The notes under the pieces were generated by a model, which ran no database searches, was not told where the DNA came from, and was given only the letters and a program-made list of their open reading frames with translations. Of a stretch of 64,000 nucleotides of DNA, positions 1 to 64,000 are shown piece after piece. The position numbers were made by a program, and so were the translations under genes. The stretch covers positions 65,062 to 129,061 of the forward strand of contig JAUWMI010000003.1 in NCBI GenBank assembly GCA_030613245.1, given 5' to 3'. How positions within the stretch are numbered: position 1 is the first letter of the stretch; each line of letters opens with the position of its first letter. This stretch comes from Candidatus Sumerlaeota bacterium. GTDB taxonomy: Bacteria; Sumerlaeota; Sumerlaeia; MWCT01; JAUWMI01.

Positions 1-982
1 CTGCCAGCTTCGCAGCGATCTTGGCAATGGGGAAGCCAGTGGCCTTGGAGGCGAGAGCAGAAGAGCGCGAAACGCGGGGATTCATCTCAATGACCACGCG
101 CTCGCCGGTTCGCGGGTGCACGGCAAACTGGATGTTCGCACCGCCGGTCTCGACACCAATGGCGTTGATGATCCGCTTCGCGTCGTCACGCATGTCCTGG
201 TATTCCTTGTCTGTCAATGTTTGAATCGGCGCCACGGTAATGCTATCGCCCGTGTGAACGCCCATGGCATCCACGTTTTCGATTGAACAGATGACGACGA
301 AGTTCTCAGCGTGGTCGCGCATGACCTCGAGCTCGTATTCTTTCCAGCCGATGACGGATTGTTCGATCATGATTTCAGAGATAGGGCTGAGCGTGAGGCC
401 GCGCGTAGCGATCTCGACGAGCTCTTCGATATTATAGGCAATACCCCCACCTGTGCCACCGAGCGTAAAGGAGGGCCGAATTACGCAGGGGAAGCCGATA
501 TCGCGCACCAGCTGCTGAGCATCATTCAGCGTCGTAGCGATTACGCTTTTGGGAACCGGGATGCCAATCTCCGCCATGGTGCGTTTGAAAATGAGACGGT
601 CTTCGCTTTTTTCAATGGCGTGTACCTTGGCGCCAATGAGCTCCACGTTGAAACGGTCGAGCACGCCACGGCGGTGGAGTTCAATGGCAAGATTCAGTCC
701 GGTCTGGCCGCCCAGCGTAGGGAGCAAGGCCTTTGGTTTTTCCTTCTCGATTATTGCTTCCAGGACCTCGGGCGTAAGCGGTTCGACGTACGTGCGGTGG
801 CCGAACTCCGGGTCTGTCATGATGGTGGCGGGATTGGAATTGACGAGCACCACTTCGTAGCCGTCTTCCAATAGGGCCTTGCAGCCTTGCGTGCCCGAGT
901 AGTCAAATTCACACGCCTGGCCAATAACAATGGGGCCGGAGCCGATGATGAGGATTTTGCGAATGTCAGTACGTTTTGGCAT
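1..982 (-). CDS. carB: Carbamoyl-phosphate synthase large subunit, N-terminal part (gene continues beyond window start)
   Basis: Reverse-complement translation from ATG at 982..980 reads [32 protein letters not shown]..., a classic CarB N-terminus. It lies immediately downstream of carA on the same strand. It is not in the ORF track because it runs off the window edge. Confidence 0.9.
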
Positions 983-1062
983 TTAGTCGTCCGCGATGAA
1001 AGCACGTATCCGCCGCGGCGGATCGCCCTGGGCGGGGGAACCGCGCCTGAGGCGGGCAAATC

Positions 1063-1146
1063 CCGCCCCTACCATTACCGAATTGATAGTCCTTTAAATC
1101 AACGCAATTCTCTAATCTGAACTGAAGATTGACGAATATTGAAGAG
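1063..1146. repeat. ~85-bp element (copy 1) in the carA-carB intergenic space; copy 2 at 2609..2697
   Basis: About 80% identity with 2609..2697. It is preceded by a GC hairpin (ggcgggcaaatcccgcc). An internal inverted repeat GAATTG..CAATTC covaries with GAATGG..CCATTC in copy 2. Confidence 0.6.
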
Positions 1147-1158
1147 CCTTGGTCAGCA

Positions 1159-2283
1159 TCAGGCCCTGCCGCAATGCTCCTCCACCATTTTCCGAAATCG
1201 GGCGAACAGGTAGCGTGAATCGTGAGGCCCGGGAGAGGCTTCCGGATGATATTGCACGGAGAAGGCCGGAAGTTCCTTATGACACAGGCCTTCGACGGTC
1301 TGATCATTCAAGTTCCAATGCGTGATCTGGACTTTGGAGGAGTCGAGGCTGTCGGGATCTACGCAAAAGCCGTGATTCTGGGCTGTAATTTCCACCTTCT
1401 TGGTCTCTACATCAATGACCGGATGATTGGCGCCGCGATGGCCGAATTTCAGTTTGTAGGTCTTGCCACCGAGGGCAAGGCCCAGAATCTGATGGCCAAG
1501 ACAGATACCAAAGATCGGGAACTTACCCAGAAATCTTCGCACTTCACGGATCACGTAGTCCAGTGCTTCAGGGTCGCCCGGGCCATTGGAGAGGATCACG
1601 GCAGCAGGACGGATATCTTCAACTTCGCGTGCGGTTGTTGTGGCCGGCACCACGGTAATATCGAATCCTTCAGCGCTCACCAGATTCAGGATATTGCGCT
1701 TGATGCCGAAATCGTACGCTACGATCTTGTAAATGCGGCGGTCGTCGGTGGGGAGGCGTGCTAACTTAGGCTGGAATTGATACGGCGCGTCTGGGGTTAC
1801 ATGACGCACCAGATCTTGCCCCACCATCGAAGGTGATTGCAGGGTTTTCTCGAGGAGCACATCAGGATCGAGCGTTTCCGTGGAGAGACCGGCGCGCATG
1901 GCGCCTTTCTCGCGAATGTGAAGCACCAGAGCGCGAGTGTCCACGTCTTCCAATCCTATGATGTTAAAGCGCTCGAGGTAATTCTCCAGCGATTCTTTCT
2001 TGCGCCAGTTTGAGGCCAGGGAGGCGCCCTCCTTGATGATCAGCGCAGATACTTGCGGCCTGGGCGATTCCTCGTCTTCGTCGTTAATGCCATAATTGCC
2101 AATCAAGGGATAGGTCATCACGACCATCTGGCCTTTGTAAGAGGGATCCGTGAGGATTTCCTGGTAGCCGGTCATGCTGGTGTTAAAGACGATCTCCGCA
2201 AAGACCTCACCTTCAGCGCCGAAGGCGGTTCCTTCGAAGCTGAGCCCATCTTCAAGGACGAGCTGTGCCCTTTTTTTGGCCAT
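1159..2283 (-). CDS. carA: Carbamoyl-phosphate synthase small subunit (glutamine amidotransferase)
   Basis: ORF track lists 1159..2409. The CarA-like start is MAKKRAQLVLEDG at 2283. GICLGHQ is the class-I GATase active site. The longer N-terminal extension overlaps a repeat element and is unlikely to be translated. Confidence 0.85.
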   Translation of the reverse strand: MAKKRAQLVLEDGLSFEGTAFGAEGEVFAEIVFNTSMTGYQEILTDPSYKGQMVVMTYPLIGNYGINDEDEESPRPQVSALIIKEGASLASNWRKKESLENYLERFNIIGLEDVDTRALVLHIREKGAMRAGLSTETLDPDVLLEKTLQSPSMVGQDLVRHVTPDAPYQFQPKLARLPTDDRRIYKIVAYDFGIKRNILNLVSAEGFDITVVPATTTAREVEDIRPAAVILSNGPGDPEALDYVIREVRRFLGKFPIFGICLGHQILGLALGGKTYKLKFGHRGANHPVIDVETKKVEITAQNHGFCVDPDSLDSSKVQITHWNLNDQTVEGLCHKELPAFSVQYHPEASPGPHDSRYLFARFRKMVEEHCGRA

Positions 2284-2398
2284 TTGCTCTGGCTTTCTAT
2301 TCCATTGCCCGATTTGTTGGAGGGGACAATTAGCAACCGAGGGTGCCACTGTCAAGAAGCAAATAAGTGAAGTGTAGCAATGTGCTGTCTTTGAACCC

Positions 2399-2577
2399 GG
2401 ATTCTGCATTAGGAAAGGCGAGGGGACCCCTTTTGAAAAAGGGTTACCCCTCGCGCTCCCCTCCGAAACCTTTTCTTACGAGCGATTTTATCCGCCTTCG
2501 CAAGGCTTCGGCGGATGAAATCACCACCTTATATTCTTGCACCTTTTTGTGATGAAGGAAGGATGCAATAGTGAGGC
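2399..2577 (+). repeat. MITE-like structured repeat, copy 1 (long form)
   Basis: Core gcgaggggaccccttttgaaaaagggttacccctcgc forms a hairpin. A second hairpin is atttcatccgcc..ggcggatgaaat. About 90% identical to 53560..53737. Confidence 0.7.
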
Positions 2578-2608
2578 CATCCGCGATGAAAAATGTAGGG
2601 GCGAGGTC

Positions 2609-2697
2609 TCCTCGCCCCTACATTTACCCGAATGGATACCCATTTGAATTAACGCCATTCTCTGATCTGAACTGAAGGTTGACGGATCTTGGGAATA
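2609..2697. repeat. ~85-bp element (copy 2), upstream of carA
   Basis: Same orientation and a similar distance from the downstream car gene as copy 1. It is preceded by the hairpin gtaggggcgaggtctcctcgcccctac (2595..2621). Confidence 0.6.
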
Positions 2698-2862
2698 ATT
2701 CTTTCATTGACTGCGTGACCCCTTTTTGTAATACTTTGTAATTACCAGTAGTGAAGGGCCTTTTTCAAGCATGAAAAATGGGGCAGTGCGGCGATTCATA
2801 TGCGGGAAGTGATGTTTTTCCCATTTTCGCTTTTAGTTAAACATGCGGAGGGGGATGTTTCC

Positions 2863-3498
2863 ATGAAGGGACGCTTTCAAGAAACAATTTTAATCCTGGC
2901 TATTTTGATCTTTTGCTTTTGCTCAGAATCAATTCTGGCACAAAGTAATGCGTGGAATGTAGAGCTGGTCGGGCAAATTGGGGGAGCTTGCAATGCAGTC
3001 TTTGTCCAGAGGAATTATGCTTACATTGGCGAGGGGTCAAATCTAACAATACTGGATATAAGCGATCCATCAAACCCAGAGCCTATGGGCAAGGTTCTCC
3101 TTCCTGGTATTGTGTATGGCGTCTACGTCTCGGGGAATCATGCCTACGTGGCTGATAAGTATGAGGGCTTACGGATAGTAGATGTGAGCATACCCTCCTC
3201 GCCTCGCGAAGTCGGCTATTATGATACGCCGGGCTGGGCCAGGAGCGTGTATGTTTCCGGCAATTATGCCTACCTGGCTGACGGTTCAGGCCTGAGCATT
3301 ATTGACATCAGTAATCCCGCAGCGGCTTTTCAATGCGGGTATTATGAAACGCCGAGCGGGGCTCCACTTTACGTTGATGACATTGAAGTCTATTTGCCTC
3401 CATACGAGCTTGCACCGTCAGGAGATGTGACTGTTGCGGATCCCCGCTGGACACTGTACGAAATAGAAGTGCAGCGACTCGGAAGTTCCCTGGTGTGA
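2863..3498 (+). CDS. Secreted LVIVD-repeat (beta-propeller) protein whose C-terminal tail is shared with paralogous loci
   Basis: ATG at 2863 follows a GGAGGGGG SD. Signal peptide MKGRFQETILILAILIFCF. Repeated YAYVADxxxGLxIVDVSxPSxP units. The last ~40 codons are >90% nt-identical to the 3' end of the gene at 17302..18207. Confidence 0.7.
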   Translation: MKGRFQETILILAILIFCFCSESILAQSNAWNVELVGQIGGACNAVFVQRNYAYIGEGSNLTILDISDPSNPEPMGKVLLPGIVYGVYVSGNHAYVADKYEGLRIVDVSIPSSPREVGYYDTPGWARSVYVSGNYAYLADGSGLSIIDISNPAAAFQCGYYETPSGAPLYVDDIEVYLPPYELAPSGDVTVADPRWTLYEIEVQRLGSSLV

Positions 3499-3630
3499 TA
3501 GCGTGATAGGAGCAATCAGACACAAGTGAAGCGGGCAGGCGAAAAACTTCAGCTCGCCCACTATTTTCTTGAATTCCTCGAATTGTCTACAGAAGAGGAA
3601 AACACAATACAATGCAGGGGAGGTGATACC

Positions 3631-5457
3631 GTGAAAGAGAAATTTGCACAACGGATGCTGCTTTTGACGCTTTTCATGCTTTGCAGCGCGTCAATTGCCC
3701 TGGCGGGATACCAGCCGGTATGGGAGGAGCACTTTAGCGGTGGAACATATGATCAGACATGGACGGATATGGTTGTAGGTGGCGACCCGGGAACTTTCAA
3801 TATCGTCAGTTCAGACGATTATTATGCGGCTGGGCTTGTTTTCCCAAACCCCAGTGGAGACAACTATGCGTTGCGTTGCGATGTCGTGTCGACCAACCAC
3901 GGAACCAGAGGCATGGTTGCTGGCAATAGTACCTGGACTGCCTACATGGTCTCCATCTATATGTTTGTGTGCATTGATGACTCGTATCGTCACGACACGT
4001 GCCTCATGGGACGTACAAACGTGAGCGCCGCAAGCTGGGGCAGTGGAGTAAAGTTCGGCTATTATACGGAGGATTGGTGGGGTATTCCGGCTCCCTGCTG
4101 GGGCATGCGTAAGAACTACGATGGGCCAGACCCGTTCACCAGCGATACCTTGGGTGATCATGGGTGGCACCGCCTGACAATGGTCTTTTCAGGCAACCAT
4201 GTTGACGCCTATCTGGACAAGTCGTACGAGGAGATTGTTAACGACATAAATGCTAGCAACCCACCCCTTCTCCAGTCTGATTACGACACAGACCCTCATC
4301 CGAGCGCAGGAGGCATTGGGTTTTATGGCGTCTATATGGATATGGTTGAAGGAGAGCCAAGCGGGGCTCCACTTTACGTTGATGACATTGAAGTCTATCT
4401 GCCGCCCTATGAGCTTCCCCCTGCGCCAACACCATCACCAACGCCCTGCCAGATTGTCTTTGACTTTATCCCGGATAGTGACGGCTGGACAACCGGAGGT
4501 GCGCCGCTTGTCTTCTCCACTCCTGAGTTTGGTTGGGAACCTGGCTATTTAAAGATGGTCTCTCAAACTAATACAAACACGTTCGGCTACTGGCAGAGCA
4601 CGCCGGGAGCAGTGCCGGTGGATGCGAATTTTCTGTATCGTGCACGCTTCAGAGTGATGACCGACATTACGGAAAAATCCGTTGTTCCGCAGATACGGTT
4701 GCGGGCAAACTCGTCGAATCTGCAGCAGTATGATTTGCTTTCGATCGAGAGTGCCGGTGATGGTGGTGCGTCACCTGCCGTGGCGGGCACGGATTACGAT
4801 CTTTATTTCGCGCCGCCTGCGAATGATGCCGACGCGCTGCTTGCATTTGACCTTGTCAATTTCAACCCTGACGATGCAGCGGTGGCTGAGCTTGCTCTGG
4901 ATAGCGTGACTGTTGATCGCTTTTCTCTTGATTCGCTCTCGACGCCGACAATTGTTTGCGATTACACTTTTGATGTGACTGCAGATGGCTGGACAACTGG
5001 TGGTGCACCGACCGTGTTCAGTCCGCCGGACTACCGGCATTCTTATGGGGCACTTGAGCTGCGGGCAACTACGAATACGAATACGTTTGGGTTCTGGGTA
5101 AACAATCCTACGGATATTATGATTGAGGCGAATCAATTGTATTGCGGGATTTTCGAAGTGCGCACGGATGTCACAAATCCTGCGCTTGTTCCGGAGATGT
5201 GGCTGCGGTTCAATGCCGGGAATTTCCAGGCCTCGGAAACCTTCGGCATCACTAGCTTTGGCGATGGGGCAAATTCACCCGGCACCACAAACACAATATA
5301 TAACCGGCTCTATTTTTTGCCGCCTGCGAGCTGCGTTGGCGAGAATCTGATCGTTTCGTTTGATATACTGAACTTCAATCCAGACGATGCAGCCGAGGCG
5401 TCGCTCTTACTCGACCGCGCAACGATTGAAGCCCTCTCAATCCCAACCGCACCCTGA
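3631..5457 (+). CDS. Secreted protein: ~270-aa N-domain, Pro/Thr linker, then two tandem ~165-aa uncharacterised domains
   Basis: GTG start at 3631 after GGAGGTG. Signal peptide MKEKFAQRMLLLTLFMLCSASIALA. Two repeats bear DGWTTGGAP...TNTNTFG.W...LNFNPDDAA. The N-domain is a paralog of 17302..18207. Confidence 0.75.
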   Translation: MKEKFAQRMLLLTLFMLCSASIALAGYQPVWEEHFSGGTYDQTWTDMVVGGDPGTFNIVSSDDYYAAGLVFPNPSGDNYALRCDVVSTNHGTRGMVAGNSTWTAYMVSIYMFVCIDDSYRHDTCLMGRTNVSAASWGSGVKFGYYTEDWWGIPAPCWGMRKNYDGPDPFTSDTLGDHGWHRLTMVFSGNHVDAYLDKSYEEIVNDINASNPPLLQSDYDTDPHPSAGGIGFYGVYMDMVEGEPSGAPLYVDDIEVYLPPYELPPAPTPSPTPCQIVFDFIPDSDGWTTGGAPLVFSTPEFGWEPGYLKMVSQTNTNTFGYWQSTPGAVPVDANFLYRARFRVMTDITEKSVVPQIRLRANSSNLQQYDLLSIESAGDGGASPAVAGTDYDLYFAPPANDADALLAFDLVNFNPDDAAVAELALDSVTVDRFSLDSLSTPTIVCDYTFDVTADGWTTGGAPTVFSPPDYRHSYGALELRATTNTNTFGFWVNNPTDIMIEANQLYCGIFEVRTDVTNPALVPEMWLRFNAGNFQASETFGITSFGDGANSPGTTNTIYNRLYFLPPASCVGENLIVSFDILNFNPDDAAEASLLLDRATIEALSIPTAP

Positions 5458-5523
5458 CCTTCGGGAAAATCCTCATGTAATCAAATGTCAGGGCGTTTAG
5501 TTAAACGCCCCTACAGACTTATG

Positions 5524-5632
5524 CGAGGGGACCCCTTTTGAAAAAGGGTTACCCCTCGCGCTCCCCTCCTAAACCTTTCCGTACGGGCAATTTCATCCGC
5601 CTTCGCCAGGCTTCGGCGAATGAAATCGCCAC
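5524..5632 (+). repeat. MITE-like structured repeat, copy 2 (short form)
   Basis: Shares the first ~110 bp with copies 1 and 4. It is flanked by cccctacag ... ctgtagggg (REP-like hairpins at 5490..5514 and 5669..5697). Confidence 0.7.
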
Positions 5633-5855
5633 TGGCTTCTGGTTTGCCGGAGCAGATGTCTGGCCACCTGTAGGGGCACGCTGCAGCGTGCCCCTACATC
5701 ATGTGAAGACAAAATGCCTTCGCGACAGCCCGCCACAGGCGGACAAGCGCGCCCTTCCCCCGGGGCTGCTGCAGCAAATGAAAAAGTGTTTTACAAACTT
5801 TGCATGCTTCTGTATGTAAGTTCGTACGTGCAGACTGGAAAAGGGGATAAGTCGG

Positions 5856-7451
5856 ATGATGCAGCGGTTTACAATATGGGTGATTGTTGGACTAGCGATG
5901 ATAGGAGTCGGTGGTGTTCATGCAGTTGAGCGAAGCGAGACCTTGATTTATAATGTCGGGACCGAGCCGGAGACGCTTGATCCCGCGCTATGCACTGGCA
6001 TTCCTGAGGCTTCGATCATTCTGAATTGTTTCGAGGGGTTGATTCGACTGGACGCGGAAGGGCGGGTGTATCCTGGTGCGGCGGAGCGTTGGGAAGAGTC
6101 AGCAGATGGCAGTACGTATACGTTCCATTTGCGCAAGGCGCGCTGGTCGAACGGTGATCCTGTGAGAGCGAGCGACTTTGTCTATGCGTGGCACCGCGTG
6201 CTGCGTCCCGGAACTGCATCCGAGTATGTTTATCAGCTCTACTATATTCGTGGGGCGCGGGACTATACCACTGGTAAGCTCGATAACCCTAGCTCTGTCG
6301 GCATCCGCGCTATTGATGGTCAGACCCTCGAAGTTCAGCTTGAGAGCCCTACTCCCTATTTTCTTTCACTTCTGGCACACACGACGTATATGCCGGTGAA
6401 CCCACGCGTTGTGGCGAATAATCCTGAGTGGGCGTTGGCTCCTAAGACGTACGTAGGCAACGGTGCGTTTCAGATGGTTGAGTGGCGGCATCACAATCGT
6501 CTGAGGTGCAGAAAAAATCCGTACTATTGGAACGCAAAAGCGGTTCGGCTGAAGGAGCTTGTATATCGCATGATTGAAGAGGAATCTACGGAATTGACGG
6601 TGTTCGAAACGGATGCCATTGACGTAACTCACACAGTGCCACTTCCAGACATTCCGCGCCTCGAGCGAACTGGCCAGCTCCAGCGCTCTCCCTACATTGG
6701 GACGTACTACGTCTGTTTCAATACTCGGAAGGCGCCGTTTGACAACCCAAACGTGCGTAAGGCATTCACGCTGGCAGTGAATCGTCAGATAATCGTAGAT
6801 AAGATCACCCGTGGTGGGCAGGTGCCGGCACGGGCGTTTGTGCCGCATGGGGTGAAGGATGCTGATGGCCGAACTGACTTTAGAACAGTGGGCGGCAACT
6901 ACTTTTCGGATAATGCAGTGAAAGAGGCGCAGACGCTGCTGGCCAAAGCCGGCTATCCTGGCGGCAAGGGCTTTCCTGTAGTCACGTATCTCTATAATAC
7001 GATGGAACAACACAAGATTATTGCTGAGGCAATGCAAGATATGTGGCGTCGGGCGCTGGGAGTCAAGGTGCGTCTTCAGAATCAGGAATGGAAAGTTGTG
7101 ATCAAGAACCGGCGCGATGGTAACTACCAGTTTGCCCGCCACGGCTGGATTGGCGACTACCTTGATCCTATGACGTTTCTCGATCTTTTCGTGACCGAAA
7201 GCGGTAACAATGACGCACAGTGGTCAAACCTGCGCTATGATGCCCTGATCCAGGAAGCAAAGCAACTGCGTGATCAAGACCGCCGGATGGCCTTGATGCA
7301 CCAGGCTGAGGCGATTCTCTTCGACGACATGCCGATTTGTCCGATCTATTATTACGTAAACCTCTACCTTCAGAAACCGTACGTTAAGAACGTCATTCGC
7401 AATCCGCTAGGATACATTGATTTCACACAGGCGTATATTGAACGTCCATAG
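5856..7451 (+). CDS. ABC transporter substrate-binding protein, family 5 (OppA/DppA-like)
   Basis: Signal peptide. Length and motifs of SBP_bac_5 proteins (e.g. ...GAAERWEESADGSTYTFHLRKARWSNGDPV...). Confidence 0.8.
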   Translation: MMQRFTIWVIVGLAMIGVGGVHAVERSETLIYNVGTEPETLDPALCTGIPEASIILNCFEGLIRLDAEGRVYPGAAERWEESADGSTYTFHLRKARWSNGDPVRASDFVYAWHRVLRPGTASEYVYQLYYIRGARDYTTGKLDNPSSVGIRAIDGQTLEVQLESPTPYFLSLLAHTTYMPVNPRVVANNPEWALAPKTYVGNGAFQMVEWRHHNRLRCRKNPYYWNAKAVRLKELVYRMIEEESTELTVFETDAIDVTHTVPLPDIPRLERTGQLQRSPYIGTYYVCFNTRKAPFDNPNVRKAFTLAVNRQIIVDKITRGGQVPARAFVPHGVKDADGRTDFRTVGGNYFSDNAVKEAQTLLAKAGYPGGKGFPVVTYLYNTMEQHKIIAEAMQDMWRRALGVKVRLQNQEWKVVIKNRRDGNYQFARHGWIGDYLDPMTFLDLFVTESGNNDAQWSNLRYDALIQEAKQLRDQDRRMALMHQAEAILFDDMPICPIYYYVNLYLQKPYVKNVIRNPLGYIDFTQAYIERP

Positions 7452-7544
7452 GTGTGCTCTGCGGGTATTAATCATGTTGTGATGGCAAAGGTTCGTAGTG
7501 AGCAATGCCATGGGCGCTGCTTTTCTATCCGGGATGGTTGTGCG

Positions 7545-8471
7545 ATGCTGGGATACGTGCTGAAACGAGTGGGGCATCTGGTGATTGTCATCTGGATTAT
7601 TATTACGATCACGTTTGCGATGATGCATGCGATTCCCGGTGGGCCGTTTGACAGCGAGCGCTACGTGGCTGAAGAGATTCGCGCACATATCGAGGCGCGC
7701 TACAGGCTCGATGAGCCGTTGTATAAGCAGTATCTGGACTATCTGTGGCATGTGGTGCAAGGCGACCTCGGGCCGTCGCTTACCTACGAAGGCCGGCGAG
7801 TGAACGATATCATTAAAGACGGATTTCCGAAGTCGGCGCTCCTGGGCTTTATATCGGTGCTTGTTTCATTGCTGGTGGGTGTACCGATCGGCGTATATTC
7901 TGCACTCAAGCATAATCGCTGGCAGGATCATACGGTGATGCTGATGGCGATTGTTGGTGTATCGGTGCCGAGTTTTATTCTGGCCACGCTGCTGGTATAC
8001 TATTTCGGCCTGAAGTTGCAATGGCTTCCAGCAGCGGGGTGGGGGAGTGTGCAGCAGATCGTTTTGCCTGCACTGGCGTTGTCGGGCTTCTCGCTCGCCT
8101 TCATCACACGCCTGACGCGTGCCAGCATGCTAGATGTGATGGGTCAGGACTATATTCGCACGGCACAGGCGAAAGGCGTCGCGCAAGGAGTTATTCTGTT
8201 TCGCCATGCGCTGAAGAACGCCATTCTACCCGTTGTCACTTACCTCGGCCCGCTGATTGCTGCTGTATTTACCGGCAGCTTCGTGGTTGAGAAGATTTTT
8301 AGTATTCCGGGGCTCGGGCAATTCTTCGTGACGAGCGTGGCCAATCGCGACTATACCGTGATTCTCGGGGTTACGGTTTTTTATGGCACGCTACTCGTGA
8401 CCATGAACATTCTGGTTGACCTGGTCTATATGTTTCTGGATCCCCGAATCGTGTTTCACAAGCAGGATTGA
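7545..8471 (+). CDS. ABC transporter permease (OppB/DppB-like)
   Basis: ATG at 7545 (MLGYVLKRVGHLVIV...). Six TM segments. The BPD_transp_1 signature region is present. Confidence 0.8.
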   Translation: MLGYVLKRVGHLVIVIWIIITITFAMMHAIPGGPFDSERYVAEEIRAHIEARYRLDEPLYKQYLDYLWHVVQGDLGPSLTYEGRRVNDIIKDGFPKSALLGFISVLVSLLVGVPIGVYSALKHNRWQDHTVMLMAIVGVSVPSFILATLLVYYFGLKLQWLPAAGWGSVQQIVLPALALSGFSLAFITRLTRASMLDVMGQDYIRTAQAKGVAQGVILFRHALKNAILPVVTYLGPLIAAVFTGSFVVEKIFSIPGLGQFFVTSVANRDYTVILGVTVFYGTLLVTMNILVDLVYMFLDPRIVFHKQD

Positions 8472-8489
8472 GCTGCGCGAGAATCCGCC

Positions 8490-10601
8490 TTGGCAGACAG
8501 GAAGGAGCTGAACTTCATGGCCATGACACCGTCCGAACCTGGCATCAGGCGAATGCAGATATGGCTGGTTGTCTTCTTCATTTGTTTTTATGGGCTCTTC
8601 TTTTCCGGTGCCTTTTATTCGAGCGACGAAGTGCTGATGGGACTGGTGACCAAGAACATCGTCGAGCATGGAAAACTCACGTTTGAAGAGACTTACGGCC
8701 AGACTTCAACAGGCTATGGAGTGGGGCAATCGCTTGTCGGCATACCGTTTTACCTGCTTGACCGACTGCTCAAGCGCATAGAGCCCACCCTGGTTCAAGC
8801 CGACGTTGGTTTTCTGCCCCTGACCAATGTGGTGATTATCACCCTGCTGTGTCTTTATTTTTTCAGACTCGTTCTCTTGTTAGTGGGAGATACAGGTGTA
8901 GCGCTGGCGAGCGCGCTGGTGCTGGGGTGCGCGACACTTGCGCTGCCTTACTCACAGACTTTTTTCTCTGAACCACTGAGTGCCCTGTGCTTTCTAGGTG
9001 CGTTCTATTACCTTGTGGCCGGCACTCGATCTCAGCAGAGGGACCTGTACGCAAAGGCCGGACTCTTTTTCGCTTTCGGCATATTGACGAAATTCTCGGC
9101 AATTCTTTTCCTGCCGCTCTATCTGCTTTTTTATATTGGCAATGTGCGACAGCAATCATCAGCGGATAGACGCATCCGCGCTGGTGTTCTCTGCTGGTTA
9201 ATCATTCCCGCGCTCCTGGCAATGATTGTTACCGGGTGTATCAACTACGGGCTGCGCGGATCGTTCTTTAAGACGGCTTATGAGGGATCGGACTTCACTA
9301 CAAATATTCTCACAGGCGCATACGGGTCGCTCGTGAGTGTTGGGCGAGGTCTGTTTATCTACAATCCTGTGCTCCTGGTCAGTCTCTTGTTTTTCCCAAG
9401 GTTCTTCCGGCGCGAGCGCCTGATCAGCCTCTTCGCGCTTCTCTTCTTCCTGCTCCAGCTCTACCTTTACGGTAAATTCTGGACGTGGCACGCAGGATGG
9501 ACGCTGGGCTCGCGCTTTCTTCTTGCTTCGATCCCGTTTTTTCTTCTTCCACTGAGCATTGGGTTGAAAGAGGCCGATGCTCAAACTCCGCTCCGGTGGC
9601 TGTTCGTGTGGGTCATAGTGGGAGTGAGCATTCTGGTGCAGCTGTTGAACGCCGTGGTGAATTCTATTGCGTACAATAACGAAATCTGGGGCTTGTTGCC
9701 GGGAGAGAATGCGTTTCTCTTCATCCCGCAGGTATCGTCGCTGGCAGGCGCGTGGTACCTGATCGGGGATGGGAAGATTCAGCTCTGGCTGTATCGGTTG
9801 ATCGCGGGGCAATTTCATTGGGTGCTCGCACTTTTTTACGTACTGTGCGTGGTGGGCCTCGGGTTCAGCGGGTCAGTGCTGAGGCGGTTGCGTGGCTGGC
9901 CGCAATTTAGGATTGTCGGGCTGCGGGATGTGTGTCGCGACTTTTTCCGGTTAAATAGATGGGTGCCGATCTGGTTGGTGCTCTTTGTTATTTGCGCTGC
10001 TGGGGTAAGAATTTTCCAGGGACCGCGAGGCCTGGTGAAGGAACATAGGAAGGGAGCTGCGGCGCAGGAAGTGACTCTGGACAAACGGTTGCGCTTTAGC
10101 AGCCCGCAAAGCAGCGGCTCTGAGGAATCCAGGCATTGGTCAGGGTATCTTGAAGCGCCGATAACTGGCACGTACGAGTTCTTTATGAAGGTTAAGGGCA
10201 CATACTCTGTTTCTTTGAATAATACCCAGCTTTTTGTGAACATAAAGGAAATCCCACAGCATCTACCCAGAGCATCCATAGAGCTTCAGCAGGGAATGTA
10301 TCCGCTCACGTTTCAGTATCAGCCGCATCCAGGCGAGAATGGATTGATGTACGTATACTGGACGATCCCGGGTGGCGGTTATTACGTGCAGCCGATACCC
10401 GGGAGGTATCTCTATCCCGAGCGTCCGACTACTCTCGAGCGAATCTGCACACGGCTGTGGCGCTATCTCTGGCTGATCGCGCTGGTGGGCGTGCTAGCGC
10501 CGGTGTTGCTCGCCACTCGCTATAGGAAAGAGTCGTGTCCACGGAATTCTGATGCGGCGGTGTCCATCACACGAAGCACTGGAGAAGATGGCAATGGCTG
10601 A
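8490..10601 (+). CDS. GT-C fold membrane glycosyltransferase (ArnT/PMT-like), 12 or more TM, with C-terminal PA14 domain
   Basis: N-terminal ~450 aa are polytopic with PMT_2-like motifs (GLVTKNIVEHGKLTFEETYGQ...). C-terminal GYLEAPITGTYEFFMKVKGTYSVSLNN...YVYWTIPGGGYYVQPIPGRYLYPE is PA14-like. It sits between oppB-like and oppC-like genes. Confidence 0.6.
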   Translation: MADRKELNFMAMTPSEPGIRRMQIWLVVFFICFYGLFFSGAFYSSDEVLMGLVTKNIVEHGKLTFEETYGQTSTGYGVGQSLVGIPFYLLDRLLKRIEPTLVQADVGFLPLTNVVIITLLCLYFFRLVLLLVGDTGVALASALVLGCATLALPYSQTFFSEPLSALCFLGAFYYLVAGTRSQQRDLYAKAGLFFAFGILTKFSAILFLPLYLLFYIGNVRQQSSADRRIRAGVLCWLIIPALLAMIVTGCINYGLRGSFFKTAYEGSDFTTNILTGAYGSLVSVGRGLFIYNPVLLVSLLFFPRFFRRERLISLFALLFFLLQLYLYGKFWTWHAGWTLGSRFLLASIPFFLLPLSIGLKEADAQTPLRWLFVWVIVGVSILVQLLNAVVNSIAYNNEIWGLLPGENAFLFIPQVSSLAGAWYLIGDGKIQLWLYRLIAGQFHWVLALFYVLCVVGLGFSGSVLRRLRGWPQFRIVGLRDVCRDFFRLNRWVPIWLVLFVICAAGVRIFQGPRGLVKEHRKGAAAQEVTLDKRLRFSSPQSSGSEESRHWSGYLEAPITGTYEFFMKVKGTYSVSLNNTQLFVNIKEIPQHLPRASIELQQGMYPLTFQYQPHPGENGLMYVYWTIPGGGYYVQPIPGRYLYPERPTTLERICTRLWRYLWLIALVGVLAPVLLATRYRKESCPRNSDAAVSITRSTGEDGNG

Positions 10602-11442
10602 GATTTCGCTATGGAGATCTGCAGCGCGACGGCTCTGCCGTAATCCTATGGCTGTGGTGGGCGGCTGCATTGTGCTGTTTCTGATTGGAGCGGCAATTTT
10701 TGGGCCCTGGATTTCACCCTATTCGTATTATGAGAATGACTATGAGCATACTAATGAGGGCCCGAGCTGGAGTCACTGGTTTGGGACTGATTATCTAGGG
10801 CGTGATCAGCTGACGCGGGTGCTGTACGGGGCGCGCATCTCTCTTGCAGTCGGCGTGGTGGCAAGCCTGATCAGCGTGGTGATTGGCGTTACGTTCGGTG
10901 GGATTGCTGGCTACGTAGGTGGTCGCACAGACGCAGTGATGATGCGGATTGTGGACATCTTTTATGGCATTCCACTGATTCTCTTTGTCATCCTGCTCAT
11001 GGTGGTGTTCCAGCCGGGGTTAAAAAATATCTTCCTTGCCCTGGGATTTACATACTGGCTTGCGATGGCGCGCATTGTGCGCGGCCAGGTGCTTAGCCTG
11101 AAAGCGCAGGATTTCGTTATGGCTGAACGCGCTTTGGGCGCATCGCACACCCGGATCATCTTTCGGCATATCATCAGCAATACTCTTGGCCCGATAATCG
11201 TAACGCTGACCCTGAGCATCCCGGAAGCGATCTTTGCCGAATCGTTTCTGAGCTACATTGGCCTTGGGGTTTCGGCACCACTGGCAAGCTGGGGCACACT
11301 GGCCGCGGATGCGACGAGTGGGATTCGTGCGTATCCGTACATGCTCTTCTTCCCGGCAGCGGCGATTAGCATTTCCATGCTGGCGTTCAATTTTCTGGGC
11401 GATGGGCTGCGGGATGCACTCGATCCGCGACACATCCGCTGA
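10594..11442 (+). CDS. ABC transporter permease (OppC/DppC-like)
   Basis: MAEISLWRSAARRL...; N-terminal oligopeptide-permease extension plus BPD_transp_1 region. The start was chosen for SD spacing (GGAGAAG). Confidence 0.8.
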   Translation: MAEISLWRSAARRLCRNPMAVVGGCIVLFLIGAAIFGPWISPYSYYENDYEHTNEGPSWSHWFGTDYLGRDQLTRVLYGARISLAVGVVASLISVVIGVTFGGIAGYVGGRTDAVMMRIVDIFYGIPLILFVILLMVVFQPGLKNIFLALGFTYWLAMARIVRGQVLSLKAQDFVMAERALGASHTRIIFRHIISNTLGPIIVTLTLSIPEAIFAESFLSYIGLGVSAPLASWGTLAADATSGIRAYPYMLFFPAAAISISMLAFNFLGDGLRDALDPRHIR

Positions 11443-11550
11443 GCAGCGCGAACCTGCGCCCGTATGAATATTACCTGGGGACACGTTGCGACGCGCTCCT
11501 ACTGCATAGCAAGCCCGATGTAGCAACACAAATTCGATGAGGCATAGTGA

Positions 11551-13830
11551 ATGAGACATTTTGTTGGCGAGGCTATTCTGGCATGTCTGCTAATCGCTTT
11601 GGTTATTCCTGCGCTCGTCTTACCCTGGTCGCTCATTGATGATGCGCTCTATTTCTTTGAAAGTCATCGTCTACTTCTTCAGCTTGGCCTCACTTCCCCT
11701 ATCACGCATCTTGACCTTTCCGCCTATGCGCAACCGCACAATCCGTGGGTAGTAAGCCGTCTTATTGGTGCTGTTGAACAGCTGATCGCCGGAGGAACCG
11801 TATGGTTGTATCATGTCTTTAGGTTGGTAAATTTTCTCATGTGTGTGGCGCTTCTGTATTTGATTGTCTTCCAGATATCCCGCGATCAGCGTGCAGCCCG
11901 GCTGGGTGTGCTGCTGTTCGCGCTCTTTTCTCCGATCCATTATAGCAGTGATTGCCAGGCCTACCTGGCGAACTGGTATCGGCTGCATACGACAGATTCG
12001 GTGCTGGTGCCCTTTTATCTGCTGATGGTATTTTTGCTTGTGCAGATCTTAAAAAGAAGCATTGCGGTGCGGACTGTGCAAGGCAGCGATGTACGAATAG
12101 GCATCGCTGCGTTAGGTCTACTCTTCCTGGCTGTGTTTGTTAAGCAGACTATCGTGGCCGTTCCGATTGCCATGGTGATCTTGTGTGTGGTGCTGGTTGC
12201 AACGCGCCAGAAAAGGCCGGTTTGCGTCTTCTGGGGCATCATGACTGCAGCAGGCATCGTCGTGGTTGCACTTGGCATGTTGATCATGCGTGTTGCGATC
12301 ACGGTTGGGGATGTCTCCTATATCGAAGAGTATTCGTTTACAAGCCGACAGATCAGCGAGGGTTTCAGCAAATATCTGTCGTACCTTATCGTGGGTATGG
12401 GTCCGCTATTCTACGTCTGCCTCGGCTCATTTGTGTATCGGTTGATCAAGAGTGTGATACAGAAGACGAGGCTGTCGGTTGTGCAGATTGGTCAGTTGTT
12501 TTTCCTCGCCCTGGCGCTGTGTGGATTGTTGATTTATACTCCATGGCCGCACTTTTTGCCGCGCTATATGCCAATTATGGTAGCGCCACTGGCAGCGTTC
12601 ATGGGAGTGGAAGGTCTGGCATTGTGGCGGGAGTGTCAGTTGGTGTTTCAGCAAATTCGGACGAGCACAGGAATCTGGCTCGGAGTTGGGGCAGTGGTTC
12701 TGGTGCTTTTTCTCGGGTTGATCTGCCTGCCTTTTGCAGGGAAAGCCGTTTGTTTCCTTCTGCTGGCAAGTGTCGTAGTGGGGCTGGTGGCTGTTGTGCC
12801 ACGCGCGGTGTCATGGCCCCAGCGCCTACGGGGACTCCTTGCAACAACGGTAGCCGTGGTGTTGTTTATGGCTGTAGGCGCATTCCTCCTGATGGGACTC
12901 ATGGCGAATATTCATTTCATCAGAAACTATACGGCCAGCGAGAATGTAAACGCGCTAATGGTAGAAGAGCTGGCAGCGCATCTGCCCGCGCGCGGGGATC
13001 TTTTTCTTATGTTGCCAATGGGTTCAGAATTGGGCGGTTCAACAGATCTTCTTTTGAAGCTTTTTCACGGCAAGCCAGAGGTAAATTCGGCGTATCTTCA
13101 ACCAAACATGGATGAGCCGATTCCTGCAGGGGCGCTGCTGCTCTATCACGCCGAGCATTCACCTGTCTTGCTTCAGGGCGGCCATAAACTTACTGTGGAT
13201 CAGCGCTCAGATGTCCGCAGTTTACTTGGGAGTTTCATTTCCACAGGATCAGCATTTGGACAGACATTTGTTACCGGGCCCAAAACGGACTATCTTGCAC
13301 GGATAGTGGTACTGCTAGACAATAGCTATATGGATCCGTCAGAAAAGGTGATGCTCACCCTGTGGGACAGTCCGGAAAAACGACGCACGCTTGGTGTCTC
13401 CACTCTTGAAGGGGCCGAGCGCCCGGGACAGAATCCAGATCTAGTCAGCTTTGCCTTTGCTGAACCGGTTCCAGTGCAGCCCAATAACTCGTATTATTTT
13501 GAGCTGACGTATCAGGGAAGGCACGGGTTGCCGGGACGCTACACGCTCTTTACGCCGGGTGACGTGTATAAACATGGCAGGGCGTACTTCGGAGGTGCGC
13601 CGCAAAAGCTAGACATAATTTTCACCACCTGTGCTGGTTGGCGAAAACCAATGGACGTAGTATGGGAAGAGCGCGAGCGAGTTGTTACCACAGTAATGGA
13701 GCCGTGGCCTCGAGTGTTGAAAAGGGCTGCACGCTGGGGTTTGCTTGAGCCGCGGTATCGTCTGCTTCGTAAAGCTCAGGCCGAGTACGGGTGGACGATC
13801 TATGAGGCGCGGGAGTCATTTACCATGTAA
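11551..13830 (+). CDS. Polytopic membrane protein, probable GT-C family glycosyltransferase with ~350-aa C-terminal extracytoplasmic domain
   Basis: Many TM helices. N-terminal DDALYF loop motif typical of ArnT/PMT-like enzymes. No ATPase genes follow the opp-like permeases. Confidence 0.45.
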   Translation: MRHFVGEAILACLLIALVIPALVLPWSLIDDALYFFESHRLLLQLGLTSPITHLDLSAYAQPHNPWVVSRLIGAVEQLIAGGTVWLYHVFRLVNFLMCVALLYLIVFQISRDQRAARLGVLLFALFSPIHYSSDCQAYLANWYRLHTTDSVLVPFYLLMVFLLVQILKRSIAVRTVQGSDVRIGIAALGLLFLAVFVKQTIVAVPIAMVILCVVLVATRQKRPVCVFWGIMTAAGIVVVALGMLIMRVAITVGDVSYIEEYSFTSRQISEGFSKYLSYLIVGMGPLFYVCLGSFVYRLIKSVIQKTRLSVVQIGQLFFLALALCGLLIYTPWPHFLPRYMPIMVAPLAAFMGVEGLALWRECQLVFQQIRTSTGIWLGVGAVVLVLFLGLICLPFAGKAVCFLLLASVVVGLVAVVPRAVSWPQRLRGLLATTVAVVLFMAVGAFLLMGLMANIHFIRNYTASENVNALMVEELAAHLPARGDLFLMLPMGSELGGSTDLLLKLFHGKPEVNSAYLQPNMDEPIPAGALLLYHAEHSPVLLQGGHKLTVDQRSDVRSLLGSFISTGSAFGQTFVTGPKTDYLARIVVLLDNSYMDPSEKVMLTLWDSPEKRRTLGVSTLEGAERPGQNPDLVSFAFAEPVPVQPNNSYYFELTYQGRHGLPGRYTLFTPGDVYKHGRAYFGGAPQKLDIIFTTCAGWRKPMDVVWEERERVVTTVMEPWPRVLKRAARWGLLEPRYRLLRKAQAEYGWTIYEARESFTM

Positions 13831-13923
13831 GGACGAGAGACGGAACACTTTTCATGCTTGCTATTGATTGTGACCTTGGCTAATGTGGGGATAAAGTATG
13901 TACAAAAAGAGAGGAGAAAATTG

Positions 13924-15684
13924 ATGAGATTGCGAAAAGTTGTTTATGTGTTATTGCTTAGCGTGGCAGTGGGCGTATGGAGCGTGCCGATCTGGGCCCA
14001 GCCGCAAACAGGAGTAAAGTACGTGGTCTGCGAGCTCAGCGGGCCGGTCAATGAGAAGGCGGACATCTATAGTTTTATTTATCCGCGCTACTACACCGTG
14101 AAGGAGTACCTCGACCTCTTTGCCAGGGCGAAGACAGATGCTGACGTTCGCGGTATTATTCTCAAAGTTCAGTTTCCAGAACTGGGCTGGGCAAAGATCC
14201 AGCAGTTGCGCCGCGCAATTGCAGACTTTCGTGAATCAGGAAAGAAGGTGTACGCCTTCCTGGAGGTTGAATCGCTGGGCGGGTATCTGGTGGCATCGGC
14301 CTGCGACCGGATTGTGCTGGCACCATCGGGTATGCTACTCATCGTTGGCTTGCGCGCAGATATCTATTATTTGAAAGGCCTCTTATCAAAGCTCGGCATT
14401 GAGGCGGACATGCTGCACATTGGGAAGTATAAGACCGGAGCGGAAACTATGGCCCGTAGCTCAATGTCGGAGGAAATGCGTGAAGTGCTGAATTCACTAC
14501 TGGATGAGCTGTACGATCAGATGGCGACGATGATCGGCGAGGGTAGGAATCTGACGCCGGAACGCGTCAAAGCGATTGTGGATCAAGGGCCGTTTACGCC
14601 GACTGAAGCCAGGAGCAATAATCTGATTGACGTCGTCGGATACAAAGATGACTTTTTGCAGGATCTGGAAACTTCTTATGGGCAGAAGATCGAGCTGGTG
14701 CGCGACTATGGTAAGGAAAAACCAGCGATGGAGCAGATGTCATTCTTCAATATCTTCACGCTATTTCAGAAGCCCGAACGTGCAGCACCTGAAGTGGGCA
14801 AGAAGAAAATCGCGCTGGTCTATGCGGTGGGGCCTGTTCTGCCAGGCTCCGGAGAAGATTATCCGTTTGCTGAGAATCTGATTGCGGCGGATGATCTGAT
14901 CAGTGATCTCCAGGAATGTCAGAAGGACGAGCAGATAAAAGCCATTGTGATGCGAGTGGACAGTCCGGGCGGATCAGCACTAGCATCGGATCTGATCTGG
15001 AAGGCAGTCAATGAGGTAAAAAAGGAGAAGCCGGTCGTGGTCTCGATGTCCGATGTTGCAGGCTCCGGAGGCTACTACATCTCGATGGCCGCACATAAGA
15101 TTGTCGCGGAGCCTGGAACAATTACGGGCGCAATTGGAGTAATTGGTGGCAAATTCATCTTGGGAGAGCTATACGACAAGATTGGGGTGAACAAGGAGAG
15201 CCTTAGCCGTGGTCAGCGCAGCCACCTTTTTTCTGAGTCCTCCAGGTTCTCAGACGACGAGCGGCAGGTGATGCGTAAGCTTTTGCGGCATATTTATGAT
15301 ATGTTCGTGGCGAAGGCGGCAGAGTCGCGTAATATGTCGGTTGCGGAGATGGATGAAGTAGCGCAGGGGCGAGCATGGCTAGGCACGCAGGCGAAAGACC
15401 GGGGACTCGTGGATGAGATCGGCGGATTGGAGACCGCCATGGAGATTGCTAAGGAACTGGCGCACATTGCTAAGGACGAAGAGATCAGCGTAGTGGTGTA
15501 TCCAAAGCAACTCGGACTTTTTGAATTTATTCAGAAGATGTTTGGCGGGCAGGCCGCCGTGACACAGCTGCTTCCCCTGAATGCGGCTGAGATTCAGCTC
15601 ATACGTCAGGCCACGGTCTTCTTTCCCTTGATGCGACGAGAAAAAGCTCTGATGTTGATGCCTTACACACTTCGCTGGGAATAG
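13924..15684 (+). CDS. sppA: Signal peptide peptidase SppA, 67K type (tandem S49 domains)
   Basis: ATG at 13924 after GAGAGGAGAAA. N-terminal TM. Two ClpP/crotonase-like S49 domains (…SPGGSALASD…). Confidence 0.8.
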   Translation: MRLRKVVYVLLLSVAVGVWSVPIWAQPQTGVKYVVCELSGPVNEKADIYSFIYPRYYTVKEYLDLFARAKTDADVRGIILKVQFPELGWAKIQQLRRAIADFRESGKKVYAFLEVESLGGYLVASACDRIVLAPSGMLLIVGLRADIYYLKGLLSKLGIEADMLHIGKYKTGAETMARSSMSEEMREVLNSLLDELYDQMATMIGEGRNLTPERVKAIVDQGPFTPTEARSNNLIDVVGYKDDFLQDLETSYGQKIELVRDYGKEKPAMEQMSFFNIFTLFQKPERAAPEVGKKKIALVYAVGPVLPGSGEDYPFAENLIAADDLISDLQECQKDEQIKAIVMRVDSPGGSALASDLIWKAVNEVKKEKPVVVSMSDVAGSGGYYISMAAHKIVAEPGTITGAIGVIGGKFILGELYDKIGVNKESLSRGQRSHLFSESSRFSDDERQVMRKLLRHIYDMFVAKAAESRNMSVAEMDEVAQGRAWLGTQAKDRGLVDEIGGLETAMEIAKELAHIAKDEEISVVVYPKQLGLFEFIQKMFGGQAAVTQLLPLNAAEIQLIRQATVFFPLMRREKALMLMPYTLRWE

Positions 15685-15754
15685 GAGAGCGGTCTGATTC
15701 AGGCTTGTAGGGCAGACACGTGAAACGAGTCTTCCGGGTAGAAGGCCTGGTCTA

Positions 15755-17023
15755 TTAGTATAAAAGATACTGCTGGCGTTTCTTCATAAACTTCTCCACA
15801 TCCGCTTTCCAGCTCTGAATGATCTCCTGAGCCGGCTTTCCTGCCTGTAAAGCACGCCGTACTGCATCGGTGCCCCATACCAGATCGAACATCTTCATGC
15901 GAGACGTCATCTCTGACCCTCCAAGAATCTGTTGATCGGGGTAGAGTTTGAGCAGAACTTCCATCATGTGTACCGCCACTTCAAGGGGGCGAACTGCATC
16001 GAAGTTTGTGATGTGGATCTGAACGCCCGCGCACTGTTGCTCCTCGAATTTATAGTATCTTGGAATAAAGAAGGTGGGCCGGAAATACACGCCGGGCAGA
16101 TGCCGGGCATTGAGCACCTCCGCCAGCTTAAATGCATCTATCCAGGGAGCGCCAATAAGCTCGAATGGCAGCGTGGTTCCTACACCCTCGCACACGGTTT
16201 GCATTTCGCCGAGTGTGCCGGTAATGGCAATATAGAAGGCGCTTTCCGGCCGAGGAATTCCCATTGATGTAGCCACCCATGGCAGGCCCGTGTGCCACCA
16301 TTTCATCGTTCGCTTCCACCCCTCCATTTTCACCACGTGCAGCTTGCAATTGATCTTGAATTCCTTATTGAAGAACATGGCGATCTCGCCCGGAGTCATG
16401 CCGTAGAGATAGGCTATTGGGTACTTGCCAACAAAGGAGGAGTATGCCGAGTCGTCGAGAATGTTGCCGTCAACGAGCTCACCGCCGAGAGGATTTGGCC
16501 GGTCAAGCACGATGAAGGGTATCTTTTTTTCAGCCGCAGCTTCCATTGCGTTGGCCATGGTGTAGATGAACGTATAGGTGCGATTGCCAATGTCCTGAAT
16601 GTCGTAGATGAGAAGGTCGAGGCCGTCGAGCCATTCGGGCAAAGGCTTCCGAGTCTTTCCATAGAGGCTGTACGCCTTGAGTCCGGTGAGCGGATCAATT
16701 ACGGCGGGGATGTACTTGCCTGCAAAATACTGACCCCAGACCCCGTGTTCCGGACCAAACAGTGCCACGAGCTGGCAGTCCGGGCTTTCGTGCAGGCGCT
16801 TGATGGTGGGCTGAAAGCGGCTGTTGATGCCGGTGGTATTTGTAATCAGGCCGATCTTTTTCCCACGAATGAGATCGAGATTTTTCTCAAACAGCATTTC
16901 GTTGCCGAGTTTCACGGCGGGCGTAGGATCTGGCACATGGGAAAGATCTGCATGCTGGCCGAACAGCGCTATCGGGCATGTGAATAGAACAATGGTAATC
17001 AGGGATTGGATGAGCTGTTTCAT
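15755..17023 (-). CDS. DUF1343 family protein (exo-beta-N-acetylmuramidase NamZ-like), secreted
   Basis: Signal peptide. KIGLITNTTGINS and LFGPEHG motifs are characteristic of DUF1343/YbbC. Confidence 0.6.
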   Translation of the reverse strand: MKQLIQSLITIVLFTCPIALFGQHADLSHVPDPTPAVKLGNEMLFEKNLDLIRGKKIGLITNTTGINSRFQPTIKRLHESPDCQLVALFGPEHGVWGQYFAGKYIPAVIDPLTGLKAYSLYGKTRKPLPEWLDGLDLLIYDIQDIGNRTYTFIYTMANAMEAAAEKKIPFIVLDRPNPLGGELVDGNILDDSAYSSFVGKYPIAYLYGMTPGEIAMFFNKEFKINCKLHVVKMEGWKRTMKWWHTGLPWVATSMGIPRPESAFYIAITGTLGEMQTVCEGVGTTLPFELIGAPWIDAFKLAEVLNARHLPGVYFRPTFFIPRYYKFEEQQCAGVQIHITNFDAVRPLEVAVHMMEVLLKLYPDQQILGGSEMTSRMKMFDLVWGTDAVRRALQAGKPAQEIIQSWKADVEKFMKKRQQYLLY

Positions 17024-17301
17024 AAGTACGCCTCCTTGTCGATATTCTTTTCACTCTATCGAGTGACATCCATGTGACAGTGTTGCTTCATAGCCACCGG
17101 GTGTTTGCCAGAATCAGACAAATTGCACATTATTCCGCTCAGTGGGTATCAGGGTAGTTTGTATCAAGCGGTGAAGAAAAGGGTCAAGCAGGAATTCAAA
17201 AAAATAGCGGGCGAGCTGAATTTTCATGCTCGCCCGCTCGGGCTGTGTCTTATTGTCCCCATCATGCTATCGCGCCTGGAAATTTCTAAATCGCTGCACT
17301 T

Positions 17302-18207
17302 CTATTCGTACAGAGTCCAGCGCGGATCCGCAGCAGTCACATCTCCTGACGGTTCAAGCTCGTATGGAGGCAAATAGACTTCAATGTCATCAACGTAAAG
17401 TGGAGCCCCGCTCGGCCCAATACTAATCATATCCGCATAGGCGGCGTAAAACCCAACGCCTCCTGCAGTCAGGAGAGCACTCCCCTCACCGGCACCAGGG
17501 TTAGTTAAGTAATCCATCCGGATAAGAGGTGGAGTACTCGCGTTTATGTCGTTAACAATCTCCTCGTACGACTTATCCACATAGGCGTCAACACGGTTGG
17601 TGACGTCAAGATCTGTGCCTGAAAAGACCAGGGTCAGGCGATACCACCCTTGGTTTGGCAGTGTTTGCTGAACCCATTCTTCTGGCGCGTTCATTGCTGG
17701 AGTATCAAAGTTTTTACGCATGCCCCAACCGGGAAAAACCAGACTCCAGCCAGCCGGGTCTATTGGATAATAGCCGAGTTTTACTCCACTGCCCCAGTGT
17801 GGGGCGTCTATGTTAGTGCGTCCCATGAGGCACGTGTCGCCACGATGCGTTGGATCGGTACTGATGCACACAAACATCTGGATGGAGACCATGTACTCGG
17901 TCCAGGTATTCTCGCCACCAACCAGGCCCCTGGTTCCGTGATTGAGCGACACGACATCGCAGCGCAACGCATAATTGTCTCCACTGGGATTTGGGAAAAC
18001 GAGTCCAGCTGGATAATAATCGTCTGAACTGACGATATTGAAAGTTCCCGCGTCGCCACCCACAAGCAGATCCGTCCAGGTCTGATCATATGTGCCGCCG
18101 CTAAAGTGCTCTTCCCAAACAGGCTGGTATCCCGCCAGGGCAATTGACGCGCTGCAAAGCATAACAAGCATCAAAAGCAGCGGCCGTTGTGCAAATGTGT
18201 GTTTCAC
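17302..18207 (-). CDS. Secreted protein, truncated paralog (N-domain only) of the 3631..5457 protein
   Basis: GTG start. Signal peptide MKHTFAQRPLLLMLVMLCSASIALA. About 70-75% aa identity to the N-domain of 3631..5457. Ends ...YVDDIEVYLPPYELEPSGDVTAADPRWTLYE* and is followed by a perfect terminator (GCGGGCGAGC-loop-GCTCGCCCGC-T7). Confidence 0.7.
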   Translation of the reverse strand: MKHTFAQRPLLLMLVMLCSASIALAGYQPVWEEHFSGGTYDQTWTDLLVGGDAGTFNIVSSDDYYPAGLVFPNPSGDNYALRCDVVSLNHGTRGLVGGENTWTEYMVSIQMFVCISTDPTHRGDTCLMGRTNIDAPHWGSGVKLGYYPIDPAGWSLVFPGWGMRKNFDTPAMNAPEEWVQQTLPNQGWYRLTLVFSGTDLDVTNRVDAYVDKSYEEIVNDINASTPPLIRMDYLTNPGAGEGSALLTAGGVGFYAAYADMISIGPSGAPLYVDDIEVYLPPYELEPSGDVTAADPRWTLYE

Positions 18208-19068
18208 GCTGTCACCTCCCTATTTGTTGTATTGTGTTTTCCTCTTCTGTAAACTCCTAGAGGAACTCAAGAAACCATATTCTGACTAGCAGACTTAAGA
18301 TTTTTGTGCAAGGGAAATCTTGCCTTTTCCTGGGTAGTTACCGCATTTTTTGCAAAGCGCCCCTTAAGAGTCCTTGCGTAGATATCAGGGATTCATTTGT
18401 ACATAGTTGAAGATGGTCATATAAATGACATTTTGGCTAGTTTATAAATTGTTCGAAACGGAAGAGAGAAGAAGTCAGGAATCAAAAGGAGGCTCCTTAA
18501 GGCAAGCGGTATGAGGCTTATAGTGCTGGACCATAATCCTCAAGCGTGAATTCTTACGCCAATAAGGTAATGGCAGAAACCGGTGTTGATATTTCAACGC
18601 ATCATTCAAAGAAGGTTTGAGATTGTTGTGGCAAAGAAAAAATAATTTGAGTAATCGTTATAGTCATAGTGGCACTGTCCCTGATAGCGTGTTTGTGGTT
18701 CAGGCTTCGCTCCCGGCCAAATCGCCTTAGGCTTCTTCAGATACACGCAAACCGTTATAATTTTTATGCCATGTTGCGCCGAGGGAAATGGCTATTGCTT
18801 TTCGCATAAATAAACAAAGCCGCTGAAGGCCTTATTCTTGTGCGAATGCTTGGTGTTAAACTGTGCCATTCAACGTGGCACGGGCATCACGCCACAGGCG
18901 CATTTTCAACTTGCCAGTGTAGATTCATCCGCCTGGGCGGATGCCACACATCGAACAAAAAGAGATTCTTGGGATTCCATAGTTGGTAGTTGTAGGGGCG
19001 TTTAATTAAACGCCCCTAACATGCTGTACCGTTATCTATACAAATCTCGATAAGATAGGACGCGGCTT

Positions 19069-19986
19069 ATGAATAGAGCCCAATTGAGCATCGTTACCGG
19101 GGCTTTTGGGTATACTGGTAAGTACATAACCCGGCGGCTTCTCGAAATGGGCGAAAGGGTGAAAACCATCACCGGCCACCCTAACAGGCCGAATCCTTTT
19201 GGTGGCGAGGTAAGTGCGGCGTCATTTAATTTCGACAAACCCGCAGAATTGGTCAAGAGTCTTGAAGGAGCCGCAACTCTGTACAACACCTACTGGATCC
19301 GCTTCACCTACAAGCGAGTCACCTTTGATCAAGCCATCCAGAACACTCTTACTCTGTTTAAAGCAGCCCGGGAGGCTGGGGTACAGAGGGTTGTCCATTT
19401 CAGCATTACCAATCCCAGTGAGGACTCGCCACTGCCTTATTTCAGGGGGAAGGCGATTCTGGAAAAGGCGCTTATTGATTCCGGCTTGTCTTACGCTATC
19501 ATCAGGCCAGCCGTGATATTCGGTCTCGAGGATATTCTGATCAATAACATCGCCTGGTTTCTACGGAAGTTTCCGATATTAACTGTACCCGGCTCTGGGA
19601 AATATCAACTTCAACCGGTCTACGTTGAGGATGTGGCGGACATAGCTGTTAGCGCAGGTCATCGGAATAAAAACAGCATCATTGATGCAGTCGGCCCGGA
19701 AACATACTCCTACAATGATTTGGTCAAACTCATTGCGGAGACAATAGGCAGCACGGCTCGCATCATTCACGTGCCACCACGCCTGGCGCTTGCTCTTGCC
19801 AAGGTTCTGGGTTTCATCGTGCGCGATATGGTATTGACGCGGGAAGAAGTCGACGGCCTGATGCAAGGCCTTCTGGTATCCAGGGATCCACCAACCGGGA
19901 AAACGTATTTAAGCCAATGGCTAAAGCAGAACGCAGATATAATTGGACGTCAGTATGCTTCCGAAGTGGATCGGCATTACCGATGA
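19069..19986 (+). CDS. NAD(P)-binding NmrA/SDR-like epimerase/reductase
   Basis: Rossmann motif TGAFGYTG at the N-terminus. ~305 aa, NmrA-like. Confidence 0.6.
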   Translation: MNRAQLSIVTGAFGYTGKYITRRLLEMGERVKTITGHPNRPNPFGGEVSAASFNFDKPAELVKSLEGAATLYNTYWIRFTYKRVTFDQAIQNTLTLFKAAREAGVQRVVHFSITNPSEDSPLPYFRGKAILEKALIDSGLSYAIIRPAVIFGLEDILINNIAWFLRKFPILTVPGSGKYQLQPVYVEDVADIAVSAGHRNKNSIIDAVGPETYSYNDLVKLIAETIGSTARIIHVPPRLALALAKVLGFIVRDMVLTREEVDGLMQGLLVSRDPPTGKTYLSQWLKQNADIIGRQYASEVDRHYR

Positions 19987-20002
19987 GAAGGCGCCCACAC
20001 AA
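19688..20002 (+). repeat. 315-bp direct repeat, left copy (3' end of the NmrA-like gene)
   Basis: About 93% identical to 21612..21925. Together they flank a low-GC 1.6-kb segment. Confidence 0.8.
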
Positions 20003-20180
20003 GGTGGCATAACAGTGTGCTGCCAGGTCTGGGGATCTTCGGTGCCGTCCTAGCAACTAGGAGGGTTTGTTGGGTGGATTTGTTTTTTTTAACTGAAGGG
20101 CCATCATGGATGCATAGACTGATCGCTGTACTGCGGAGTTCGCCAGCCCGTACTCTTCAGATAACATAAGGAGATATAAC

Positions 20181-21410
20181 ATGAAAACCGTCAATCTTAT
20201 GATTTCCCTTCTTCTCTTATCTATCATGGCATCGGCTACTTTTTCAGCTGCTAAAGCTGAATTTGTGATTACTCAGCAAGATGAGGATGATATGATTAAG
20301 TTTGCAGAAGAACTTCGCGAATGGGCGCATTCGAAGTATGAACCTGATCTTTCTTCTTCGGTTGCTCATTTTATTCCTTTTGATGAGTTACAGAAATGCG
20401 ATGCATATAACAAGCTTATTGAATATGACTGGAAACTTGTTCCCTACCAGATTAGAAAAATTCAAATCGAAAATGAATTAAGGGTTATTATAGGTTCGGC
20501 ATTAGCTAATAGGGCCATTGAAAGTCTCGAAGATCTGTATAATTATCAAGGAGAAAAATTGCCAGGATTGTCCGAGGAGATTGCTATGCGGTTTCCTGGA
20601 AGATTGCTTTACCAAACCACAGTTGGCAAAGAGGTTTGTCAGAAGCTAGGGAGAAAGCCGGATCGTGCCGGGTTCTCGTGGATTGAGTGGTGGGGGGAGA
20701 ACAAAGACAGATTTAAATTCAAGACTAAGAAGCGCTTTAAGATCGGCACCCAATATAAATATTTCAATCACCCTCATGTTTCGACAGTACAACATGGGGG
20801 CCTTTTACATTTAGAGGCCGTTAATGCAACTTATCGGCAGATCATAGAGCGTGCAGCAGCTGAATTAGGAGTGAATGTGTTTATAGGGGAGCAGATAGAC
20901 ATAGACGTTATTTGTACGGTAAGAATGAGATCGGTAACCTTTGAAGAATTTGCATATCTCATTGGGCGAACGGTCCATGTAGGAGGGTTCAAATATTACA
21001 AGGATGGCAATAAGTATCATTTTGGAAGTGAGGTTGAGGCTAAGCCACGGGAAATCCTTGATGGTTGGGGTATAATGATGAATAGAACGGTGTTCTACGA
21101 AGGAGATACGATACCTGTGACGGTTATAACAAGAGGCACTGGAGAGTTAGTTGATCCATTAGATCGTGTATTTTATGACTATGGGAGTTTCAAAATTACG
21201 ACTAATAACGGCACAATAATTAGAGATTATAACATTCAAAGGAAAACAAAACCAACGCTGGAACTGATAAATAGAGAAAAAGATTGCACCAAAATTGATC
21301 TCAATTTGAGCAACTATTGTCAACTTCCGCCGGGCGAATACAATGTTAGGTTAAAGTATCTTTCGCATGAAACCCCATCTATTGCAATTGAGATTTATAG
21401 AAGAAAGTAA
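20181..21410 (+). CDS. Hypothetical secreted protein (409 aa) encoded on the low-GC insert
   Basis: Signal peptide MKTVNLMISLLLLSIMASATFSAAKA. AT-rich codon usage unlike the neighbours. No recognisable domain. Confidence 0.55.
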   Translation: MKTVNLMISLLLLSIMASATFSAAKAEFVITQQDEDDMIKFAEELREWAHSKYEPDLSSSVAHFIPFDELQKCDAYNKLIEYDWKLVPYQIRKIQIENELRVIIGSALANRAIESLEDLYNYQGEKLPGLSEEIAMRFPGRLLYQTTVGKEVCQKLGRKPDRAGFSWIEWWGENKDRFKFKTKKRFKIGTQYKYFNHPHVSTVQHGGLLHLEAVNATYRQIIERAAAELGVNVFIGEQIDIDVICTVRMRSVTFEEFAYLIGRTVHVGGFKYYKDGNKYHFGSEVEAKPREILDGWGIMMNRTVFYEGDTIPVTVITRGTGELVDPLDRVFYDYGSFKITTNNGTIIRDYNIQRKTKPTLELINREKDCTKIDLNLSNYCQLPPGEYNVRLKYLSHETPSIAIEIYRRK

Positions 21411-21611
21411 GGAGATTGACGCGCATCATCTAAGACGAGTTTTGTGGCTCAGTTCGTTTACCTAGATCGCGACTTTATCGATACTAAGAAAAGCCCCAAG
21501 CCCATGAGAAGCCAAGAAGCAAGTAGGGTCCTTGGTCAATCCTATGGCCAAAATGGAAGCTCAGGTAATGACCTGTTTGTCTAATTGGGTTAGCATCGAA
21601 AACTTGTAATA

Positions 21612-21925
21612 CAGGCGGCCCGGAAACATACTCCTATAATGATTTGGTCAGGCTCATTGCGGAGACAATAGGCAGCACGGCTCGCATCATTCACGTGCCG
21701 CCACGCCTGGCGCTCGCTCTTACCAGGATTCTTGATTTTATCGTGCGGGATGTCGTCTTGACGCGGGAAGAAATCGACGGCCTGATGCAAGGCCTTCTCG
21801 TATCCAGGGATCCACCAACCGGGAAAACGTATTTAAGCCAATGGCTAAAGCAGAACGCGGATATAATTGGACGTCAGTATGCTTCCGAAGTGGCTCAGCA
21901 TTACCGATGAGAAGGCGCCCACACA
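21612..21925 (+). pseudogene. Duplicated 3' fragment of the NmrA-like gene (right direct repeat; 88-aa in-frame remnant at 21644..21910)
   Basis: The remnant translates to ...LIAETIGSTARIIHVPPRLALAL...GRQYASEVAQHYR, about 90% identical to the C-terminus of 19069..19986. Confidence 0.75.
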
Positions 21926-21947
21926 ATCCGCCATAAAGGCGGGTCTC

Positions 21948-23558
21948 TCAGTTTGTCCTTCTTGAAATCCGCCGAATTGCCGCGTCAAGCACGGTATCCG
22001 TTTCACCGATAAAGTCAGTGGGCACTGGTTCCAGAAGAACATCCGGCTGAATGCCATTCCCATCGTAGAGTCTTCCGTTCGGGCGGAATGACGCCATCGA
22101 CGACAGATAAATGCTGATGAGGGAATTGCGCAGTCGGTATTTGACCCTGCAGCCGCTCCCACCCCCACTGGGCAGACCCATCAAGGTGACGTTCTTCCAG
22201 CCCTTGAAAGCCCCGAGGAAGATATCGCAGGCGCTGAAATTCCATCGGTCCATTAAAATCACCACTGGCTTGTCGTAGTGAAAGTATCCCTGGTCGCGAA
22301 AAGGACTGATGACAAAATAGTGCCATTCCCTGAACTCTCCTTCCGGAAGCACCCACTCCGGCTCAAAGGTCGAGGCAAACTGCTTGATGACCGCTCGCTC
22401 GGCCTCGGACCAGCGCGGTGAAGAGGCTGGATAGAGGTAGCGATCTTCGAAGGCCTCTTTCCTGTCTTTTACACCAAGGCGGTATGCAGCGACATTGACG
22501 ACACGAGGTAAGTCGTTTTCGGCCAGGAAAAACGGAAAGAGCACTCGCAGCGGTGCGCGGCTACCGCCGGAGTTTGTTCTGATGTCAATGATAAGGCCAT
22601 CCGTCTTCGCAAAACGGTTCATCGTTTCGACAAGATCATCGAGGAATTCGGGTTCTGCCAGCATAAATACGAACCGCAGATAACCTATATTCCCCGGCAA
22701 GATGCGACTTTCAACCCGAATGTCTTTCCACTGCTTAATGGGATTTTTATTTCGCGGCCAGAAACCGTAAACAGGTCCCTTCTTCACCAACGGCAATTCA
22801 ATTTGCTTGCTTGCTGCACCATCGGCTGATTCCAGCTCTACCTGTATGGCCCCTAGCTTGTTTATGCCGAGTTCCTTTCGCAGACACTCGACGTACCGGA
22901 GGTTTCTTATCGAATGGTACCGTACATACTGGGGCGAGCCCTGGGCCACCAACCTTCCGGCAGCCTCCAGCCACGCCTCCATCGGCACACCATCCATGCC
23001 TCTAAGAAATGGAAAATCCGAGTCAACGAAACCTGATCGGTCCGGCTTAAAAGCCACCAGTCGTCCGCCTGATTCTTCAACCAGAAACGGCAAAAACTCT
23101 GTACATAAAGTTTTTAGATGAACGAATGAACTTGAGATCTTACTATGTCCGTCTCCGAACAAGGCAATGAATTTCGTCAGTTGGTAGCCGAAGTCGCCCA
23201 AGCTGATGCCATCGCCCAGGGCACCCCTGATGCTGTCCAGAGATCCCCGATAATCCACCCCTTTAAGGTCCCGGTAGGAATATCTATTCTCAATAAGCCA
23301 TTCAAGTTCATCCAGATCTTTCTCTGCCTCTCTTCGCGAGAGAAGCGTTGTGTAGACGGGATGGCGGGAAGAAGAACCTATTCGGCCAGTCAGATACTTG
23401 TCTTTTTCACGGACGTAATTGTCGTGCTTTCGATGTACTCGCCCTGTGATGCTGTGGCAAGCCGTCAACAAGCACATCAACGCCAGTGCCATTATGAAGC
23501 ATCGCACGATGCTGGCAAACGTACCCGAGGGATGCCTCTTACCCGAAATAGAATCCAT
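21948..23558 (-). CDS. S41 family peptidase (C-terminal processing/tail-specific protease-like), lipoprotein
   Basis: Lipobox LLTAC after MDSISGKRHPSGTFASIVRCFIMALALMC. S41 motif IDIRTNSGGS. Confidence 0.6.
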   Translation of the reverse strand: MDSISGKRHPSGTFASIVRCFIMALALMCLLTACHSITGRVHRKHDNYVREKDKYLTGRIGSSSRHPVYTTLLSRREAEKDLDELEWLIENRYSYRDLKGVDYRGSLDSIRGALGDGISLGDFGYQLTKFIALFGDGHSKISSSFVHLKTLCTEFLPFLVEESGGRLVAFKPDRSGFVDSDFPFLRGMDGVPMEAWLEAAGRLVAQGSPQYVRYHSIRNLRYVECLRKELGINKLGAIQVELESADGAASKQIELPLVKKGPVYGFWPRNKNPIKQWKDIRVESRILPGNIGYLRFVFMLAEPEFLDDLVETMNRFAKTDGLIIDIRTNSGGSRAPLRVLFPFFLAENDLPRVVNVAAYRLGVKDRKEAFEDRYLYPASSPRWSEAERAVIKQFASTFEPEWVLPEGEFREWHYFVISPFRDQGYFHYDKPVVILMDRWNFSACDIFLGAFKGWKNVTLMGLPSGGGSGCRVKYRLRNSLISIYLSSMASFRPNGRLYDGNGIQPDVLLEPVPTDFIGETDTVLDAAIRRISRRTN

Positions 23559-23719
23559 TACGCGAGTCTCCTTTCGTAGATCCAGGTATAACGATGCGTA
23601 CAAATCGGGCCATGACCCATGACGTCACAAGATCAAAAGCATTAGGTCAGCAATAATAAATAACCGATCCCGGTCCCTAAAGGCATTTCCCGGTAAAGTA
23701 CCGGATTGTAATGGCGTGT

Positions 23720-24223
23720 CTATTTTTTCTTTGTAGGCTTCCAGCAGGGCTGATTTTTAGGTACGAATGGTGGATTCTGGCGGCGTTCCTTACCACTGCG
23801 GCGGTCACGCCCAAAGCGGCGATTCTTGCTGGTGATGAGGTCAACCTTTCTCCGCCGACTAACACCAGAGCGGCGTTCCAATCCCGAGCGCCGCTCACCA
23901 AGGGGGGATTCATCTGCCGCCGGCTCTTTTGATTCGGAGGCTTTGGCAGCGCCAGTACGCTCGAGGAATTCTTTTTGACCATGTAGCCGCAAAAATTGGG
24001 TGAGCACGTTGTGTTGCTTTTGTGCGTCGTGGGGTATGTGGAGAGCGAGCTTCCTCAACAGGGCGCGTAAGCCACCTTTTTTCAGGGCATGTTCGGAGAT
24101 CATTGCGACAACGGTATCGCCGTACTTCGAGTAACGCTTGTGGAGTTCGTCAACCAGCTGCTGCTTCTCTTGCAACCGTTTGGCTTCGCCTTTCAGCTTT
24201 TTCGACAGGTCATCTCTTACCAT
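23720..24223 (-). CDS. Hypothetical highly basic protein with RRSG/ERR repeats at the C-terminus
   Basis: 167 aa. C-terminus ...GERRSGLERRSGVSRRRKVDLITSKNRRFGRDRRSGKERRQNPP... Codon usage is gene-like. Confidence 0.45.
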   Translation of the reverse strand: MVRDDLSKKLKGEAKRLQEKQQLVDELHKRYSKYGDTVVAMISEHALKKGGLRALLRKLALHIPHDAQKQHNVLTQFLRLHGQKEFLERTGAAKASESKEPAADESPLGERRSGLERRSGVSRRRKVDLITSKNRRFGRDRRSGKERRQNPPFVPKNQPCWKPTKKK

Positions 24224-24812
24224 GAGCTGAGTTCACGTTCCTTTCTCGCAAGGTTGCAGCAGTCACTGGAGAGGATATCTCTGCATATTGCCTGAGGAGA
24301 CAAGACAAGTGTCATTTTTGCATCAGGGCCTTGTGGCCGCGCTTGACGATTCGGACCTGCAAGATGAAGAAAATTTTTCCCGCTGGCGCGTGTTCAGAAC
24401 GACTAAAACTTAACGTCCGCTTGCCCGAAATTGTCAACATTTTTTCTCTACAGACAATTATACAACTCGCCCTGTGATATATTCCTCGGCCAGTTTTTGC
24501 CCTGGCTTGGTAAAAAGTTGCTTCCAGCCTTGTGCCTTATCTAACTAAAGACTACCACAGAGATTCTTAAAAAAGCATAAATTGCAAAATGAAAATTGCA
24601 AATATCAAATTTTAAATTTGCATTTTGCAATTTGCAATTGCGTGCTCTGTGGTTCCACTACAGGCGGTCACCAATTTCATTCAACACAATTAGGCCACTA
24701 TGCATTTTCCCTCTGACCGGAGAAATCATTTTGACAGCACTCTCTGTATTTAGTAGATGGAGAACACGCGTATCGTGAAAGATTGTACGTCTTATCTAAA
24801 GGAGACAGAGAA

Positions 24813-25826
24813 ATGAGCATCGAATACCCACCGTCAGTTTCGCTGGCGTATCTGCCGACACCGCTGCAGCACATGAAGCGTCTTTCAGATTCCCTGGGAG
24901 GCCAGACGCTCTATATCAAGCGCGACGACCTGACCGGAATGGAGCTCAGCGGCAACAAGATTCGTAAGCTCGAGTTCCTGCTGGCTGATGCACTGCGCAA
25001 GAAGGCGGATGTCGTGATCACCTACGGCGGGGTGCAGTCGAATCACTGCCGCGCCACAGCAGCTGCATGTGCTAAGCTGGGGCTCCGAGTGCATCTGATG
25101 ATCCGCGGCCAGGCGCAGCCGCCATACGATGGGAATCTATTGCTGGATGAATTGTTTGGCGCGGAGGTTACGTTCCACCCGGCAGAGGAGTTTCGTGCAC
25201 AAAAAGAACGCATAGTTGATGAGTGCATCCGCTCATATCAGAAGCAGAGGCGCAAGCCGTACTACTTCCCCGTGGGTGCATCAGTGCCGCTTGGCTGCTG
25301 GGGCTATGCGCGGGCGTTTGAAGAAACGCTGGAACAGCTCAAGGCGCTGGGGATCACAGCGTGCAATATGGTTACTGCCGTTGGCTCAGGAGGCACGCTT
25401 GCGGGACTATTGCTGGGGCGTGAGCTGCTGGGAGCGAGTGACGTCACGGTCTGGGGAATCAATGTCTGTGACGATGCGGCGTATTTTCAGCAGGAAGTGC
25501 GGCAGCTGCTCGAGGAAACAAACGATCAATTTCAGCTCGGTCTCTCCGTTGCCAGGATTCCGATTCACGTCATTGATGGCTACGTAGGCGAAGGCTACGC
25601 AATTCCGTACGAAGACGAAATCGAGACGATGAAGCAGGTGGGACGCCTGGAGGGAATTGCGCTGGATCCTGTCTATACAGGCAAAGCGTTTTGCGGAATG
25701 CTGGATCAGCTACGCAAGGGAAAGTTTCGGAAGCCTGGTCTATCCGATCAGGAAGCAATCGTTTTCTTCCATACTGGCGGCACCTTCGGGCTGTTTCCAC
25801 AAAAGGAACATTTCAGATTTGACTGA
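24813..25826 (+). CDS. PLP-dependent ACC deaminase / D-cysteine desulfhydrase family protein
   Basis: ATG at 24813 after AAAGGAGA. ...SGNKIRKLEFLLADAL...GGVQSNHCRATAAA... is typical of the family. Confidence 0.8.
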   Translation: MSIEYPPSVSLAYLPTPLQHMKRLSDSLGGQTLYIKRDDLTGMELSGNKIRKLEFLLADALRKKADVVITYGGVQSNHCRATAAACAKLGLRVHLMIRGQAQPPYDGNLLLDELFGAEVTFHPAEEFRAQKERIVDECIRSYQKQRRKPYYFPVGASVPLGCWGYARAFEETLEQLKALGITACNMVTAVGSGGTLAGLLLGRELLGASDVTVWGINVCDDAAYFQQEVRQLLEETNDQFQLGLSVARIPIHVIDGYVGEGYAIPYEDEIETMKQVGRLEGIALDPVYTGKAFCGMLDQLRKGKFRKPGLSDQEAIVFFHTGGTFGLFPQKEHFRFD

Positions 25827-25926
25827 CGTCGGCATGGCCCGCATGTTTTGCCTGCGGTTACATTCCCCCGGGCTATAATTCTCCCTCGTATATACCGGCC
25901 TTTGAATTAACCTGAGGTACCTGGCC

Positions 25927-27582
25927 CTATTCAGTCTCTCTGACCTTGAAGAGAAAATAGCGGTTTTGCCATTGGCGGAGAAGGGTGACGTGCTTTTCAA
26001 CCTCTTCGCGCGGCAGTTTCTCAAATCCCAGGCCCTGATTGATAATGTTATCGCCGACAGTGGTCAGAATGTAATCCACTTCATGCTGCCTCGCATAGCG
26101 CAAGATAGCATCAAATCTATCATATGGAAAGATGACCCCAGAGAAGCTCGTATTGATGAAGAATTCTGGAGTGGCGCTCATCATCCGGGATCCGGGGGGA
26201 ATAAGAGAGGCGATCTCGCGTTGCATAAGCTCGAGCTGCACGTAGGTTTCTTTATATGGAATGAACAGGCGATCGTAACGGTGAAGATGAGATATGGTGA
26301 GCGCAATTTGCAGCAATAGCGCAGCCCCGAACAAGCCTAAAACTACCTGCCTGGCCAGCCGTGCGAGACGCTGAGCCAGAATCCAGCGGTGGAGCTCAGA
26401 GAATCCCCGATCTGCCAGTACTCCCACGTACAAGAGCAGGAGCGGCACGTAGGGCACCCAGAACCGTCCATAGGGGATACCAGCTGGATGTAGCCTGATC
26501 ACAGCAAGGGTAATGAGCAAAGGAAGCACCTGAAGCGCGAGGTAGGCGCTCGGCAGCAAATTCCCGGGCGAGCGGAGCGATATAGCCAGCCCAATCGTAG
26601 CCAGCCCGAGCAAGACCCAGCCGGTAGCAGGAATTCGGCGTAGCTCTTCTCCCAGATTCTTGCTGAAGCGGTGGGCCGTCTTTGCCGGATGAGAGAAGAG
26701 GAATCCGGGAAGCGTTCGCTGCGGCATTGAGTAAAGTATGAGCCTGTCGTCCGAAGCAACAGCGTACGTCTTTTGCATGGACGTGCGGACACCGTCAATG
26801 TAGCTCGGTGCCTTGTACATCGCTTCAGCACGGAGGATCGCGTATGTGGTTTTGCCACTGAGAATCCAGTGGCCGCAGGTCTGCCTCAGGGAGATCAAAT
26901 AGGGAAGAGCCAGGAGTAGGAAGACCAGCAGCGCGGCAGTGCTCAATGCAAGCCGCTGGCGAAGCGGCGTTGTGCGGCTGATGAAGACCGAGAGGAATAG
27001 CAGTGAGCAGAGAAAATTGATGCTGGTTTCACCCCGCGTGAGAAACGCCAGGGCCATGAACGCACCGAAGAGCAGCCCTCTGCTCACTGACGGTGTGGCA
27101 AAAGCTCGCCAGCCAGCGTACAACCCCAGAAGCAGAAATAAAGCATGCGCGGATTCGCTGAGACCCGTTAGTGAATGCCCGAGCAGCAGTGGATTCACCA
27201 CAACCAGCACGCCAGCCACGAGTGCGGCCCGGCGACTGGCAAATAGCACCTGCGCGAGCCGATAGGTTGGGATCACCAGGAGGCTACCGGTGATTATCGA
27301 GACCATCTGGCCCGAAACGGCAATATCACGTAGCAGAAGGTTTGCAGTGGCCAAGAAGAAAGGGAATACAGGCGGGAAATAGAAGAGCAACTCTGGCAGT
27401 CCATGATCGGTGAAGAGACTCTGGGCAATCAGCGCATAGGTGATTGCGTCGCCTGTGGGCACATAGTGAGGCCAGAGAAGTAGCAGAAGGAGTCGCAGGA
27501 CGAAGGCACCGCAGGCAAGCAAAACAATCCGGACCCTATCCGGTTCAATGCGGTCTGCCAAATCCCTTGGAGTTATTTGCAC
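25927..27582 (-). CDS. GT-C family membrane glycosyltransferase (ArnT/PMT_2-like)
   Basis: Polytopic. N-terminal loop ...PHYVPTGDAITYALIAQSL... is typical of GT39/GT83. Confidence 0.6.
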   Translation of the reverse strand: MQITPRDLADRIEPDRVRIVLLACGAFVLRLLLLLLWPHYVPTGDAITYALIAQSLFTDHGLPELLFYFPPVFPFFLATANLLLRDIAVSGQMVSIITGSLLVIPTYRLAQVLFASRRAALVAGVLVVVNPLLLGHSLTGLSESAHALFLLLGLYAGWRAFATPSVSRGLLFGAFMALAFLTRGETSINFLCSLLFLSVFISRTTPLRQRLALSTAALLVFLLLALPYLISLRQTCGHWILSGKTTYAILRAEAMYKAPSYIDGVRTSMQKTYAVASDDRLILYSMPQRTLPGFLFSHPAKTAHRFSKNLGEELRRIPATGWVLLGLATIGLAISLRSPGNLLPSAYLALQVLPLLITLAVIRLHPAGIPYGRFWVPYVPLLLLYVGVLADRGFSELHRWILAQRLARLARQVVLGLFGAALLLQIALTISHLHRYDRLFIPYKETYVQLELMQREIASLIPPGSRMMSATPEFFINTSFSGVIFPYDRFDAILRYARQHEVDYILTTVGDNIINQGLGFEKLPREEVEKHVTLLRQWQNRYFLFKVRETE

Positions 27583-27655
27583 AACCGCATCTCCCTCTGT
27601 TCGCCTGCTGGCGGCAGCAAGATCGTACTTGTCCGAGCAGACTGAAAAAGTGCTG

Positions 27656-29776
27656 CTACATGATGGGAAGGTTGCTGTTTTTGATTATCACTGTATCAAG
27701 GAAAAGGCTTCCAGTCTCTGCATCGATGCCGCCAAAGTTGAGCAGGTCGAATGAGAACTTCATCCCGGGATTTGGGCCGGTGATTGCACTTTCCGGCGGG
27801 ATGAAGTAGAGGGAATATGTCATGCCGGCAGGCGTCGGCGACGATTCAGCGTTGTCAGCGCTGTTAATCACCAGTCCGCAGGACTGCTGGAGATTATTCG
27901 TATTCATGCGCAGTCGGATGACCGGCACGAGCGCCTTGGGGGTAATGTCCGTCCACACGGTAAAGTCAACACGATAGATTTTGCCAGATTCCACCAGGAT
28001 CAGCGGACTGAGCCAGAAGCCGAAGTTGTTCTCATTAGAAGTGATGGCAATCTCAAGACTGCCAGTCGTGAATCGGCCTTCTGGTGAGGAGAACGTAGGC
28101 TCGGCGGCGCCGAAACTCCAGCCTTCGTCGGTCTCGTCAAAGGTAAAACTCTCTACGGGGGAGAAAGAGGGGATGTCGCTGAGGCTCCGCTTCTCGATAA
28201 TTATGTTATCGAGACTCAGAGTACCATAGGAGGCGTTAGCGGGATCAAAATTGAGCATATCAAACGCAATATAAAGGTCCGTTGGCACACTGGTAGGAGG
28301 GAACAGGTACATTTGGTAGGATGTCCCTAAAGGGGTAGGGGAGCAATCGGCAGTGTTTGCGCTTTCAATGAGAAAGATGCTGGCGGTTTGGTTATTTATT
28401 TCACCAAGGCGCAAGCGCAGCGTGGGAACCATAGCGGGAGTGAACAGATTGGTCTTAACGAGGCAAGTAGCCTGATACAGCGAATCGGTTGTTTTAGCAA
28501 AAGCATGTTCGGGGCTTTGCCAGAAGCCAAAAGTGTCAGTGTTTGTATTAGATATGAGCAGAATCTGGCCTCCAAAGGCATCAACGCCTGGCATCGAGAA
28601 GACGCCGGGCACGCCGCCAGTGGCCCAGCCTTCGCGGCCAGCATCAAACCCCGCACCATATACGCGGCTCTCGTTATAATACAGAGCCTTGAGCGAGCCA
28701 CTAAATGTGCCAAATTCTCCTCCACCCGTGGTTTCGCTGAACTCTCCCGTGAGCGAACCGTAGAGGAAAAGTCCCTTAAACGTACCAGTAGCCTCGGTTG
28801 AAAAGAGCAGGGCATCCATCTGGCGAGTGGATGAGGAGGTGCCTGGTCTTACGTTGCCCAGCACTACTCCTCGCATAGTTCCCTGCTCGGCATAGTCTGA
28901 CATGAAAAACTTTCCTGCGGTGAAGCCTCTGTCTTTCTGTGACGATGTGGGGTCAATAACAACGAAGGAACAGAGCTCAACTTCAAAGCGACCGGGCATA
29001 ACACCCAGGTCGCCGCCTGTGATTGTGCCGCTGTGAGACATGTTGACTTCCAGGGTTACGTTCGGAAACTCTGTGGTGGTGAGAGGGAAATCCGCGCTTC
29101 CATCAGGCGGGACAAACTGCACCATGTTCGTTCCGTTTTGTATTTCGAAGTCACTTGCCCGCGGCGCAGTAACCTGGCCAGTCTGTACAGCATACTCGGC
29201 GCTTGTGACAATATCGTCATAGAAAGAGCCGTTGAGCACGCCGGAAAAACTTGCCGAGCCTAACGACGAATATTCTCCATCCAGTCTGGCCACGAGCGTT
29301 TGACTTGTCAGGGCACCCGTTGCCCAATCCGGATCGCCCACCAACCATCCCTGAATTTGCGTATGGTTGTGCACATCAGCCACGAATAAACCCGAGACCT
29401 CTTCGTTAGTGTCGCCGTCATAGCTGAACGTTCCAACCGTAAATCCACGGCCTGAGAGATTGTTCATCGCGGTATCAATGACCAAAAAGGAGTAGCGCAC
29501 CAGAAACGCGCCTGGATGTGTGCCTGATGCTGCCAGACTGAGTGTATAGCCGGCGCTGACCATCGCGCTGTCATCACTGATCTCCAGCGTGAGATTCTCC
29601 CTCGTAAACTGGGCAACCGTGTCGTTGAGATTGAGCGATAGAAATGAGGTACTGCCCGGTGTTGCGGTGCCGCTCACCTGATTCGCGATTGGCGTATTAT
29701 CTGCGTGCGCCGCAGAGAGGCACAGCGCGCATAAAAACAGAGCAATCGAGCGGAGTTTCATCAGCTTCTCCTTCAC
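27656..29776 (-). CDS. Secreted protein (706 aa) with two C-terminal copies of the same uncharacterised ~165-aa domain found in 3631..5457
   Basis: Signal peptide MKLRSIALFLCALCLSAAHA. C-terminal repeats contain EGWATGG/EGWSFG...TNTDTFGFW / SNENNFGFW...LNFDPANA / LNFGGIDA. Confidence 0.7.
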   Translation of the reverse strand: MKEKLMKLRSIALFLCALCLSAAHADNTPIANQVSGTATPGSTSFLSLNLNDTVAQFTRENLTLEISDDSAMVSAGYTLSLAASGTHPGAFLVRYSFLVIDTAMNNLSGRGFTVGTFSYDGDTNEEVSGLFVADVHNHTQIQGWLVGDPDWATGALTSQTLVARLDGEYSSLGSASFSGVLNGSFYDDIVTSAEYAVQTGQVTAPRASDFEIQNGTNMVQFVPPDGSADFPLTTTEFPNVTLEVNMSHSGTITGGDLGVMPGRFEVELCSFVVIDPTSSQKDRGFTAGKFFMSDYAEQGTMRGVVLGNVRPGTSSSTRQMDALLFSTEATGTFKGLFLYGSLTGEFSETTGGGEFGTFSGSLKALYYNESRVYGAGFDAGREGWATGGVPGVFSMPGVDAFGGQILLISNTNTDTFGFWQSPEHAFAKTTDSLYQATCLVKTNLFTPAMVPTLRLRLGEINNQTASIFLIESANTADCSPTPLGTSYQMYLFPPTSVPTDLYIAFDMLNFDPANASYGTLSLDNIIIEKRSLSDIPSFSPVESFTFDETDEGWSFGAAEPTFSSPEGRFTTGSLEIAITSNENNFGFWLSPLILVESGKIYRVDFTVWTDITPKALVPVIRLRMNTNNLQQSCGLVINSADNAESSPTPAGMTYSLYFIPPESAITGPNPGMKFSFDLLNFGGIDAETGSLFLDTVIIKNSNLPIM

Positions 29777-29854
29777 AATAAGTTCAAGCAGACAGTAGAC
29801 GGTAGAGAGTAAATAGGGAAACCTGCGAAGATTGAGATATTCCTATAGTCTGCT

Positions 29855-30667
29855 TCAAGATTCTCCTTTGCTGTCTGAATACGGATAGGAGATGCGTTTG
29901 ATTGACGTGGCCCGGCCGCTCAGGGGGTCAATCTCAATAAGAACTGCGCAGAGGCGCACGTCGCCCGAAGCCACCACGTGACGTACTGGCAGCTGATTTT
30001 GCATCCCCTCAATGATAGGCTCTTTTTTTACTCCGATAACTGAGTCGAAAGGGCCGGTCATGCCGATATCCGTAATATAGGCAGTTCCCTGGGGCAAAAT
30101 GTGCTCGTCCGCGGTTGGAATGTGGGTGTGCGTGCCGAGGACTGCCGAGACATCGCCATCGAAAAACCACCCGAGAGCATTCTTCTCCGAGGTTGCCTCA
30201 GCATGAAAGTCAACCATGATAATGGAGGTCTTATGGCGGAGGCGTTCTACTTCGTGTCGGCCCACCCGAAACGGACAGTCGTAATTCCCCATGAACACAC
30301 GTCCAACCAGGTTCAGCACGCCGATCTGAAAACCGTCGTCCACTGTATATACGGCAGCCCCTCGCCCAGGAACTCCTACGCCCGCAGGATAGTTCGCCGG
30401 ACGCAGAAGCCGCTCGTCAGTATCAATGATTTTCAGTACCTCTTTGTTTGCCCAGATGTGATTGCCGCTTGTGATGACGTCAATGCCGTAGCTGTAGAGT
30501 TCTGCTGCAACCTCGGGCGTCATACCCACGCCCCCGGCTGCATTCTCGCCGTTGGTGATGACAAAGTCGAACTCGCCAGCGGCTTTTCGCGCGGGAAGGT
30601 ACTGCTTAACGGCACGGCGGCCAGGCCGGCCGATGATCTCGCCAATCATGAGCACTTTCACTGTCAC
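29855..30667 (-). CDS. ymdB: YmdB-like metallophosphoesterase (TIGR00282 family)
   Basis: MTVKVLMIGEIIGRPGRRAV... N-terminus plus GNH / GTHTH metal-binding motifs. Confidence 0.8.
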   Translation of the reverse strand: MTVKVLMIGEIIGRPGRRAVKQYLPARKAAGEFDFVITNGENAAGGVGMTPEVAAELYSYGIDVITSGNHIWANKEVLKIIDTDERLLRPANYPAGVGVPGRGAAVYTVDDGFQIGVLNLVGRVFMGNYDCPFRVGRHEVERLRHKTSIIMVDFHAEATSEKNALGWFFDGDVSAVLGTHTHIPTADEHILPQGTAYITDIGMTGPFDSVIGVKKEPIIEGMQNQLPVRHVVASGDVRLCAVLIEIDPLSGRATSIKRISYPYSDSKGES

Positions 30668-30821
30668 GTCCTTTCCAGCAGCGGACGATACCAGATATCC
30701 GCTGAAGAGCTGGCCTGCGCAGTCTTGATGCCAGTTTCAATCCAGCTGTGCGGCTGAAGCCTTGCCGGCCGGGAGCGCCACACTCGTGCGCTGGTCATGT
30801 TCCAGAGTTGAGGCATGTGCC

Positions 30822-31460
30822 TCATTTCCGTGTTTTGCGCTTGCGCTGATGCCGAGTTGTCTCTTCCTCCTTCTTGCCTTCCGCTTCCTCGAGGCTCTTT
30901 TCTATTCTCCCAAATTTTAATATCCCGGTCTGAAGACCCAATGAGGTAAGAAATATAGGCAAAAAGAGGAGCTGAATATGATAATAGTCCCAGCTCGACA
31001 GAATGAACAAAGTTCCCACCAATGCTGTAATCGTAATGATAGCATAGCGGCTCAGGCGAGCAACAATAATTGCGGTCAACAAGCCGCACGCTGCTTGCAG
31101 CAACACTCGTGCGCCCAGTGACTCAAACGTCGCCACATGCTGTTGCACAAGATAACGCGTAAGGAATCCACCACCCAATACACCCAGACATGCGCCGATA
31201 AAGAAGAAAAAGATTACATGCAGTCGCTTGAACAGGAAAATGCCGAGTAGCATGCCAATGATTGCCCCGCCCAGAATCACCCAGACAGCGTATTGTTCCA
31301 CTGAAAAGATTAAAGCAAGACCTAAACCGCCTGACGCACCGAAAAGTAGGCCGATGACCACACCCGAGAGCTTTACGCCAGCCCAGTAAAGCGTCCAACC
31401 AAAACAACAGAGGGCAAGCCCGATTATTAAAGGTAACGGCTGCGGGAGACTTAGCGGCAT
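30822..31460 (-). CDS. Hypothetical integral membrane protein with charged C-terminal tail
   Basis: Five or six TM helices. The C-terminus is EEAEGKKEEETTRHQRKRKTRK. Confidence 0.5.
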   Translation of the reverse strand: MPLSLPQPLPLIIGLALCCFGWTLYWAGVKLSGVVIGLLFGASGGLGLALIFSVEQYAVWVILGGAIIGMLLGIFLFKRLHVIFFFFIGACLGVLGGGFLTRYLVQQHVATFESLGARVLLQAACGLLTAIIVARLSRYAIITITALVGTLFILSSWDYYHIQLLFLPIFLTSLGLQTGILKFGRIEKSLEEAEGKKEEETTRHQRKRKTRK

Positions 31461-31821
31461 TCTCGTGCACAGTATCTAGGCAGTTCAGCTACGAATCCTC
31501 AGGTCAACAGGAATTTCTGTTGAATTCCAATACGGGTTATTAGATAAAGGAACTGCTCATCAAAGTCTACAATAATTTTTTCCGAGTGCGCCCAAAGGTT
31601 ATGACTTGGACATGTTGTGAGCGGTTGGCTTCCTGTCTTCAAAGGGGGCACTGTCATCAAAGAATATGCCCGGCTGAATACGGTGGGAACATAAGTCTTT
31701 GTTCAAACGGGCGAGTTAATTGATCAATCACTCTCTTCTGAGAGCAATGTTTGAGAGATTTGCGTCCTCTCTGTGATCTGGCGCCACAGGAATTTATCGA
31801 AAACTTTAAGGTGGGTTTAAA

Positions 31822-32265
31822 ATGGGTGAGAAGGAGAATTTGGTTAGTAGGCGTAGTTTTCTTGCGTGGCTATCGGCGGGCGCTTTTTCCTTGATGAGCG
31901 GCTTTGCAGCCTTTATTGGCTTAGGTTTTCTCTACCCTGTGAAAAGGCAAAAGCCCCCGGCATTGTTTGTCTGCCTCGAGTCGGAGGTGCCACTGGTTGG
32001 AGAGGCGCTTGAGATTAGGGATCTGAAAGGGCGCAAGGTTTTCCTTATGCGCAAGGCCGATGGGGAACTGATAACAATAGGAACGGTCTGCTCCCACCTT
32101 GGCTGCACGGTGTTCTATCGTCCGAAAAAGAAAAGGTTCGAGTGTCCTTGCCATGATGGTGTCTTCGATGGAGAAGGTAATCCGGTATCTGGACCTCCGA
32201 GTAGACCTCTTGAGCGTTATCCGACGGAGGTACGCGAAGGCAAGGTATTTGTTCATTTTGCATAG
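31822..32265 (+). CDS. Rieske [2Fe-2S] subunit of a cytochrome bc-type complex, Tat-exported
   Basis: Twin-arginine SRRSFLAW. CSHLGCTV...CPCHDGVF Rieske boxes. Confidence 0.85.
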   Translation: MGEKENLVSRRSFLAWLSAGAFSLMSGFAAFIGLGFLYPVKRQKPPALFVCLESEVPLVGEALEIRDLKGRKVFLMRKADGELITIGTVCSHLGCTVFYRPKKKRFECPCHDGVFDGEGNPVSGPPSRPLERYPTEVREGKVFVHFA

Positions 32266-32274
32266 GGGTAAATA

Positions 32275-33354
32275 GTGGAGAAACAAGACCGCGAGCGTTG
32301 GGTAAGGGCTTTCCCGATTGACATCAAGAGTCTTTATGAGAAAGCGGACGAGTCGCTGCCGCATTCTGCCAAAAAGTGGTGGTGGTGCTGGGGCGGCATT
32401 GTAGGGCTGCTTTTTGTATTGCAGGTGGTGACAGGTCTTCTATTTGGTATGTATTATCGTGACGAACCAGAGACCGCATATCAATAGTTGGCCTTTATAA
32501 CCGAGCATGAGCGCTATGGGCAGTTTCTGCGATCTGTCCACCAATGGGGCGCGACGTTCATGATCGTCTTTTTGCTCCTGCACATGCTCAGGGTGTTTGT
32601 GACAGGAGCATATCGTGCATATCGCTGGGGAGCTTGGATCGCTGGCGCGTGCCTCCTGGGACTGACGCTCGGTATGGGCTTTACTGGGTATTCCCTTGTT
32701 TACGAGCAGATCAGCTACTGGGCGATCACCGTCACATCCAATATAATTACAAGTGTGCCGCTTGTTGGCGGAATGCTCAAACACCTTTTTCTCGCAGGAG
32801 ATGAGATAAACACTGCCACACTAAGTCGCTTGTACGCTTTGCACGTGCAGATCCTTCCCGCGGGTATAGCTTGTCTTGGGATTATCCACTTATTTTTTGT
32901 GCGGCTTTTGGGGATGTACATGCCGGGGAATCAGAAGGACCGGGATGAGGAAAAAAATATCACCGCTCGCGAGGGAGTCTATCATTTCTTCCCTGACCAT
33001 GCTCTAAGTGAGATTGCAGTGTTCCTTTACTTGGTCCTGGCAATCTGCCTATTGTCGCTGTTGTTTCCCGCTAAGATGGGATCGCCAGCGGATCCGCTCA
33101 TCACCCCGGAGCACATCAAACCAGAGTGGTACTTTTACCCGTTCTTTCGCTTGTTAAAACTTGTCCCCGGAACTGCGGGAGTGATTATAATGGGGTTGAT
33201 CGCTGTGGCTTTCGTTTTATGGCCGATTTTGGATCAGTACGTGTTCCAGAAAGTTGATAAGGTATTCAAGGGACGGATGGAGGTAAGTCTGTTAGTAGGA
33301 TTTCTTGTTATACTTGTGTATCTCTGGTGGGCTGTGGTTGAAGCAATAGGTTAA
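32275..33354 (+). CDS. Cytochrome b (b6 plus subunit-IV-like, fused), interrupted by a single in-frame TAG at 32485..32487
   Basis: Helix A (…WWWCWGGIVGLLFVLQVVTGLLFGMYYRDEPETAYQ) then TAG. The same frame then continues LAFITEHERYGQFLRSVHQWGATFMIV... and later reaches PEWYFYPFFRLLKLVPG, a PetD-like motif. Confidence 0.7.
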
Positions 33355-33471
33355 GAAGGCAAAAGAAGGAAGTGGATAATTTGATATTTCAAAATCAAGA
33401 AGTTGGAATTGCATTGCTGACTGTTGATTGCTAAAGAACATAACCCACAAATTCTTTTCGGGGAGGAAAGG

Positions 33472-35076
33472 ATGAGTCTGAAAGCTAAAGAGATTATCAT
33501 TGCGGCTTTATCGATTGCGATCGTGGCTGTTCTCGCATTTGTGGTCTTTACTGAGAAGGCACACGTACTTAAGGAGCGGAAGATTGTGGTGAAGCCAGAC
33601 TCGGCCGGATGCGTAAGGTGTCACGGCTATAAAGACGAAAAGGGACTGCCCGGAAGGGATCCAGGAATCGTTAAGCATTGGGAGGCAAGTATGCATGCTG
33701 AGCAGGGGGTAGGGTGTTTTGATTGTCACGGTGTACCTCCTGCCGGAGGCGGAGAGGATATCTTAAACCCGCGTTACGTCGTACAAACTTCGTGGGACAA
33801 GGAAAGTGGTCTTAAGGCGGTTCAGCTGGTCGTAAAGAACGGTAAGCCTGTTGAACGACCTGATATCTGGAAACACGAAGGTGCACAAATTGTAGCGGAC
33901 GTGTCTCCGCGCACCTGTGCGCGCTGCCACGAGAAGGAAGCGGAACAATTCTTTAATTCGCGGCATTCCTCGGCGGCGCAGTTCATAGGATCCATAGACA
34001 ATTTTCTTGGACGTTTTGCCGAAGGTCCTGCTGCGGCAAATACCGGCTGCCAGCAATGCCACGGCGGCGTGACACGCTTGGTTTCTATGGATTTTAAGGA
34101 AGGCGCGACACCGCTTTATGCCCCCGATACATGGCCTAATACCGGTGTGGGACGCGTAAATCTTGATGGTTCATGGGGTTCGTGCAGCGCATGTCACTCG
34201 CGCCATGAGTTCTCTTCCGAAGTAGCCAGACGGCCTGAAAACTGTGGGAAATGTCATATGGGTCCAGATCATCCCCAGTTTGAAATATACAACGAGTCAA
34301 AACATGGCATAGCATTCAGGAAGAATGAACGATTGATGAACCTGGATCTGCCAGGAGGCGAGTGGGTTTTAGGAAGGGATTACTCGCAAGCTCCGACTTG
34401 CTCGACCTGCCACATGGGGCCAGTTGCTCAGCACGGGAACTATTCGGGACTCAGCCTGACCCACGATGTAGGTGCACGCATCTCATGGACACTTCGTCCC
34501 GTCATTTCGTTTCAGCCAAAGGCGATCATTGCCCCGGATGGCACGGTTATTCTTAAAGATCCGAAGGATCGCAGAGCTGAAATGAAGCAGGTGTGCCTGA
34601 ACTGTCATTCAGACAATTGGGTGAATAACTTCTACGTTCAGTTTGACCAGGCGGTTGAACTTTACAATGAAAAATACGCCAAGCCTGCATCTGCCATCTA
34701 CAAATATCTCCAAGAGGAAGGCATGGTAGATGCTGTTCCTATGAATGAGGAAATAGAATATGTCTTTTTCGAGCTCTGGCATCATGAGGGACGCAGGGCG
34801 CGCCACGGAGCAAGTATGATGGGCCCTGATTTCGTGCAGTGGCACGGCTTTTATGAACTCAGTAGAAACCTCTATACACATTTTTTGCCTCTGGCAAAAG
34901 AGCTTGCTGAAAAAGCCGGCAAAGGGGAGAAGATGGAGAAATTCATCCAGGAGATGCTTCGCGGGCCGGAGGGCAAGGACTGGGAAAAATACCATCGCTG
35001 GACCGAGGGTTTGACTACCGAAGAGATGCAGGGGATGCTGGAATGGGAACGAAAAATGTATGAGATTCGGAAATAG
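33472..35076 (+). CDS. Membrane-anchored octaheme c-type cytochrome, hydroxylamine-oxidoreductase (HAO)-like
   Basis: ATG at 33472 after GGGGAGGAAAGG. N-terminal TM anchor. Eight CxxCH motifs (CVRCH, CFDCH, CARCH, CQQCH, CSACH, CGKCH, CSTCH, CLNCH). ~535 aa. Confidence 0.7.
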   Translation: MSLKAKEIIIAALSIAIVAVLAFVVFTEKAHVLKERKIVVKPDSAGCVRCHGYKDEKGLPGRDPGIVKHWEASMHAEQGVGCFDCHGVPPAGGGEDILNPRYVVQTSWDKESGLKAVQLVVKNGKPVERPDIWKHEGAQIVADVSPRTCARCHEKEAEQFFNSRHSSAAQFIGSIDNFLGRFAEGPAAANTGCQQCHGGVTRLVSMDFKEGATPLYAPDTWPNTGVGRVNLDGSWGSCSACHSRHEFSSEVARRPENCGKCHMGPDHPQFEIYNESKHGIAFRKNERLMNLDLPGGEWVLGRDYSQAPTCSTCHMGPVAQHGNYSGLSLTHDVGARISWTLRPVISFQPKAIIAPDGTVILKDPKDRRAEMKQVCLNCHSDNWVNNFYVQFDQAVELYNEKYAKPASAIYKYLQEEGMVDAVPMNEEIEYVFFELWHHEGRRARHGASMMGPDFVQWHGFYELSRNLYTHFLPLAKELAEKAGKGEKMEKFIQEMLRGPEGKDWEKYHRWTEGLTTEEMQGMLEWERKMYEIRK

Positions 35077-35130
35077 TCGTCGCTTGCAGTATGATAGCGT
35101 GTCTTCATTCTACAGATAGGAGGAGAGGAT

Positions 35131-36780
35131 ATGAACATGTTTTGCTACCAATGTGAACAGACAATGAAGGGAACAGGATGCACTGTGCGCGGGGTATGTG
35201 GAAAAGACGCTGAAACCGCAACGTTGCAAGATCTGCTGGTGTACGCGACAAAAGGTATCTCTATGTACGCACACAGGGCCAGGCAATTGGGTGTAAAGGA
35301 CCGCGAGGTTGACGTCTTTACCGTAGAGGCATTGTTTTCCACGGTCACCAATGTCAATTTCGATCCAGAGCGCTTACGTGACCTGCTTAATAAGGCGGCT
35401 GAGCTGCGGGGCAAGGCGCAGAACCTCTATGAGGAGGCATGCCGAAAAACCGGCGGTACACTCGTGACGCTTACAGGCCCAGCGGCCTGGATGCCGGCCA
35501 GCGATCTCGATGGTCTCATCAGGCAGGGCGAAGAGGTCAGCATCCAGAAGCGCAAGGAGAAGCAGGGCGACGATATCACTGGTCTCCAGGAGCTTATCGT
35601 CTACGGTCTCAAAGGAGCGGCTTCTTACGCCGACCACGCCCAGATACTTGGAAAAGAAGACGAAAGTGTATACGCGCTTTTCCACAAGACGCTGGACTTT
35701 CTCACGAAAGATAGCCCGAGCATTGATGAACTTCTCGCCACAGCTCTCAAGGTTGGCGAGCTCAATCTCAAGGTGATGGAACTGCTGGATGCAGTCCATA
35801 CCGGCACCTACGGGAATCCGATACCTACTCGGGTGCGTATAGAGCCGGTTAAGGGGAAGGCGATTGTCGTGTCTGGTCACGACCTTAAGGATCTCGAGGA
35901 GTTGCTCAAGCAGACCGAGGGCAAAGGAATCAATATCTATACTCACGGCGAGATGCTACCTGCGCACGGATATCCAGAGTTAAAGAAATACAAGCATCTT
36001 GTGGGCAACTACGGCGGCGCCTGGCAAGATCAGCAAAAGGAATTCGCCGAGTTCCCAGGGCCTATCCTGATGACCACCAATTGCATTCAGAAGCCGCGAG
36101 AGAGCTATAAGGAGAGAATATTCACGTGCGGACTCGTTGCATGGCCCGGGGTAGTTCACATCGGCAACCGCGACTTTAGGCCGCTAATCGAGGCTGCGCT
36201 GGCGGCCGAGGGATTTAAGGAGGACGGTCCGGAAAAGACCATCATGGTCGGCTTTGCTCATGATGCAGTCCTGGGTGTGGCCGACAAGGTCGTCGAGGCG
36301 GTCAAGAGCGGTGCCATCAGGCACTTTTTTCTCATCGGCGGCTGCGATGGGGCCAAGCCAGGGCGCAATTATTATACCGAGTTTGCCCAGGCAGTCCCGG
36401 AGGACTGCATCATCCTGACGCTGGCCTGCGGCAAGTATCGCTTCAACAAATTGGAGTTCGGGGATATCGGCGGCATTCCGCGTTTGCTCGACGTAGGTCA
36501 GTGCAACGATGCCTATTCGGCCGTTCAGATTGCTCTTGGGTTGGCGAAGGCGTTTAACACTGACGTGAATGGTCTGCCGCTTTCTTTCGTGATTTCCTGG
36601 TACGAGCAAAAGGCAGTCAGCATTCTGCTCACATTGCTGCATCTGGGCATCAGGGACATCCTCCTCGGGCCAAGCCTGCCCGCGTTCGTTACTCCGCCAG
36701 TGCTCAAGGTTCTGGTCGAGAAGTTCAACATTATGCCAATCTCAACAGTGCAGAAGGACCTGGGCGCGATTCTGGGTTGA
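35131..36780 (+). CDS. hcp: Hybrid cluster protein / hydroxylamine reductase
   Basis: MNMFCYQCEQTMKGTGCTVRGVCGKD N-terminal Cys cluster. 549 aa. Full-length Hcp architecture. Confidence 0.9.
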   Translation: MNMFCYQCEQTMKGTGCTVRGVCGKDAETATLQDLLVYATKGISMYAHRARQLGVKDREVDVFTVEALFSTVTNVNFDPERLRDLLNKAAELRGKAQNLYEEACRKTGGTLVTLTGPAAWMPASDLDGLIRQGEEVSIQKRKEKQGDDITGLQELIVYGLKGAASYADHAQILGKEDESVYALFHKTLDFLTKDSPSIDELLATALKVGELNLKVMELLDAVHTGTYGNPIPTRVRIEPVKGKAIVVSGHDLKDLEELLKQTEGKGINIYTHGEMLPAHGYPELKKYKHLVGNYGGAWQDQQKEFAEFPGPILMTTNCIQKPRESYKERIFTCGLVAWPGVVHIGNRDFRPLIEAALAAEGFKEDGPEKTIMVGFAHDAVLGVADKVVEAVKSGAIRHFFLIGGCDGAKPGRNYYTEFAQAVPEDCIILTLACGKYRFNKLEFGDIGGIPRLLDVGQCNDAYSAVQIALGLAKAFNTDVNGLPLSFVISWYEQKAVSILLTLLHLGIRDILLGPSLPAFVTPPVLKVLVEKFNIMPISTVQKDLGAILG

Positions 36781-36933
36781 TATGCTAGATGAGGACTAGC
36801 GGGCAAACGGAGGATACGTCTTCGGGAGAAAGTTTCTATAGTGCCCCACCTGTGGGAACTACTTGCTTTAAAGCCACGGAGGCACGGAGACACAGAGTTA
36901 GGCAACAAGGAAATTTTATAATAGGAGGATGTT

Positions 36934-37752
36934 ATGAGAAAAGCCGTGTATTTGTTCATTGTTGCAGTGATGGCCATGGGGCTGAACATTCATGGGCAAA
37001 CAGTACCCTTGAAGATCAACTATCAGGGAGTCGTGCGTGAAGGAACACAGTTGCTCACAGGCAATGGCGAGTTCCGTTTTGCTATTCTGGACAATGGGAC
37101 GCCACAGATGATTCTCTGGTCGAATGATGGCTCCAAGGACGGTCTTGAGGCGAGCGTGGGAAATGTGCCGACGGATCCGGTTACCTTGGCTGTCAAGGAC
37201 GGCATCTATAGCGTAGCTCTTGGTGACACGGACGTAACCAATATGACGGAAATTTCAGCGCCGGTGTTTCGTGACAACTCGCAGACATTCCTGCGCGTTT
37301 GGTTCAACAAGCCCGGAGGTACGGCGGAACTAATGCAGCCGGATGTGCAGCTAGTCAGCGTACCCTATGCCTATAGGGCTGGTTCGGTGGATTTGGTGAT
37401 GCCGCAAAATGTGGGCAGGGGCAACACGGTCAAGTCAGTTTATTTCGACATTAATACTGGCGCGCTCAACAAGGTGATCTATACCGTGCCCACTGAGAAG
37501 ACATTCGTTGTCACGGACATTTTCATTACCTCTTCTGAAATCGGGCCTTTATGGCAATTTCGGAACAGGAATTCTACCTTGGACGTCTATCTCAAATTTA
37601 TGATTGATGCACAGACCGATGGCTTGAACAATTTTATGCTACAGTTCAAGGCCGGGATTCTTTTTGAAGGGGACGACGTGATCACGATTCGCCAGACAAA
37701 AACAGGTGATGACCGCCGGATTATCGGCGTGATCTCGGGATTTGAATTCTGA
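36934..37752 (+). CDS. Hypothetical secreted protein (272 aa)
   Basis: Signal peptide MRKAVYLFIVAVMAMGLNIHG. Followed by a terminator. Confidence 0.5.
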   Translation: MRKAVYLFIVAVMAMGLNIHGQTVPLKINYQGVVREGTQLLTGNGEFRFAILDNGTPQMILWSNDGSKDGLEASVGNVPTDPVTLAVKDGIYSVALGDTDVTNMTEISAPVFRDNSQTFLRVWFNKPGGTAELMQPDVQLVSVPYAYRAGSVDLVMPQNVGRGNTVKSVYFDINTGALNKVIYTVPTEKTFVVTDIFITSSEIGPLWQFRNRNSTLDVYLKFMIDAQTDGLNNFMLQFKAGILFEGDDVITIRQTKTGDDRRIIGVISGFEF

Positions 37753-37820
37753 GTTCCGGAACCAGACAGGATTGGAAAGCGCGCATCAGGCAATACTTGA
37801 TGCAGTGAGAGGTAATCTCA

Positions 37821-37850
37821 AGCGGAGCGATTTATGCTCCGCTTTTTTTT
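37821..37850 (+). terminator. Rho-independent terminator
   Basis: agcggagc-gatttat-gctccgct followed by T8. Confidence 0.8.
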
Positions 37851-38044
37851 GATGGTTTCAGCAGATTCGCTTGACTTTTATACAATCCAGATATCGTATA
37901 TTGAGGCAAGGCATTGTGAAACTCTGGATAAAGAGTGTGCCCGCTGGCGTACCTCGTACCGGAAGAATACACCTGGCCACCGGGCGTTCATGGTGCCGTA
38001 AGCTTCAGTGTCTGGCTAAGTGATGCCACATTTCTGATCGGATT

Positions 38045-41000
38045 TTGAAGAAAACACTAATGAATTCAGCAGAGCAGAAGAAGGTCTCCTCGCAGCACGG
38101 CTTTTCGCGCGCTGATCTTGTAAACGGACTTATCTTGTTCGCGATTCCCTTCTTGCTCTTCCTGCCCACCGTGTTACGCAATCAGATTCCCTACTTCATG
38201 GACATCGTCACGCAATTCTATCCTGTCAGGATGTTTGCTGCGCACCTGCTTCATCAGGGCGAAATGCCGCTATGGAATCCGACCTATTACTGCGGCGTAC
38301 CGCTTCTGGCGAATCCTCAATGGGGAATTCTCTACCCCGGCAACGTTCTGTTCTTTCTTTTTCCCGCAGGGTGGAGCTTTACCGCAACGCTGGCGCTTCA
38401 CTCCGTGATCGGTAGCTGGGGTCTATACCTTCTGGCGAAGCATGTTACACAGAACCGTTACGCTGCGATGCTGGCAGCGCTGCTCTACCTGCTCGGTGGG
38501 TATACGTGGGCACACTATGCCTTTGGTGCATTTCTGCTCACGCTCGCCTGGGTGCCGTTCGTCTATTTCTGGTTTGAGCGGTATATGGAGACGCGACGCG
38601 GTTTGTACGTGCTGGCCGCAGGAGTTGGTCTGGCATTGCAGATTCTCTCGGGCACGCCGCAGATTACCTACTATGCCATGTTGAGCTACCTGGTGCTGGT
38701 TGTGGTGCGAGGTGTGGGGGAGTGGCGTGGGGGGAAGGGTCTGGCAGGACTTAAGCAGCCACTAATATTCTTTGGCGGAATGTGCGTAATCGGGCTTGGA
38801 TTGTCAGCGCCGCAATGGCTGGCCAGTCTAAAATTTCTTACGGAGTGTGAGCGCTCTGGTGGGTTGAGCTTGCATGAAGTAAAAACAGGGACACTCTCGC
38901 TTAGCCAGCTCTGGTGCGCGTTCACCGGCGGAACAAGTTGGCCTGAGGATGCAGAGACAACCGCGTATATTGGGCTTTTTCCTCTATTCCTGGCGATTTT
39001 CGGAGCGTTGGCATGCCGACATCGCGCATTGCGGGGATACCGCATAATTGCTTTTGCGAGTATTCTCTTCCTGCTGAGCTCACTCAGCGGCTTTTTCTAC
39101 CAATGGTTTCCTCTCTATCGGCATTTTCACGATCCCAAGCGGGTGCTTGGAATCCTGATGATTGTCGTGAGCTTGCTCGCAGCATGCGGGATGTGCCGGG
39201 TGTGGGAACTGTTTTCCCGTGGCTGGCCCAGAGAACGCTTCTGGGTTTCTGTTGGCGGCGCAATGCTCTTGGTTCTCTTTGTTTTGGAGGCAGTTTGGCG
39301 TCGTGGTGAATTTGCATCGAGCACCATGCTAGCCGGCAGCCAGGTGCTAGGATGGATTACGATGTCGGCCTCGGTGATTCCTATGTTGCTGGATATTCAA
39401 CGGGTTCTAGTTAGCATTGCAGTGCTGGTGCTGCTGCTATGGTGTTTTTGGCTGAAGAGGCTAGTTTCTCCTGTATTTCCCATTCCTCTTATGGCGTTCT
39501 GCATCATAGTGTTGGTCTTTTTATTTTCGTACCCAGTGGTGATTAAGGGGCTGAATCTCATCGTCGTTGGCGCAGGCATTGTATTGGTTATGAATCTATG
39601 GATCAGGAGAGAAGAGGGTCCACTTTCTGCTGTATTGATCCTCATTCTTGTGGCGGTCTCGACTATGGTGTTTAGCTTTGGAAGGATTGACCTAAAGTTC
39701 ATAGGCGCACAGGATCTCTTCCAGCGTACTTCCCTCAGCGAGCCGATTTTTATTTCAGACACTCAAAGCCGATTTCTGAGCTATGATGAGGGCATTCACT
39801 ATTCGTACGATTATACGAGAGCTGGTTTTGGAGAACGGCTGTTGCCGAATCTGGGTTCGTATTTCGGCCTGAAGGATTTTCAGGGCTACGATCCTTCGAT
39901 TCCTCGCCGCTATGCTACATATCTCAAACTGGTCAACCGCGGATTTGTTCGTCTCTATACAAAACATTTTGGTATCGTGCGGAATCTCGGCTCGCCACTA
40001 CTCGATCGGGCCAACGTACGCTATGTCATTGGCGATGCAGATTCGTATGTGCCGTTCATGCAGGCGGCAAAAGTAAAGGAAGGGGAGCCGCTAGACGTGC
40101 GGCTGGAAATGCCAGGGCCGTTTTCCGCTATTACGCTGTGGGCTGTTGCGTTGCCATACTTTTATATTACAAAGGGTCAGGAAGTTGGGAGTGTTAGTTG
40201 CTATGCAGATGGTAGATTGGTAGAGCGATTTCCCCTGCGCTTTGGCGTTGAAGCTGGTGGCAGAGGGATGGGTGGATACCGAGTCGAGAAGTTGATTAAT
40301 CAGGACGACACCCGGTTTTGTGACTTTATCAGGGATCGAGGGGTTCCGTTTTTTGCGACCAGGTTTCTTCTGCGCCCTGCGAAATCACTGAGCCAGGTTG
40401 CTGTTGAGTGGACGTGGGCGCGGGGGAGTAATCTCTTGGTGAAACAGATCACTCTTCGACCCGTGGCATGGGCAGAAGCTGTGAAGCTGGTCAGAGAAGA
40501 GCGTAACACAACGCCGTGGGACACCTGGCGGCTTCGGCTCTATGAGCGAAAGAATATTTTGCCGCGAGTGCAAATGGCCACCCAGCTTATTCATGCTGCT
40601 TCGCCTGAGGAGGCCGCGCAAAAACTTGCCGCGCTGGGCGCTGGCCAAGATTCTACTGTAATCGTAGAAACTAAAGCTCGCGACGAAGCTCTGCCTTCAC
40701 AACTTGGGAACGGGAAAGTATTACAAACCACATACAAAACGAATAGAGTGGACATCAAAGTGGAATGCGACGAACCGGGTGGATTTCTTGTGCTTCGCGA
40801 TGCATTCTTTCCGGGCTGGAGAGCGACAGTTGACAATGCGCCCGCAAAGATTTATCCTACAGACCTCATGTTCCGGGGTATCATGATCCCGAAAGGGGTG
40901 CATTCTGTACGATTCGTGTATCGTCCCAAAGAGATTGTATACGGATTTGTTCTCGTACTTGTAACGCTAGGCGGGATTGTTTTGTCTATCCTGCGTTCAA

Positions 41001-41050
41001 AACGCATGCGTCGCAATTCATTAGGAGCTAATTCAAAGGCTACATCGTGA
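38045..41050 (+). CDS. YfhO family membrane protein (putative glycosyl transferase/flippase for cell-envelope polymers), 1001 aa
   Basis: N-terminal polytopic domain with YfhO-like motifs (…QFYPVRMFAAHLLHQGEMPLWNPTYYCGVPLLANPQWGILYPGN…). TTG start at 38045 or ATG at 38060. Confidence 0.6.
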   Translation: MKKTLMNSAEQKKVSSQHGFSRADLVNGLILFAIPFLLFLPTVLRNQIPYFMDIVTQFYPVRMFAAHLLHQGEMPLWNPTYYCGVPLLANPQWGILYPGNVLFFLFPAGWSFTATLALHSVIGSWGLYLLAKHVTQNRYAAMLAALLYLLGGYTWAHYAFGAFLLTLAWVPFVYFWFERYMETRRGLYVLAAGVGLALQILSGTPQITYYAMLSYLVLVVVRGVGEWRGGKGLAGLKQPLIFFGGMCVIGLGLSAPQWLASLKFLTECERSGGLSLHEVKTGTLSLSQLWCAFTGGTSWPEDAETTAYIGLFPLFLAIFGALACRHRALRGYRIIAFASILFLLSSLSGFFYQWFPLYRHFHDPKRVLGILMIVVSLLAACGMCRVWELFSRGWPRERFWVSVGGAMLLVLFVLEAVWRRGEFASSTMLAGSQVLGWITMSASVIPMLLDIQRVLVSIAVLVLLLWCFWLKRLVSPVFPIPLMAFCIIVLVFLFSYPVVIKGLNLIVVGAGIVLVMNLWIRREEGPLSAVLILILVAVSTMVFSFGRIDLKFIGAQDLFQRTSLSEPIFISDTQSRFLSYDEGIHYSYDYTRAGFGERLLPNLGSYFGLKDFQGYDPSIPRRYATYLKLVNRGFVRLYTKHFGIVRNLGSPLLDRANVRYVIGDADSYVPFMQAAKVKEGEPLDVRLEMPGPFSAITLWAVALPYFYITKGQEVGSVSCYADGRLVERFPLRFGVEAGGRGMGGYRVEKLINQDDTRFCDFIRDRGVPFFATRFLLRPAKSLSQVAVEWTWARGSNLLVKQITLRPVAWAEAVKLVREERNTTPWDTWRLRLYERKNILPRVQMATQLIHAASPEEAAQKLAALGAGQDSTVIVETKARDEALPSQLGNGKVLQTTYKTNRVDIKVECDEPGGFLVLRDAFFPGWRATVDNAPAKIYPTDLMFRGIMIPKGVHSVRFVYRPKEIVYGFVLVLVTLGGIVLSILRSKRMRRNSLGANSKATS

Positions 41051-42138
41051 GTGATACTCAACCTGATGGGACAGCGTTGATCTTATGTGAAGGAGCGTTC
41101 GGGACTCCATATGGGAAGACCGCACACGGACTTGTGCGCTTTACCCGGCGCTATCGCGTCCTTGCCGTGATTGACAGCCAGCACGCAGGCCAGGACGCAG
41201 GAATGGTGCTGGACGGTAAGCCATGTGGTATTCCAATCTTTGGCTCACTTGCCGACGCACTGCGCGCGGTCAAAGAGCCGGTTCAGTATTTGGTAATCGG
41301 GGTTGCGCCAGATGGCGGCTTGCTGCCAAAATCCTACCGTCCAATTGTGAGAGAGGCGATTGAGAATGGCTTGAATGTAGATAGTGGGTTACATGAATTT
41401 CTAAGCGACGACCCAGAATTCCGTCAGCTGTCTGCAAGTCGTGCTGTGCAGCTCCGCGATATTCGTAAACCTCCACCCCGCCACCGTCTTCACTTCTTCA
41501 GTGGCAAAATTGACCAGGTTTCTGCCCTGAGAATTGCCGTGCTCGGGACCGACTCGGCTGTGGGTAAGCGCACAACCATGCTGGCACTTCACCATGCGCT
41601 CCAGCAACATGATATCAGGAGCGAAGTGATTGGCACGGGCCAGACCGCGTGGCTGCAAGGGCTGAGCTACTGTGTGATGCTCGATTCTATTGTGAATGAT
41701 TTTGTGACTGGCGAGATCGAGCATTGCATCTGCCAGGCAGACTATGAGCAGAATCCGCAGATTATCTTGCTGGAGGGTCAGGGAAGTCTGACACATCCGG
41801 CCTATCCGGGTGGATTCGAGTTGATTGCTGCAGGAAAGCCGCACGCCATAGTACTTCAACACGCGCCAAAGCGCCAATGTTATGATGGGTTCCCACAGTA
41901 CGAGATTGGGAATCTGTCGGGGGAAATTAAGCTGCTGGAACTCTTTAGCCGGGTCAAGGTGCTGGCACTAACCCTGAGTCACGAGGGGATGAACAGCGAG
42001 GAAATCGAGCAGGTCGTTGCGCAGTATGAGACGCAGCACGGGATTCCGGTGTGCGATGTGCTCGTACATGGGTGTGAGAAGATCATCAAGGCCTTGCTAA
42101 AACGTTTTCCCGGGTTGCGTGCAAATTCTCATAAGTAG
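41047..42138 (+). CDS. DUF1611 family protein
   Basis: GTG start overlaps the YfhO stop (GTGA). N-terminal …GAFGTPYGKTAHGLVRFTRRYRVLAVIDS… and P-loop-like LGTDSAVGKRTT. Confidence 0.6.
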   Translation: MSDTQPDGTALILCEGAFGTPYGKTAHGLVRFTRRYRVLAVIDSQHAGQDAGMVLDGKPCGIPIFGSLADALRAVKEPVQYLVIGVAPDGGLLPKSYRPIVREAIENGLNVDSGLHEFLSDDPEFRQLSASRAVQLRDIRKPPPRHRLHFFSGKIDQVSALRIAVLGTDSAVGKRTTMLALHHALQQHDIRSEVIGTGQTAWLQGLSYCVMLDSIVNDFVTGEIEHCICQADYEQNPQIILLEGQGSLTHPAYPGGFELIAAGKPHAIVLQHAPKRQCYDGFPQYEIGNLSGEIKLLELFSRVKVLALTLSHEGMNSEEIEQVVAQYETQHGIPVCDVLVHGCEKIIKALLKRFPGLRANSHK

Positions 42139-42202
42139 GGGCAGTTCGCGACTTGTGCGCCTCAGGCGTAACTGCCCCTACGGTGCTGGGAAAGGATCAG
42201 CA

Positions 42203-43276
42203 ATGGAAATTAACAAGGTAGAGTCGTTTCGCCGAACATTTCAGCTCAAGCATACCTCTGCAGTTGCCTACGGCTCAACAGAAACCGCTGAGAATGTGGT
42301 TGTAAAGTTGACAGCGAGCAATGGGAAAGTCGGATGGGGCAATTGCGCTCCGGATGAATACGTGACCGGCGAGAAAATAGAAGATACAGAGCGATTTCTC
42401 ACAGACGCTGCTCCAGAGCTTCTCCTGCACAGAGATGTCGGAATGCTGGGTGTGCTTAACGATGAACTTCTCCGCCATGGCGCGCGTACTCCAGCGGCAT
42501 GTGCGGGACTAAATATTGCGCTCTACGATTTGCTGGGGAAATGTGCGCATCTGCCCGTGTATCGGCTGCTCGGGGCTTGCCGCTCATCAATACTCACTTC
42601 TGTGACTGTGTCGCTTGTTAATCTCGACGATGCTGTAAATCTGGCGCAGGAATACGTAGGCCAGGGATTTCGTGCGTTGAAGATCAAGATTGGCACCACC
42701 TGGCAGGAGGATTATGAACGCATTGTTGCCATTGCCGGAGCTGTGGGGAAAGAAATCGAGCTGCGGCTCGACGCAAATCAGGCCTACGAACCGGGTGATG
42801 CCCTGGCATTACTGGCAAAGCTCGAAGATCAACAGCCCAATATCGCGTTTCTGGAGCAGCCAACCAGAGCCCGGCATATTTATAGCCTGAAGGAAGTCAC
42901 AACGCATAGTACCGTACCGATCATGGCGGACGAAAGTGTCATTGGGCTGAAAGATGCGTTTGTGCTGACTGGCGAGATGATCGCCCACTTGCTCAACATC
43001 AAGTTGATGAAATGTGGTGGGATTACCATGGCTATGAAGATGCTGGCAATCGCTGAGGCTGGCGGTATCTCGTGCATGATTGGCTGTATGGACGAGTCAG
43101 TGATCTCCATTGCCGCGGGGCTGCACTGTGCACTCTGCTCAGGTGCTGTAATGTACGCAGACCTCGATGGGCATCTGGATATCTCGAACGATGTTGCTAC
43201 GGGGGGTGTGGTTCTGAAAGATGGGCATCTCTACCCGGTGGACGCCGAGGGATTCGGTCTGACTGTGCACCTGTAG
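42203..43276 (+). CDS. Dipeptide (L-Ala-D/L-Glu-type) epimerase, enolase superfamily (MR/MLE)
   Basis: KIKIG...RLDANQAY...ADES...LNIKLMKCGG motifs match the MLE subgroup dipeptide epimerases. Confidence 0.75.
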   Translation: MEINKVESFRRTFQLKHTSAVAYGSTETAENVVVKLTASNGKVGWGNCAPDEYVTGEKIEDTERFLTDAAPELLLHRDVGMLGVLNDELLRHGARTPAACAGLNIALYDLLGKCAHLPVYRLLGACRSSILTSVTVSLVNLDDAVNLAQEYVGQGFRALKIKIGTTWQEDYERIVAIAGAVGKEIELRLDANQAYEPGDALALLAKLEDQQPNIAFLEQPTRARHIYSLKEVTTHSTVPIMADESVIGLKDAFVLTGEMIAHLLNIKLMKCGGITMAMKMLAIAEAGGISCMIGCMDESVISIAAGLHCALCSGAVMYADLDGHLDISNDVATGGVVLKDGHLYPVDAEGFGLTVHL

Positions 43277-43280
43277 CGAA

Positions 43281-43365
43281 AGAAGGGGACAGGCAACTCT
43301 TTGAATAGTGGTTCTCACCGTGCAACCTAGCCTTTCTCTTTGCAAGAAGTTGCCTGTCCCCTTCT
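43281..43365 (+). terminator. Long perfect hairpin (18-bp stem, ~49-nt loop) just after the epimerase stop
   Basis: agaaggggacaggcaact ... agttgcctgtccccttct. Confidence 0.5.
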
Positions 43366-43475
43366 TCCCGAAACAAGCCTGACGAACCTTGTAGGTACTG
43401 TATATGCCGAAAATGATCTGGACAATTCTTTAAATCACTGTAAGATATATATTACATAGGGACGAATGCTTATCG

Positions 43476-45842
43476 ATGTCCAAACTTTGCTATATACTTA
43501 ATAGTACGGGGAATTGTGCAAGGAGTAGCAACGCGGTGATTTTCCACAAACGTCAATTGGTTATCATTATCTGGGCTCTGGTACTGGTCTCGGCAGGTTT
43601 CTGCGTGCCTGCGCCGCCAGGCCATTTGATCGAGCTATCGCAGCCCGATGGCACGCGCTTTGTTGCGCAGGTGCGAGGCGATGAGTTTTACAGTTGGCTG
43701 GAAGATCGGCTGGGCTATCCGATTGTGCGTGTTGTGCCCGCTAAAGAGTACCGATACGCAATCATTGATTCCGCGGGTGCATTGCAGCCATCGGAATTTC
43801 TTGTGGGCAAAGTGGATCCGCGGCTCCAGTCCTTGCGCCCACACCTCGTCCTGGATGCTGGCATCATCAGGGCGAAGCGTGAGCGCACCTTTTTCCGCAC
43901 ACCCTTCTCCCGGCTGCCGCAGGCCAAGCGTGCAACAGGGATAACCTCAGGTCAGCTGAACAACCTGGTCCTGCTGGTCAATTTTTCCAACACTTCGCCC
44001 ACACACCTACCCCAGGCAATTGATGATCTTTTCAATACTATCGGATACACGGCTGGTGGGGCAAAAGGCTCGGTAAAGGATTACTTTAACGAGGTGTCGT
44101 ACAATCAGCTAAGTCTTAATTCCACGATTGTTGACTGGATCAATTTGCCGCAGACCAATGCCTACTATGCTGGTGACGATGACTTCAATGATGAGGGCGA
44201 CGGTAGTTTCGGGCTGAACGAACTTAAATATCCCTTCAACGCGCAACGGCTGGTTGAAGATGCGTTGGATGCGGCTGATCCGTTTGTAGACTTTTCGCAG
44301 TTCGACCAGGATGGTGATGGGTGGATTGATGCAATCAGTATCTGTCATCAGGGTCCCGGCTCTGAAATCACGTACGATATTAACCATGTCTGGTCGCATT
44401 TTGGCTATATCACGTCTACCAGAACGTACGATGGCGTTCAGATTTACTACTACCATCTCGAGCCGGAGCTCTATGATGATGGTGGCGGGCTCGTTCACAT
44501 CGGCGTGATTTGCCACGAGCTGTCGCACTTTCTCGGCTTGCCTGATCTCTATGACTACAATTTCGACTCGTACGGCATTGGCATGTGGGGACTGATGGGC
44601 TATGGCAACTGGAATGATGTCGGCCGGCTACCCGCACATCTCTGCGCGTGGTCAAAAGCCCAACTCGGCTGGTTGACACCGACACTAATGAACTGGTCGC
44701 GTCCTGATCGTGTTCTGACCAGCGTGGAGGCGAGTCCACTCGTATATAAGATTTCAGCAGGCATGCCTCTGCAACAATATTTCCTGCTGGAAAATAGACA
44801 GCTGATCGGTTTCGATGAAGAGCTGCCAGGCTCAGGGCTGTTGATATGGCACATTGACGATAGCCAGCCCAACAATGATAACGAGGATCGCATGATGGTA
44901 GCGCTCGAGCAGGCGGACGGGCTTCGTGATATCGAGCGAAGCCAGAATTATGGCGATGTTAATGATCCTTTTCCTGGCGGTACACTTAACCGTTTTTTTC
45001 GCGAAGACACTGTGCCCGGTAGTAATCCTTACGGTGCAGACACGCCGTACATCCGGCTGACCGACATCCTCATGAATGGAGAAAACGCTGAGTTCGATCT
45101 GCAGACGCTGTTGCCGTATCTGTGGGCATCTGAATCGGTAAGCTACAGCGGGAATTATTCGCTTTTCTGGAACGCTTCGAGCATTGCTGCGCGCTATATT
45201 CTCCAGGAGGGCACGCTGTCGAATCTCTTTCGGCTGGAAGACGGGGCAGAAGGTGGGCTAGGCGGCTGGATTTCCGATGGATTTGTGCTGGCAACTGATC
45301 ATGTGCATTCGGGAACGTATTCGTTTTATTCCGAAACAGACTGGACCATTATGCATACTCTGGAGCTTAATGAATCACTCCTGGTGGGTCCCGAGACGCG
45401 GCTGCACTTCTGGATCTACTACGATATTATGGACGATGATGACGTTGCGTTCCTCGAGATTCTCCCTGAAGGCGGTGAATGGCAAACGCTCCGCACTTAC
45501 TTGAATTCTCAGACAACCTGGGTGCAAGAACAGATCAATCTGGCATCCTACAGTGGCCAGTTTGTCCGATTTCGCTTTCGCTATCAGACCGATGATGGGA
45601 TGTACAAGGTAGGAATTTACGTTGATGATTTCGTCATTGACGACGCAGCAGTCATCCAATGGACTACACTTGGTGCAAATTTTTCAGTGACCAATCACCC
45701 CATCACCCAAAAATCTGGCGACACTTATTACTACCGGGTTGCAGGAATCACCAGCGCAGACCAGCGCAATCCCTGGAGCAATTTGATAAGCGTTCTTGTT
45801 GACGTTCCAGCAGTCACCCTTCCCTGGCATCTCTATTATTAG
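43476..45842 (+). CDS. M6 family (immune inhibitor A-like) secreted metalloprotease
   Basis: HELSHFLGLPDLYD zinc-binding motif. ~790 aa with C-terminal beta-rich domains. Confidence 0.7.
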   Translation: MSKLCYILNSTGNCARSSNAVIFHKRQLVIIIWALVLVSAGFCVPAPPGHLIELSQPDGTRFVAQVRGDEFYSWLEDRLGYPIVRVVPAKEYRYAIIDSAGALQPSEFLVGKVDPRLQSLRPHLVLDAGIIRAKRERTFFRTPFSRLPQAKRATGITSGQLNNLVLLVNFSNTSPTHLPQAIDDLFNTIGYTAGGAKGSVKDYFNEVSYNQLSLNSTIVDWINLPQTNAYYAGDDDFNDEGDGSFGLNELKYPFNAQRLVEDALDAADPFVDFSQFDQDGDGWIDAISICHQGPGSEITYDINHVWSHFGYITSTRTYDGVQIYYYHLEPELYDDGGGLVHIGVICHELSHFLGLPDLYDYNFDSYGIGMWGLMGYGNWNDVGRLPAHLCAWSKAQLGWLTPTLMNWSRPDRVLTSVEASPLVYKISAGMPLQQYFLLENRQLIGFDEELPGSGLLIWHIDDSQPNNDNEDRMMVALEQADGLRDIERSQNYGDVNDPFPGGTLNRFFREDTVPGSNPYGADTPYIRLTDILMNGENAEFDLQTLLPYLWASESVSYSGNYSLFWNASSIAARYILQEGTLSNLFRLEDGAEGGLGGWISDGFVLATDHVHSGTYSFYSETDWTIMHTLELNESLLVGPETRLHFWIYYDIMDDDDVAFLEILPEGGEWQTLRTYLNSQTTWVQEQINLASYSGQFVRFRFRYQTDDGMYKVGIYVDDFVIDDAAVIQWTTLGANFSVTNHPITQKSGDTYYYRVAGITSADQRNPWSNLISVLVDVPAVTLPWHLYY

Positions 45843-45962
45843 CCTACGCCCGGCCTCTTTTGCTCCTGAGAGCGCATAACTGAAATAAATATCAAACCAC
45901 AGCGGCATGACGTGTCTCCCATTAAAAATATAAGGTAGGGGCAACCCTCGTGGTTGCCCAAC

Positions 45963-46045
45963 AATTCTGCCAAAATAATAGGGCAGGCACAAGGCCTGCC
46001 CCTACGCCCCTGTTGTGTACGTTGTGTCGTAGTGGTTAATACGCC
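45963..46045 (-). repeat. ~80-bp REP-like repeat (inverted copy of 53488..53556)
   Basis: Contains the tagggcaggcacaaggcctgcccctac hairpin and the ggcgtattaaccactacgacacaac flank. Confidence 0.6.
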
Positions 46046-46599
46046 GTAGGCGCACATTTCAATAGCGTCGCTACTTTTCTGTACAAAACAAGATAAATAA
46101 AAAACGCTTCTGGAGGTGCTGCACCTCGAATTTAGCTGAGGCGGCCAGGCCGGGATTATGCACAGCCTTTCAGGCTTTATCCCCAGCTTGTTCACAAGGT
46201 TTTCACATGCTTTTCCACAGGATTATCCACACACCGTGTTCCAAGAGCATTACTCCCTTGCGGTCTGTTTAATAAGAAATTGCCACAGAGACACAGAGGC
46301 ACAGAGGTCTTCATTGAATTTATATCGGTGCTGGTATGACCGCTTCAAGTCTTGACACCTCCAGATTCGCAGAGTAGGAAATAAGATTGAACTGAGCAGT
46401 CGGGGAGTTTTCTATAACGCCGACTGCTCATCCTGAGGAGCGAAGCGACGAAGGATCTTAATAATGAGATCCTTCACGGAGTTTATCCTGAGCGAAGCTG
46501 AAGGGTTCAGGATGACGGGTCAGAAACTCTCCGACCCCTCAGATTGAACTATAATGCACACCGGCCAATGGTGTAATACGTGATTCGCCGACAAAGCGA

Positions 46600-47532
46600 G
46601 TGTTGCTCATGTCCGATATTCATCGCGTTTCAGATGTGCCAAAGACAAGATGGTTCGCGAGCCTCAGGGATGCCCGCGTACGCGCAGCCTATTTGTTCAT
46701 CGCTCTGCCTTGCATTGTGGTCGCTGTTTTTGTGTTGGCTCCCTGCCTCTGGGCTATTGCACTCAGCTTTTATAAAAGCGATGGGATCAACCCTGCCATA
46801 TTTATTGGACTCAAGAATTACGGTAAAATGCTCGATGATTCCGTGGTCTGGATTTCGTTTCTCAACACGTTCTACTATGTGGCGGGAACCGTGCCTGTCT
46901 CGATTATCCTGTCGTTTTACATTGCCGTGATCCTGAACGAAAAGTGGTTTAAGGGCCGCAGTCTTATGCGAACGATTTACTTCCTGCCCGTAGTTGTGGC
47001 AATGGTTGCCGTGGCATTCGTCTGGCAATGGCTGTACAATCCGTCGTTTGGCATAATCAACCGCCTTATGCAGCTGGTCGGCCTGCCGCCGCAGATATGG
47101 CTCGGCGACCCCTGGCTTGCGATGCCATGCATCATTCTAGTGAGTATCTGGAAGGGCCTGGGGTTTTTCGTTATTATCTATCTGGCAGGGCTGCAAGGCA
47201 TCCCTTCGATGTATTACGAGGCGGCCAGCCTTGATGGCGCAAACCGGTGGCAGCAAATTCGCCACGTCACCTGGCCTCTCTTGTTTCCGACCACCTGCTT
47301 TTTAACCATCATGGGCGTGATTGGCGGATTTCAGGTGTTCGAGCAAGTGTACGTAATGACGCGAGGAGGGCCGGTGAACGCTACCCGCGTGGTGCTCTAT
47401 TACCTCTGGGAAAAGGGATTCGTGTCATTGGAGCTTGGCTACGCCTCAGCGATTGCGGTGTTGCTGTTTATCGTGGTGTTGGGCATCACGCTGCTTCAGT
47501 TGAAGTACTATACGCCGAGAATGGAATTTTGA
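46600..47532 (+). CDS. Carbohydrate ABC transporter permease (MalF/UgpA family)
   Basis: Six TM. EAA-like loop …YYEAASLDGANRWQQIRHVTWPLL…. Confidence 0.8.
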   Translation: MLLMSDIHRVSDVPKTRWFASLRDARVRAAYLFIALPCIVVAVFVLAPCLWAIALSFYKSDGINPAIFIGLKNYGKMLDDSVVWISFLNTFYYVAGTVPVSIILSFYIAVILNEKWFKGRSLMRTIYFLPVVVAMVAVAFVWQWLYNPSFGIINRLMQLVGLPPQIWLGDPWLAMPCIILVSIWKGLGFFVIIYLAGLQGIPSMYYEAASLDGANRWQQIRHVTWPLLFPTTCFLTIMGVIGGFQVFEQVYVMTRGGPVNATRVVLYYLWEKGFVSLELGYASAIAVLLFIVVLGITLLQLKYYTPRMEF

Positions 47533-47631
47533 TCCAGATTTTGCAGGAGAAAAAAGAAGATCATAGCCGATGCCTGATAACCTAAAACAGGGGAGCCAAA
47601 AGGGCTTTGGAAAGCGATCCCAGCGGGTGTG

Positions 47632-47746
47632 CACAAAAAGATTGAGGCAATTTCATCCGCCTTGGTGGATGAAATTGCGCGCAAGTAAAGGTTTAGGAGG
47701 GAAGCGCGAGGGGTGACCCTTTTTCTAAAGGGTTCCCCTCGCAATG
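47632..47746 (-). repeat. MITE-like structured repeat, copy 3 (reverse orientation), between the two permease genes
   Basis: The reverse complement matches the gcgaggggaaccctttagaaaaagggtcacccctcgc and caatttcatcc..ggatgaaattg hairpins. Confidence 0.7.
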
Positions 47747-47798
47747 CCAAATGTGTCGCCTGGTTTAATTCAGGTTTTCTTAGACGAGAAGTGATACT

Positions 47799-48629
47799 AT
47801 GAACACGCGGACGGTTATATTTCGAGCGCTCTGCTACGTTGTTATAGTGGTAGGTGCGATTTCGTTCCTGTTTCCATTTATGTGGATGGTCTCAACGTCG
47901 TTAAAGACCGACCAGGATGTGTTCACGTGGCCGCCGCGGCTCGTGCCTCAGCCTGTGCGGTTCCAGAATTACGTTGATGCGTGGAACTCAGCACCCTATG
48001 CGCGCTTCTTTTTTAACAGTGCGTTCATTGCGCTGGCAGTCACGCTGGCAAATCTGTTTTTTAGCAGTCTGGCGGGGTACGCCTTCGCCAAGTATAAATT
48101 TCCAGGCAGGCAGTGGATTTTTATCGCTTTATTGTGTACTATGATGATTCCGTTCCAGGTTACCATGATCCCGGTCTTCGTGATCCTGAGCAAGTTGCAC
48201 TGGGTTGATACCTATTGGGGACTGATCATCCCGTTTACCGCGGGTGCGTTCGGGATTTTTCTCATGCGCCAGTTCCTGAGCACCATCCCTGACGACTTGA
48301 TTGACGCGGCGCGGATTGATGGGTGCTCGGAGTTTCGTACTTTCCTGACGATTGTTCTCCCGCTCTCCAAGCCAGCGCTCAGCGCGCTCGGCATTTTCGT
48401 ATTCATGGCATCCTGGAACGGATTCATCTGGCCTTTCATTATTGTGAAAAGTACCGAGATGAAGACGTTGCCGCTGGCGGTTGCCGACCTCGCTGAAGGG
48501 TTGTACGTCATGAGCTGGCCGCTGATGATGGCTGGCGCATGCTTCGTGGTGCTGCCGGCAATAGTTGTCTTCTTGCTATTCCAGAAGAATTTCGTTGAGG
48601 GTATCACCCTTACAGGGATTAAGACCTGA
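47799..48629 (+). CDS. Carbohydrate ABC transporter permease (MalG/UgpE family)
   Basis: …IDAARIDGCSEFRTFLTIVLPLSKPAL… EAA motif. Confidence 0.8.
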   Translation: MNTRTVIFRALCYVVIVVGAISFLFPFMWMVSTSLKTDQDVFTWPPRLVPQPVRFQNYVDAWNSAPYARFFFNSAFIALAVTLANLFFSSLAGYAFAKYKFPGRQWIFIALLCTMMIPFQVTMIPVFVILSKLHWVDTYWGLIIPFTAGAFGIFLMRQFLSTIPDDLIDAARIDGCSEFRTFLTIVLPLSKPALSALGIFVFMASWNGFIWPFIIVKSTEMKTLPLAVADLAEGLYVMSWPLMMAGACFVVLPAIVVFLLFQKNFVEGITLTGIKT

Positions 48630-48640
48630 GGAGGGCGTGC

Positions 48641-50026
48641 ATGGCGAGATGGATACGAGCCATTTTTGCGTGGGGCAGCGCAGCAGGTTTGGTGCTGGCG
48701 CTGACAGCATGTGGCGAGGCGCCGTCTTCGTCGCAAGAGGGAGAGGAAAATCGTCCGGCCAAAAGCGGCAAGAAGGTCGTCATCGAAATGTCGGTGTGGG
48801 GGATGCCGTGGGAGAACGACCTGTATCGGGAAATTTACATTCCGGCATTTGAGCAACAGAATCCCAACATCGAGGTGAAATTCTACCATTTCCCCCGCTA
48901 CAACGAGCGACTGCTGACACTATATCGCGCAGGCGAATCGCCTGATGTGATGCGGCAGAACATCGTGTGGGGCGGACTCTTCATGTCGAAAGGGACGAAC
49001 CGGGCTCTCGATAAATACATTGATGGCCCGGATGGTGTGGATTGTGACGATTTCCTTCAGATCCTGTGGGACAGGGTCACGTTTGACGGCAAGACGTATG
49101 GCCTGCCGCAGGATATTAATATGTTCGGCCTCTTTTACAATAAGGACATTTTCGACAATGCGGGCATTGCGTACCCGGATGCGAGCTGGACGTGGGACGA
49201 TCTCGAGCGAGTGGCCAAACGCCTGACAAAGGTGGTGAAAAAGCGGGTAGAGGTCTTCGGCTACGACGCTATGTGGACATCAATGGAATTCATGAGCTAT
49301 TTCTTGCAAGCAGGCGGGAAAATATGGAGTGAAGATGGGCGGCAATGCCTGATTAATAGTTCCGCTGGTGTCGAAGCCCTCAGCTTCTGGAAGTCAATGA
49401 TCTACGAGTTTCACCTGGCGCGCTCAGGCGATATGCGAGGCGGCACAGCCATCGGGCCGGACAAGTTCTTCGAGATGGGCAAAACTGCGATGTTTATAGA
49501 CGGCACGTGGCGCATCCCGGCGATCATGCGGAATGCGCCTGAGCTGCGCTTTGGCGTTGCACCTCTGCCGCGACACCGGAGGGCCGTCACTATTGGCACC
49601 TCCTGCTACTGGGCAATCAGCAAGCAGTCGAAGCATCCTGACGAGGCGTGGAAGTTGATAAAGTTCATGAACAATACCGAGAACCTGCTGAGCTACTGGC
49701 GTGTGCTGTGGGTAGCGCCGCCAGCCAGGTGGTCTGCGCTGCGCGACCCGCGATTTCGCCAGATTACCGGTCTAGACACGCGCATCCCGGGCCTGCCGGA
49801 GGAGGAATTCGAGGAAAAGTGCGGCTGGATTCTCTACTGCCTGGAAAATGGCATCACCTCAACTGAACAGGTGCACCCACGCCTGGGCGATCTGATCAGC
49901 GAGTTGACAATTGCAATTGATAAAGTGCTCGTCATGCGCTCAAAAGTCGACCCGCAGGACGCCCTGGACGAATGCGTCAAAAAAGTGAATAAGGTTCTCG
50001 AGGAAGATACGCAGTTCATATATTAG
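48641..50026 (+). CDS. Carbohydrate ABC transporter substrate-binding lipoprotein (SBP_bac_1)
   Basis: Lipobox LALTAC. Family-1 sugar-binding-protein architecture. Confidence 0.75.
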   Translation: MARWIRAIFAWGSAAGLVLALTACGEAPSSSQEGEENRPAKSGKKVVIEMSVWGMPWENDLYREIYIPAFEQQNPNIEVKFYHFPRYNERLLTLYRAGESPDVMRQNIVWGGLFMSKGTNRALDKYIDGPDGVDCDDFLQILWDRVTFDGKTYGLPQDINMFGLFYNKDIFDNAGIAYPDASWTWDDLERVAKRLTKVVKKRVEVFGYDAMWTSMEFMSYFLQAGGKIWSEDGRQCLINSSAGVEALSFWKSMIYEFHLARSGDMRGGTAIGPDKFFEMGKTAMFIDGTWRIPAIMRNAPELRFGVAPLPRHRRAVTIGTSCYWAISKQSKHPDEAWKLIKFMNNTENLLSYWRVLWVAPPARWSALRDPRFRQITGLDTRIPGLPEEEFEEKCGWILYCLENGITSTEQVHPRLGDLISELTIAIDKVLVMRSKVDPQDALDECVKKVNKVLEEDTQFIY

Positions 50027-50322
50027 CACCGCGAACGGCGCTTACCGGACGCCGGTCTAACGCGCCGATGAGGTGGCTATTCGTGAAGTTAATACGCAAT
50101 GCGTTACCGGGGCACCGGGAAAGCCCCAAACAAATTATTGGCAAGCTATTTTGTTAATTCGTCCTTTAAGAGCCCGGGCTTTTTACCTCTCCTTATTGGC
50201 CCTTTTTTTCTTCTTTCTGGTTTGAATTTGTAACTTCGGATTAGCCTTTTCGCCGCCTTCTTCTTCCCACTCTTTACTGCTTTCATTTGTAACCTCCTGT
50301 GTGAAAATCTAAGAAGCAAACC

Positions 50323-51189
50323 TCAACCGGGCCTTTGATACGACCGCGTCACGTGCTTGGCCACACTATCCAGTTCCGGGAATAAAGTAAGTTCCCCAAC
50401 GCCTGCAATCTGAAGGTTGTCCCAAACCGCGGCCAAATTATTGCGGTCAAGCATTATACACGCCAGGTGCAGTTTAGCTTGGGGGTCCCTGTCCGTTGCG
50501 ATTTCATCGATAGGGTGTTTGGAACGCCCGAATATGATAAAGGTACCTTGCTGGGCAATTATTCGAGGATTGGAGCGGGGTACGTGGATTGCGACGGGAT
50601 GTCTGTTTATATTATATGAACCTGGTTTCTTAAGGACCTCTGGAAGGTAAGGGTCAGAATAATCGCCTGGAGTACCGAAGAGGAACTTCTTGCCATGAGA
50701 CCACCAGTTAAGAGTGCCAGGGTCAAGCATCCAAATTGTTGGAGAATGTTCGTCGTAGATAGGAGACTTTGGACCTCTAGCGAGCATTTGCTCGAGATAG
50801 GCTTCGTCTTGTTTCAGAAACTCGCTGCTGGTAGCATAATAAATGGCAGCCAGGGCGTTCTCGGTCCAGTCTAGAAGCCTCGTTGGCATTTGATAATGTT
50901 GGGCAAGAAAATACCACTCCCAGTCATTGCTTGGCCGGGGACTAGCAAAGGCCGCAGCAAGGCCTTTGAAGGCTGTAAATATGGTGATCTCATCATATCT
51001 GTATTTCTCAATCTCTGGACGGTATAGTCCTGGTGTTAATTTATAGCTCCGATTTGGCTGGCCCCTAAACCAGATCTCTTCTGTATGCTTTCCAGTGGGA
51101 TTCCATGCGCGACGAATCTCTTTGATACGCTCGAATACTTCGGCGACCGAGCTAGCATGCTTTTCGATGATCATAATAGATTCTCCCAT
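50323..51189 (-). CDS. FRG-domain protein
   Basis: Conserved WFRGQ motif near the N-terminus (…TEEIWFRGQPNRSYKLTPGLYR…). GC is lower than the flanking genes. Confidence 0.55.
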   Translation of the reverse strand: MGESIMIIEKHASSVAEVFERIKEIRRAWNPTGKHTEEIWFRGQPNRSYKLTPGLYRPEIEKYRYDEITIFTAFKGLAAAFASPRPSNDWEWYFLAQHYQMPTRLLDWTENALAAIYYATSSEFLKQDEAYLEQMLARGPKSPIYDEHSPTIWMLDPGTLNWWSHGKKFLFGTPGDYSDPYLPEVLKKPGSYNINRHPVAIHVPRSNPRIIAQQGTFIIFGRSKHPIDEIATDRDPQAKLHLACIMLDRNNLAAVWDNLQIAGVGELTLFPELDSVAKHVTRSYQRPG

Positions 51190-51369
51190 TTACTGCTATG
51201 CGTACCACTTAATGCAAACGAGCGTTCCTTTTCCAACGCACTCAGGAAACCTGACCAATTTTGGCGGGTGAAAAATAAAATATGCAATAGCACACAGAAC
51301 CACCACGACTAGGGAAGTGACCAGCACAGTGCAAGCGCGGTCCTAGTAGTTCATTTTGCTCTACTCCTT

Positions 51370-51930
51370 TTAGTTTGGTGGACAGCACTTTTCTAATATG
51401 ACGTCACTCCAACCTTTTCTCTTAAGTTCACCTAGTACCGTTATTTTGTGACCCACCCGCAGTTGAGCTAAATCGTCTCGGTATCTATCCTCAAAATAAC
51501 ATTTAACAGAGTAAACTACTGACCACTCAGCCGAAGCCGCCCACTCGACATCAAGTTCAACATAAGCATCATCAAACCAATCCGTACCTATTTTTTGCAC
51601 AACACCTGTGACGTATAGATATTTGCCTTTGTACTTTTTATCAGCGGCGAATTCATTCACTTGGTAATCACGGTATAGCTTAACTGCTGTAACCCGTATT
51701 ATCCCTGGCGCCTCAACCCACATTGGCGTAGGTATAAATATTGTAGGCGTTGGTCTTGGCGTAGGTGTCGATGTATCTGTAGGTGTTGTTATAGCCGTAG
51801 GTGCTGGCGTTAGCATTGGCGTTGGCGCAAGTCTAGACATAGACATCGCCGGACTTTCAACTTGATCATTGCATCCTGTCAAGATGACGAGGGTAAACGC
51901 TAAACAGGCTAATCGTTTTAGAGAGTTCAT
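51370..51930 (-). CDS. Lipoprotein with Pro/Thr-rich linker and C-terminal OB-fold-like domain
   Basis: Lipobox LTGC. TPTDTSTPTPRPTPT linker. C-terminal …KYKGKYLYVTGVVQKIG…. Confidence 0.45.
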   Translation of the reverse strand: MNSLKRLACLAFTLVILTGCNDQVESPAMSMSRLAPTPMLTPAPTAITTPTDTSTPTPRPTPTIFIPTPMWVEAPGIIRVTAVKLYRDYQVNEFAADKKYKGKYLYVTGVVQKIGTDWFDDAYVELDVEWAASAEWSVVYSVKCYFEDRYRDDLAQLRVGHKITVLGELKRKGWSDVILEKCCPPN

Positions 51931-52193
51931 TTCGCCCGCTTCTTTCCGATTCATCATAGTTTCCATTCTCTCTTGCGAATCGTATCAATAAGCACCTCTG
52001 GTGCGACTTTCTTCAGGCATTTCTGAGCAGTAGCAAATCGTTCATGTCCAGACAGGCCGGGTATAATCGTAACTGCTGTACAACCTCATTTTCTGCAAGT
52101 TGCATATCCTGCCTTAATTTCTTTGCCTAACGTATCAGGTCTGATTTCGCAAATCAAGGCAAACTTGTAAACAATAGACTGCCCAAAATACTG

Positions 52194-52269
52194 CCACAGA
52201 TACGCGGAGACACAGAGATTTTAAGGCACGAAATCAGTTCCTTGCTCTGTGTCTCAGTGTCTCCGTGGC
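52194..52269. repeat. Inverted repeat hairpin built from two copies of the CCACnGAnnCnnGAGACACAGAG motif
   Basis: ccacagatacgcggagacacagag ... ctctgtgtctcagtgtctccgtgg. Related single motifs occur at 36874..36897 and 46283..46307. Confidence 0.6.
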
Positions 52270-52339
52270 TTTACTTGGCTGTTCGATAATACCTGTAGCG
52301 GTAGCATTTATGCTACAACAGGTGCGATGAATCGCACCG

Positions 52340-53452
52340 CTACTGGCGGGGGTTTTTCTCAGACAGTGTGGGGGTGGTTGAGGTGCGGAGTCTTACGCGG
52401 GGGGAGGTGGTAGTGTCGTCGAGACGGACCATGGGCATTTCTGGCCTTACCGGAACGGTTGTGATCTGCTCTTTTTTCGGCAGGAAGTCATCTATGCTTT
52501 TGCGGAACATGTCAGCCTGGGGTGATGAAATCAGGAAGATTTGATCTTTCGCTGTACGCTTTACGTAGTATTGTCCTTTTGGCTCTTCCCGTTCGTTCCC
52601 GATGTGCAGTGTCGGAGTAGAGCTATAGTCCTGGAGCGAGGCTTGAATAGAGAATTGTGGTGGATCGAGCCCAAAGGCTTCCAGCGGTTGCTCGTCGTCA
52701 TTATCCTCAAAACTTGCTGCGCGCAAGCGAGAGAAGCTCGACACGTAGCGGCTCACTGCGGTCGTATCCGCAGCTTGAACCGAGGGCTTAACGATTTGCC
52801 ACGTGCCGTCAGCGAATTTTTTTAGCTGGATCGTCTCGTCAGGCGACTGCAGGGTAAGGGCGGTAATGGTGTCAGGCATGTAGTCGCAGATCATACGGTC
52901 GCGCCATGCATCAGCGCCGGGGCGCGACACCATGTGCGTAAGCATGACATTGACTTTCAACACGTCGTCCGAGTCGGCCTTACGCACATAGCTGGACGAG
53001 AAGTCGGTAGTCATTTTGCCGATCATGACGTCTTCGAGCACGTTGCCCGTTGCATCGACGAACTTCAGCTGCGTTCCAGTGAAAGGGTCAACTTGAAATC
53101 GTGGGTGATTAGCAGGATTGTGCGAGACGACTTCGCCTTCGCTCACGTTGGTGAGCGCCTGGAACAGGGCAGTGACGACTCGCGCATCTGCTTCGCGTTT
53201 TCTCGCCTCATCAACGTACCAGTTGCCGTCAGCTTTTACCAGTGTTGCGGTGGTTTGGCCATTGAACTGTGAGATTTCAATTCGTGCACAGGCGCCGGCT
53301 GAGACGTTCTGGAATATCGGCACGCGTGTAATCTCAGCCTGGCCGGAAGGAAGCCCTCTGGGTTTTTCCGAGAATGGCTTTTCAATCAAAAGAAATGCCA
53401 CGACCAGGACGATCGCAACACCAAGCAGAAGTAGTGCATTTTTGGATTTCAT
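52340..53452 (-). CDS. DUF4340 domain protein (accessory to GldG-type ABC system)
   Basis: N-terminal TM (MKSKNALLLLGVAIVLVVAFLL). Length and neighbourhood typical of DUF4340. Confidence 0.55.
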   Translation of the reverse strand: MKSKNALLLLGVAIVLVVAFLLIEKPFSEKPRGLPSGQAEITRVPIFQNVSAGACARIEISQFNGQTTATLVKADGNWYVDEARKREADARVVTALFQALTNVSEGEVVSHNPANHPRFQVDPFTGTQLKFVDATGNVLEDVMIGKMTTDFSSSYVRKADSDDVLKVNVMLTHMVSRPGADAWRDRMICDYMPDTITALTLQSPDETIQLKKFADGTWQIVKPSVQAADTTAVSRYVSSFSRLRAASFEDNDDEQPLEAFGLDPPQFSIQASLQDYSSTPTLHIGNEREEPKGQYYVKRTAKDQIFLISSPQADMFRKSIDDFLPKKEQITTVPVRPEMPMVRLDDTTTSPRVRLRTSTTPTLSEKNPRQ

Positions 53453-53487
53453 AGCCTTAAGGACCCTATCAAAATGGAATTCCAATA

Positions 53488-53556
53488 CTCCTAAGGCGCA
53501 TTAACCACTACGACACAACGGAGGTGTAGGGGCAGGCCTTGTGCCTGCCCTATTAT
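53488..53556 (+). repeat. ~70-bp REP-like repeat (partner of 45963..46045)
   Basis: ggcgcattaaccactacgacacaac...gtaggggcaggccttgtgcctgccctattat. Confidence 0.6.
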
Positions 53557-53559
53557 CCC

Positions 53560-53737
53560 GGATTTTGCATCAGGAAAGGCGAGGGGAACCCTTTGGAAAA
53601 AGGGTTACCCCTCGCGCTCCCCTCCTAAACCTTTCTTTACGGGCAATTGCATCCGCCTTCGCTAAGCTTCGGCGAATGCAATCGCCACCTTATATCCTTA
53701 CACCTTTTTGTGATCGAGGAAAGATGCAATAGAGTGA
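53560..53737 (+). repeat. MITE-like structured repeat, copy 4 (long form), inside the gld-type operon intergenic space
   Basis: About 90% identical to 2399..2577. Compensatory change attgcatccgcc..ggcgaatgcaat compared with atttcatccgcc..ggcgaatgaaat in copy 2. Confidence 0.7.
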
Positions 53738-53818
53738 CCCTGACTTCTATTTTTGATGTAAGAGACGTCGTGTCGTCGTGGTTTAATATTCCTTTTTATT
53801 TCCTCTTAGTGTTCTTAG

Positions 53819-55453
53819 CTAATCCACCATAAGCGTTTCGTAGTAGCGGCGTTTCCGCCGCTTCAGCACAATACACCCCAGCCCAAACAGAATTACCAGT
53901 ACACTGGCGCCGAGTGTATCGAGATAGCGTACGGTTGCCTTTTGTGCGTCAGAGAGCTCACGCAAGGGGCGATCGGTGACCTCTCGTGCTCGAATGCCAA
54001 TGAGATCCTCCCCCAGAACCATCCAGTCTACAGCGTTCTGCATGAATATGAGATTGCTTGGAAACTGGAAGAGGTGGCGATCTGCGACGAAACGTGCATT
54101 GCCGACTACCAGAATTTGAGTCTCGCTACTCTCGGTGATAGTCTGCGGTTCATCGGGTCGAGGCGAAGGAGGTGTAGTCTCTGGTTGCGTCGGCTCTTCA
54201 GGGATCGGCTTATCTTTGAAATAACTCGTGAACTTGCCGTTGACGAAAACAGCCAGAGGCAGTTGCTCTACGTCTTCCTTTTTCGGACGGAGTCGCTGCT
54301 GCGGATTGAGATTAAAAGGCGCCTGTTGGCTTAGCGCATACGGCGTAGTTGATACCAGCCGGGCGACTTCCAGGCCTTGCGCCGCAGCCTCGTTGGCTTC
54401 CACTGAACTGGACCAGGGGAGTACGAGAGATTCCAGCCTATTCACGATTTGACTATCCGATGAGAATCCCTCTTTTCTGACTTTGACAAAGAACGGATAG
54501 GGCAAAGTAAAGCTCACAAAGCCGGTGTTGAACGATGCCATGGAATGCGAGCGCAAGTCTGCAACCAGATCGCTGTGCACGTTGATGCCGTAGTGTTTGA
54601 GCAGTTTGGTGATGTTTGGGACCTTGACCGACGCATTCAGTGCGTCTTCCTCGAATTCCACAGTATCTATAAGGCAAATCAGTTTGCCTCCATTCATAAC
54701 GAATTGGTCGAGATCGTAGAGCTGACGATCCGTGAAGTCCTGTGGGCTAATAATGATCAGTGCAGCAAGGTTGCGCGGGATGGCATTCCTCTGGGTGAGA
54801 TCAATATAGCGCACACTGTACTGGCGTTCCAGCGCTTCGGTAAGGTGTCGATAGTCCTTCTTCAGATCCAGGCGTGGATTGTTGGTCAGGAGCCCGATGG
54901 GGCGAACCTGTGCGCTGATCACCTTAACGATGGCACTGGTGATATTATACTCCAGATTTTCTACACCGCGTGGCAGTACTGCTGGAATGACTTCGCGCCG
55001 ATCTTCATACTCGATAGACATCGCGAGGTAGGCATTTATCACCTGGTATTTGTCGTGTTCGAGTATATTCAACTGTACCTGGGGGATGCCTTGAAATTGC
55101 AGGGTACGGGCCAGTTGGGGATCGCCCTTTGGGTCAATAAATTCAACGCGCAAATTTCCCTTCGCGTAGGTCTGGTATTCTTCCAAGAGATCTCCAACCT
55201 GGCGCCTGAAATTTGTCATGTACGGCGGGAGCGTCTTGGAGAAATAGGCCTTGATCGTCAGAAGATCCTCTAGCCCGGCGACTACGCGCTTGCTCGACTT
55301 TGAAAGCGTGTACTGCTTATTATGCGTCAGGTCGAAACGGTGAAAGTGGCGGGCCGAAAAGAGATTAATGACAGCCAGAATAATCACTGCCGATACGATC
55401 ATAAGGAGCGTATTCGTGCCATAGCGTAGCTGTTTCGCTGCTCGTCGCTTCAT
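53819..55453 (-). CDS. GldG-like ABC transporter auxiliary component
   Basis: N- and C-terminal TM anchors. Typical GldG length (544 aa). Directly downstream of ABC-2 permease and ATPase genes. Confidence 0.7.
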   Translation of the reverse strand: MKRRAAKQLRYGTNTLLMIVSAVIILAVINLFSARHFHRFDLTHNKQYTLSKSSKRVVAGLEDLLTIKAYFSKTLPPYMTNFRRQVGDLLEEYQTYAKGNLRVEFIDPKGDPQLARTLQFQGIPQVQLNILEHDKYQVINAYLAMSIEYEDRREVIPAVLPRGVENLEYNITSAIVKVISAQVRPIGLLTNNPRLDLKKDYRHLTEALERQYSVRYIDLTQRNAIPRNLAALIIISPQDFTDRQLYDLDQFVMNGGKLICLIDTVEFEEDALNASVKVPNITKLLKHYGINVHSDLVADLRSHSMASFNTGFVSFTLPYPFFVKVRKEGFSSDSQIVNRLESLVLPWSSSVEANEAAAQGLEVARLVSTTPYALSQQAPFNLNPQQRLRPKKEDVEQLPLAVFVNGKFTSYFKDKPIPEEPTQPETTPPSPRPDEPQTITESSETQILVVGNARFVADRHLFQFPSNLIFMQNAVDWMVLGEDLIGIRAREVTDRPLRELSDAQKATVRYLDTLGASVLVILFGLGCIVLKRRKRRYYETLMVD

Positions 55454-55454
55454 T

Positions 55455-56183
55455 TCAAGCCCACTTTCGTCTTTCCACTGAGCGGATATTCAAGAACAAG
55501 AAAAAGGCAATCACCGACAAATAATAGACTATATCCCGTGTATCAATAACCCCGCGACTGATGTTTTCAAAATGCGTTCCCAGCCCGAGAAAGTCAAACA
55601 CCGGCACCAGAGCCGAGGGAATGGAAAACAATACGATCGGCTCGCCGATGATAAAGAGAACAAACGATAATGTCACGCCAACAATGAAGGCCACGATCTG
55701 ATTCTCCGTGAGGCTGGAGGCGAACAACCCGATGGCCAGGTACGCAGCACCAAGCAACAACATGCCCAGGTAGCCGCCAACTATGGGCCCCATGTCGACC
55801 CCAATGTTCGGGTCGCTAATCGTTACAAGAGTGAGAGGCAAGGGAAAGGTCAGGGCAATCGTAACGGTCAGTAGCGCAAAGGCGGCAAAGAACTTGCCGA
55901 GCACCGCCTCGTGATCCTTAATCGGCAGGGTCATCAAAATTTCCAGTGTGCCGAGTTTCTTCTCCTCGGCCCAGAGCCGCATGCTCACTGCTGGAATGAA
56001 AAACAAAAACAGCCATGGAGTCAGCGAGAAGAAGTCGCGTAGCACTGCCTGGTTGATCAGAAAGAAGCCACGAAAGAAAATCCAGCTCGTCAGCACGAGG
56101 AAGACAATGATGAAAATATACGCTGCGGGCGAATTGACGTAGCTGCGAAATTCCTTTTTGAAAATCTGGTAGATGTTTGCCAT
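55455..56183 (-). CDS. ABC-2 type transporter permease (GldF-like)
   Basis: Six TM, 242 aa. Confidence 0.7.
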   Translation of the reverse strand: MANIYQIFKKEFRSYVNSPAAYIFIIVFLVLTSWIFFRGFFLINQAVLRDFFSLTPWLFLFFIPAVSMRLWAEEKKLGTLEILMTLPIKDHEAVLGKFFAAFALLTVTIALTFPLPLTLVTISDPNIGVDMGPIVGGYLGMLLLGAAYLAIGLFASSLTENQIVAFIVGVTLSFVLFIIGEPIVLFSIPSALVPVFDFLGLGTHFENISRGVIDTRDIVYYLSVIAFFLFLNIRSVERRKWA

Positions 56184-56241
56184 ACGCGATAATCCGTCGT
56201 TTTTGCTGCGCCAGAAACTCTAGGCACTGCACCAAAGCGCA

Positions 56242-57201
56242 CTAGGTGGCTTTGTCTTTGGTTGTCAGCTGCTTGAAAACTTCCTCCAGGCTCACATGTT
56301 CCCGGCTGAGCTCAGTGAGTGTCCATTCATTGGCCACGGCCAGCTGAAAGATATCTTCGCTCGGGTCTTGCATTTCTCTGGGCTTCACTTCATAGCGTGA
56401 AAAGCCGCTGGGTTCTGAGCTGACCATGCTTACGCGCTCAACTGCTGCCAGGTCGTTCAACTTCTCCTGGACCGCCTCGGTCGGGCCATTCAGCTTGACG
56501 AAGATGTTGATACTGCCGCGACCTTTGCGCATCAGCTGTTCGGGTGTGCCATCCGCCACCAGTACACCGTCGTTGATAATAATGGCGCGATCACACATCG
56601 CGGTGACCTCGGGGAGAATGTGCGTGGAGATAATAATGGTTTTCTCTTTCCCGATTTTTCTAATCATCTCCCGGATTTCAATGATCTGATTCGGATCGAG
56701 CCCCGACGTTGGTTCATCCATCACAAGGATGTCCGGGTCGTGAATGAGAGTCTGGGCGAGGCCTACTCGCTGGCGATAGCCGCGCGAAAGTTCGCCAATG
56801 TCCTTTTTAATTTCGCGCTCCAGGCTGCAGATTCCAACCATGTCTTTAACTTTTTTGAGCCGCTTACCAGATGGAATGCCCCGGATCGCAGCCACGAAAA
56901 GGAGATAGTCAACAACGCCAGTGTCCAGGTAAAGCGGATTATTCTCTGGCAGGTAGCCGACGCGACGGCGCACCTCAAGCGAATTCTCCACCACGTCGTA
57001 TCCCGCGACTTCCACAGAGCCGCTGTCCGCGGGCAGGTAGCAGGTGAGGATTTTCATTGTGGTGGTCTTGCCTGCGCCGTTCGGGCCCAGGAAGCCCAGA
57101 ATTTCGCCCTGGCGTACGTCAAATGAAATGTTATTGACGGCAATAGTTGCGCCGAATCGTTTCGTCATATTGCGAACTTTGATCATGCGCTGGTCTTGCA
57201 A
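56242..57201 (-). CDS. ABC transporter ATP-binding protein (GldA-like)
   Basis: Walker A GPNGAGKTT. Signature LSRGYRQRVGLA. Walker B ILVMDEPTSGLD. Confidence 0.85.
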   Translation of the reverse strand: MQDQRMIKVRNMTKRFGATIAVNNISFDVRQGEILGFLGPNGAGKTTTMKILTCYLPADSGSVEVAGYDVVENSLEVRRRVGYLPENNPLYLDTGVVDYLLFVAAIRGIPSGKRLKKVKDMVGICSLEREIKKDIGELSRGYRQRVGLAQTLIHDPDILVMDEPTSGLDPNQIIEIREMIRKIGKEKTIIISTHILPEVTAMCDRAIIINDGVLVADGTPEQLMRKGRGSINIFVKLNGPTEAVQEKLNDLAAVERVSMVSSEPSGFSRYEVKPREMQDPSEDIFQLAVANEWTLTELSREHVSLEEVFKQLTTKDKAT

Positions 57202-57588
57202 TGCTCACTACCTCCGGAGGGGCTTAATTATACAGTGGTCAGGCGCCAGCCCGGGTCGGGATTTCTGCGTGACTTAAATAAGTATAGTCAGGTCTGCGAA
57301 AGCCGACTTTTTTCAGCAAGTGAAAGATTGGGCGCCTTTCCCTTTCAACCGCTCTGCGAATTGCTTTTGATAGAAAACCTGGTGTTGCTTGTCAAGGATT
57401 TTTCACGGCAATGCGCTTCGCTTTCCCTTTGGCGAATCGGCCCTCAGAGACACTCTGGCTGTTCCTGGAATGATATAGAATAAGGAGGATTTTGGGAGCC
57501 TCCTTCTCGATATAGCCCTTGATGCAGCTGGCCTTGTTCTCCTTCTTAATATAAGTTTACGGAGCTGAGGATTGGCTGGTAGGTGAAG

Positions 57589-60500
57589 TCAGCGTTCTTC
57601 TGGTTTCGTTTTCTTTGGCCGTATAGCCGCTCTAATAGCTTGGAGCAGGTCGGCTAAGGAGTAGGGTTTTTGTAGAAAGCGAAATCCTCTTTCACGCATG
57701 AGAGGCCATTGCGATCTCTGATCCGTGTAACCACTGCACAGCAGGACGCTGAGTTCGGGTTTGCGAGAGAGGAGTTGTTCGGCCAATAGAGAACCGCTTT
57801 TATCAGGCAGCACTATGTCGCTGAAAAGCAGGTGGAAATTCCCCTTTTCTCTCTCGAAGATATTCAGCGCCTCTTTTGCATTTCCTGCATCGAATACGAC
57901 GTACCCATTTTCGCGAAGTACCCTCGTGGTAAATTCACGCACCCGTTGTTCATCCTCCACCAGCAGAATGCGTTCGCTACGGCCTTGAAGCTTTGGCAGC
58001 GAAACTATCTTCTTAATTTGAGATTTTTGTTTTATGGAAAAAGTCGGCAAGTAGACCTTGAATATTGAGCCCTGCCCGGGCTCACTGTAGACATTTATCC
58101 ACCCCTCGTGTTGTTTCACAATACCATAGACTACGGAAAGGCCAAGTCCGGTTCCCTTTTCACCCTTTTTGGTGGTAAAAAAAGGTTCGAAGATGTGCGG
58201 GATGATTTCTTTATCCATGCCGCTTCCTGTATCAGCAACTGATAGACGAACGAATTTTCCGGGGCGCGCTTCGGGGACGAGCGTACAGTAATCTTCGTCC
58301 AGGGTCACGTTTTCGGTCTTGATAGTGAGCTTACCGCCCTCAGGCATAGGAATGGCGTCGCGGGCGTTGACGGCGAGATTCATGATGACCTGCTCGATCT
58401 GCCCGCGGTCTGCTTTCACGCGATCGAGATTGGCTTCGAGAAGGGTAACCATGTCAATGTCCTCGCCGATCAGATGACGCAGCATCTTCTCCATGTCGGT
58501 GATCACGGCGTTGAGGTCCAGCGCCATGGGTTGGAGCACCTGCCTGCGGCTGAGGACAAGAAGCTGCCGGGTCAGCGAGGCAGCTGCCTCCGCGGCCTTA
58601 TAAATCTCTTCGATGTCCTTGCGCAGTGGGTCTTGATCGCTTACCCGATTTAGCAGGAGCTCGGTGTAACCGGTGATGGCTGTCAGCAGGTTGTTGAAGT
58701 CGTGTGCTACCCCGCCTGCCAGTCTTCCTATTGCTTCCATCTTCTGCGACTGACGCAGCTGCTCCTCGCTGGTACGGAGCGCCTCCTCCGCCTGCTTGCG
58801 CTCGGTGATGTCCTGCAAGATGCCGAGCGAAGCTATGACTTTCCCCGTTTTTTTATCAAAAATAGGCAAAGAACAGTCGCTCAGCCATTTTTCTTCACCC
58901 TTTGGTGTGCTAATTTTAATATCGCATTTATATCTGTTTAGCTCACCTCTTCGAAATGCCCTTGCACATTCAAATGGATCAGATGGGGCTTCCGGATCCG
59001 CTACCATGCGTTCTTTTATAAGTTTGCCAAAATTTTTCTTGGTTAGCTCATTAGGAGGGATTCCAAGAAGTTCCTCACAACCTTTACCGAAGAATTCGAA
59101 AGTGCCATCGCCGTAATTAAGGCGATAAGGAACTCCCTGTGTGTTTTCAATTACCTCCCTATAAATTTGATGCACATGTTTTAATTCTTCCTCGGCCTGC
59201 TTGCGCTCGGTGACGTCCTGCAAGATACCCAGGGATCCAACAACTTTTCCCTGTGTATCCTTTAACTGCACGGCAGAATCTGAGATCCAGCGTGTTTGCC
59301 CGTCGCGCGTCAGAATACGGTAGTCAGCTTGCCACTTATGAACCTGGCCGGCCTGAGCTCGTCGGAGGGCTTCCTCGAACTCCACTCCAGCCAGCTCACC
59401 CCGAAGAATATTCTCCTGAGCTATTTTGTAAAGGACACCGGCATTGAATTCTTCGAGTGAATATCCAGTGAGCTCGGTGATCCCTTCTCCCACGAAAGTA
59501 AAAGCACCAAGACGGTGGTCGCGCTGGTAGGGCACCCCCTGTGCAAAGCTAATGGCTTTGCGGTAGATTTCCTCCGATTTTCGGAGATTCTCCTCGGCCG
59601 TTAGTCTTGATAACGCAACACCCACAACATTAGCGACATCTGCAAAAAGCTCAAGATCAGCACTATTGTACGCGTTGTACGTATAGCTCTGCACGGTAAC
59701 GATTCCTTTTGTCTCTCCTTTGTAACACATTGGAGCAAACATGAGGGAAGCGGAAAGCCGGCTGGTATCTCCGAAGGGGACAAGTTTTGTCGCGGTTCCT
59801 TCATCAGGTTTTCGCAGTTCAATGATCGGCTCACCGGTTTTAAATATGCTCAACAAAGGATTATTTTCTAGTGGGAATGTTCTATTCGCTTCCCAGATTT
59901 TGAATTTCCCATCAATGATATCTGCCTGCAAGACCGAAACCAGCTCATTCGTTGCAGGGTTACAGATAACGAATGAGAACGCATCAACCGGCATCACATT
60001 CGAAAGCGACTGGAGAGTAGAACGAGCCAGTTCCTGCAGTTGGTCGGCATCCATGGCCAACTGTGCCGCTTTGTGAACAGTAGCAATATGGCGCATTTTA
60101 CTGCGCGTCTCTTCCTCGGCCCGCTTGCGCTCGGTGATGTCAGTAACCATCCACAGACAACCAACATATCGCTCTTCTTTGTCTAAAAGGAGTTTGGTTG
60201 AAACAATCGCCCATAGCTCCGTACCGTCCTTACGCCGGAACTTAAAATCGTGGCGTTCTGCGACCCTCTTGCAGTGAGGCTTTATAAGAGTGGTTTCTGA
60301 AATAGCATGCCATTCGTCGTCCGTAAAAGCAAACAATGGTTTGCCAATCATCTCTCCCACGGTGTACCCCAGCATCTCGGCCATCTTGGAGTTTGTAAAT
60401 ACCGTCATATGATCAGCGTCGAGAACCCAGATACCTTCGTTCGCAGTCTCCACGATGTGACGATAACGCTCTTCGCTCTTCCCGAGGGCTTCCTCTGCCC

Positions 60501-61101
60501 GCTTGCGCTCGCTGATGTCTCGTTGAAGTTGTACGTTGATTTTTCTTAGTTCTGCTGTGCGTTCTTCTACCAGCTCCTCAAGGTGTTCGCGATGTTTCCT
60601 TAGATCCTCCGCCGCGCGCTTGCGCTCGGTGATGTCCGAGAACACGCCGTCAGCATATAGCATATGGTCTTTTTCGTAGGTAGCCACTGCCCTGTCGTGC
60701 AACCAGATCCACTTTCTATCTTTTCTCTTGATCCTGTACTCAATATCAAACCGTGTCCCTTTTTCAAATAGTTCTTTATACGCTTCTTTCACATTCTTAA
60801 TGTCATCAGGATGGATTCTCTCAAACCAGAGACGATCACCTCCCTTATAAATTTCTTCTGGAGTGTACCCATAAACTGTCTCTACATTTGGACTGATAAA
60901 GGTACTATTGCCTTCACGATCGGTCGTCCATGTAACATCCGGGATGTTTGAAACAAGCAAACGATATTTCTTCTCGCTCTGCCTAAGTGCTTCCGCTGCC
61001 TGCTTGCGCTCGGTCTCAGCCTGCTCGAGTTCTGCTACACGCTGACGCAGCTGTTTCAACTCCTCCATCGGTCGAGCCTTCGTCTTTCTCTCTTGCTTCA
61101 T
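57589..61101 (-). CDS. Hybrid sensor histidine kinase with multiple PAS/PAC domains, HisKA, HATPase_c and C-terminal receiver
   Basis: Repeated …DITERKRAEE… PAS boundaries. H-box …AHDFNNLL… G-box. C-terminal REC (…LLVEDEQRVREF…). N-terminal coiled coil. Confidence 0.85.
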   Translation of the reverse strand: MKQERKTKARPMEELKQLRQRVAELEQAETERKQAAEALRQSEKKYRLLVSNIPDVTWTTDREGNSTFISPNVETVYGYTPEEIYKGGDRLWFERIHPDDIKNVKEAYKELFEKGTRFDIEYRIKRKDRKWIWLHDRAVATYEKDHMLYADGVFSDITERKRAAEDLRKHREHLEELVEERTAELRKINVQLQRDISERKRAEEALGKSEERYRHIVETANEGIWVLDADHMTVFTNSKMAEMLGYTVGEMIGKPLFAFTDDEWHAISETTLIKPHCKRVAERHDFKFRRKDGTELWAIVSTKLLLDKEERYVGCLWMVTDITERKRAEEETRSKMRHIATVHKAAQLAMDADQLQELARSTLQSLSNVMPVDAFSFVICNPATNELVSVLQADIIDGKFKIWEANRTFPLENNPLLSIFKTGEPIIELRKPDEGTATKLVPFGDTSRLSASLMFAPMCYKGETKGIVTVQSYTYNAYNSADLELFADVANVVGVALSRLTAEENLRKSEEIYRKAISFAQGVPYQRDHRLGAFTFVGEGITELTGYSLEEFNAGVLYKIAQENILRGELAGVEFEEALRRAQAGQVHKWQADYRILTRDGQTRWISDSAVQLKDTQGKVVGSLGILQDVTERKQAEEELKHVHQIYREVIENTQGVPYRLNYGDGTFEFFGKGCEELLGIPPNELTKKNFGKLIKERMVADPEAPSDPFECARAFRRGELNRYKCDIKISTPKGEEKWLSDCSLPIFDKKTGKVIASLGILQDITERKQAEEALRTSEEQLRQSQKMEAIGRLAGGVAHDFNNLLTAITGYTELLLNRVSDQDPLRKDIEEIYKAAEAAASLTRQLLVLSRRQVLQPMALDLNAVITDMEKMLRHLIGEDIDMVTLLEANLDRVKADRGQIEQVIMNLAVNARDAIPMPEGGKLTIKTENVTLDEDYCTLVPEARPGKFVRLSVADTGSGMDKEIIPHIFEPFFTTKKGEKGTGLGLSVVYGIVKQHEGWINVYSEPGQGSIFKVYLPTFSIKQKSQIKKIVSLPKLQGRSERILLVEDEQRVREFTTRVLRENGYVVFDAGNAKEALNIFEREKGNFHLLFSDIVLPDKSGSLLAEQLLSRKPELSVLLCSGYTDQRSQWPLMRERGFRFLQKPYSLADLLQAIRAAIRPKKTKPEER

Positions 61102-61133
61102 CTTTCGGCCCTCCTCATCAGCACTTAGATCGC

Positions 61134-62525
61134 CTATTCCGACTGATCGCCCCCTGCCTGTCTTCTCTTCTCCTCATACATTCGCATATCCGCTTTGGTC
61201 AAGGCTTCTTCCAAGGATTCAGAGCCGTCAGGACTCCAGTAGGCTGTGCCGATAGATAACGTAACAGGGAAGCCCAGCAGTTCGTTCATCTCATTCGGGC
61301 GAGTCATTTTCTCGATGATTCGCTGCTTTACTACTTTTGCTTCACCGTCAGTCTCAATCAGCACGATTAAGAACTCATCCCCACCGTAGCGGACCACAGT
61401 GTCAGTTTCCCTTACTGCTTTTACCAGCCAAGATGCTACCACTTGGAGAACCTTATCCCCCGTCTGGTGGCCGAATCGGTCGTTGATCTCCTTGAACCCG
61501 TTGACATCTAACATCAGGAAACCGATGGAGTGCTTATATCTCTCGGAGCGTTTGTTCTCTTGTTCCAGTACCTGGTTGAGGTAATTGCGGTTGTAGACGC
61601 CGGTCAGGGAGTCATGGATAGCCTGCTGTTTAAGCTCGTTCTGCAGATGAATTCGTTTCAGCGCTCCCTCAGCGTGGCCGAGTAGCAGCTCGACCAGCCG
61701 TGCGTCATCTTCAGTAAAGGCATCGGGCTCGGTGGATAGAGCCTGGAATACACCGATGTCGCCGATAGGTGCGATGATCCCGGACTTGAAGTCTCCCCGT
61801 TTCAGCCTTGCCTCGGTGACTTTATCCAGGCTGCCAAAGACGTAGGTCTTACCGGTGCGGTAGGTCTTTCCGGCTATCCCCTCATCGAGGTCGCTTTCCA
61901 TGCTTGCTTCAGAGGGTAGTTGGGATGATGTAGCCTTAACCACCATCTTGTTTCCTTCTACTATGTCCAGGGTGCAGATGGAGAAGTCAAGGATCCGCTC
62001 TGATGCATTGACAGTCAGTTGATATACTTCCTCTTCGGTTTCACAGGTCTCCAGATGTCGAGCTGTTTCATGAAGACTTTCTATCTTCTGCTTCGACTCT
62101 CGCAGCGCCTCCACTGCTTGCTGCTTCTCTTGGGCGAGACGATACTTATGGAGCACTTGTTCGATCACCACGGGCAGCAATTCAAGGAACCCTCCCTCGA
62201 CGTCTTTGGCGATGTAATCGCTTGCTCCCAGTTTCATGGCCTCCACGGCGATCTCCTCATTTCCGGCGCCAGTGACCATAATCGTGGGCGGTAGCGGACC
62301 CTGTGAAACCATGGTGCGAATCACTTCCAGCCCATCATGCACGGGCATTGATTGATCCACTAGCACCACGTCGCAGGAGCCCCTGGCGTACATGCGCAGG
62401 CCCTCTTCGCCGTCGCGGGCGAGGACTACGACGTAGCCCGCTCGCTCAAGCTTTTTTTGCGCAAGACGGGCGATTCCCTCGTCGTCTTCCATATAGAGAA
62501 TGCGAACAGGTTTCGATTTGGCCAT
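61134..62525 (-). CDS. Response regulator with REC, GAF-like and GGDEF (diguanylate cyclase) domains
   Basis: MAKSKPVRILYMEDD… receiver. GGDEF motif RYGGDEF. Start chosen at 62525 (GAGGAG SD). Confidence 0.85.
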   Translation of the reverse strand: MAKSKPVRILYMEDDEGIARLAQKKLERAGYVVVLARDGEEGLRMYARGSCDVVLVDQSMPVHDGLEVIRTMVSQGPLPPTIMVTGAGNEEIAVEAMKLGASDYIAKDVEGGFLELLPVVIEQVLHKYRLAQEKQQAVEALRESKQKIESLHETARHLETCETEEEVYQLTVNASERILDFSICTLDIVEGNKMVVKATSSQLPSEASMESDLDEGIAGKTYRTGKTYVFGSLDKVTEARLKRGDFKSGIIAPIGDIGVFQALSTEPDAFTEDDARLVELLLGHAEGALKRIHLQNELKQQAIHDSLTGVYNRNYLNQVLEQENKRSERYKHSIGFLMLDVNGFKEINDRFGHQTGDKVLQVVASWLVKAVRETDTVVRYGGDEFLIVLIETDGEAKVVKQRIIEKMTRPNEMNELLGFPVTLSIGTAYWSPDGSESLEEALTKADMRMYEEKRRQAGGDQSE

Positions 62526-62530
62526 GGACT

Positions 62531-62974
62531 TCACTCCTCATTCGGTGCAGAAACAATTGTTAGGAATAATCCCAGCTTGTGGATTGCATCGGCGAACTCC
62601 TCATATTCCACCGGTTTGGTGATGTAGACGTTGCAGCCACTGTTGTAGCACCGGGATACTTCGCGGGTGTCATCCGTGGTGGTCAAGATGATCACCGGGA
62701 TGCGTTTGGAGCGCTCATCCGCCTTCATGCGGTCAAGCACCTGGTAGCCGTCGAGCACCGGCAGATTCAGGTCGAGCAGTACCAACAGAGGTGAGGCGCG
62801 CTCGGTCCCCGTGTACTCACCCTCGCTGAACACGTAGTCGAGCGCTTGCTGCCCGTCGCCGACTGTGATGATATGGTTCGTTATGTTCGAGCGACGCAGG
62901 TTCTTCTCGATCAGACGGGCATGTCCCGAGTCGTCTTCCACCAACAGAATGGACACCTCCTGCATCTTAGACAT
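62531..62974 (-). CDS. Single-domain response regulator (CheY-like receiver)
   Basis: MSKMQEVSILLVEDD… after AGGAGG. Conserved Asp/Lys positions of REC. Confidence 0.8.
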   Translation of the reverse strand: MSKMQEVSILLVEDDSGHARLIEKNLRRSNITNHIITVGDGQQALDYVFSEGEYTGTERASPLLVLLDLNLPVLDGYQVLDRMKADERSKRIPVIILTTTDDTREVSRCYNSGCNVYITKPVEYEEFADAIHKLGLFLTIVSAPNEE

Positions 62975-64000
62975 TTTCGCCTCCTTTTTCAAGATAGTTC
63001 GAGATTGTGAAAGTGAATGTCGTCCCCACCCCCAGTTTGGATTCACACCAGATGCGCCCGCCGTGGCGACGCACCAGGGTTTGCACGTAGAGCAGGCCCA
63101 TGCCTTCGCCGGGGATGTCCTGCCTTCCGGCTCGGCGGAAAAGCGCAAACACCTTGTCTATGTCCTCCTCTGAGATACCCCGCCCGTTGTCCCGGACGCG
63201 GAAAGTCGTTTCGTCGTCGCCGCGTTCAGCGGTGATCTCGATCTCCCCGGGGCGGCCAGGGTCGAGATATTTCACGGCATTGTCCAAGATGTTGCCCATG
63301 ATCTGCTCCATCGAGATCCGGTCGGTGACCATTTCCGGCAAATGTCCCACGGTCACCTTCACCTGGCGTTCCTCGATCTGGTGGGCCAGAGTCTTCAAGG
63401 TCGCCTGGACAAGGGCGTGCATATCAATAGGCTCAAGCTTGAGCTCACGGCGGCCCAAACGAGACAACTTTAAGAGGGCATTGATAAAGCGGTCCATGCG
63501 GATCGCGGAGGAGTCTATAAAATCCAGGGCTTCCGGTACATCTTCCTCGAGAGCCTTGGTTACGGCCTGCCGCTGTCCCTCGTCCAGGTGCGGCAAAGCC
63601 GCGTTCATCGAGGGGCCAATCAACTCCAGGGCGAAACGAAGTTCAGCGGCAAAGCCTTTCATGTTGAGCAGCGGAGCCCGTAGGTCATGGGAGACAGCGT
63701 AGGTGAAAGTCTTGAGTTCCTCGTTGGCCTGCTCCAATTCGGCGGCATAGCGTTGTATCTGTTCCTCCGCCTGCTTGCGTTCGGTGATGTCGCGGATAAT
63801 CGCAACCGCCCACCAGCTCCCCTTAACCATTATGGATGACACCGATATTTCCATTGGGAATTCTGAGCCATCCTTGCGCAAGGCAGTTAGCTCGAGGACC
63901 TTGCCGACCGCAGGACCTTGCCCCGTCTTCTTGAACCCCTCAATTCCCTTCTTGTAGGCTTCATGGTACTTACGAGGAGCAAGCGCTTCGTGTACGTCCT
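62967..64000 (-). CDS. PAS-sensor histidine kinase (C-terminal part; gene continues beyond the window end)
   Basis: PAS boundary DITERKQAEE. H-box …AVSHDLRAPL…, N, G1 and G2 boxes. The frame stays open to 64000. Confidence 0.8.
   Translation of the reverse strand, partial: DVHEALAPRKYHEAYKKGIEGFKKTGQGPAVGKVLELTALRKDGSEFPMEISVSSIMVKGSWWAVAIIRDITERKQAEEQIQRYAAELEQANEELKTFTYAVSHDLRAPLLNMKGFAAELRFALELIGPSMNAALPHLDEGQRQAVTKALEEDVPEALDFIDSSAIRMDRFINALLKLSRLGRRELKLEPIDMHALVQATLKTLAHQIEERQVKVTVGHLPEMVTDRISMEQIMGNILDNAVKYLDPGRPGEIEITAERGDDETTFRVRDNGRGISEEDIDKVFALFRRAGRQDIPGEGMGLLYVQTLVRRHGGRIWCESKLGVGTTFTFTISNYLEKGGENV

Follow-up and report, generated by a model that had tools for sequence, protein, structure and literature searches.

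Homology-facilitated illegitimate recombination, i.e., one-sided homologous replacement, has been described for Acinetobacter and for the transformation of Streptococcus pneumoniae. The locus that is analysed here lies between 2.7 and 5.5 kb of the window, which is the whole stretch of 64,000 nucleotides that was examined, on a 133-kb contig of a metagenome-assembled genome (MAG) of the Sumerlaeota. It resembles that process in that one end of the exchange falls in homologous sequence, at the 5' end of a conserved C-terminal domain (CTD), and the other at a GCCGAG motif, with unrelated DNA in the place of resident DNA. It differs in that the donor was paralogous or unknown and not demonstrably foreign, in that the process is deduced from the anatomy of the junctions, and in that the locus has a further head-to-tail junction as well as 50 nt that derive from a third paralogue. 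A likeness also exists to the domain shuffling in the T9SS CTD, SLH and choline-binding anchor families, in which a conserved C-terminal module carries varied heads, ORF B of our locus being one with a new head. Unlike the modules of the T9SS CTD, SLH and PEP-CTERM proteins, however, the CTD of the Sumerlaeota is a predicted tandem CBM-like jelly-roll and has no Pfam family. With the cassettes of antigenic variation (Neisseria pilE/pilS, Borrelia vlsE/vls, Mycoplasma), the locus has in common that segmental copies of a surface gene are found elsewhere and that their patchy identity suggests conversion, but here a silent array, near-identical repeats, expression-site logic and elements that promote recombination are all absent, its copies are old and show decay, and the outcome was the disruption of a gene. 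As in gene fission by insertion, an open reading frame (ORF) was split by DNA that brought a stop, a terminator, a promoter, a ribosome-binding site and a start; in contrast to such fission, the insert is not a mobile element, and downstream the old C-terminal half has become part of a new in-frame fusion. The joining of a unit end to a unit start is what is seen at tandem-duplication junctions. Based on the comparisons below, the locus is probably a broken gene that formerly encoded a secreted LVIVD beta-propeller with a tandem jelly-roll CTD, the middle of which was swapped for paralogous DNA by ordinary recombination and without a special shuffling system.

ORF A, ORF B and the LVIVD genes of relatives

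The LVIVD family of Pfam (PF08309) was matched by ORF A (2863..3498) with E=2.7e-37 in 3 stretches, and the LVIVD part of its product shared 75% protein identity with the N-terminus of a 952-aa protein, which is encoded by one intact ORF in the relative L005, and 62% with P0025. The latter (871 aa) and P0044 (951 aa) are further intact orthologues. Of the about 950 residues of such a protein, ORF A retains 163 that are derived from LVIVD, which is short of the repeat count of a full-length orthologue. Its signal peptide is nearly the same as that of the L005 gene (MKGRFQ[E/K]TILILAILIFC). Outside the insert, the window was collinear with L005 over two blocks, 2695-3350 with L005 6726-7383 (79.5% identity) and 4462-5515 with L005 8759-9812 (82.5% identity), and the second block includes 58 nt 3' of the stop that are common to both. 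These blocks are the two ends of a single intact ORF in L005, which shows that A and B were formerly one gene; ORF A and, from about 4470, the 3' half of ORF B represent the opposite ends of an ancestral LVIVD-CTD gene. The 3' part (4471..5457) showed 82-86% DNA identity to the LVIVD-CTD genes of L005, L119 and L120 compared with 65-74% to other paralogues.

The surroundings of the gene point in the same direction. Downstream of an intact LVIVD-CTD gene, L119 has a D1 element and then the same SBP gene as the window (83.5% and 80% identity), the collinearity reaching window position 5677 and resuming with the SBP gene at 5776-6468. The arrangement is the same in L123 (87-93% identity), and in both relatives the LVIVD-CTD gene adjoins the SBP/opp operon on its upstream side, so that the position next to D1 and SBP is, on the strength of this synteny, the ancestral one. 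The D1 repeats around A and B were also considered as the marks of a mobile element and were rejected as such, since D1b belongs to the ancestral site, as L119 shows, and D1 repeats are dispersed over intergenic regions. When SBP was used as the query in a metagenome scan and a protein search, just two close relatives were found, whose contigs (1.7-1.9 kb) offered no useful flanks, and the remainder were at most 57% identical. In CAYVXD, the nearest of the sampled genomes, the A/B locus is fragmented. The assigned features are collected in Table 1.

Table 1. Features assigned to the 3-kb locus and to the gene C locus; positions are those of the window
Assigned feature	Position	Strand	Comparison or remark
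Ancestral LVIVD-CTD gene: promoter, 5'UTR	2695..2862	+	Collinear with L005 6726-6895; promoter-like site at 2707-2735
ORF A, 5' remnant of the LVIVD-CTD gene (first 163 codons): signal peptide and 3-4 LVIVD repeats	2863..3350	+	Pfam; homology to L005
Borrowed C-family 3' coding end: last strand and hinge PSGAPLYVDDIEVYLPPYEL, then tail APSGDVTVADPRWTLYE	3351..3465	+	96% identity to 17305-17416
Read-through extension of ORF A, IEVQRLGSSLV	3466..3498	+	Equivalent to the C-family 3'UTR; past the TAG, C, L001 and L002 are non-coding here
Copy of the C-family 3'UTR and decayed intrinsic terminator	3499..3572	+	Hairpin at about 3530-3562; T-run TTTTCTT; 78% identity to 17190-17306
C-family leader, head-to-tail with the terminator; promoter-like TCTACA-16-TACAAT (3586-3613); ribosome-binding site GGGGAGG	3565..3630	+	88% identity to 18227-18274; kept in L001 and L002
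ORF B N-domain: signal peptide and probable ConA-like lectin-fold domain	3631..4420	+	Paralogue of C over its whole length as far as YLPPYEL
Segment from a CTD paralogue of the PT-linker type: Pro/Thr linker with first strand CQIVFDFIP	4421..4470	+	Identity of 4426-4455
3' part of ORF B, originally the CTD of the LVIVD-CTD gene; two jelly-roll domains in tandem, each about 165 aa	4471..5457	+	Identity to LVIVD-CTD genes
Downstream flank of the LVIVD-CTD gene with intergenic repeat D1b (5494-5683), then SBP/opp operon from 5856	5458..5683	+	Collinear with L119 and L123
Gene C: 3'UTR, intact intrinsic terminator	17190..17301	-	dG -26.5 kcal/mol, z -5.7, U7; kept in L001 and L002
Gene C, short form (301 aa) in the N-domain family, with the C-terminus DPRWTLYE	17302..18207	-	Gene order kept in L001 and L002
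Leader of gene C	18208..18274	-	Aligns with the 3-kb leader, L001 and L002

The insert, its junctions and gene C

Between the two remnants, about 1.38 kb of internal LVIVD repeats has been replaced by 1.11 kb (3351..4461) that matches the gene C locus in permuted order, i.e., the tail, the 3'UTR and terminator, and then the leader and N-domain; the orthologous C unit in L001 also matches the insert, the last segment of which is a Pro/Thr linker and first strand of about 50 nt from another CTD paralogue. The first junction, J1, lies at 3350/3351 inside LVIVD repeat 4, where about 6 bp (GCCGAG) are shared with the LVIVD orthologue. At J2, at about 3565-3578, the T-run of the terminator meets the start of the leader, the 3' end of one unit directly abutting the 5' start of another, and the homologies to C and to L001 break at the same point. 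J3 (4420/4421) joins the N-domain to the linker, and J4 is the change, within about 4456-4485, from a CTD of the PT type (83-87% identity) to one of the LVIVD type (80-97%); the stretch 4426-4455 showed 83-87% identity to the PT-type paralogues L006, L007 and L018 compared with 33-53% to the LVIVD-type orthologues. The 66-nt direct repeat that results (3351-3416 and 4356-4421) was considered as a target-site duplication or attachment site and rejected, since such terminal redundancy is expected if the copied stretch crosses a head-to-tail junction and slightly exceeds one unit.

The repeat features that had been named in the initial annotation were all present and far above the chance expectation: a 24-mer of the leader occurred exactly twice in the window and one of the YVDDIEVY segment exactly three times, while neither occurred in shuffled sequence. 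These and the other copy counts of the shared segments refer to the 64-kb window, as the source genome is absent from the GTDB representatives. The block of about 230 bp said to be about 90% identical between the two loci is real, but its identity is not uniform and falls from 96% over 112 nt of the coding tail (3351-3462 versus 17305-17416 on the reverse strand) to 78% over 117 nt of the 3'UTR and terminator (3462-3578 versus 17190-17306). The hairpin with a T7 run ascribed to both copies was borne out at the 17-kb locus, where a GC-rich hairpin is followed by a U-run, but not at 3 kb, where the copy is degraded (dG -14 kcal/mol, z -1.7, stem mismatches, UUUUCUU or TTTTCTT in the DNA) and the terminator scan gave no call. 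The match between the leaders was recovered as 3565-3612 versus 18227-18274 with 88% identity. Likewise, the 1-nt indel reported to alter the stop was seen as gaaatag (3460-3466) against gaatag in C; the extra A, within 3461-3463, abolishes the C-family stop and lengthens ORF A by 11 codons. A third, internal copy is present at 4356-4421 (89% identity to 3351-3416), yet the homology extends far beyond the 64 nt proposed, as the entire N-domain of ORF B (3618-4416) is homologous to C with 80-89% DNA identity. An Rfam scan of the window gave zero matches.

The description of ORF A as chimeric was upheld, since it consists of an LVIVD remnant and a C-family tail, and the same holds for the view that the locus is a product of recombination and not of vertical paralogy, two halves of one gene being set around a permuted insert, and for the suggestion of a tandem-duplication-type junction, which corresponds to J2. 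Gene conversion, which had also been proposed, is compatible with some of the patchy identity: A and C are 93-98% identical in the tail against 67-80% in the 3'UTR, but the tracts are short and are partly under strong constraint, as the YVDDIEVY segment has 96% identity in L001 too. The polarity that had been given to the two paralogues, with B as the full-length and C as the truncated one, has to be reversed. L001 and L002 have the same succession of genes (epimerase, C, NamZ, S49 and so on), and the synteny around the C family is conserved in at least three assemblies besides this one; the complete short forms all terminate in WT[LIV]Y[E/Q] in the family alignment. Truncation of gene C was rejected on the basis of this synteny and of the conserved C-terminus, and, as far as gene order and alignment tell, C is the normal, canonical 301-aa form of the family and ORF B the derived fusion. 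The N-domain family is small, with 12 proteins among 1.84 billion representatives. One of its members, P0053, has a C-terminal extension after YLPPYEL, and at the type-I short gene P0005 a second gene begins 120 nt downstream. In the peptide common to A and C, PSGAPLYVDDIEVYLPPYEL is the last strand and hinge of what is probably a ConA-like domain, and the family-conserved C-terminus WT[LIV]YE follows. This largely agrees with the reservation of the initial annotation that the peptide might merely be the end of a conserved domain, as PSGAPLYVDDIEVYLPPYEL is such an end.

ORF B, which starts with GTG at 3631, is intact and encodes 608 aa. Its N-domain shares 69% protein identity with C and is a mosaic at the DNA level, the 5' third being 89-92% identical to C and the rest 84-94% identical to the L001 orthologue. 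The dS between B and C was 0.29-0.53, compared with 0.17-0.24 for the flanking orthologues between species. A strict orthology of the B N-domain to L001 was rejected, as the dS of 0.47-0.59 exceeds the 0.17-0.24 of the flanking genes. The N-domain had no match in Pfam, and a search of the PDB with its profile gave nothing significant. Its AF2 model had a pLDDT of only 53 (pTM 0.62), and the top Foldseek matches were nearly all lectins or GH16 enzymes with TM values of 0.3-0.5, which suggests that it is probably a ConA-like (jelly-roll) domain. Read from these alignments, ORF B is a new, intact, domain-swapped fusion that has a probable lectin-like head on the old CTD and is driven by the imported leader. 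It looks functional, its ORF being intact and the dN/dS of its CTD about 0.18 against orthologues. The LVIVD part of ORF A had a dN/dS of 0.17 and thus no relaxed constraint, in a pairwise comparison of low power. ORF A is probably a remnant, i.e., a stump with a borrowed tail that is accidentally in frame.

Formation of the locus and alternative explanations

Most likely, ordinary recombination, in a single event or a small number of them, produced the arrangement. The right end would be a crossover in the conserved start of the CTD acting as a homologous anchor, so that the anchor would be the CTD and not the tail, whereas the left end would be an illegitimate joining at the GCCGAG microhomology of about 6 bp in LVIVD repeat 4. 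A tandem pair of N-domain genes, the downstream member of which was already fused to a linker and CTD, is the probable donor, and the family stop of ORF A was lost later by the 1-nt insertion. Protein searches revealed neither a tandem N-domain gene pair nor another N-domain-CTD gene, and because no donor locus was observed, the one-step scenario is one that we infer. Further observations count against this model: the 50-nt segment of the PT type demands a pre-fused donor or an additional event, both fusion junctions are in frame, for which the chance expectation is about 1/9 and which could hint at selection, and the LVIVD part of ORF A shows unrelaxed constraint in the low-power comparison given above. 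The event appears to be neither recent nor part of an active process, and there is no sign of programmed shuffling, because the B-C dS of 0.29-0.53 exceeds the flank dS of 0.17-0.24, the terminator copy is decayed and no recombinase or reverse transcriptase was found among the large ORFs of the window that were scanned.

That programmed shuffling repeatedly recombines a portable leader/tail/terminator unit onto varied secreted bodies and so diversifies the surface proteins, as the cassette system of the initial annotation implied, would account for the presence of this unit in two otherwise unrelated gene bodies, for the in-frame junctions, for the wider CTD family with many heads on one conserved module and for a tail patch of 96% identity against 78-89% elsewhere. 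The unit, however, turned out to be the ordinary 5' and 3' ends of the genes of a tiny family with a syntenically stable home locus, and it is found at just two loci in the 64 kb; in the databases searched, ORF A itself is the single protein that bears the C-family tail on a foreign body. Moreover, no recombinase, invertase or reverse transcriptase was found by Pfam scans of the 30 large ORFs of the window, there are no inverted repeats at the boundaries, and the window holds no near-identical copies, their identity being 78-96% with a decayed terminator and the above dS. We regard such shuffling as extremely improbable. Another concern is the origin of the contig in a MAG, as assembly or binning could have created a chimera via repeated CTD or N-domain sequence, in which case the order of A and B would exist in no cell; the CTD is present in multiple copies within one genome, the contigs of relatives often end near these genes, and J4 sits in conserved sequence. 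This is nevertheless highly unlikely, given that J1 and J2 share about 6-14 nt with their partners, which is too short for k-mer mis-joins, and that both outer halves come from one orthologous gene with the right half in the expected synteny with SBP, unlike in a random mis-join. The duplicated segments differ by 4-22% and hence are not collapsed or duplicated reads, and ORFs A and B are both intact.

Two further explanations concern the way in which the junctions were formed. A former array of three genes (LVIVD, short N-domain and long N-domain-linker-CTD) would, after a deletion from LVIVD repeat 4 to the end of the short gene, yield A and leave B as an old, unaltered gene, with the terminator-leader junction as a natural intergenic region and J1 as the sole illegitimate junction. 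In its favour, the tails of the short forms resemble the Pro/Thr linker and first CTD strand (P-S-W-T-L-Y-E versus P-W-Q-I-V-F-D), which hints that long forms are ancient, and the extension of P0053 shows that the family tolerates additions after YLPPYEL. The CTD of B from about 4470 and its downstream flank are, however, specifically orthologous to the LVIVD-CTD genes beside D1 and SBP, the identity switches from the PT type to the LVIVD type at about 4456-4485, a joined N-domain-CTD gene was absent from the 5.8 billion and 1.84 billion proteins searched, and, partly against it as well, L119 has an intact LVIVD-CTD gene at the site, which leaves the array unlikely. Template switching of the MMBIR/FoSTeS type, or a series of independent gene conversions in place of a single replacement from a tandem donor, is suggested by the four junctions within 1.1 kb, three of which have only micro- or short homology, by the mosaic of C-like and L001-like tracts in the N-domain of B and by the 50-nt patch of the PT type, which is hard to obtain from a simple donor. 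Its outcome would be the same as that of the replacement that we favour and nothing separates the two; every extra step costs parsimony, and tandem duplicates are a simple source of J2, and so we consider it very unlikely. The replacement of the middle of an LVIVD-CTD gene by ordinary recombination between paralogues thus remains the reading that we prefer.

The C-terminal module and its meaning for the Sumerlaeota

The AF2 model of the CTD had a pLDDT of 96.2 and showed a CBM-like jelly-roll fold; the best Foldseek match was to the tandem CBM22 structure 4xup (E=4e-12), although the TM of the whole model was only 0.31 and about 10% of the residues were identical. A Pfam scan of ORF B gave no match, and the precomputed Pfam domains of 54 homologues cover the heads only. 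The same tandem C-terminal module was found with 60-85% identity in at least 50 proteins, the heads of which are unrelated (LVIVD, beta-helix, M10 peptidase, SBBP, fn3 and others), and it is present in multiple copies within a genome, with at least 12 in CAYVXD that are 62-89% identical to each other. In the collections searched it is confined to the Sumerlaeota, and a literature search gave no description of the N-domain or CTD modules in this phylum. The CTD might be an undescribed module for surface anchoring or export, whose DNA, unusually conserved across a dozen or more paralogues per genome, would serve as a portable anchor for repeated head swaps, with ORF B as a captured example, and the free WT[LIV]YE C-terminus of the short N-domain proteins might be a second, unrecognised signal for sorting or docking; we consider this proposal rather unlikely as it stands.

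The locus provides a natural example in which recombination between paralogues would have split a gene and simultaneously made a domain fusion that came with a promoter, a ribosome-binding site and a signal peptide of its own. The case also shows that a seemingly complete ORF in a MAG, such as ORF A, can be a stump, and annotators should regard A as a probable remnant, B as a lineage-specific fusion and C as the canonical family member. The tandem CBM-like CTD, which is restricted to the Sumerlaeota, undescribed and carried by many secreted proteins with unrelated heads, may define the display or targeting of exoproteins in this uncultured phylum.

Organisation of the A-B locus and gene C

The neighbouring ORFs A and B at 3 kb share several sequence blocks with gene C at 17-18 kb (table below). 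The N-domain of B, with which C also begins, spans approximately 260 aa and terminates in PSGAPLYVDDIEVYLPPYEL, and the two tandem domains of its C-terminal module (CTD; about 165 aa each) were 45% identical to one another; neither the N-domain nor the CTD was assigned to a family in Pfam. Repeat search and alignments confirmed the shared tail and terminator, the leader and an internal copy of 3351-3416 at 4356-4421 (89% identity), and diagnostic 24-mers occurred two and three times in the window and not at all in shuffled sequence. The initial annotation had described a single block of about 90% identity that ended in a terminator hairpin at both loci. The repeat is present, but its identity splits between the coding tail and the 3'UTR with the terminator, and only the 17-kb terminator is intact (dG -26.5 kcal/mol, z -5.7), while the 3-kb copy is weak (dG -14, z -1.7) and has an interrupted T-run. 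The 1-nt indel (3460-3466) that had been said to shift the stop was genuine and adds 11 codons to ORF A.

Genes, repeated blocks and insert junctions at the two loci
Feature	Position	Match or strand	Description
A	2863..3498		211 aa; signal peptide and three LVIVD repeats by Pfam (E=2.7e-37), followed by borrowed tail
B	GTG at 3631 to 5457		608 aa; signal peptide, N-domain, Pro/Thr linker, two tandem domains
C	17302..18207	reverse strand	301 aa; N-domain shared with B, 17-aa tail, end DPRWTLYE
Coding tail	3351-3462	17305-17416, reverse strand	96% identity, 112 nt
3'UTR and terminator	3462-3578	17190-17306, reverse strand	78% identity, 117 nt
Leader	3565-3612	18227-18274, reverse strand	88% identity
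N-domain body	3618-4416	17356-18220, reverse strand	80-89% identity, several blocks
Junction J1	3350/3351		LVIVD repeat 4 meets last N-domain strand; GCCGAG common to LVIVD orthologue and N-domain genes
Junction J2	about 3565-3578		Terminator T-run meets leader start; head-to-tail unit junction
Junction J3	4420/4421		YEL meets Pro/Thr linker
Junction J4	about 4456-4485		Switch of paralogue type

C as the canonical member of the N-domain family

C had been regarded as the truncated paralogue, a polarity that proved to be wrong: with its conserved synteny and the C-terminus common to the short forms, C is the canonical form of the family. Its orthologues in L001 (MAG CAYVXD) and L002-L004 keep the order epimerase, C, NamZ, S49 peptidase, 759-aa protein, OppC and onward; in L121 the epimerase is still nearby, with two additional genes intervening. 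The family is very small (7 proteins in a search of 5.8 billion proteins, 12 in one of 1.84 billion representatives). All of its complete short members terminate in W-T-[L/I/V]-Y-[E/Q], preceded by a short linker, and YLPPYEL can be recognised as a domain boundary because the member P0053 bears a different, Ig-like extension downstream of it. The AF2 model of C was poor (pLDDT 53) and placed LYVDDIEVY as the final strand of a beta-sandwich; its leading Foldseek matches were nearly all ConA-like lectins or GH16 enzymes. Because of these common ends, the boundary and the last-strand placement, the shared peptide is the end of a conserved domain together with a family-specific C-terminus.

Compared with the CAYVXD relative, the C unit and its upstream intergenic region (17199-18794) were only 78.6% identical, between flanks of 90.6-93%, with the drop beginning exactly at the terminator end, and dN/dS of C against L001 was ~0.5, which suggests that this secreted protein may have undergone allelic replacement or fast evolution. 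In two independent Logan assemblies (L121 9694-10560 and L122 306-1170), an N-domain member is interrupted in frame by an identical stop codon (LDKT*EEIV) at a position that is Tyr in relatives, and the frame past it runs to the normal ...DPRWTLYE end; this gene would be either a pseudogene or one with a recoded codon. Near C, the 3' terminus of the epimerase gene is duplicated as a 300-nt direct repeat (19685-19984 and 21609-21908, 93%). Between the two copies lies a segment of about 1.6 kb, missing in L001, L002 and L121, with a 409-aa ORF (20181..21410) that has no family in Pfam; this segment is a second insertion, flanked by the duplication.

A split LVIVD-CTD gene and the origin of the insert

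The C-terminal 55% of B matched 54 proteins (identity up to 85%) whose N-terminal parts were unrelated (LVIVD, beta-helix, M10 peptidase, SBBP, fn3 and others), the best matches being LVIVD proteins. The related locus L005 has an intact LVIVD-CTD gene (952 aa), whose promoter region, signal peptide and first repeats matched window 2695-3350 (79.5%) and whose CTD with 58 nt of downstream flank matched 4462-5515 (82.5%). In L119, an intact LVIVD-to-CTD transition is followed by the intergenic repeat D1 and then by the same SBP gene as in the window (83.5% over 4462-5677; 80% over 5776-6468), and L120 and L123 were consistent with this arrangement. In the pairwise identity matrix, the B CTD reached 82-86% with LVIVD-type orthologues and 65-74% with other paralogues. 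The collinearity of these four loci and this grouping show that a single LVIVD-CTD gene was the ancestral state at exactly this site, and A and B are its two halves, with ~1375 bp of repeats (L005 7384-8758) replaced by 1111 bp in the window (3351-4461). With 163 of ~950 residues kept, A is probably a remnant; it has lost the family stop and is followed by the decayed terminator copy, and its pairwise dN/dS was 0.17, a value that cannot reveal relaxation. The ORF of B is intact, its CTD shows purifying selection against orthologues (dN/dS ~0.18), and B is probably functional. Just upstream of the intact gene in L005, a frameshifted LVIVD-gene 5' fragment (6367-6674; DNA 81% identical to window 2898-3206, protein 90% over A residues 17-56) seems to be another recombination relic of the same gene lineage.

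Judged by its identities, the insert itself is a mosaic. Its tail is C-like (93-98%), its 3'UTR marginally nearer L001 (88%) than C (80%), the 5' third of the B N-domain C-like (89-92%) and the remainder nearer the L001 gene (84-94%) than C (60-78%); at J2, homology to C and to L001 stops and resumes at one position. Over positions 4426-4455, PT-linker-type CTD paralogues matched at 83-87% and LVIVD-type genes at 33-53%; beginning at 4486, LVIVD-type orthologues reach 73-97% (30-nt windows), and they alone match the downstream flank of B. The 66-nt direct repeat represents the terminal redundancy that copying of a little over one unit would leave. Between B and C, dS was 0.29 for the 5' portion and 0.53 for the 3' portion; for flanking orthologues of the window and CAYVXD, dS was 0.17-0.24 (DNA identity 90.6-93%).

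Gene fission and fusion through paralogue recombination account for the structure. In what would be the simplest history, a donor had two tandem N-domain units, of which the second in order was already fused at its downstream side to a linker and CTD start; the donor DNA would have replaced the LVIVD repeats through one crossover in the conserved CTD 5' end and one illegitimate join at the 6-bp microhomology. We take this anatomy to match homology-facilitated illegitimate recombination. Since protein searches of the 5.8-billion and 1.84-billion sets yielded no tandem N-domain donor with linker-CTD, serial events or template switching are a possible source of the mosaic. An assembly artefact is unlikely because J1 and J2 offer only short homologies, the two halves share one orthologous origin and the right half lies in correct synteny. 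Of the recombinational shuffling proposed initially, recombination and a tandem-type junction are retained, but not a cassette system, as Pfam scans of 30 large ORFs in the window turned up neither a recombinase nor a reverse transcriptase and the copies have diverged.

Intergenic repeats and the C-terminal module family

D1 is a dispersed repeat of ~110-190 nt (2389-2578, 5494-5683 and 53550-53739 (+), 47664-47753 (-)), also present in L013, L015, L026, L009 and L119, with two conserved hairpins, GCGAGGGGACCC...GGGTTACCCCTCGC and GGCAATTTCATCCGCC...GGCGGATGAAATCGCC. It had no match in Rfam and, by its appearance, is a Sumerlaeota element of the REP or MITE type. The A-B locus lies between two copies in direct orientation; the downstream copy is ancestral at this position in L119. 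Adjoining D1 copies is an inverted repeat pair (45975-46050 and 53490-53556; 31-44 nt, 93-94%, hairpin GGGGCAGGCC...GGCCTGCCCC), probably another intergenic repeat family.

The AF2 model of the CTD (pLDDT 96, pTM 0.93) comprised two jelly-roll domains, with the tandem CBM22 of Xyn10C as its best Foldseek match (E=4e-12, ~10% identity). The module may serve in glycan binding, surface anchoring or export. All 34 genome loci found with a CTD belong to Sumerlaeota/BRC1 or unclassified MAGs. A second, more distant CTD gene in the window (27656..29776 (-), 706 aa, 38% identity to the B CTD) had no family in the Pfam search and agrees in length and modules with P0057, a 700-aa protein from the L002 contig. 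The CAYVXD MAG holds at least a dozen copies; most of its CTDs (L006-L018), joined to unlike heads, share 71-89% DNA identity and are mostly nearer one another than any window or CAZVVA copy, and several occur clustered on a shared contig (L007, L011), a pattern that fits either expansion within the genome or concerted evolution. Compared with the rearrangement, itself of modest interest, the family of this module is the more promising lead.

Follow-up and report, generated by a model that had tools for sequence, protein, structure and literature searches.

Our analysis of a 64-kb stretch of DNA (hereafter the window) from an uncultured bacterial lineage near Candidatus Sumerlaeota revealed an intact nmrA gene, of a housekeeping-type reductase, followed by an AT-rich insert with a single gene for a secreted protein, here called the cargo, and then by a displaced second copy of the end of nmrA itself (Table 1). 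On balance, this structure is probably the scar of a recombination-mediated gene gain that proceeded without mobile machinery of its own. A segment of a host gene, repeated in direct orientation, brackets non-homologous DNA, and the two copies appear to trace to a donor and a recipient allele rather than to copying within one genome; both features are those of a scar left by homologous recombination.

Table 1. Features at and around the 3' end of nmrA, with positions in the window.
Feature	Position	Strand	Basis
Further insertion private to the window (256 bp, 46% GC), ending 18 bp before the nmrA start codon	18795..19050	.	
nmrA, intact NmrA/SDR-like gene (atypical short-chain dehydrogenase, YbjT-like), 305 aa	19069..19986	+	ORF, Pfam
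Repeat copy A: final 98 codons of nmrA, stop codon and 16 nt	19692..20002	+	alignment
Segment between the copies, 1,613 bp, 41.2% GC (window, 51.5%)	20003..21615		
Flank-1, downstream of copy A, 49% GC	20003..20180	+	alignment, GC
Cargo gene, encoding a secreted 409-aa protein whose family is uncharacterised	20181..21410	+	ORF, signal peptide, AlphaFold
Tail, non-coding DNA 3' of the cargo, 45% GC, no ORF	21411..21608	+	
Putative illegitimate joint, tail to gene remnant	21609..21616	.	per-base comparison, alignment
Repeat copy B: displaced nmrA 3' end	21616..21926	+	alignment, ORF list
Native intergenic spacer, nmrA to the convergent S41 gene	21927..21947	.	read from sequence
S41 peptidase gene, 551 aa, convergent, native right neighbour of nmrA	21948..23603	-	Pfam Peptidase_S41

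The ORF of nmrA matches the Pfam families Epimerase, NmrA and NAD_binding_10; its product is identical to P0173, which is encoded on a 133-kb NCBI contig, and the gene shares 92-94% nucleotide identity with its orthologues in lineages L002, L082, L173 and L174. An earlier note on this DNA had placed a repeat of about 93% identity at 19688..20002 and 21612..21925 and an 88-aa in-frame gene remnant in its second copy. The identity and the remnant both stand, the latter as an ORF at 21644-21910 within copy B, but the right end had been set one base short of 21926. The repeat is ungapped, with an offset of 1,924 bp, and was first called at 19685-19984 and 21609-21908 with 93% identity; alignment and per-base comparison gave clean boundaries enclosing 311 bp, 291 of them identical (93.6%). 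Counted from 19691, which is itself a mismatch, the copies agree at 291 of 312 positions, and five of the 7 nt ahead of the clean repeat (19685-19691 and 21609-21615) match as well. The longest identical stretch between the copies measures 59 bp (19876-19934). A repeat of such length and identity cannot have arisen by chance.

Three related lineages, two of them represented by Candidatus Sumerlaeota-related contigs and the third by a short metagenome contig, carry the empty site that the earlier note had proposed to look for: in L002/L096, L082 and L174, one copy of nmrA is joined straight to the sequence that follows copy B in the window. In L174, an intact S41 gene adjoins nmrA across the same spacer and at the same stop-to-stop distance of 37 bp, and synteny with the window extends as far as YmdB; copy B, the spacer and the S41 gene together are 94.3% identical to L174 at the nucleotide level. 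The spacer contains a hairpin, CCGCC-ATAAA-GGCGG, at 21928-21942. The ancestral arrangement is shown in this way: nmrA and the S41 peptidase gene run towards each other, separated by 37 bp of spacer. Together with the repeats, the empty sites bear out the earlier view of an insertion at the 3' end of a gene with a displaced remnant. Could the empty sites instead be deletion products, left by loss through recombination between A and B? We rejected this possibility, since L002 resembles B in its 5' part and A in its middle, opposite to the pattern expected of a deletion product. The DNA next to the 3' end of nmrA is variable: each of five close lineages has a downstream state of its own, and the breakpoints differ as well.

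Copies A and B are two distinct natural alleles of the nmrA end. Of the 21 positions that distinguish them, 16 are found in both states among other lineages, two are private to A and three to B. The copy A allele, with its LAKVLGFIVRDMV tract, is also present in P0172, L002 and L174, and that of copy B, whose divergent middle bears the LTRILDFIVRDVV tract, is common to P0170/L173 and P0171. A tract of seven sites in copy B is shared with L173 and with the more distant lineage L003. Synonymous and non-synonymous changes between the copies fall at 10 and 11 positions, respectively (a rough dN/dS estimate of about 0.36), a ratio that fits divergence while both copies belonged to functional genes. 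The two copies and the four orthologues are roughly equidistant, with 17-33 differences per 312 bp, and the alleles are mosaic, so that neither the resident copy nor the position of the homologous exchange can be read from them; divergence profiles along nmrA, searched for the homologous crossover, have no discontinuity.

The DNA between the copies stands out in composition, in agreement with the AT-richer segment described earlier. The kilobase 20001-21000 has the lowest GC content of all 64 in the window, and the cargo ORF, at 39.4% GC and 36.8% GC3, deviates from the 38 other ORFs (mean 52.5 +/- 2.0% GC and 59.6 +/- 5.2% GC3) with z = -6.5 for GC and -4.4 for GC3. The composition of the cargo is foreign and that of flank-1 is host-like. 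Flank-1 begins with some 60 nt (20003-20061) that share homology with the DNA downstream of nmrA in L003: the local alignment scores 19 against 7.9 +/- 1.2 in shuffled sequences, none of 500 shuffles reaches 19, and the alignment keeps the same register after the stop codon, while the flank of copy B has no such similarity. The similarity amounts to just 67% over 55 nt, which we count against our preferred explanation. At its 3' end, flank-1 supplies the ribosome-binding site, AAGGAG, of the 409-aa gene. The tail resembles none of the loci fetched and presumably arrived together with the cargo. Homology to nmrA ends at 21609-21616, where a short and imperfect motif, AT-CAG-C, is held in common with 19685-19692 (5/7 matches); the joint was presumably made by illegitimate recombination.

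The cargo is the single gene of the insert and encodes, as the earlier note had described it, a signal-peptide protein of no recognisable domain; searches against Pfam, NCBIfam, PADLOC, PHROGs and PDB sequences returned no match. A Sec signal peptide (MKTVNLMISLLLLSIMASATFSAAKA, followed by EF) can be read at the N-terminus, and beyond it lie a helical domain, an alpha/beta domain and a C-terminal Ig-like beta-sandwich. The AlphaFold model has a pLDDT of 90.5, and its fold matches are weak beta-sandwich ones alone, with TMq (the TM-score normalised to the query) of 0.19 at most. The remote-homologue search suggested in the note yielded 45 relatives, none informatively named, the closest at 67% protein identity. 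Eight homologue loci lie in unrelated chromosomal contexts and have neither long flanking repeats nor gene-end duplications. Conversely, the cargo or a homologue of it was sought at about 160 nmrA loci and was absent from all of them.

No integrase, recombinase or transposase domain was detected among 39 ORFs scanned across the window (38 of at least 200 aa and a 167-aa ORF at 23720-24223), which upholds the remark in the note that no integrase remains, and the window contains no tRNA. Insertion of an IS, a transposon or a MITE was rejected: the insert ends hold no inverted repeat pairs, and target-site duplications made by transposition are short, the 311-bp duplication being far longer. An attC site is a structured imperfect palindrome ending in GTTRRRY, and a CALIN is a cluster of such sites without an integron-integrase. 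Here, the tail (z = +0.36) and flank-1 (z = -0.08) fold no better than their shuffles, GTTRRRY occurs at chance frequency and away from the insert boundaries, and IntI is missing; an origin as an integron cassette or CALIN was likewise discarded. A scan for promoters and terminators gave counts inside the shuffle range. Outside the feature, an Rfam scan of 17-25 kb produced one sub-threshold match, to rliD at 24538-24634 (16.8 bits against a gathering score of 50), which is taken as chance.

We envisage the following course of events. A cell would have taken up DNA from a related donor lineage whose nmrA end differed by about 7%. The donor fragment would have comprised the 3' part of nmrA, the DNA downstream of nmrA in the donor, the AT-rich 409-aa gene, which may already have been foreign to the donor clade, and a tail of about 200 bp. 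One end of this fragment would be resolved by RecA-type homologous exchange within nmrA, and the other by a non-homologous joint at 21609-21616, with AT-CAG-C as microhomology, which abuts codon 208 of the resident gene. The chromosome could have undergone one crossover of the Campbell type with a circularised fragment carrying the gene-end segment, or a linear fragment could have entered by homology-facilitated illegitimate recombination (HFIR). Both routes would yield an identical product, namely an intact, possibly hybrid nmrA, then the cargo, and then the last 98 codons of the resident gene as a dead remnant, and functions encoded by an element would be unnecessary for either. With 311-bp repeats on both sides, the insert is now liable to be lost by homologous recombination. 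A donor locus with the order A-type nmrA, flank-1 and 409-aa gene was not found in our genome and metagenome scans, in which the clade is thinly sampled; a counterpart exists just for the first 60 nt beyond the gene, in L003. Against the model stand this missing donor, the 67% protein identity of the nearest cargo homologue, the mosaic alleles, the imperfect microhomology at the joint and the 256-bp insertion upstream of nmrA.

What precedents exist for such a structure? In E. coli, a single crossover with a circle bearing a gene-end fragment gave duplications of the lacZ end of 109-950 bp (PMC3240628). As in the window, the product is an intact gene, the inserted DNA and then a direct-repeat copy of the gene end; the length of our repeat lies within the reported range, and host recombination suffices. 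Unlike that system, ours is a natural event in an uncultured bacterium, with a circular intermediate that can only be presumed, and the exchange was homeologous, given the difference of about 6.5% between the copies. For T6SS effector-immunity and Rhs loci, an HFIR-type displacement has been put forward in which 3' remnants of genes stay behind (PMC5361080). HFIR, for which that paper cites de Vries & Wackernagel 2002 and Prudhomme et al. 2002, resembles our locus in being anchored by homology in one conserved gene and in a joint that here, too, is apparently non-homologous, with short microhomology. In the displacement model (PMC5361080), likewise, the newcomer comes to lie beside the conserved gene, with the former 3' end shifted downstream as a remnant, and the same argument is raised against duplication, namely that the alleles of one genome do not cluster. 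In contrast to those loci, the anchor here is an ordinary SDR/NmrA-type reductase and not a toxin gene, and a single cargo gene takes the place of an array of successive displacements. Import of a 1.9-kb piece of foreign DNA by homologous and illegitimate recombination, without an integrase of its own, is the most likely account of the locus, and the finding is real but ordinary. It provides a natural, documented case of gene gain through a homologous anchor and one putative illegitimate joint, complete with empty sites, two alleles and both junctions.

The earlier note had favoured site-specific integration, with the repeats as target-restoring attL and attR, and had considered a decayed integrative element; it also allowed for a recombination scar or a cargo cassette exchanged by recombination. 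In the site-specific reading, a tyrosine or serine recombinase would have acted on an attP that mimics the nmrA 3' end, and the element would later have lost its integrase or, as a CIME-like remnant, be mobilised in trans. Integrative elements that target the 3' ends of protein genes, and integrase-less, cis-mobilisable derivatives of them (CIMEs), are familiar from the streptococcal ICE literature, and our locus resembles them in its gene-end direct repeats, restored target gene, AT-rich cargo and empty sites in relatives. Target-derived repeats and an empty site fit recombination scars equally, however, and do not discriminate between the two. The locus departs from such elements in lacking any recombinase in 64 kb, in an insert of just 1.6 kb, and in a repeat that exceeds by several-fold the usual att identity block. 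In addition, the supposed element side of attL at 20003-20061 is chromosomal-type DNA, homologous to the sequence downstream of nmrA in L003, the copies are natural alleles, the cargo never recurs at the nmrA target, its homologues lack flanking repeats, and neighbouring lineages lose synteny at different points after nmrA. We regard site-specific integration as distinctly unlikely, and the idea of a decayed integrative element has no support either; the evidence favours the recombination scar that the note had named as its alternative. For genome scans, this carries a caution: AT-rich cargo framed by a duplicated gene end is not in itself a sign of an integrase-driven element.

How much DNA was imported? 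A larger block, 18795-21615 (2.8 kb), could have come in whole, running from an upstream spacer of foreign origin through an entire xenologous nmrA and flank-1 to the 409-aa gene and its tail. It would have replaced the promoter-proximal 640 bp of the resident nmrA, leaving copy B alone, and both of its joints would be non-homologous or lie in diverged spacers. The window-specific insertion upstream of nmrA, which begins the block, sits exactly at the upstream edge of nmrA conservation and is absent from L002, L082, L173 and L174; our minimal import model leaves it unexplained, and it may belong to the same imported block. Next to it, 17199-18794 is just 78.6% identical to L002, against 91-92% elsewhere. 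Yet this region is a gene for a secreted protein that evolves fast and has paralogues at 3.5-5.5 kb, and the 5' part of nmrA has diverged from its relatives by 5.0-7.7%, no more than the rest of the genome. The 256 bp do not resemble the DNA ahead of nmrA in L003, and in default of any supporting similarity we did not retain a tie to the cargo event; a 26-bp palindrome within them (18993-19018) is found again at 5491-5515, suggesting an independent small insertion native to this genome. Replacement of the whole block is therefore unlikely in our estimation, though it deserves some weight. It is very doubtful that the structure is an artefact of assembly or phasing, in which the chromosome would have the empty site and the insert with a hybrid repeat would belong to a circle or a co-occurring strain. 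The sample lineages are microdiverse, identity within the repeat extends to 59 bp, and the Logan contig L001, from a k-mer assembly of SRR12623517, ends within the repeat at either side and is compatible with either topology. On the other hand, this contig, 1,743 bp long and identical to 19940-21682 of the window, links variants specific to copy A through the insert to variants specific to copy B. The joints of copy A with flank-1 and of the tail with copy B are both real k-mer paths, so some molecule carries the rearranged nmrA fragment; a 1.9-kb circle without a replication gene would not persist, and variants at most 59 bp apart should be phasable by reads of 100-150 nt. We give almost no credence to a duplication of the gene end in place, followed by drift of the unused copy and a separate insertion of the 409-aa gene. 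The copies do lie close together and in direct orientation, but just five of their 21 differences are private, the states of the other 16 are seen elsewhere, the seven-site tract of copy B, L173 and L003 among them, and the right-hand flanks of A and B represent two distinct natural types.

The cargo belongs to a widespread family of secreted proteins with a confidently predicted fold, which is AT-richer than its host in nine of nine genomes, with GC3 10-30 points under that of neighbouring genes, and whose position differs in every genome examined. A viral origin was considered and set aside, as there was no relative in IMG/VR, no PHROG match and, in BFVD, generic beta-sandwich matches alone; a role as defence-system cargo was dismissed after the PADLOC search. 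We speculate, as a highly improbable reading, that the 1,924-bp unit of repeat and insert is a minimal, integrase-less homing cassette. Such a unit may exit as a circle via its flanking gene-end repeats and may enter relatives by means of host RecA, with the nmrA end of about 311 bp as its homology arm. If this were true, the AT-richness of the family and its ever-different positions would reflect a hitch-hiking lifestyle. The family, compositionally foreign in each genome examined, may merit study in its own right.

A direct repeat of the 3' end of the NmrA/SDR-like gene (nmrA), its two copies starting 1,924 bp apart, was recovered by a repeat search of the window. Base-by-base comparison delimits a clean repeat of 311 bp at 93.6% identity, whose copy A belongs to the intact gene and whose copy B is a displaced remnant; counting from 19691, where the first position already mismatches, 291 of 312 positions match, and immediately 5' of the clean repeat 5 of 7 nucleotides agree. 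The factual statements made about this sequence in an earlier note were all borne out, save that copy B ends at 21926, not 21925. We conclude that the feature is real and that a recombination scar is a better reading of it than site-specific integration. A 1,743-bp contig from k-mer assembly of run SRR12623517 is identical to 19940-21682, connects, across the insert, variants specific to A with those specific to B, and ends precisely at the points where 31-mers become common to both copies. Mis-phasing of a chromosome with an empty site and an excised circle or second strain is conceivable because A and B are identical over up to 59 bp, their longest such stretch, and we consider it very improbable.

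Features of the window, and sequence states following nmrA in the window and in close relatives (S41, convergent peptidase gene)
Feature	Position	Description
nmrA ORF, 305 aa	19069-19986	Pfam matches Epimerase, NmrA, NAD_binding_10
Copy A	19692-20002	last 98 codons, stop codon and 16 nt of nmrA
Cargo ORF, 409 aa	20181-21410	sole ORF of the segment between the copies
Copy B	21616-21926	contains in-frame 88-aa ORF 21644-21910
Intergenic repeat copies	2389-2578, 5494-5683, 53550-53739; inverted 47664-47753	
Post-nmrA state, window		409-aa insert
Post-nmrA state, L174		S41 intact
Post-nmrA state, L002		S41 with internal 1.4-kb deletion
Post-nmrA state, L082		unrelated AT-rich sequence from the S41 stop codon onward
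Post-nmrA state, L173		AT-rich sequence and lipoprotein gene, from ~27 nt past the nmrA stop

At the 21 sites where the two copies differ, comparison with five orthologues identified two private differences in A and three in B; at the remaining 16, both states are present in other lineages. The middle divergent tract of B (protein LTRILDFIVRDVV) is the allele of the homologues P0170 (locus L173) and P0171, and that of A (LAKVLGFIVRDMV) is the allele of P0172, L002 and L174. Overall, A, B and four close orthologues are roughly equidistant, with 17-33 differences per 312 bp. Substitutions between the copies occupy 10 synonymous and 11 non-synonymous positions, and the resulting dN/dS, roughly estimated at ~0.36, is too constrained for a copy drifting as a pseudogene. 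Duplication in place followed by decay is ruled out by this value together with the distribution of alleles in other lineages. These alignments show A and B to be different natural alleles, one gene end being derived from another lineage of the same clade.

The direction of the event is given by relatives. Scanning one genome per species yielded L002, a Candidatus Sumerlaeota MAG that shares synteny with the window over 9955-24546 (~91% nucleotide identity), so the window most probably comes from a near relation of this MAG. In L002 a single nmrA copy passes directly into the sequence that borders copy B on the right (window 21927-22043), and 1,924 bp of the window are absent. The metagenome contig L082 has the same arrangement, and L096 represents the same organism as L002. 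The cleanest empty site is that of L174, a 74-kb JGI contig, where 37 bp of spacer separate nmrA from an intact convergent S41, with 94.3% identity to the window over B, spacer and S41 and a matching gene order beyond S41 as far as YmdB. Single-copy empty sites of the kind anticipated in the earlier note thus exist in L002/L096, L082 and L174, and indicate that nmrA converging on S41 is the ancestral state and that the window bears an insertion. Loss of the insert from relatives by recombination between A and B is unsupported, since in L002 the copy resembles B in its 5' part and A in the middle, opposite to the expected deletion product.

How did the second gene end arrive? The right flank of copy B is the one seen in L002, L082 and L174. 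To the right of A, 20003-20061 aligns in the same register with the nmrA-downstream sequence of L003, a more distant lineage (80% protein identity), with a score of 19 against 7.9 +/- 1.2 in shuffles, reached by 0 of 500; the copy-B flank has no such similarity to L003. Given this match and the host-like composition of the flank right of A (20003-20180; 49% GC), copy A and this flank together form one continuous stretch from the nmrA locus of a different haplotype and are not element DNA. Only at the left end of B does nmrA homology break off abruptly within the gene, and positions 21609-21616, with the imperfect microhomology AT-CAG-C, may represent a single non-homologous joint. A minimal account would require a single homologous exchange within nmrA plus a single illegitimate joint. 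A single crossover could integrate a circularised donor fragment, and experimental single-crossover products in E. coli carried gene-end duplications (109-950 bp) of the same kind as in the window (PMC3240628). Alternatively, a linear fragment could enter by homology-facilitated illegitimate recombination, a route proposed for displacement events at T6SS and Rhs loci in which 3' gene ends are left orphaned (PMC5361080). Both routes would yield the same product, and the scar is a further instance of an already known kind of event. The nmrA alleles are mosaic, no divergence step is visible along the gene, and genome and metagenome scans returned no donor with the nmrA-flank-409 arrangement. A second private insertion (256 bp), close upstream of nmrA, suggests as a variant that a larger block of 2.8 kb with the entire gene, then xenologous, was imported; nothing further supports this variant.

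Site-specific integration bounded by attL and attR, the lead reading of the earlier note, fares less well than its second, the homologous-recombination scar: besides copy A and its flank not being element DNA, no machinery was found. No integrase, recombinase or transposase domain occurs in the 39 ORFs scanned across the window, which are all of ordinary chromosomal type (carbamoyl-phosphate synthase, ABC transporters, SppA, NamZ, cytochromes, hybrid-cluster protein, sensor kinases and others). The 64 kb contain no tRNA, and the insert has no terminal inverted repeats. An integron cassette is likewise unsupported, as the non-coding ends of the insert are no more strongly folded than shuffled sequences and GTTRRRY motifs are about as frequent as expected by chance. 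No cargo homologue was present in ~160 nmrA loci from genomes and metagenomes, and eight cargo homologue loci lie in eight unrelated chromosomal neighbourhoods, without mobile-element genes or duplicated gene ends.

Five close lineages have five different states after nmrA, with varying breakpoints, which is more consistent with repeated recombination anchored in a conserved gene than with one defined att site. At its 3' end nmrA adjoins a variable spot where AT-rich genes for exported proteins accumulate, a minor lead. In L002, the closest relative (10947-11160, against window 22044-23467), the S41 deletion keeps both ends, fused out of frame, and ~358 bp (11149-11505) are missing in the window. 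Differing AT-rich DNA (38-39% GC) replaces the post-nmrA sequence in L173 (1151-1359) and L082 (1069-1138), and in L173 opens a gene whose product bears a lipoprotein signal peptide (MKRMISRISYVVLVSIVLAGC...).

The segment between the copies (1,613 bp, 41.2% GC versus 51.5% for the window) is AT-richer, as previously noted, and holds the lowest-GC kilobase of all 64. The cargo ORF has 39.4% GC and 36.8% GC3 (z = -6.5 and -4.4 against 38 other window ORFs), and its 23-point GC3 deficit shows it to be foreign to this clade. Across the family, GC3 lies 10-30 points under that of neighbours in nine of nine genomes (L162-L171 and the window), independently of host GC (38-62%) and in a different chromosomal neighbourhood each time; low GC alone consequently gives no date for the event. 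A typical Sec signal peptide, as judged from the sequence, stands at the start of the protein, which has no match in Pfam, NCBIfam, PADLOC, PHROGs or PDB sequences; none of its 45 homologues (29-68% identity) bears an informative name. A confident AlphaFold model (pLDDT 90.5, pTM 0.86) comprises the signal peptide, a helical domain, an alpha/beta domain and a C-terminal beta-sandwich, and fold searches against PDB and viral models gave generic Ig-like or Wzt-C-like partial matches only (TMq <= 0.19). The fold makes a secreted or periplasmic binding protein the most likely identity of the cargo, whose uncharacterised family is a minor lead. In L168 (1-5151), the homologue P0018 lies between ORFs of 1,039 and 167 aa that have RHS-repeat-like sequence in common (direct repeats 927-1004 / 4698-4775); this homologue may have inserted into an Rhs-type locus.

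Several other observations concern the surroundings. The 256-bp insertion (18795-19050), 18 bp before the nmrA start codon, is missing from L002, L082, L173 and L174; within it lies a perfect 26-bp palindrome (18993-19018, TAGGGGCGTTTAATTAAACGCCCCTA), present again at 5491-5515. An intergenic repeat family (~90-190 nt, 63-89% identity, at least 4 copies in 64 kb) may correspond to MITE-like or REP-like elements or to a family of small RNAs. The gene adjoining nmrA, for a 301-aa secreted protein (17302-18207), has inverted paralogous copies 14 kb away (3526-5457), with stretches of up to 357 nt at 89% and 112 nt at 96%; its 78.6% identity to the L002 orthologue, against 91-92% in the flanks, suggests gene conversion or fast evolution. 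A second low-GC patch (50323-52000; 44.6% at 51-52 kb), beside an FRG-domain gene (50323-51189, GC3 49%), may be another acquired segment. Downstream of S41, a highly basic 167-aa ORF (23720-24223, minus strand) with repeated RRSG.ERR motifs and no family match is conserved in L002 and L174.

Follow-up and report, generated by a model that had tools for sequence, protein, structure and literature searches.

The four genes at positions 31822-36780 of the Sumerlaeota DNA analysed here, a stretch of 64 kb that is called the window below, are best read as encoding an electrogenic, three-subunit, complex-III-like quinol:nitrite oxidoreductase together with a cytoplasmic hybrid cluster protein (Hcp) that acts as a scavenger, and we hold this reading to be fairly probable. 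The product of nitrite reduction is probably ammonium. The locus is a further example of a published and widespread module and does not constitute a new system.

The genes encode a Rieske protein, a cytochrome b, an octaheme cytochrome c and Hcp. They are all co-directional on the forward strand, with gaps of 9, 117 and 54 nt, and thus form the tight string that the earlier note had described. The intergenic region upstream (31471..31821, taken on the + strand) is common to a divergent gene and presumably carries the promoter of the operon. A scan of this region with the sigma-70 consensus gave no convincing match, and a scan for FNR/HcpR/CRP-type palindromes with at most 2 mismatches found none upstream of the operon; a 20-bp palindrome is present at 31504-31523, inside the region. 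The consensus scans for promoters and terminators gave results close to chance level, the exception being an intrinsic-terminator-like hairpin at 37820..37844 (+ strand; a 10-bp stem, 6 of its pairs GC, with TTTTTT behind it). Within 31300-38100 there is no other strong non-coding candidate for a terminator, and the hairpin is likely to mark the end of the transcription unit. Between hcp and this hairpin lies a gene for a 272-aa secreted hypothetical protein (36934..37752, + strand) with no Pfam match. It is possibly co-transcribed with the operon, as the scan found no strong terminator between it and hcp. Among 164 loci it is present only in L081, the nearly identical contig described below, and it is outside the conserved module.

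The octaheme gene is the only open reading frame with multiple CxxCH motifs in the whole 64-kb window, all others having at most one. The same CxxCH scan of the reading frames found no gene for cytochrome c1/f, NapC or NrfH, and the absence of c1/f noted earlier therefore stands. Nor does the window contain nap, nar, nitrite-transporter, N-oxide-regulator or amo genes, and neither Amt nor another candidate hydroxylamine importer was seen among the reading frames scanned. Neither the Rfam scan nor the tRNA scan of the window gave a match.

The first gene (31822..32265, + strand) encodes a Rieske [2Fe-2S] protein of 147 aa (PF00355, E 7e-14). The twin-arginine motif SRRSFL and the two cluster boxes, CSHLGC and CPCH (CPCHDG), agree with its earlier description as a Tat-exported Rieske protein; the arginine pair and the Cys and His residues of the boxes do not vary among 42 homologues. 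The positions at which high-potential Rieske proteins have Ser and Tyr are occupied here by Gly and Phe, and we take the protein to be of the low-potential type.

The second gene (32275..33354, + strand) encodes a cytochrome b in which, according to the Pfam domains (PF00033/PF13631 and PF00032), a b6-like N-terminal part is fused to a C-terminal part resembling subunit IV. The four heme-ligand His residues and the PEWY motif of the Qo site are present and are conserved in 49 homologues. Two further features are of the b6/heme-ci type, namely a spacing of 15 between the His residues of helix D and the Cys in WCWGG. The fused cytochrome b had been recognised correctly in the earlier note, which nevertheless overlooked an in-frame TAG at 32485..32487 (+ strand) of the assembly. 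A Logan contig, L081, matches the window over 8594 nt and departs from it at only 3 positions, all in one stretch of 25 nt: it has C for A at 32486, G for T at 32488 and C for A at 32510. These bases yield Ser (TCG in place of the TAG), Val and Ala, the consensus residues of the 49 homologues, 48 of which have Ser at the position of the stop; the stop, Leu and Glu of the window occur in none of them. Since an otherwise identical contig has TCG and Ser is the consensus residue, the TAG probably reflects a fault of sequencing or assembly, or else a minor allele. Recoding of the codon, by pyrrolysine or by readthrough, was rejected on the same grounds.

The third gene encodes the octaheme cytochrome c (33472..35076, + strand). 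Its longest reading frame opens at TTG 33424, and the start was placed at ATG 33472, which has a GGAGG ribosome-binding site. The earlier identification of a membrane-anchored member of the hydroxylamine oxidoreductase (HAO) family with eight CxxCH motifs is confirmed by PF13447 (E 8e-25), by the closest PDB profile match and by an N-terminal hydrophobic helix, residues 3-33 of the AlphaFold2 (AF2) model, which would serve as a transmembrane anchor. All eight motifs are invariant in 93 homologues and share alignment columns with those of IhOCC and of NeHAO, for which the sequence of 4FAS, verified at 100%, was used as the reference. The monomeric AF2 model used for comparison was built from a 93-sequence alignment (pLDDT 89.7); a first model from a 17-sequence alignment was set aside, its pLDDT being 59 and that of the catalytic core below 50. 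In the PDB profile search, 4qo5 (IhOCC) was matched with E 1e-61 over residues 38-466, and in Foldseek it gave a TM score of 0.63, other HAO-family entries giving 0.44-0.51. The second-best match was HAOr (6h5l), with a profile E of 1e-29, a single-sequence E of 1e-22 and TM 0.51.

The significant matches of the sequence and fold searches of the PDB were to IhOCC, HAOr, HAO, HOX and HDH only. In Foldseek, ONR and NrfA had E above 0.02 and TM of about 0.2, and MccA and Otr were absent from the matches. Thus, when compared with families outside the nitrogen cycle (MccA and the tetrathionate reductases), as the earlier note had proposed along with the comparison of heme motifs and structure, the protein is placed by its sequence and predicted fold in the HAO family, with IhOCC nearest, and not with MccA or Otr. 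In the published description of the HAO/HDH/IhOCC clade of octaheme cytochromes c, IhOCC is counted among the octaheme nitrite reductases (PMC9250108). NCBIfam holds no specific model for the octaheme family; the sole match, to hydrazine_HDH, is a weak one (60 bits; cut-off 900). The window protein falls in a clade apart, whose members are at least 55-60% identical to one another and in which some 40 residues are inserted between hemes 2 and 3.

In the active site, the distal Asp-His pair is kept: D266-H267 of the GPDHP motif aligns with D267-H268 of NeHAO and is invariant in the family. The cross-linking Tyr, which was to be looked for according to the earlier note, is absent; the column of NeHAO Y467, read from the MAFFT L-INS-i multiple alignment alone and bridged by IhOCC, holds an invariant Trp (W457) in the octaheme family and Phe in IhOCC. 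The local alignment by hhalign of the family profile with NeHAO ends at residue 421/405, short of the Tyr467 region. Because an invariant Trp occupies the position of the cross-linking residue, the alignment points to an enzyme of the reductive type. HAO homologues that lack the cross-link are known to act as reductases, and cross-link-free HAOr cannot oxidise hydroxylamine (PMC8042395).

The fourth gene (35131..36780, + strand) encodes Hcp, a hydroxylamine/NO reductase, as had been claimed: it scores 833 bits with NF003658 (cut-off 367), 784 bits with TIGR01703 (cut-off 361) and 586 bits with PF03063. The protein has no signal peptide and would be cytoplasmic. The translation carries the N-terminal motif C-x2-C-x8-C-x5-C, which we take to denote class I. 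It was observed that hcp lies within the flanks of 6 loci, which between them show five gene arrangements, whereas chance alone would give about 0.4 such loci; when the window's own locus is left out, the Poisson P for the remaining five is 5e-5. This recurrent linkage provides independent genomic support for the handling of N-oxides by the octaheme family. It is rarer than the triad of Rieske, cytochrome b and octaheme genes and is confined to a minority of loci, about 67 of the 73 module loci having no hcp nearby.

Of the 152 non-redundant related loci, 73 have the contiguous triad itself; they come from many phyla, and the gene order permutes between Rieske-cytochrome b-octaheme and octaheme-Rieske-cytochrome b. 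The view that such a module is unusual was therefore not upheld. Relatives occur in at least 575 species-level genomes of Acidobacteriota, Planctomycetota, Gemmatimonadota, Binatia, Nitrospira and, with the present locus, probably Sumerlaeota. In about 21-23 loci the gene immediately after the module is napA (verified, 944 bits). The count of loci with napA nearby is 23, and 22 of the loci linked to Rieske/cytochrome b have it; this linkage comes without nor or nos genes. Genes of the Crp/Fnr type adjoin the module in 11 loci, amt and Rrf2 genes are also among the neighbours, and in 4 relatives the module is preceded by perfect TTGAY-N4-RTCAA sites. The napA, hcp, amt and Crp/Fnr neighbourhoods are N-oxide-related and non-random. 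Among the loci without Rieske/cytochrome b, which are mostly from Acidobacteriota, neither NrfH, NapC nor any other gene recurs as a neighbour.

From these features we infer that the proteins form a complex with nitrite as its substrate, which product it makes, that a Q cycle operates and what part Hcp plays. A quinol, probably menaquinol, would be oxidised at the Qo site of the b6-type cytochrome b. One electron would pass to the low-potential cluster of the exported Rieske protein and from there to the anchored octaheme cytochrome, which would replace cytochrome c1/f. The earlier suggestion that this protein is the c-type partner of the bc pair is supported, as it is the only c-type cytochrome encoded beside Rieske/cytochrome b and has a transmembrane anchor. 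The electron would then move from heme to heme as far as the five-coordinate heme 4, at which nitrite would be reduced on the periplasmic side, most likely fully to ammonium. The second electron would be recycled through the b hemes in a Q cycle, making the reaction electrogenic. The co-transcribed Hcp may reduce the NH2OH and/or NO that escapes from the periplasmic enzyme into the cytoplasm. A direct six-electron reduction with Hcp as the scavenger fits at least as well as a free hydroxylamine intermediate.

Several points count against this best reading. The cytochrome b is interrupted in the assembly, the linkage to hcp is a minority one, and the window has no other N-oxide genes and no FNR-type site. 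Moreover, bc complexes are dimers. HAO-family enzymes are trimers (PMC8042395), and this mismatch complicates the stoichiometry of the proposed complex. The products of the nearest characterised relatives differ as well. Ammonium is reported in vitro for IhOCC and epsilon-Hao. HAOr makes NO from nitrite (PMC8042395). No member of the Rieske/cytochrome b-octaheme module has been biochemically characterised (PMC6311188).

The product is also the point at which the alternatives diverge. The complex might take nitrite only as far as periplasmic hydroxylamine, which would be imported and converted by Hcp to ammonium in an obligate two-step, reverse-HURM-like route. Nautilia (PMC3701875) and Deferribacter, with its nap-hao-hcp cluster (PMC6896113), have both been suggested to use such a route, and the co-operonic hcp of the window, recurrently linked in relatives, agrees with it. 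However, most module loci have no hcp nearby, the window offers no hydroxylamine importer, and the Nitrospira OCC has been assigned to the conversion of nitrite to ammonia (PMC6311188). IhOCC, in the work of Parey in 2016, and purified epsilon-Hao, in that of Haase in 2017, reportedly make ammonium from nitrite in vitro. On balance the two-step route is unlikely.

Alternatively, the octaheme protein could be an NO-forming nitrite reductase like HAOr, with Hcp reducing the NO to N2O in a short detoxifying or denitrifying branch. Hcp of E. coli is said to be a high-affinity NO reductase. HAOr, the second-best structural and sequence match, does form NO, and it has been suggested in papers on Phycisphaerae that such OCCs may replace NirK/NirS (PMC11266412). 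The protein is nearer to IhOCC than to HAOr by both E value and TM score, though, and napA linkage without nor/nos, together with the placement of the Nitrospira module in an N-assimilation region, fits an ammonium product (PMC6311188), which leaves the NO-forming branch distinctly unlikely.

A broader proposal is that the Rieske/cytochrome b-octaheme-Hcp operon is a complete, energy-conserving alternative to NrfAH, in which a complex coupled to a Q cycle reduces nitrite only partially in the periplasm, to NH2OH or NO, and the neutral intermediate deliberately crosses the membrane for Hcp to finish the reaction in the cytoplasm. This is unlikely; if it were true, Sumerlaeota and other uncultured phyla would carry out nitrite ammonification in two halves, one on each side of the membrane.

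It is quite improbable that the module is inactive, with cytochrome b a pseudogene, or that it serves a non-nitrogen acceptor (sulfite, tetrathionate, metals) with hcp adjacent by chance. The TAG with its two accompanying non-consensus substitutions and the lack of N-cycle genes elsewhere in the window would agree with this, and multiheme cytochromes are said to be often promiscuous, but the intact cytochrome b allele on the otherwise identical contig, the lack of significant MccA or Otr matches and the non-random neighbourhoods of relatives argue otherwise. An oxidative direction, in which electrons from hydroxylamine oxidation enter the quinone pool, as they do in nitrifiers (forward HURM), would suit the HAO-family membership and the conserved Asp-His pair but is scarcely credible, given the invariant Trp in place of the cross-linking Tyr, the inability of cross-link-free HAOr to oxidise hydroxylamine, a window devoid of amo genes, nap and hcp neighbours that indicate reduction, and the energetic implausibility of a backward-running Rieske/cytochrome b complex.

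If the module works as the quinol:nitrite oxidoreductase proposed here, nitrite ammonification in many uncultured lineages would be coupled directly to a proton-motive Q cycle, a form of electrogenesis that the classical NrfAH and Nap/epsilon-Hao systems lack. Surveys restricted to nrfA, nirK and nirS would overlook the module or mislabel its genes as ‘hao’, ‘hydroxylamine dehydrogenase’ or ‘bc1 complex’. The Sumerlaeota locus is of value as one more well-defined example and brings no new concept.

Among the known systems, the oxidative HAO and HDH (P460 enzymes) are covalently linked homotrimers in which a Tyr (Y467 of NeHAO) is bonded to the catalytic heme of the adjoining subunit, and they differ from the window protein, which does not have this Tyr. 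The reverse-HURM of Nautilia and Campylobacter (epsilon-Hao, cM552 and Hcp; PMC3701875) shares with it the pairing of a Tyr-less HAO homologue with Hcp, and Deferribacter autotrophicus likewise has hao and hcp in one nap-hao-hcp cluster, for which the same two-step hypothesis was put forward (PMC6896113); the octaheme-Hcp pairing has thus been described before. In these organisms the quinol dehydrogenase is a NapC/NrfH-type tetraheme or a decaheme cytochrome and is not electrogenic. The window has Rieske/cytochrome b in place of NapC/NrfH/cM552, its octaheme protein is anchored in the membrane, and there is no second c-type cytochrome gene.

The analogy to anammox bacteria drawn earlier is a loose one. 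In Kuenenia stuttgartiensis, the R/b-3 complex with the HAO-like Kuste4574 is a proposed membrane-bound nitrite reductase with NO as its product (PMC12485887), and here too a cross-link-free HAO-family octaheme protein is encoded with Rieske/cytochrome b. However, R/b-3 is encoded by a six-gene cluster (kuste4569-4574) with extra subunits that are absent from the window, where only three respiratory genes are found. Kuste4574 is a close homologue of HAOr Kustc0458 (PDB 6H5L), a type which the window protein matches weakly, being much nearer to IhOCC. The latter (PDB 4QO5), from Ignicoccus hospitalis, is the nearest solved structure; all eight hemes align, both proteins are associated with the membrane, and in each the NeHAO Y467 position holds a residue other than Tyr. 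It is archaeal, is only about 24% identical, and carries Val at the position of the distal His that the window protein shares with NeHAO; the text consulted mentions no Rieske/cytochrome b linkage for it.

Close parallels to the module are the published triads of Caldithrix and Nitrospira. Caldithrix abyssi has a Tyr-less epsilon-Hao (Cabys_2556) beside Rieske and cytochrome b in a nap cluster with no c1, and direct transfer from Rieske to the octaheme protein with generation of a pmf has been proposed (PMC5317091). The Tyr-less octaheme protein of the window similarly adjoins Rieske/cytochrome b with no c1, but the window has hcp instead of nap genes within its 64 kb. The Nitrospira cluster, in which an OCC is encoded with Rieske/cytochrome b (Koch 2015, Ushiki 2018), has been proposed to reduce nitrite to ammonia in the periplasm with electrons taken straight from the quinone pool (reviewed in PMC6311188), as is proposed here. 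Two Nitrospira loci (L073 and L080) have all three homologues in the same order, with an octaheme identity of 42-43%. The module of Nitrospira lies in an N-assimilation region (amt, glnB, cynS), is read as assimilatory and has no adjacent hcp, whereas the window octaheme protein, with its insertion between hemes 2 and 3, falls in a clade of its own and is encoded next to hcp.

Four co-directional genes on the + strand encode a Rieske protein (31822-32265; Pfam PF00355), a cytochrome b with b6 and subunit IV fused (32275-33354; Pfam Cytochrome_B/Cytochrom_B_N_2 plus Cytochrom_B_C), an octaheme cytochrome c (33472-35076; Pfam Multi-haem_cyto, PF13447) and the hybrid cluster protein Hcp (35131-36780; Pfam Prismane, 586 bits). 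For the last, the NCBIfam hydroxylamine reductase model gives 833 bits (cut-off 367). The listed ORFs and inspection of the sequence, which give gaps of 9, 117 and 54 nt, bear out the gene string described in the earlier note. The longest octaheme ORF opens with a TTG at 33424; the start was placed at the ATG at 33472, which has a GGAGG ribosome-binding site and agrees with the starts of all homologues. Among the ORFs of the 64 kb window, only this one has more than one CxxCH motif, and therefore the statement that a cytochrome c1/f gene is missing also holds.

The Rieske protein carries the motifs SRRSFL, CSHLGC and CPCH, and 42 homologues keep the twin Arg and every cluster ligand without exception. 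High-potential Rieske proteins are established to have Ser and Tyr at two positions. Here Gly and Phe take their place, and by sequence this fits a low-potential donor of the menaquinol type. In cytochrome b, the four His ligands and PEWY are conserved, along with b6-type features: a spacing of 15 residues between the His of helix D, and a Cys in WCWGG at the heme-ci position, kept in 38 of 49 homologues. We consider it fairly probable that these proteins form a complex-III-like quinol:nitrite oxidoreductase, with Hcp as a scavenger. The octaheme cytochrome, held by a transmembrane anchor, would stand in for cytochrome c1/f and carry out periplasmic nitrite reduction, with ammonium as the probable product, and the reaction would conserve energy by a Q-cycle. 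The cytoplasmic class-I Hcp would most plausibly remove NH2OH or NO leaking from the octaheme enzyme.

Octaheme proteins of this family number in the thousands. In GTDB species genomes, pattern scans picked up at least 575 relatives, and about as many came from JGI metagenomes; the phyla represented include Planctomycetota, Gemmatimonadota, Binatia, Acidobacteriota, Zixibacteria, Latescibacteria, Myxococcota and Nitrospira. Neighbourhoods were counted in 152 non-redundant loci, which together supply 1.56 Mb of flanking sequence, and a Rieske and/or cytochrome b gene adjoins the octaheme gene in 73 of them. In the clade to which the window belongs, the three genes always adjoin one another, in the order Rieske-cytochrome b-octaheme or octaheme-Rieske-cytochrome b. 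The loci lacking Rieske/cytochrome b, mostly from Acidobacteriota, have no recurrent neighbour. By sequence there is also a soft trend at the octaheme N-terminus, which tends to be a more hydrophobic, uncleaved anchor in linked proteins and to look more like a cleavable signal peptide in unlinked ones. The gene napA is found in 23 loci, 22 of them with Rieske/cytochrome b (NapA identity was confirmed by a score of 944 bits, cut-off 904); a Crp/Fnr gene is a neighbour in 11, amt in 5 and an Rrf2 regulator in 4. In some 21-23 relatives (loci L040, L061 and about 20 others), napA lies directly 3' of the Rieske-cytochrome b-octaheme genes, for example at L040:9657-12026. Such loci often add a gene for a ~198-aa cytochrome with four CxxCH motifs and no NCBIfam match, and together these genes would form a compact quinol-to-nitrate/nitrite reduction cluster.

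Within the same 152 loci, hcp occurs in the flanks of six, in five arrangements. The window shares the order Rieske-cytochrome b-octaheme-hcp with locus L125, whose octaheme protein is just 43% identical to the window's. In L084, hcp precedes the three genes and a Crp/Fnr gene follows them; L094 has cytochrome b-octaheme-(Crp/Fnr)-hcp-ferredoxin; L095 and L096 have octaheme-Rieske-cytochrome b with hcp ~2 kb beyond, on the other strand; and L075 has hcp-octaheme without Rieske/cytochrome b. Assuming one hcp per ~4 Mb genome, ~0.4 such loci are expected by chance, and for five of them, the window's own left out, the Poisson P is 5e-5. Thus the association of hcp with the octaheme gene is real, yet it concerns a minority of loci. 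An obligate two-step route via free hydroxylamine, formed from nitrite by the HAO-like enzyme and taken to ammonium by Hcp, would draw on this association, and the minority share speaks on the other side. In addition, the authors of the original proposal of this route, made for Nautilia, could not rule out that nitrite is reduced directly to ammonium (PMC3701875). We regard the obligate route as rather unlikely. A conserved protein of ~250-260 aa, whose N-terminal part is a 2x[4Fe-4S] ferredoxin domain, is encoded alongside hcp in two relatives (L094:5816-6568 and L095:11734-12516) and may be an electron donor for Hcp; no equivalent adjoins hcp in the window.

A PDB sequence search with the octaheme protein returned HAO-family chains only. 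The top match was Ignicoccus IhOCC (4QO5), with E 4e-42 from a single-sequence query and 1e-61 from the family profile over residues 38-466; it was followed by HAOr Kustc0458 (6H5L), Nitrosomonas HAO, Kuenenia and Brocadia HOX, and HDH. An AF2 model built from a 93-sequence alignment reached pLDDT 89.7. With it, Foldseek ranked 4QO5 first (TM 0.63), then 6H5L (0.51), then HAO, HOX and HDH (0.44-0.50); ONR and NrfA were marginal (E >0.02, TM ~0.2), and MccA and Otr were not among the matches. Therefore, sequence and fold place the protein in the HAO family and outside the non-nitrogen families that the earlier note had named as contrary to its proposal. HAOr converts nitrite to NO (PMC8042395), and its high rank would suit an NO-forming octaheme enzyme with Hcp as NO reductase; IhOCC stands ahead of it in both searches, and we judge this reading unlikely. 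The window's clade (>=55% identity) alone carries an insertion of ~40 residues between hemes 2 and 3 (33739-33870, residues ~90-133; …NPRYVVQTSWDKESGLKAVQLVVKNGKPVERPDIW…), predicted as a small beta-sheet with pLDDT >90.

Direct reading also revealed a defect overlooked in the earlier note, an in-frame TAG in the cytochrome b frame (32485-32487, + strand). A Logan contig, L081 (run SRR12623517), encodes the same octaheme protein and begins at window position 32483, just ahead of the TAG. Its 8594 nt are identical to the window except at 32486, 32488 and 32510, where its alleles encode Ser, Val and Ala. Among 49 cytochrome b homologues, the corresponding residues are Ser (48/49), Val/Ile (49/49) and Val/Ala/Ile (48/49), and the window's stop, Leu and Glu are seen in none. 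An intact cytochrome b allele thus exists, and the TAG reflects either an artefact of assembly or sequencing or a minor variant that is inactivated. The stop would speak for an inactive module; given the intact allele and the HAO-family matches, we hold an inactive module, or one with a non-nitrogen function, to be very improbable. The three bases peculiar to the window lie within 25 nt and are all G:C to T:A changes. This pattern hints at a bubble in the assembly graph, damaged reads or micro-heterogeneity at 32486-32510.

The Nitrosomonas HAO (NeHAO) sequence, which matches 4FAS chain A at 100% identity, was aligned with the family and IhOCC. All eight CxxCH motifs fall in common columns with both proteins, and D267/H268 of NeHAO correspond to the invariant D-H of GPDHP. 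The cross-linking Tyr467, which the earlier note proposed to look for, is replaced by an invariant Trp (W457) in the family and by Phe in IhOCC; this assignment rests on the multiple alignment, because the local hhalign alignment stops short of the region. Absence of the cross-link is a mark of reductive HAO homologues (PMC8042395, PMC9250108), and so, despite the shared heme and D-H columns, the oxidative direction is hardly credible.

As regards regulation, four relatives (L084, L086, L087 and L093) have perfect TTGAY-N4-RTCAA palindromes upstream of the module, with ~0.02 expected. These FNR/DNR/HcpR-type sites (TTGACTTAAGTCAA and similar) are 95-280 nt from the first module gene; the window operon has none upstream. 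A 20-bp palindrome at 31504-31523, TCAACAGGAA/TTTCTGTTGA, may be an operator. It sits in the intergenic region between divergent genes, ~300 nt ahead of the Rieske gene and ~40 nt away from where an opposite-strand membrane-protein gene (30822-31460) starts. Downstream, the transcription unit probably ends at a hairpin (37820-37844). It may include a co-directional gene (36934-37752) for a 272-aa secreted, lineage-specific protein; this protein has a signal peptide, matches nothing in Pfam and is missing from every other related locus.

The remaining window genes encode transporters, peptidases, glycosyltransferases and signalling proteins; neither further nitrogen-cycle genes nor RNA genes were found there. 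The carA product (1159-2409) is 63-68% identical to named Candidatus Sumerlaeota relatives, the sole named source among the higher-ranked matches, and on this basis the window is assigned to that phylum with moderate confidence. Large predicted proteins of 640-760 aa without a Pfam match (27656-29776, -, with an N-terminal signal-like sequence; 3526-5457, +; 11551-13830, +) and several PMT_2/YfhO-type glycosyltransferases fit a poorly characterised phylum, probably Sumerlaeota. GC falls to 0.435-0.476 at 18000-22000 and 50000-52000, the latter containing an FRG-domain gene (50323-51189), against ~0.52 elsewhere, and these segments may be horizontally acquired.

In the literature, a survey of Sumerlaeota reports NrfAH and 'bc1/pet' and not the Rieske/cytochrome b-octaheme module (PMC8092238), and no description was found of all four genes in one operon. 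The Rieske/cytochrome b-octaheme cluster of Nitrospira, biochemically uncharacterised, is a putative quinol-linked nitrite reductase with ammonia as product (PMC6311188). In Caldithrix abyssi, epsilon-Hao adjoins Rieske/cytochrome b in a nap cluster, and direct Rieske-to-octaheme transfer has been proposed (PMC5317091). The Kuenenia complex R/b-3 includes the HAOr-like Kuste4574 (PMC12485887), and mat metagenomes contain many Tyr-less hao genes alongside many hcp genes (PMC8940962). For the nap-hao-hcp cluster of Deferribacter autotrophicus, its authors proposed the same two-step hypothesis as the earlier note (PMC6896113). The locus is real and was well annotated, and its four genes do stand together; the idea of an unusual nitrogen module combines two published observations, and the locus is of a kind already known and widespread.
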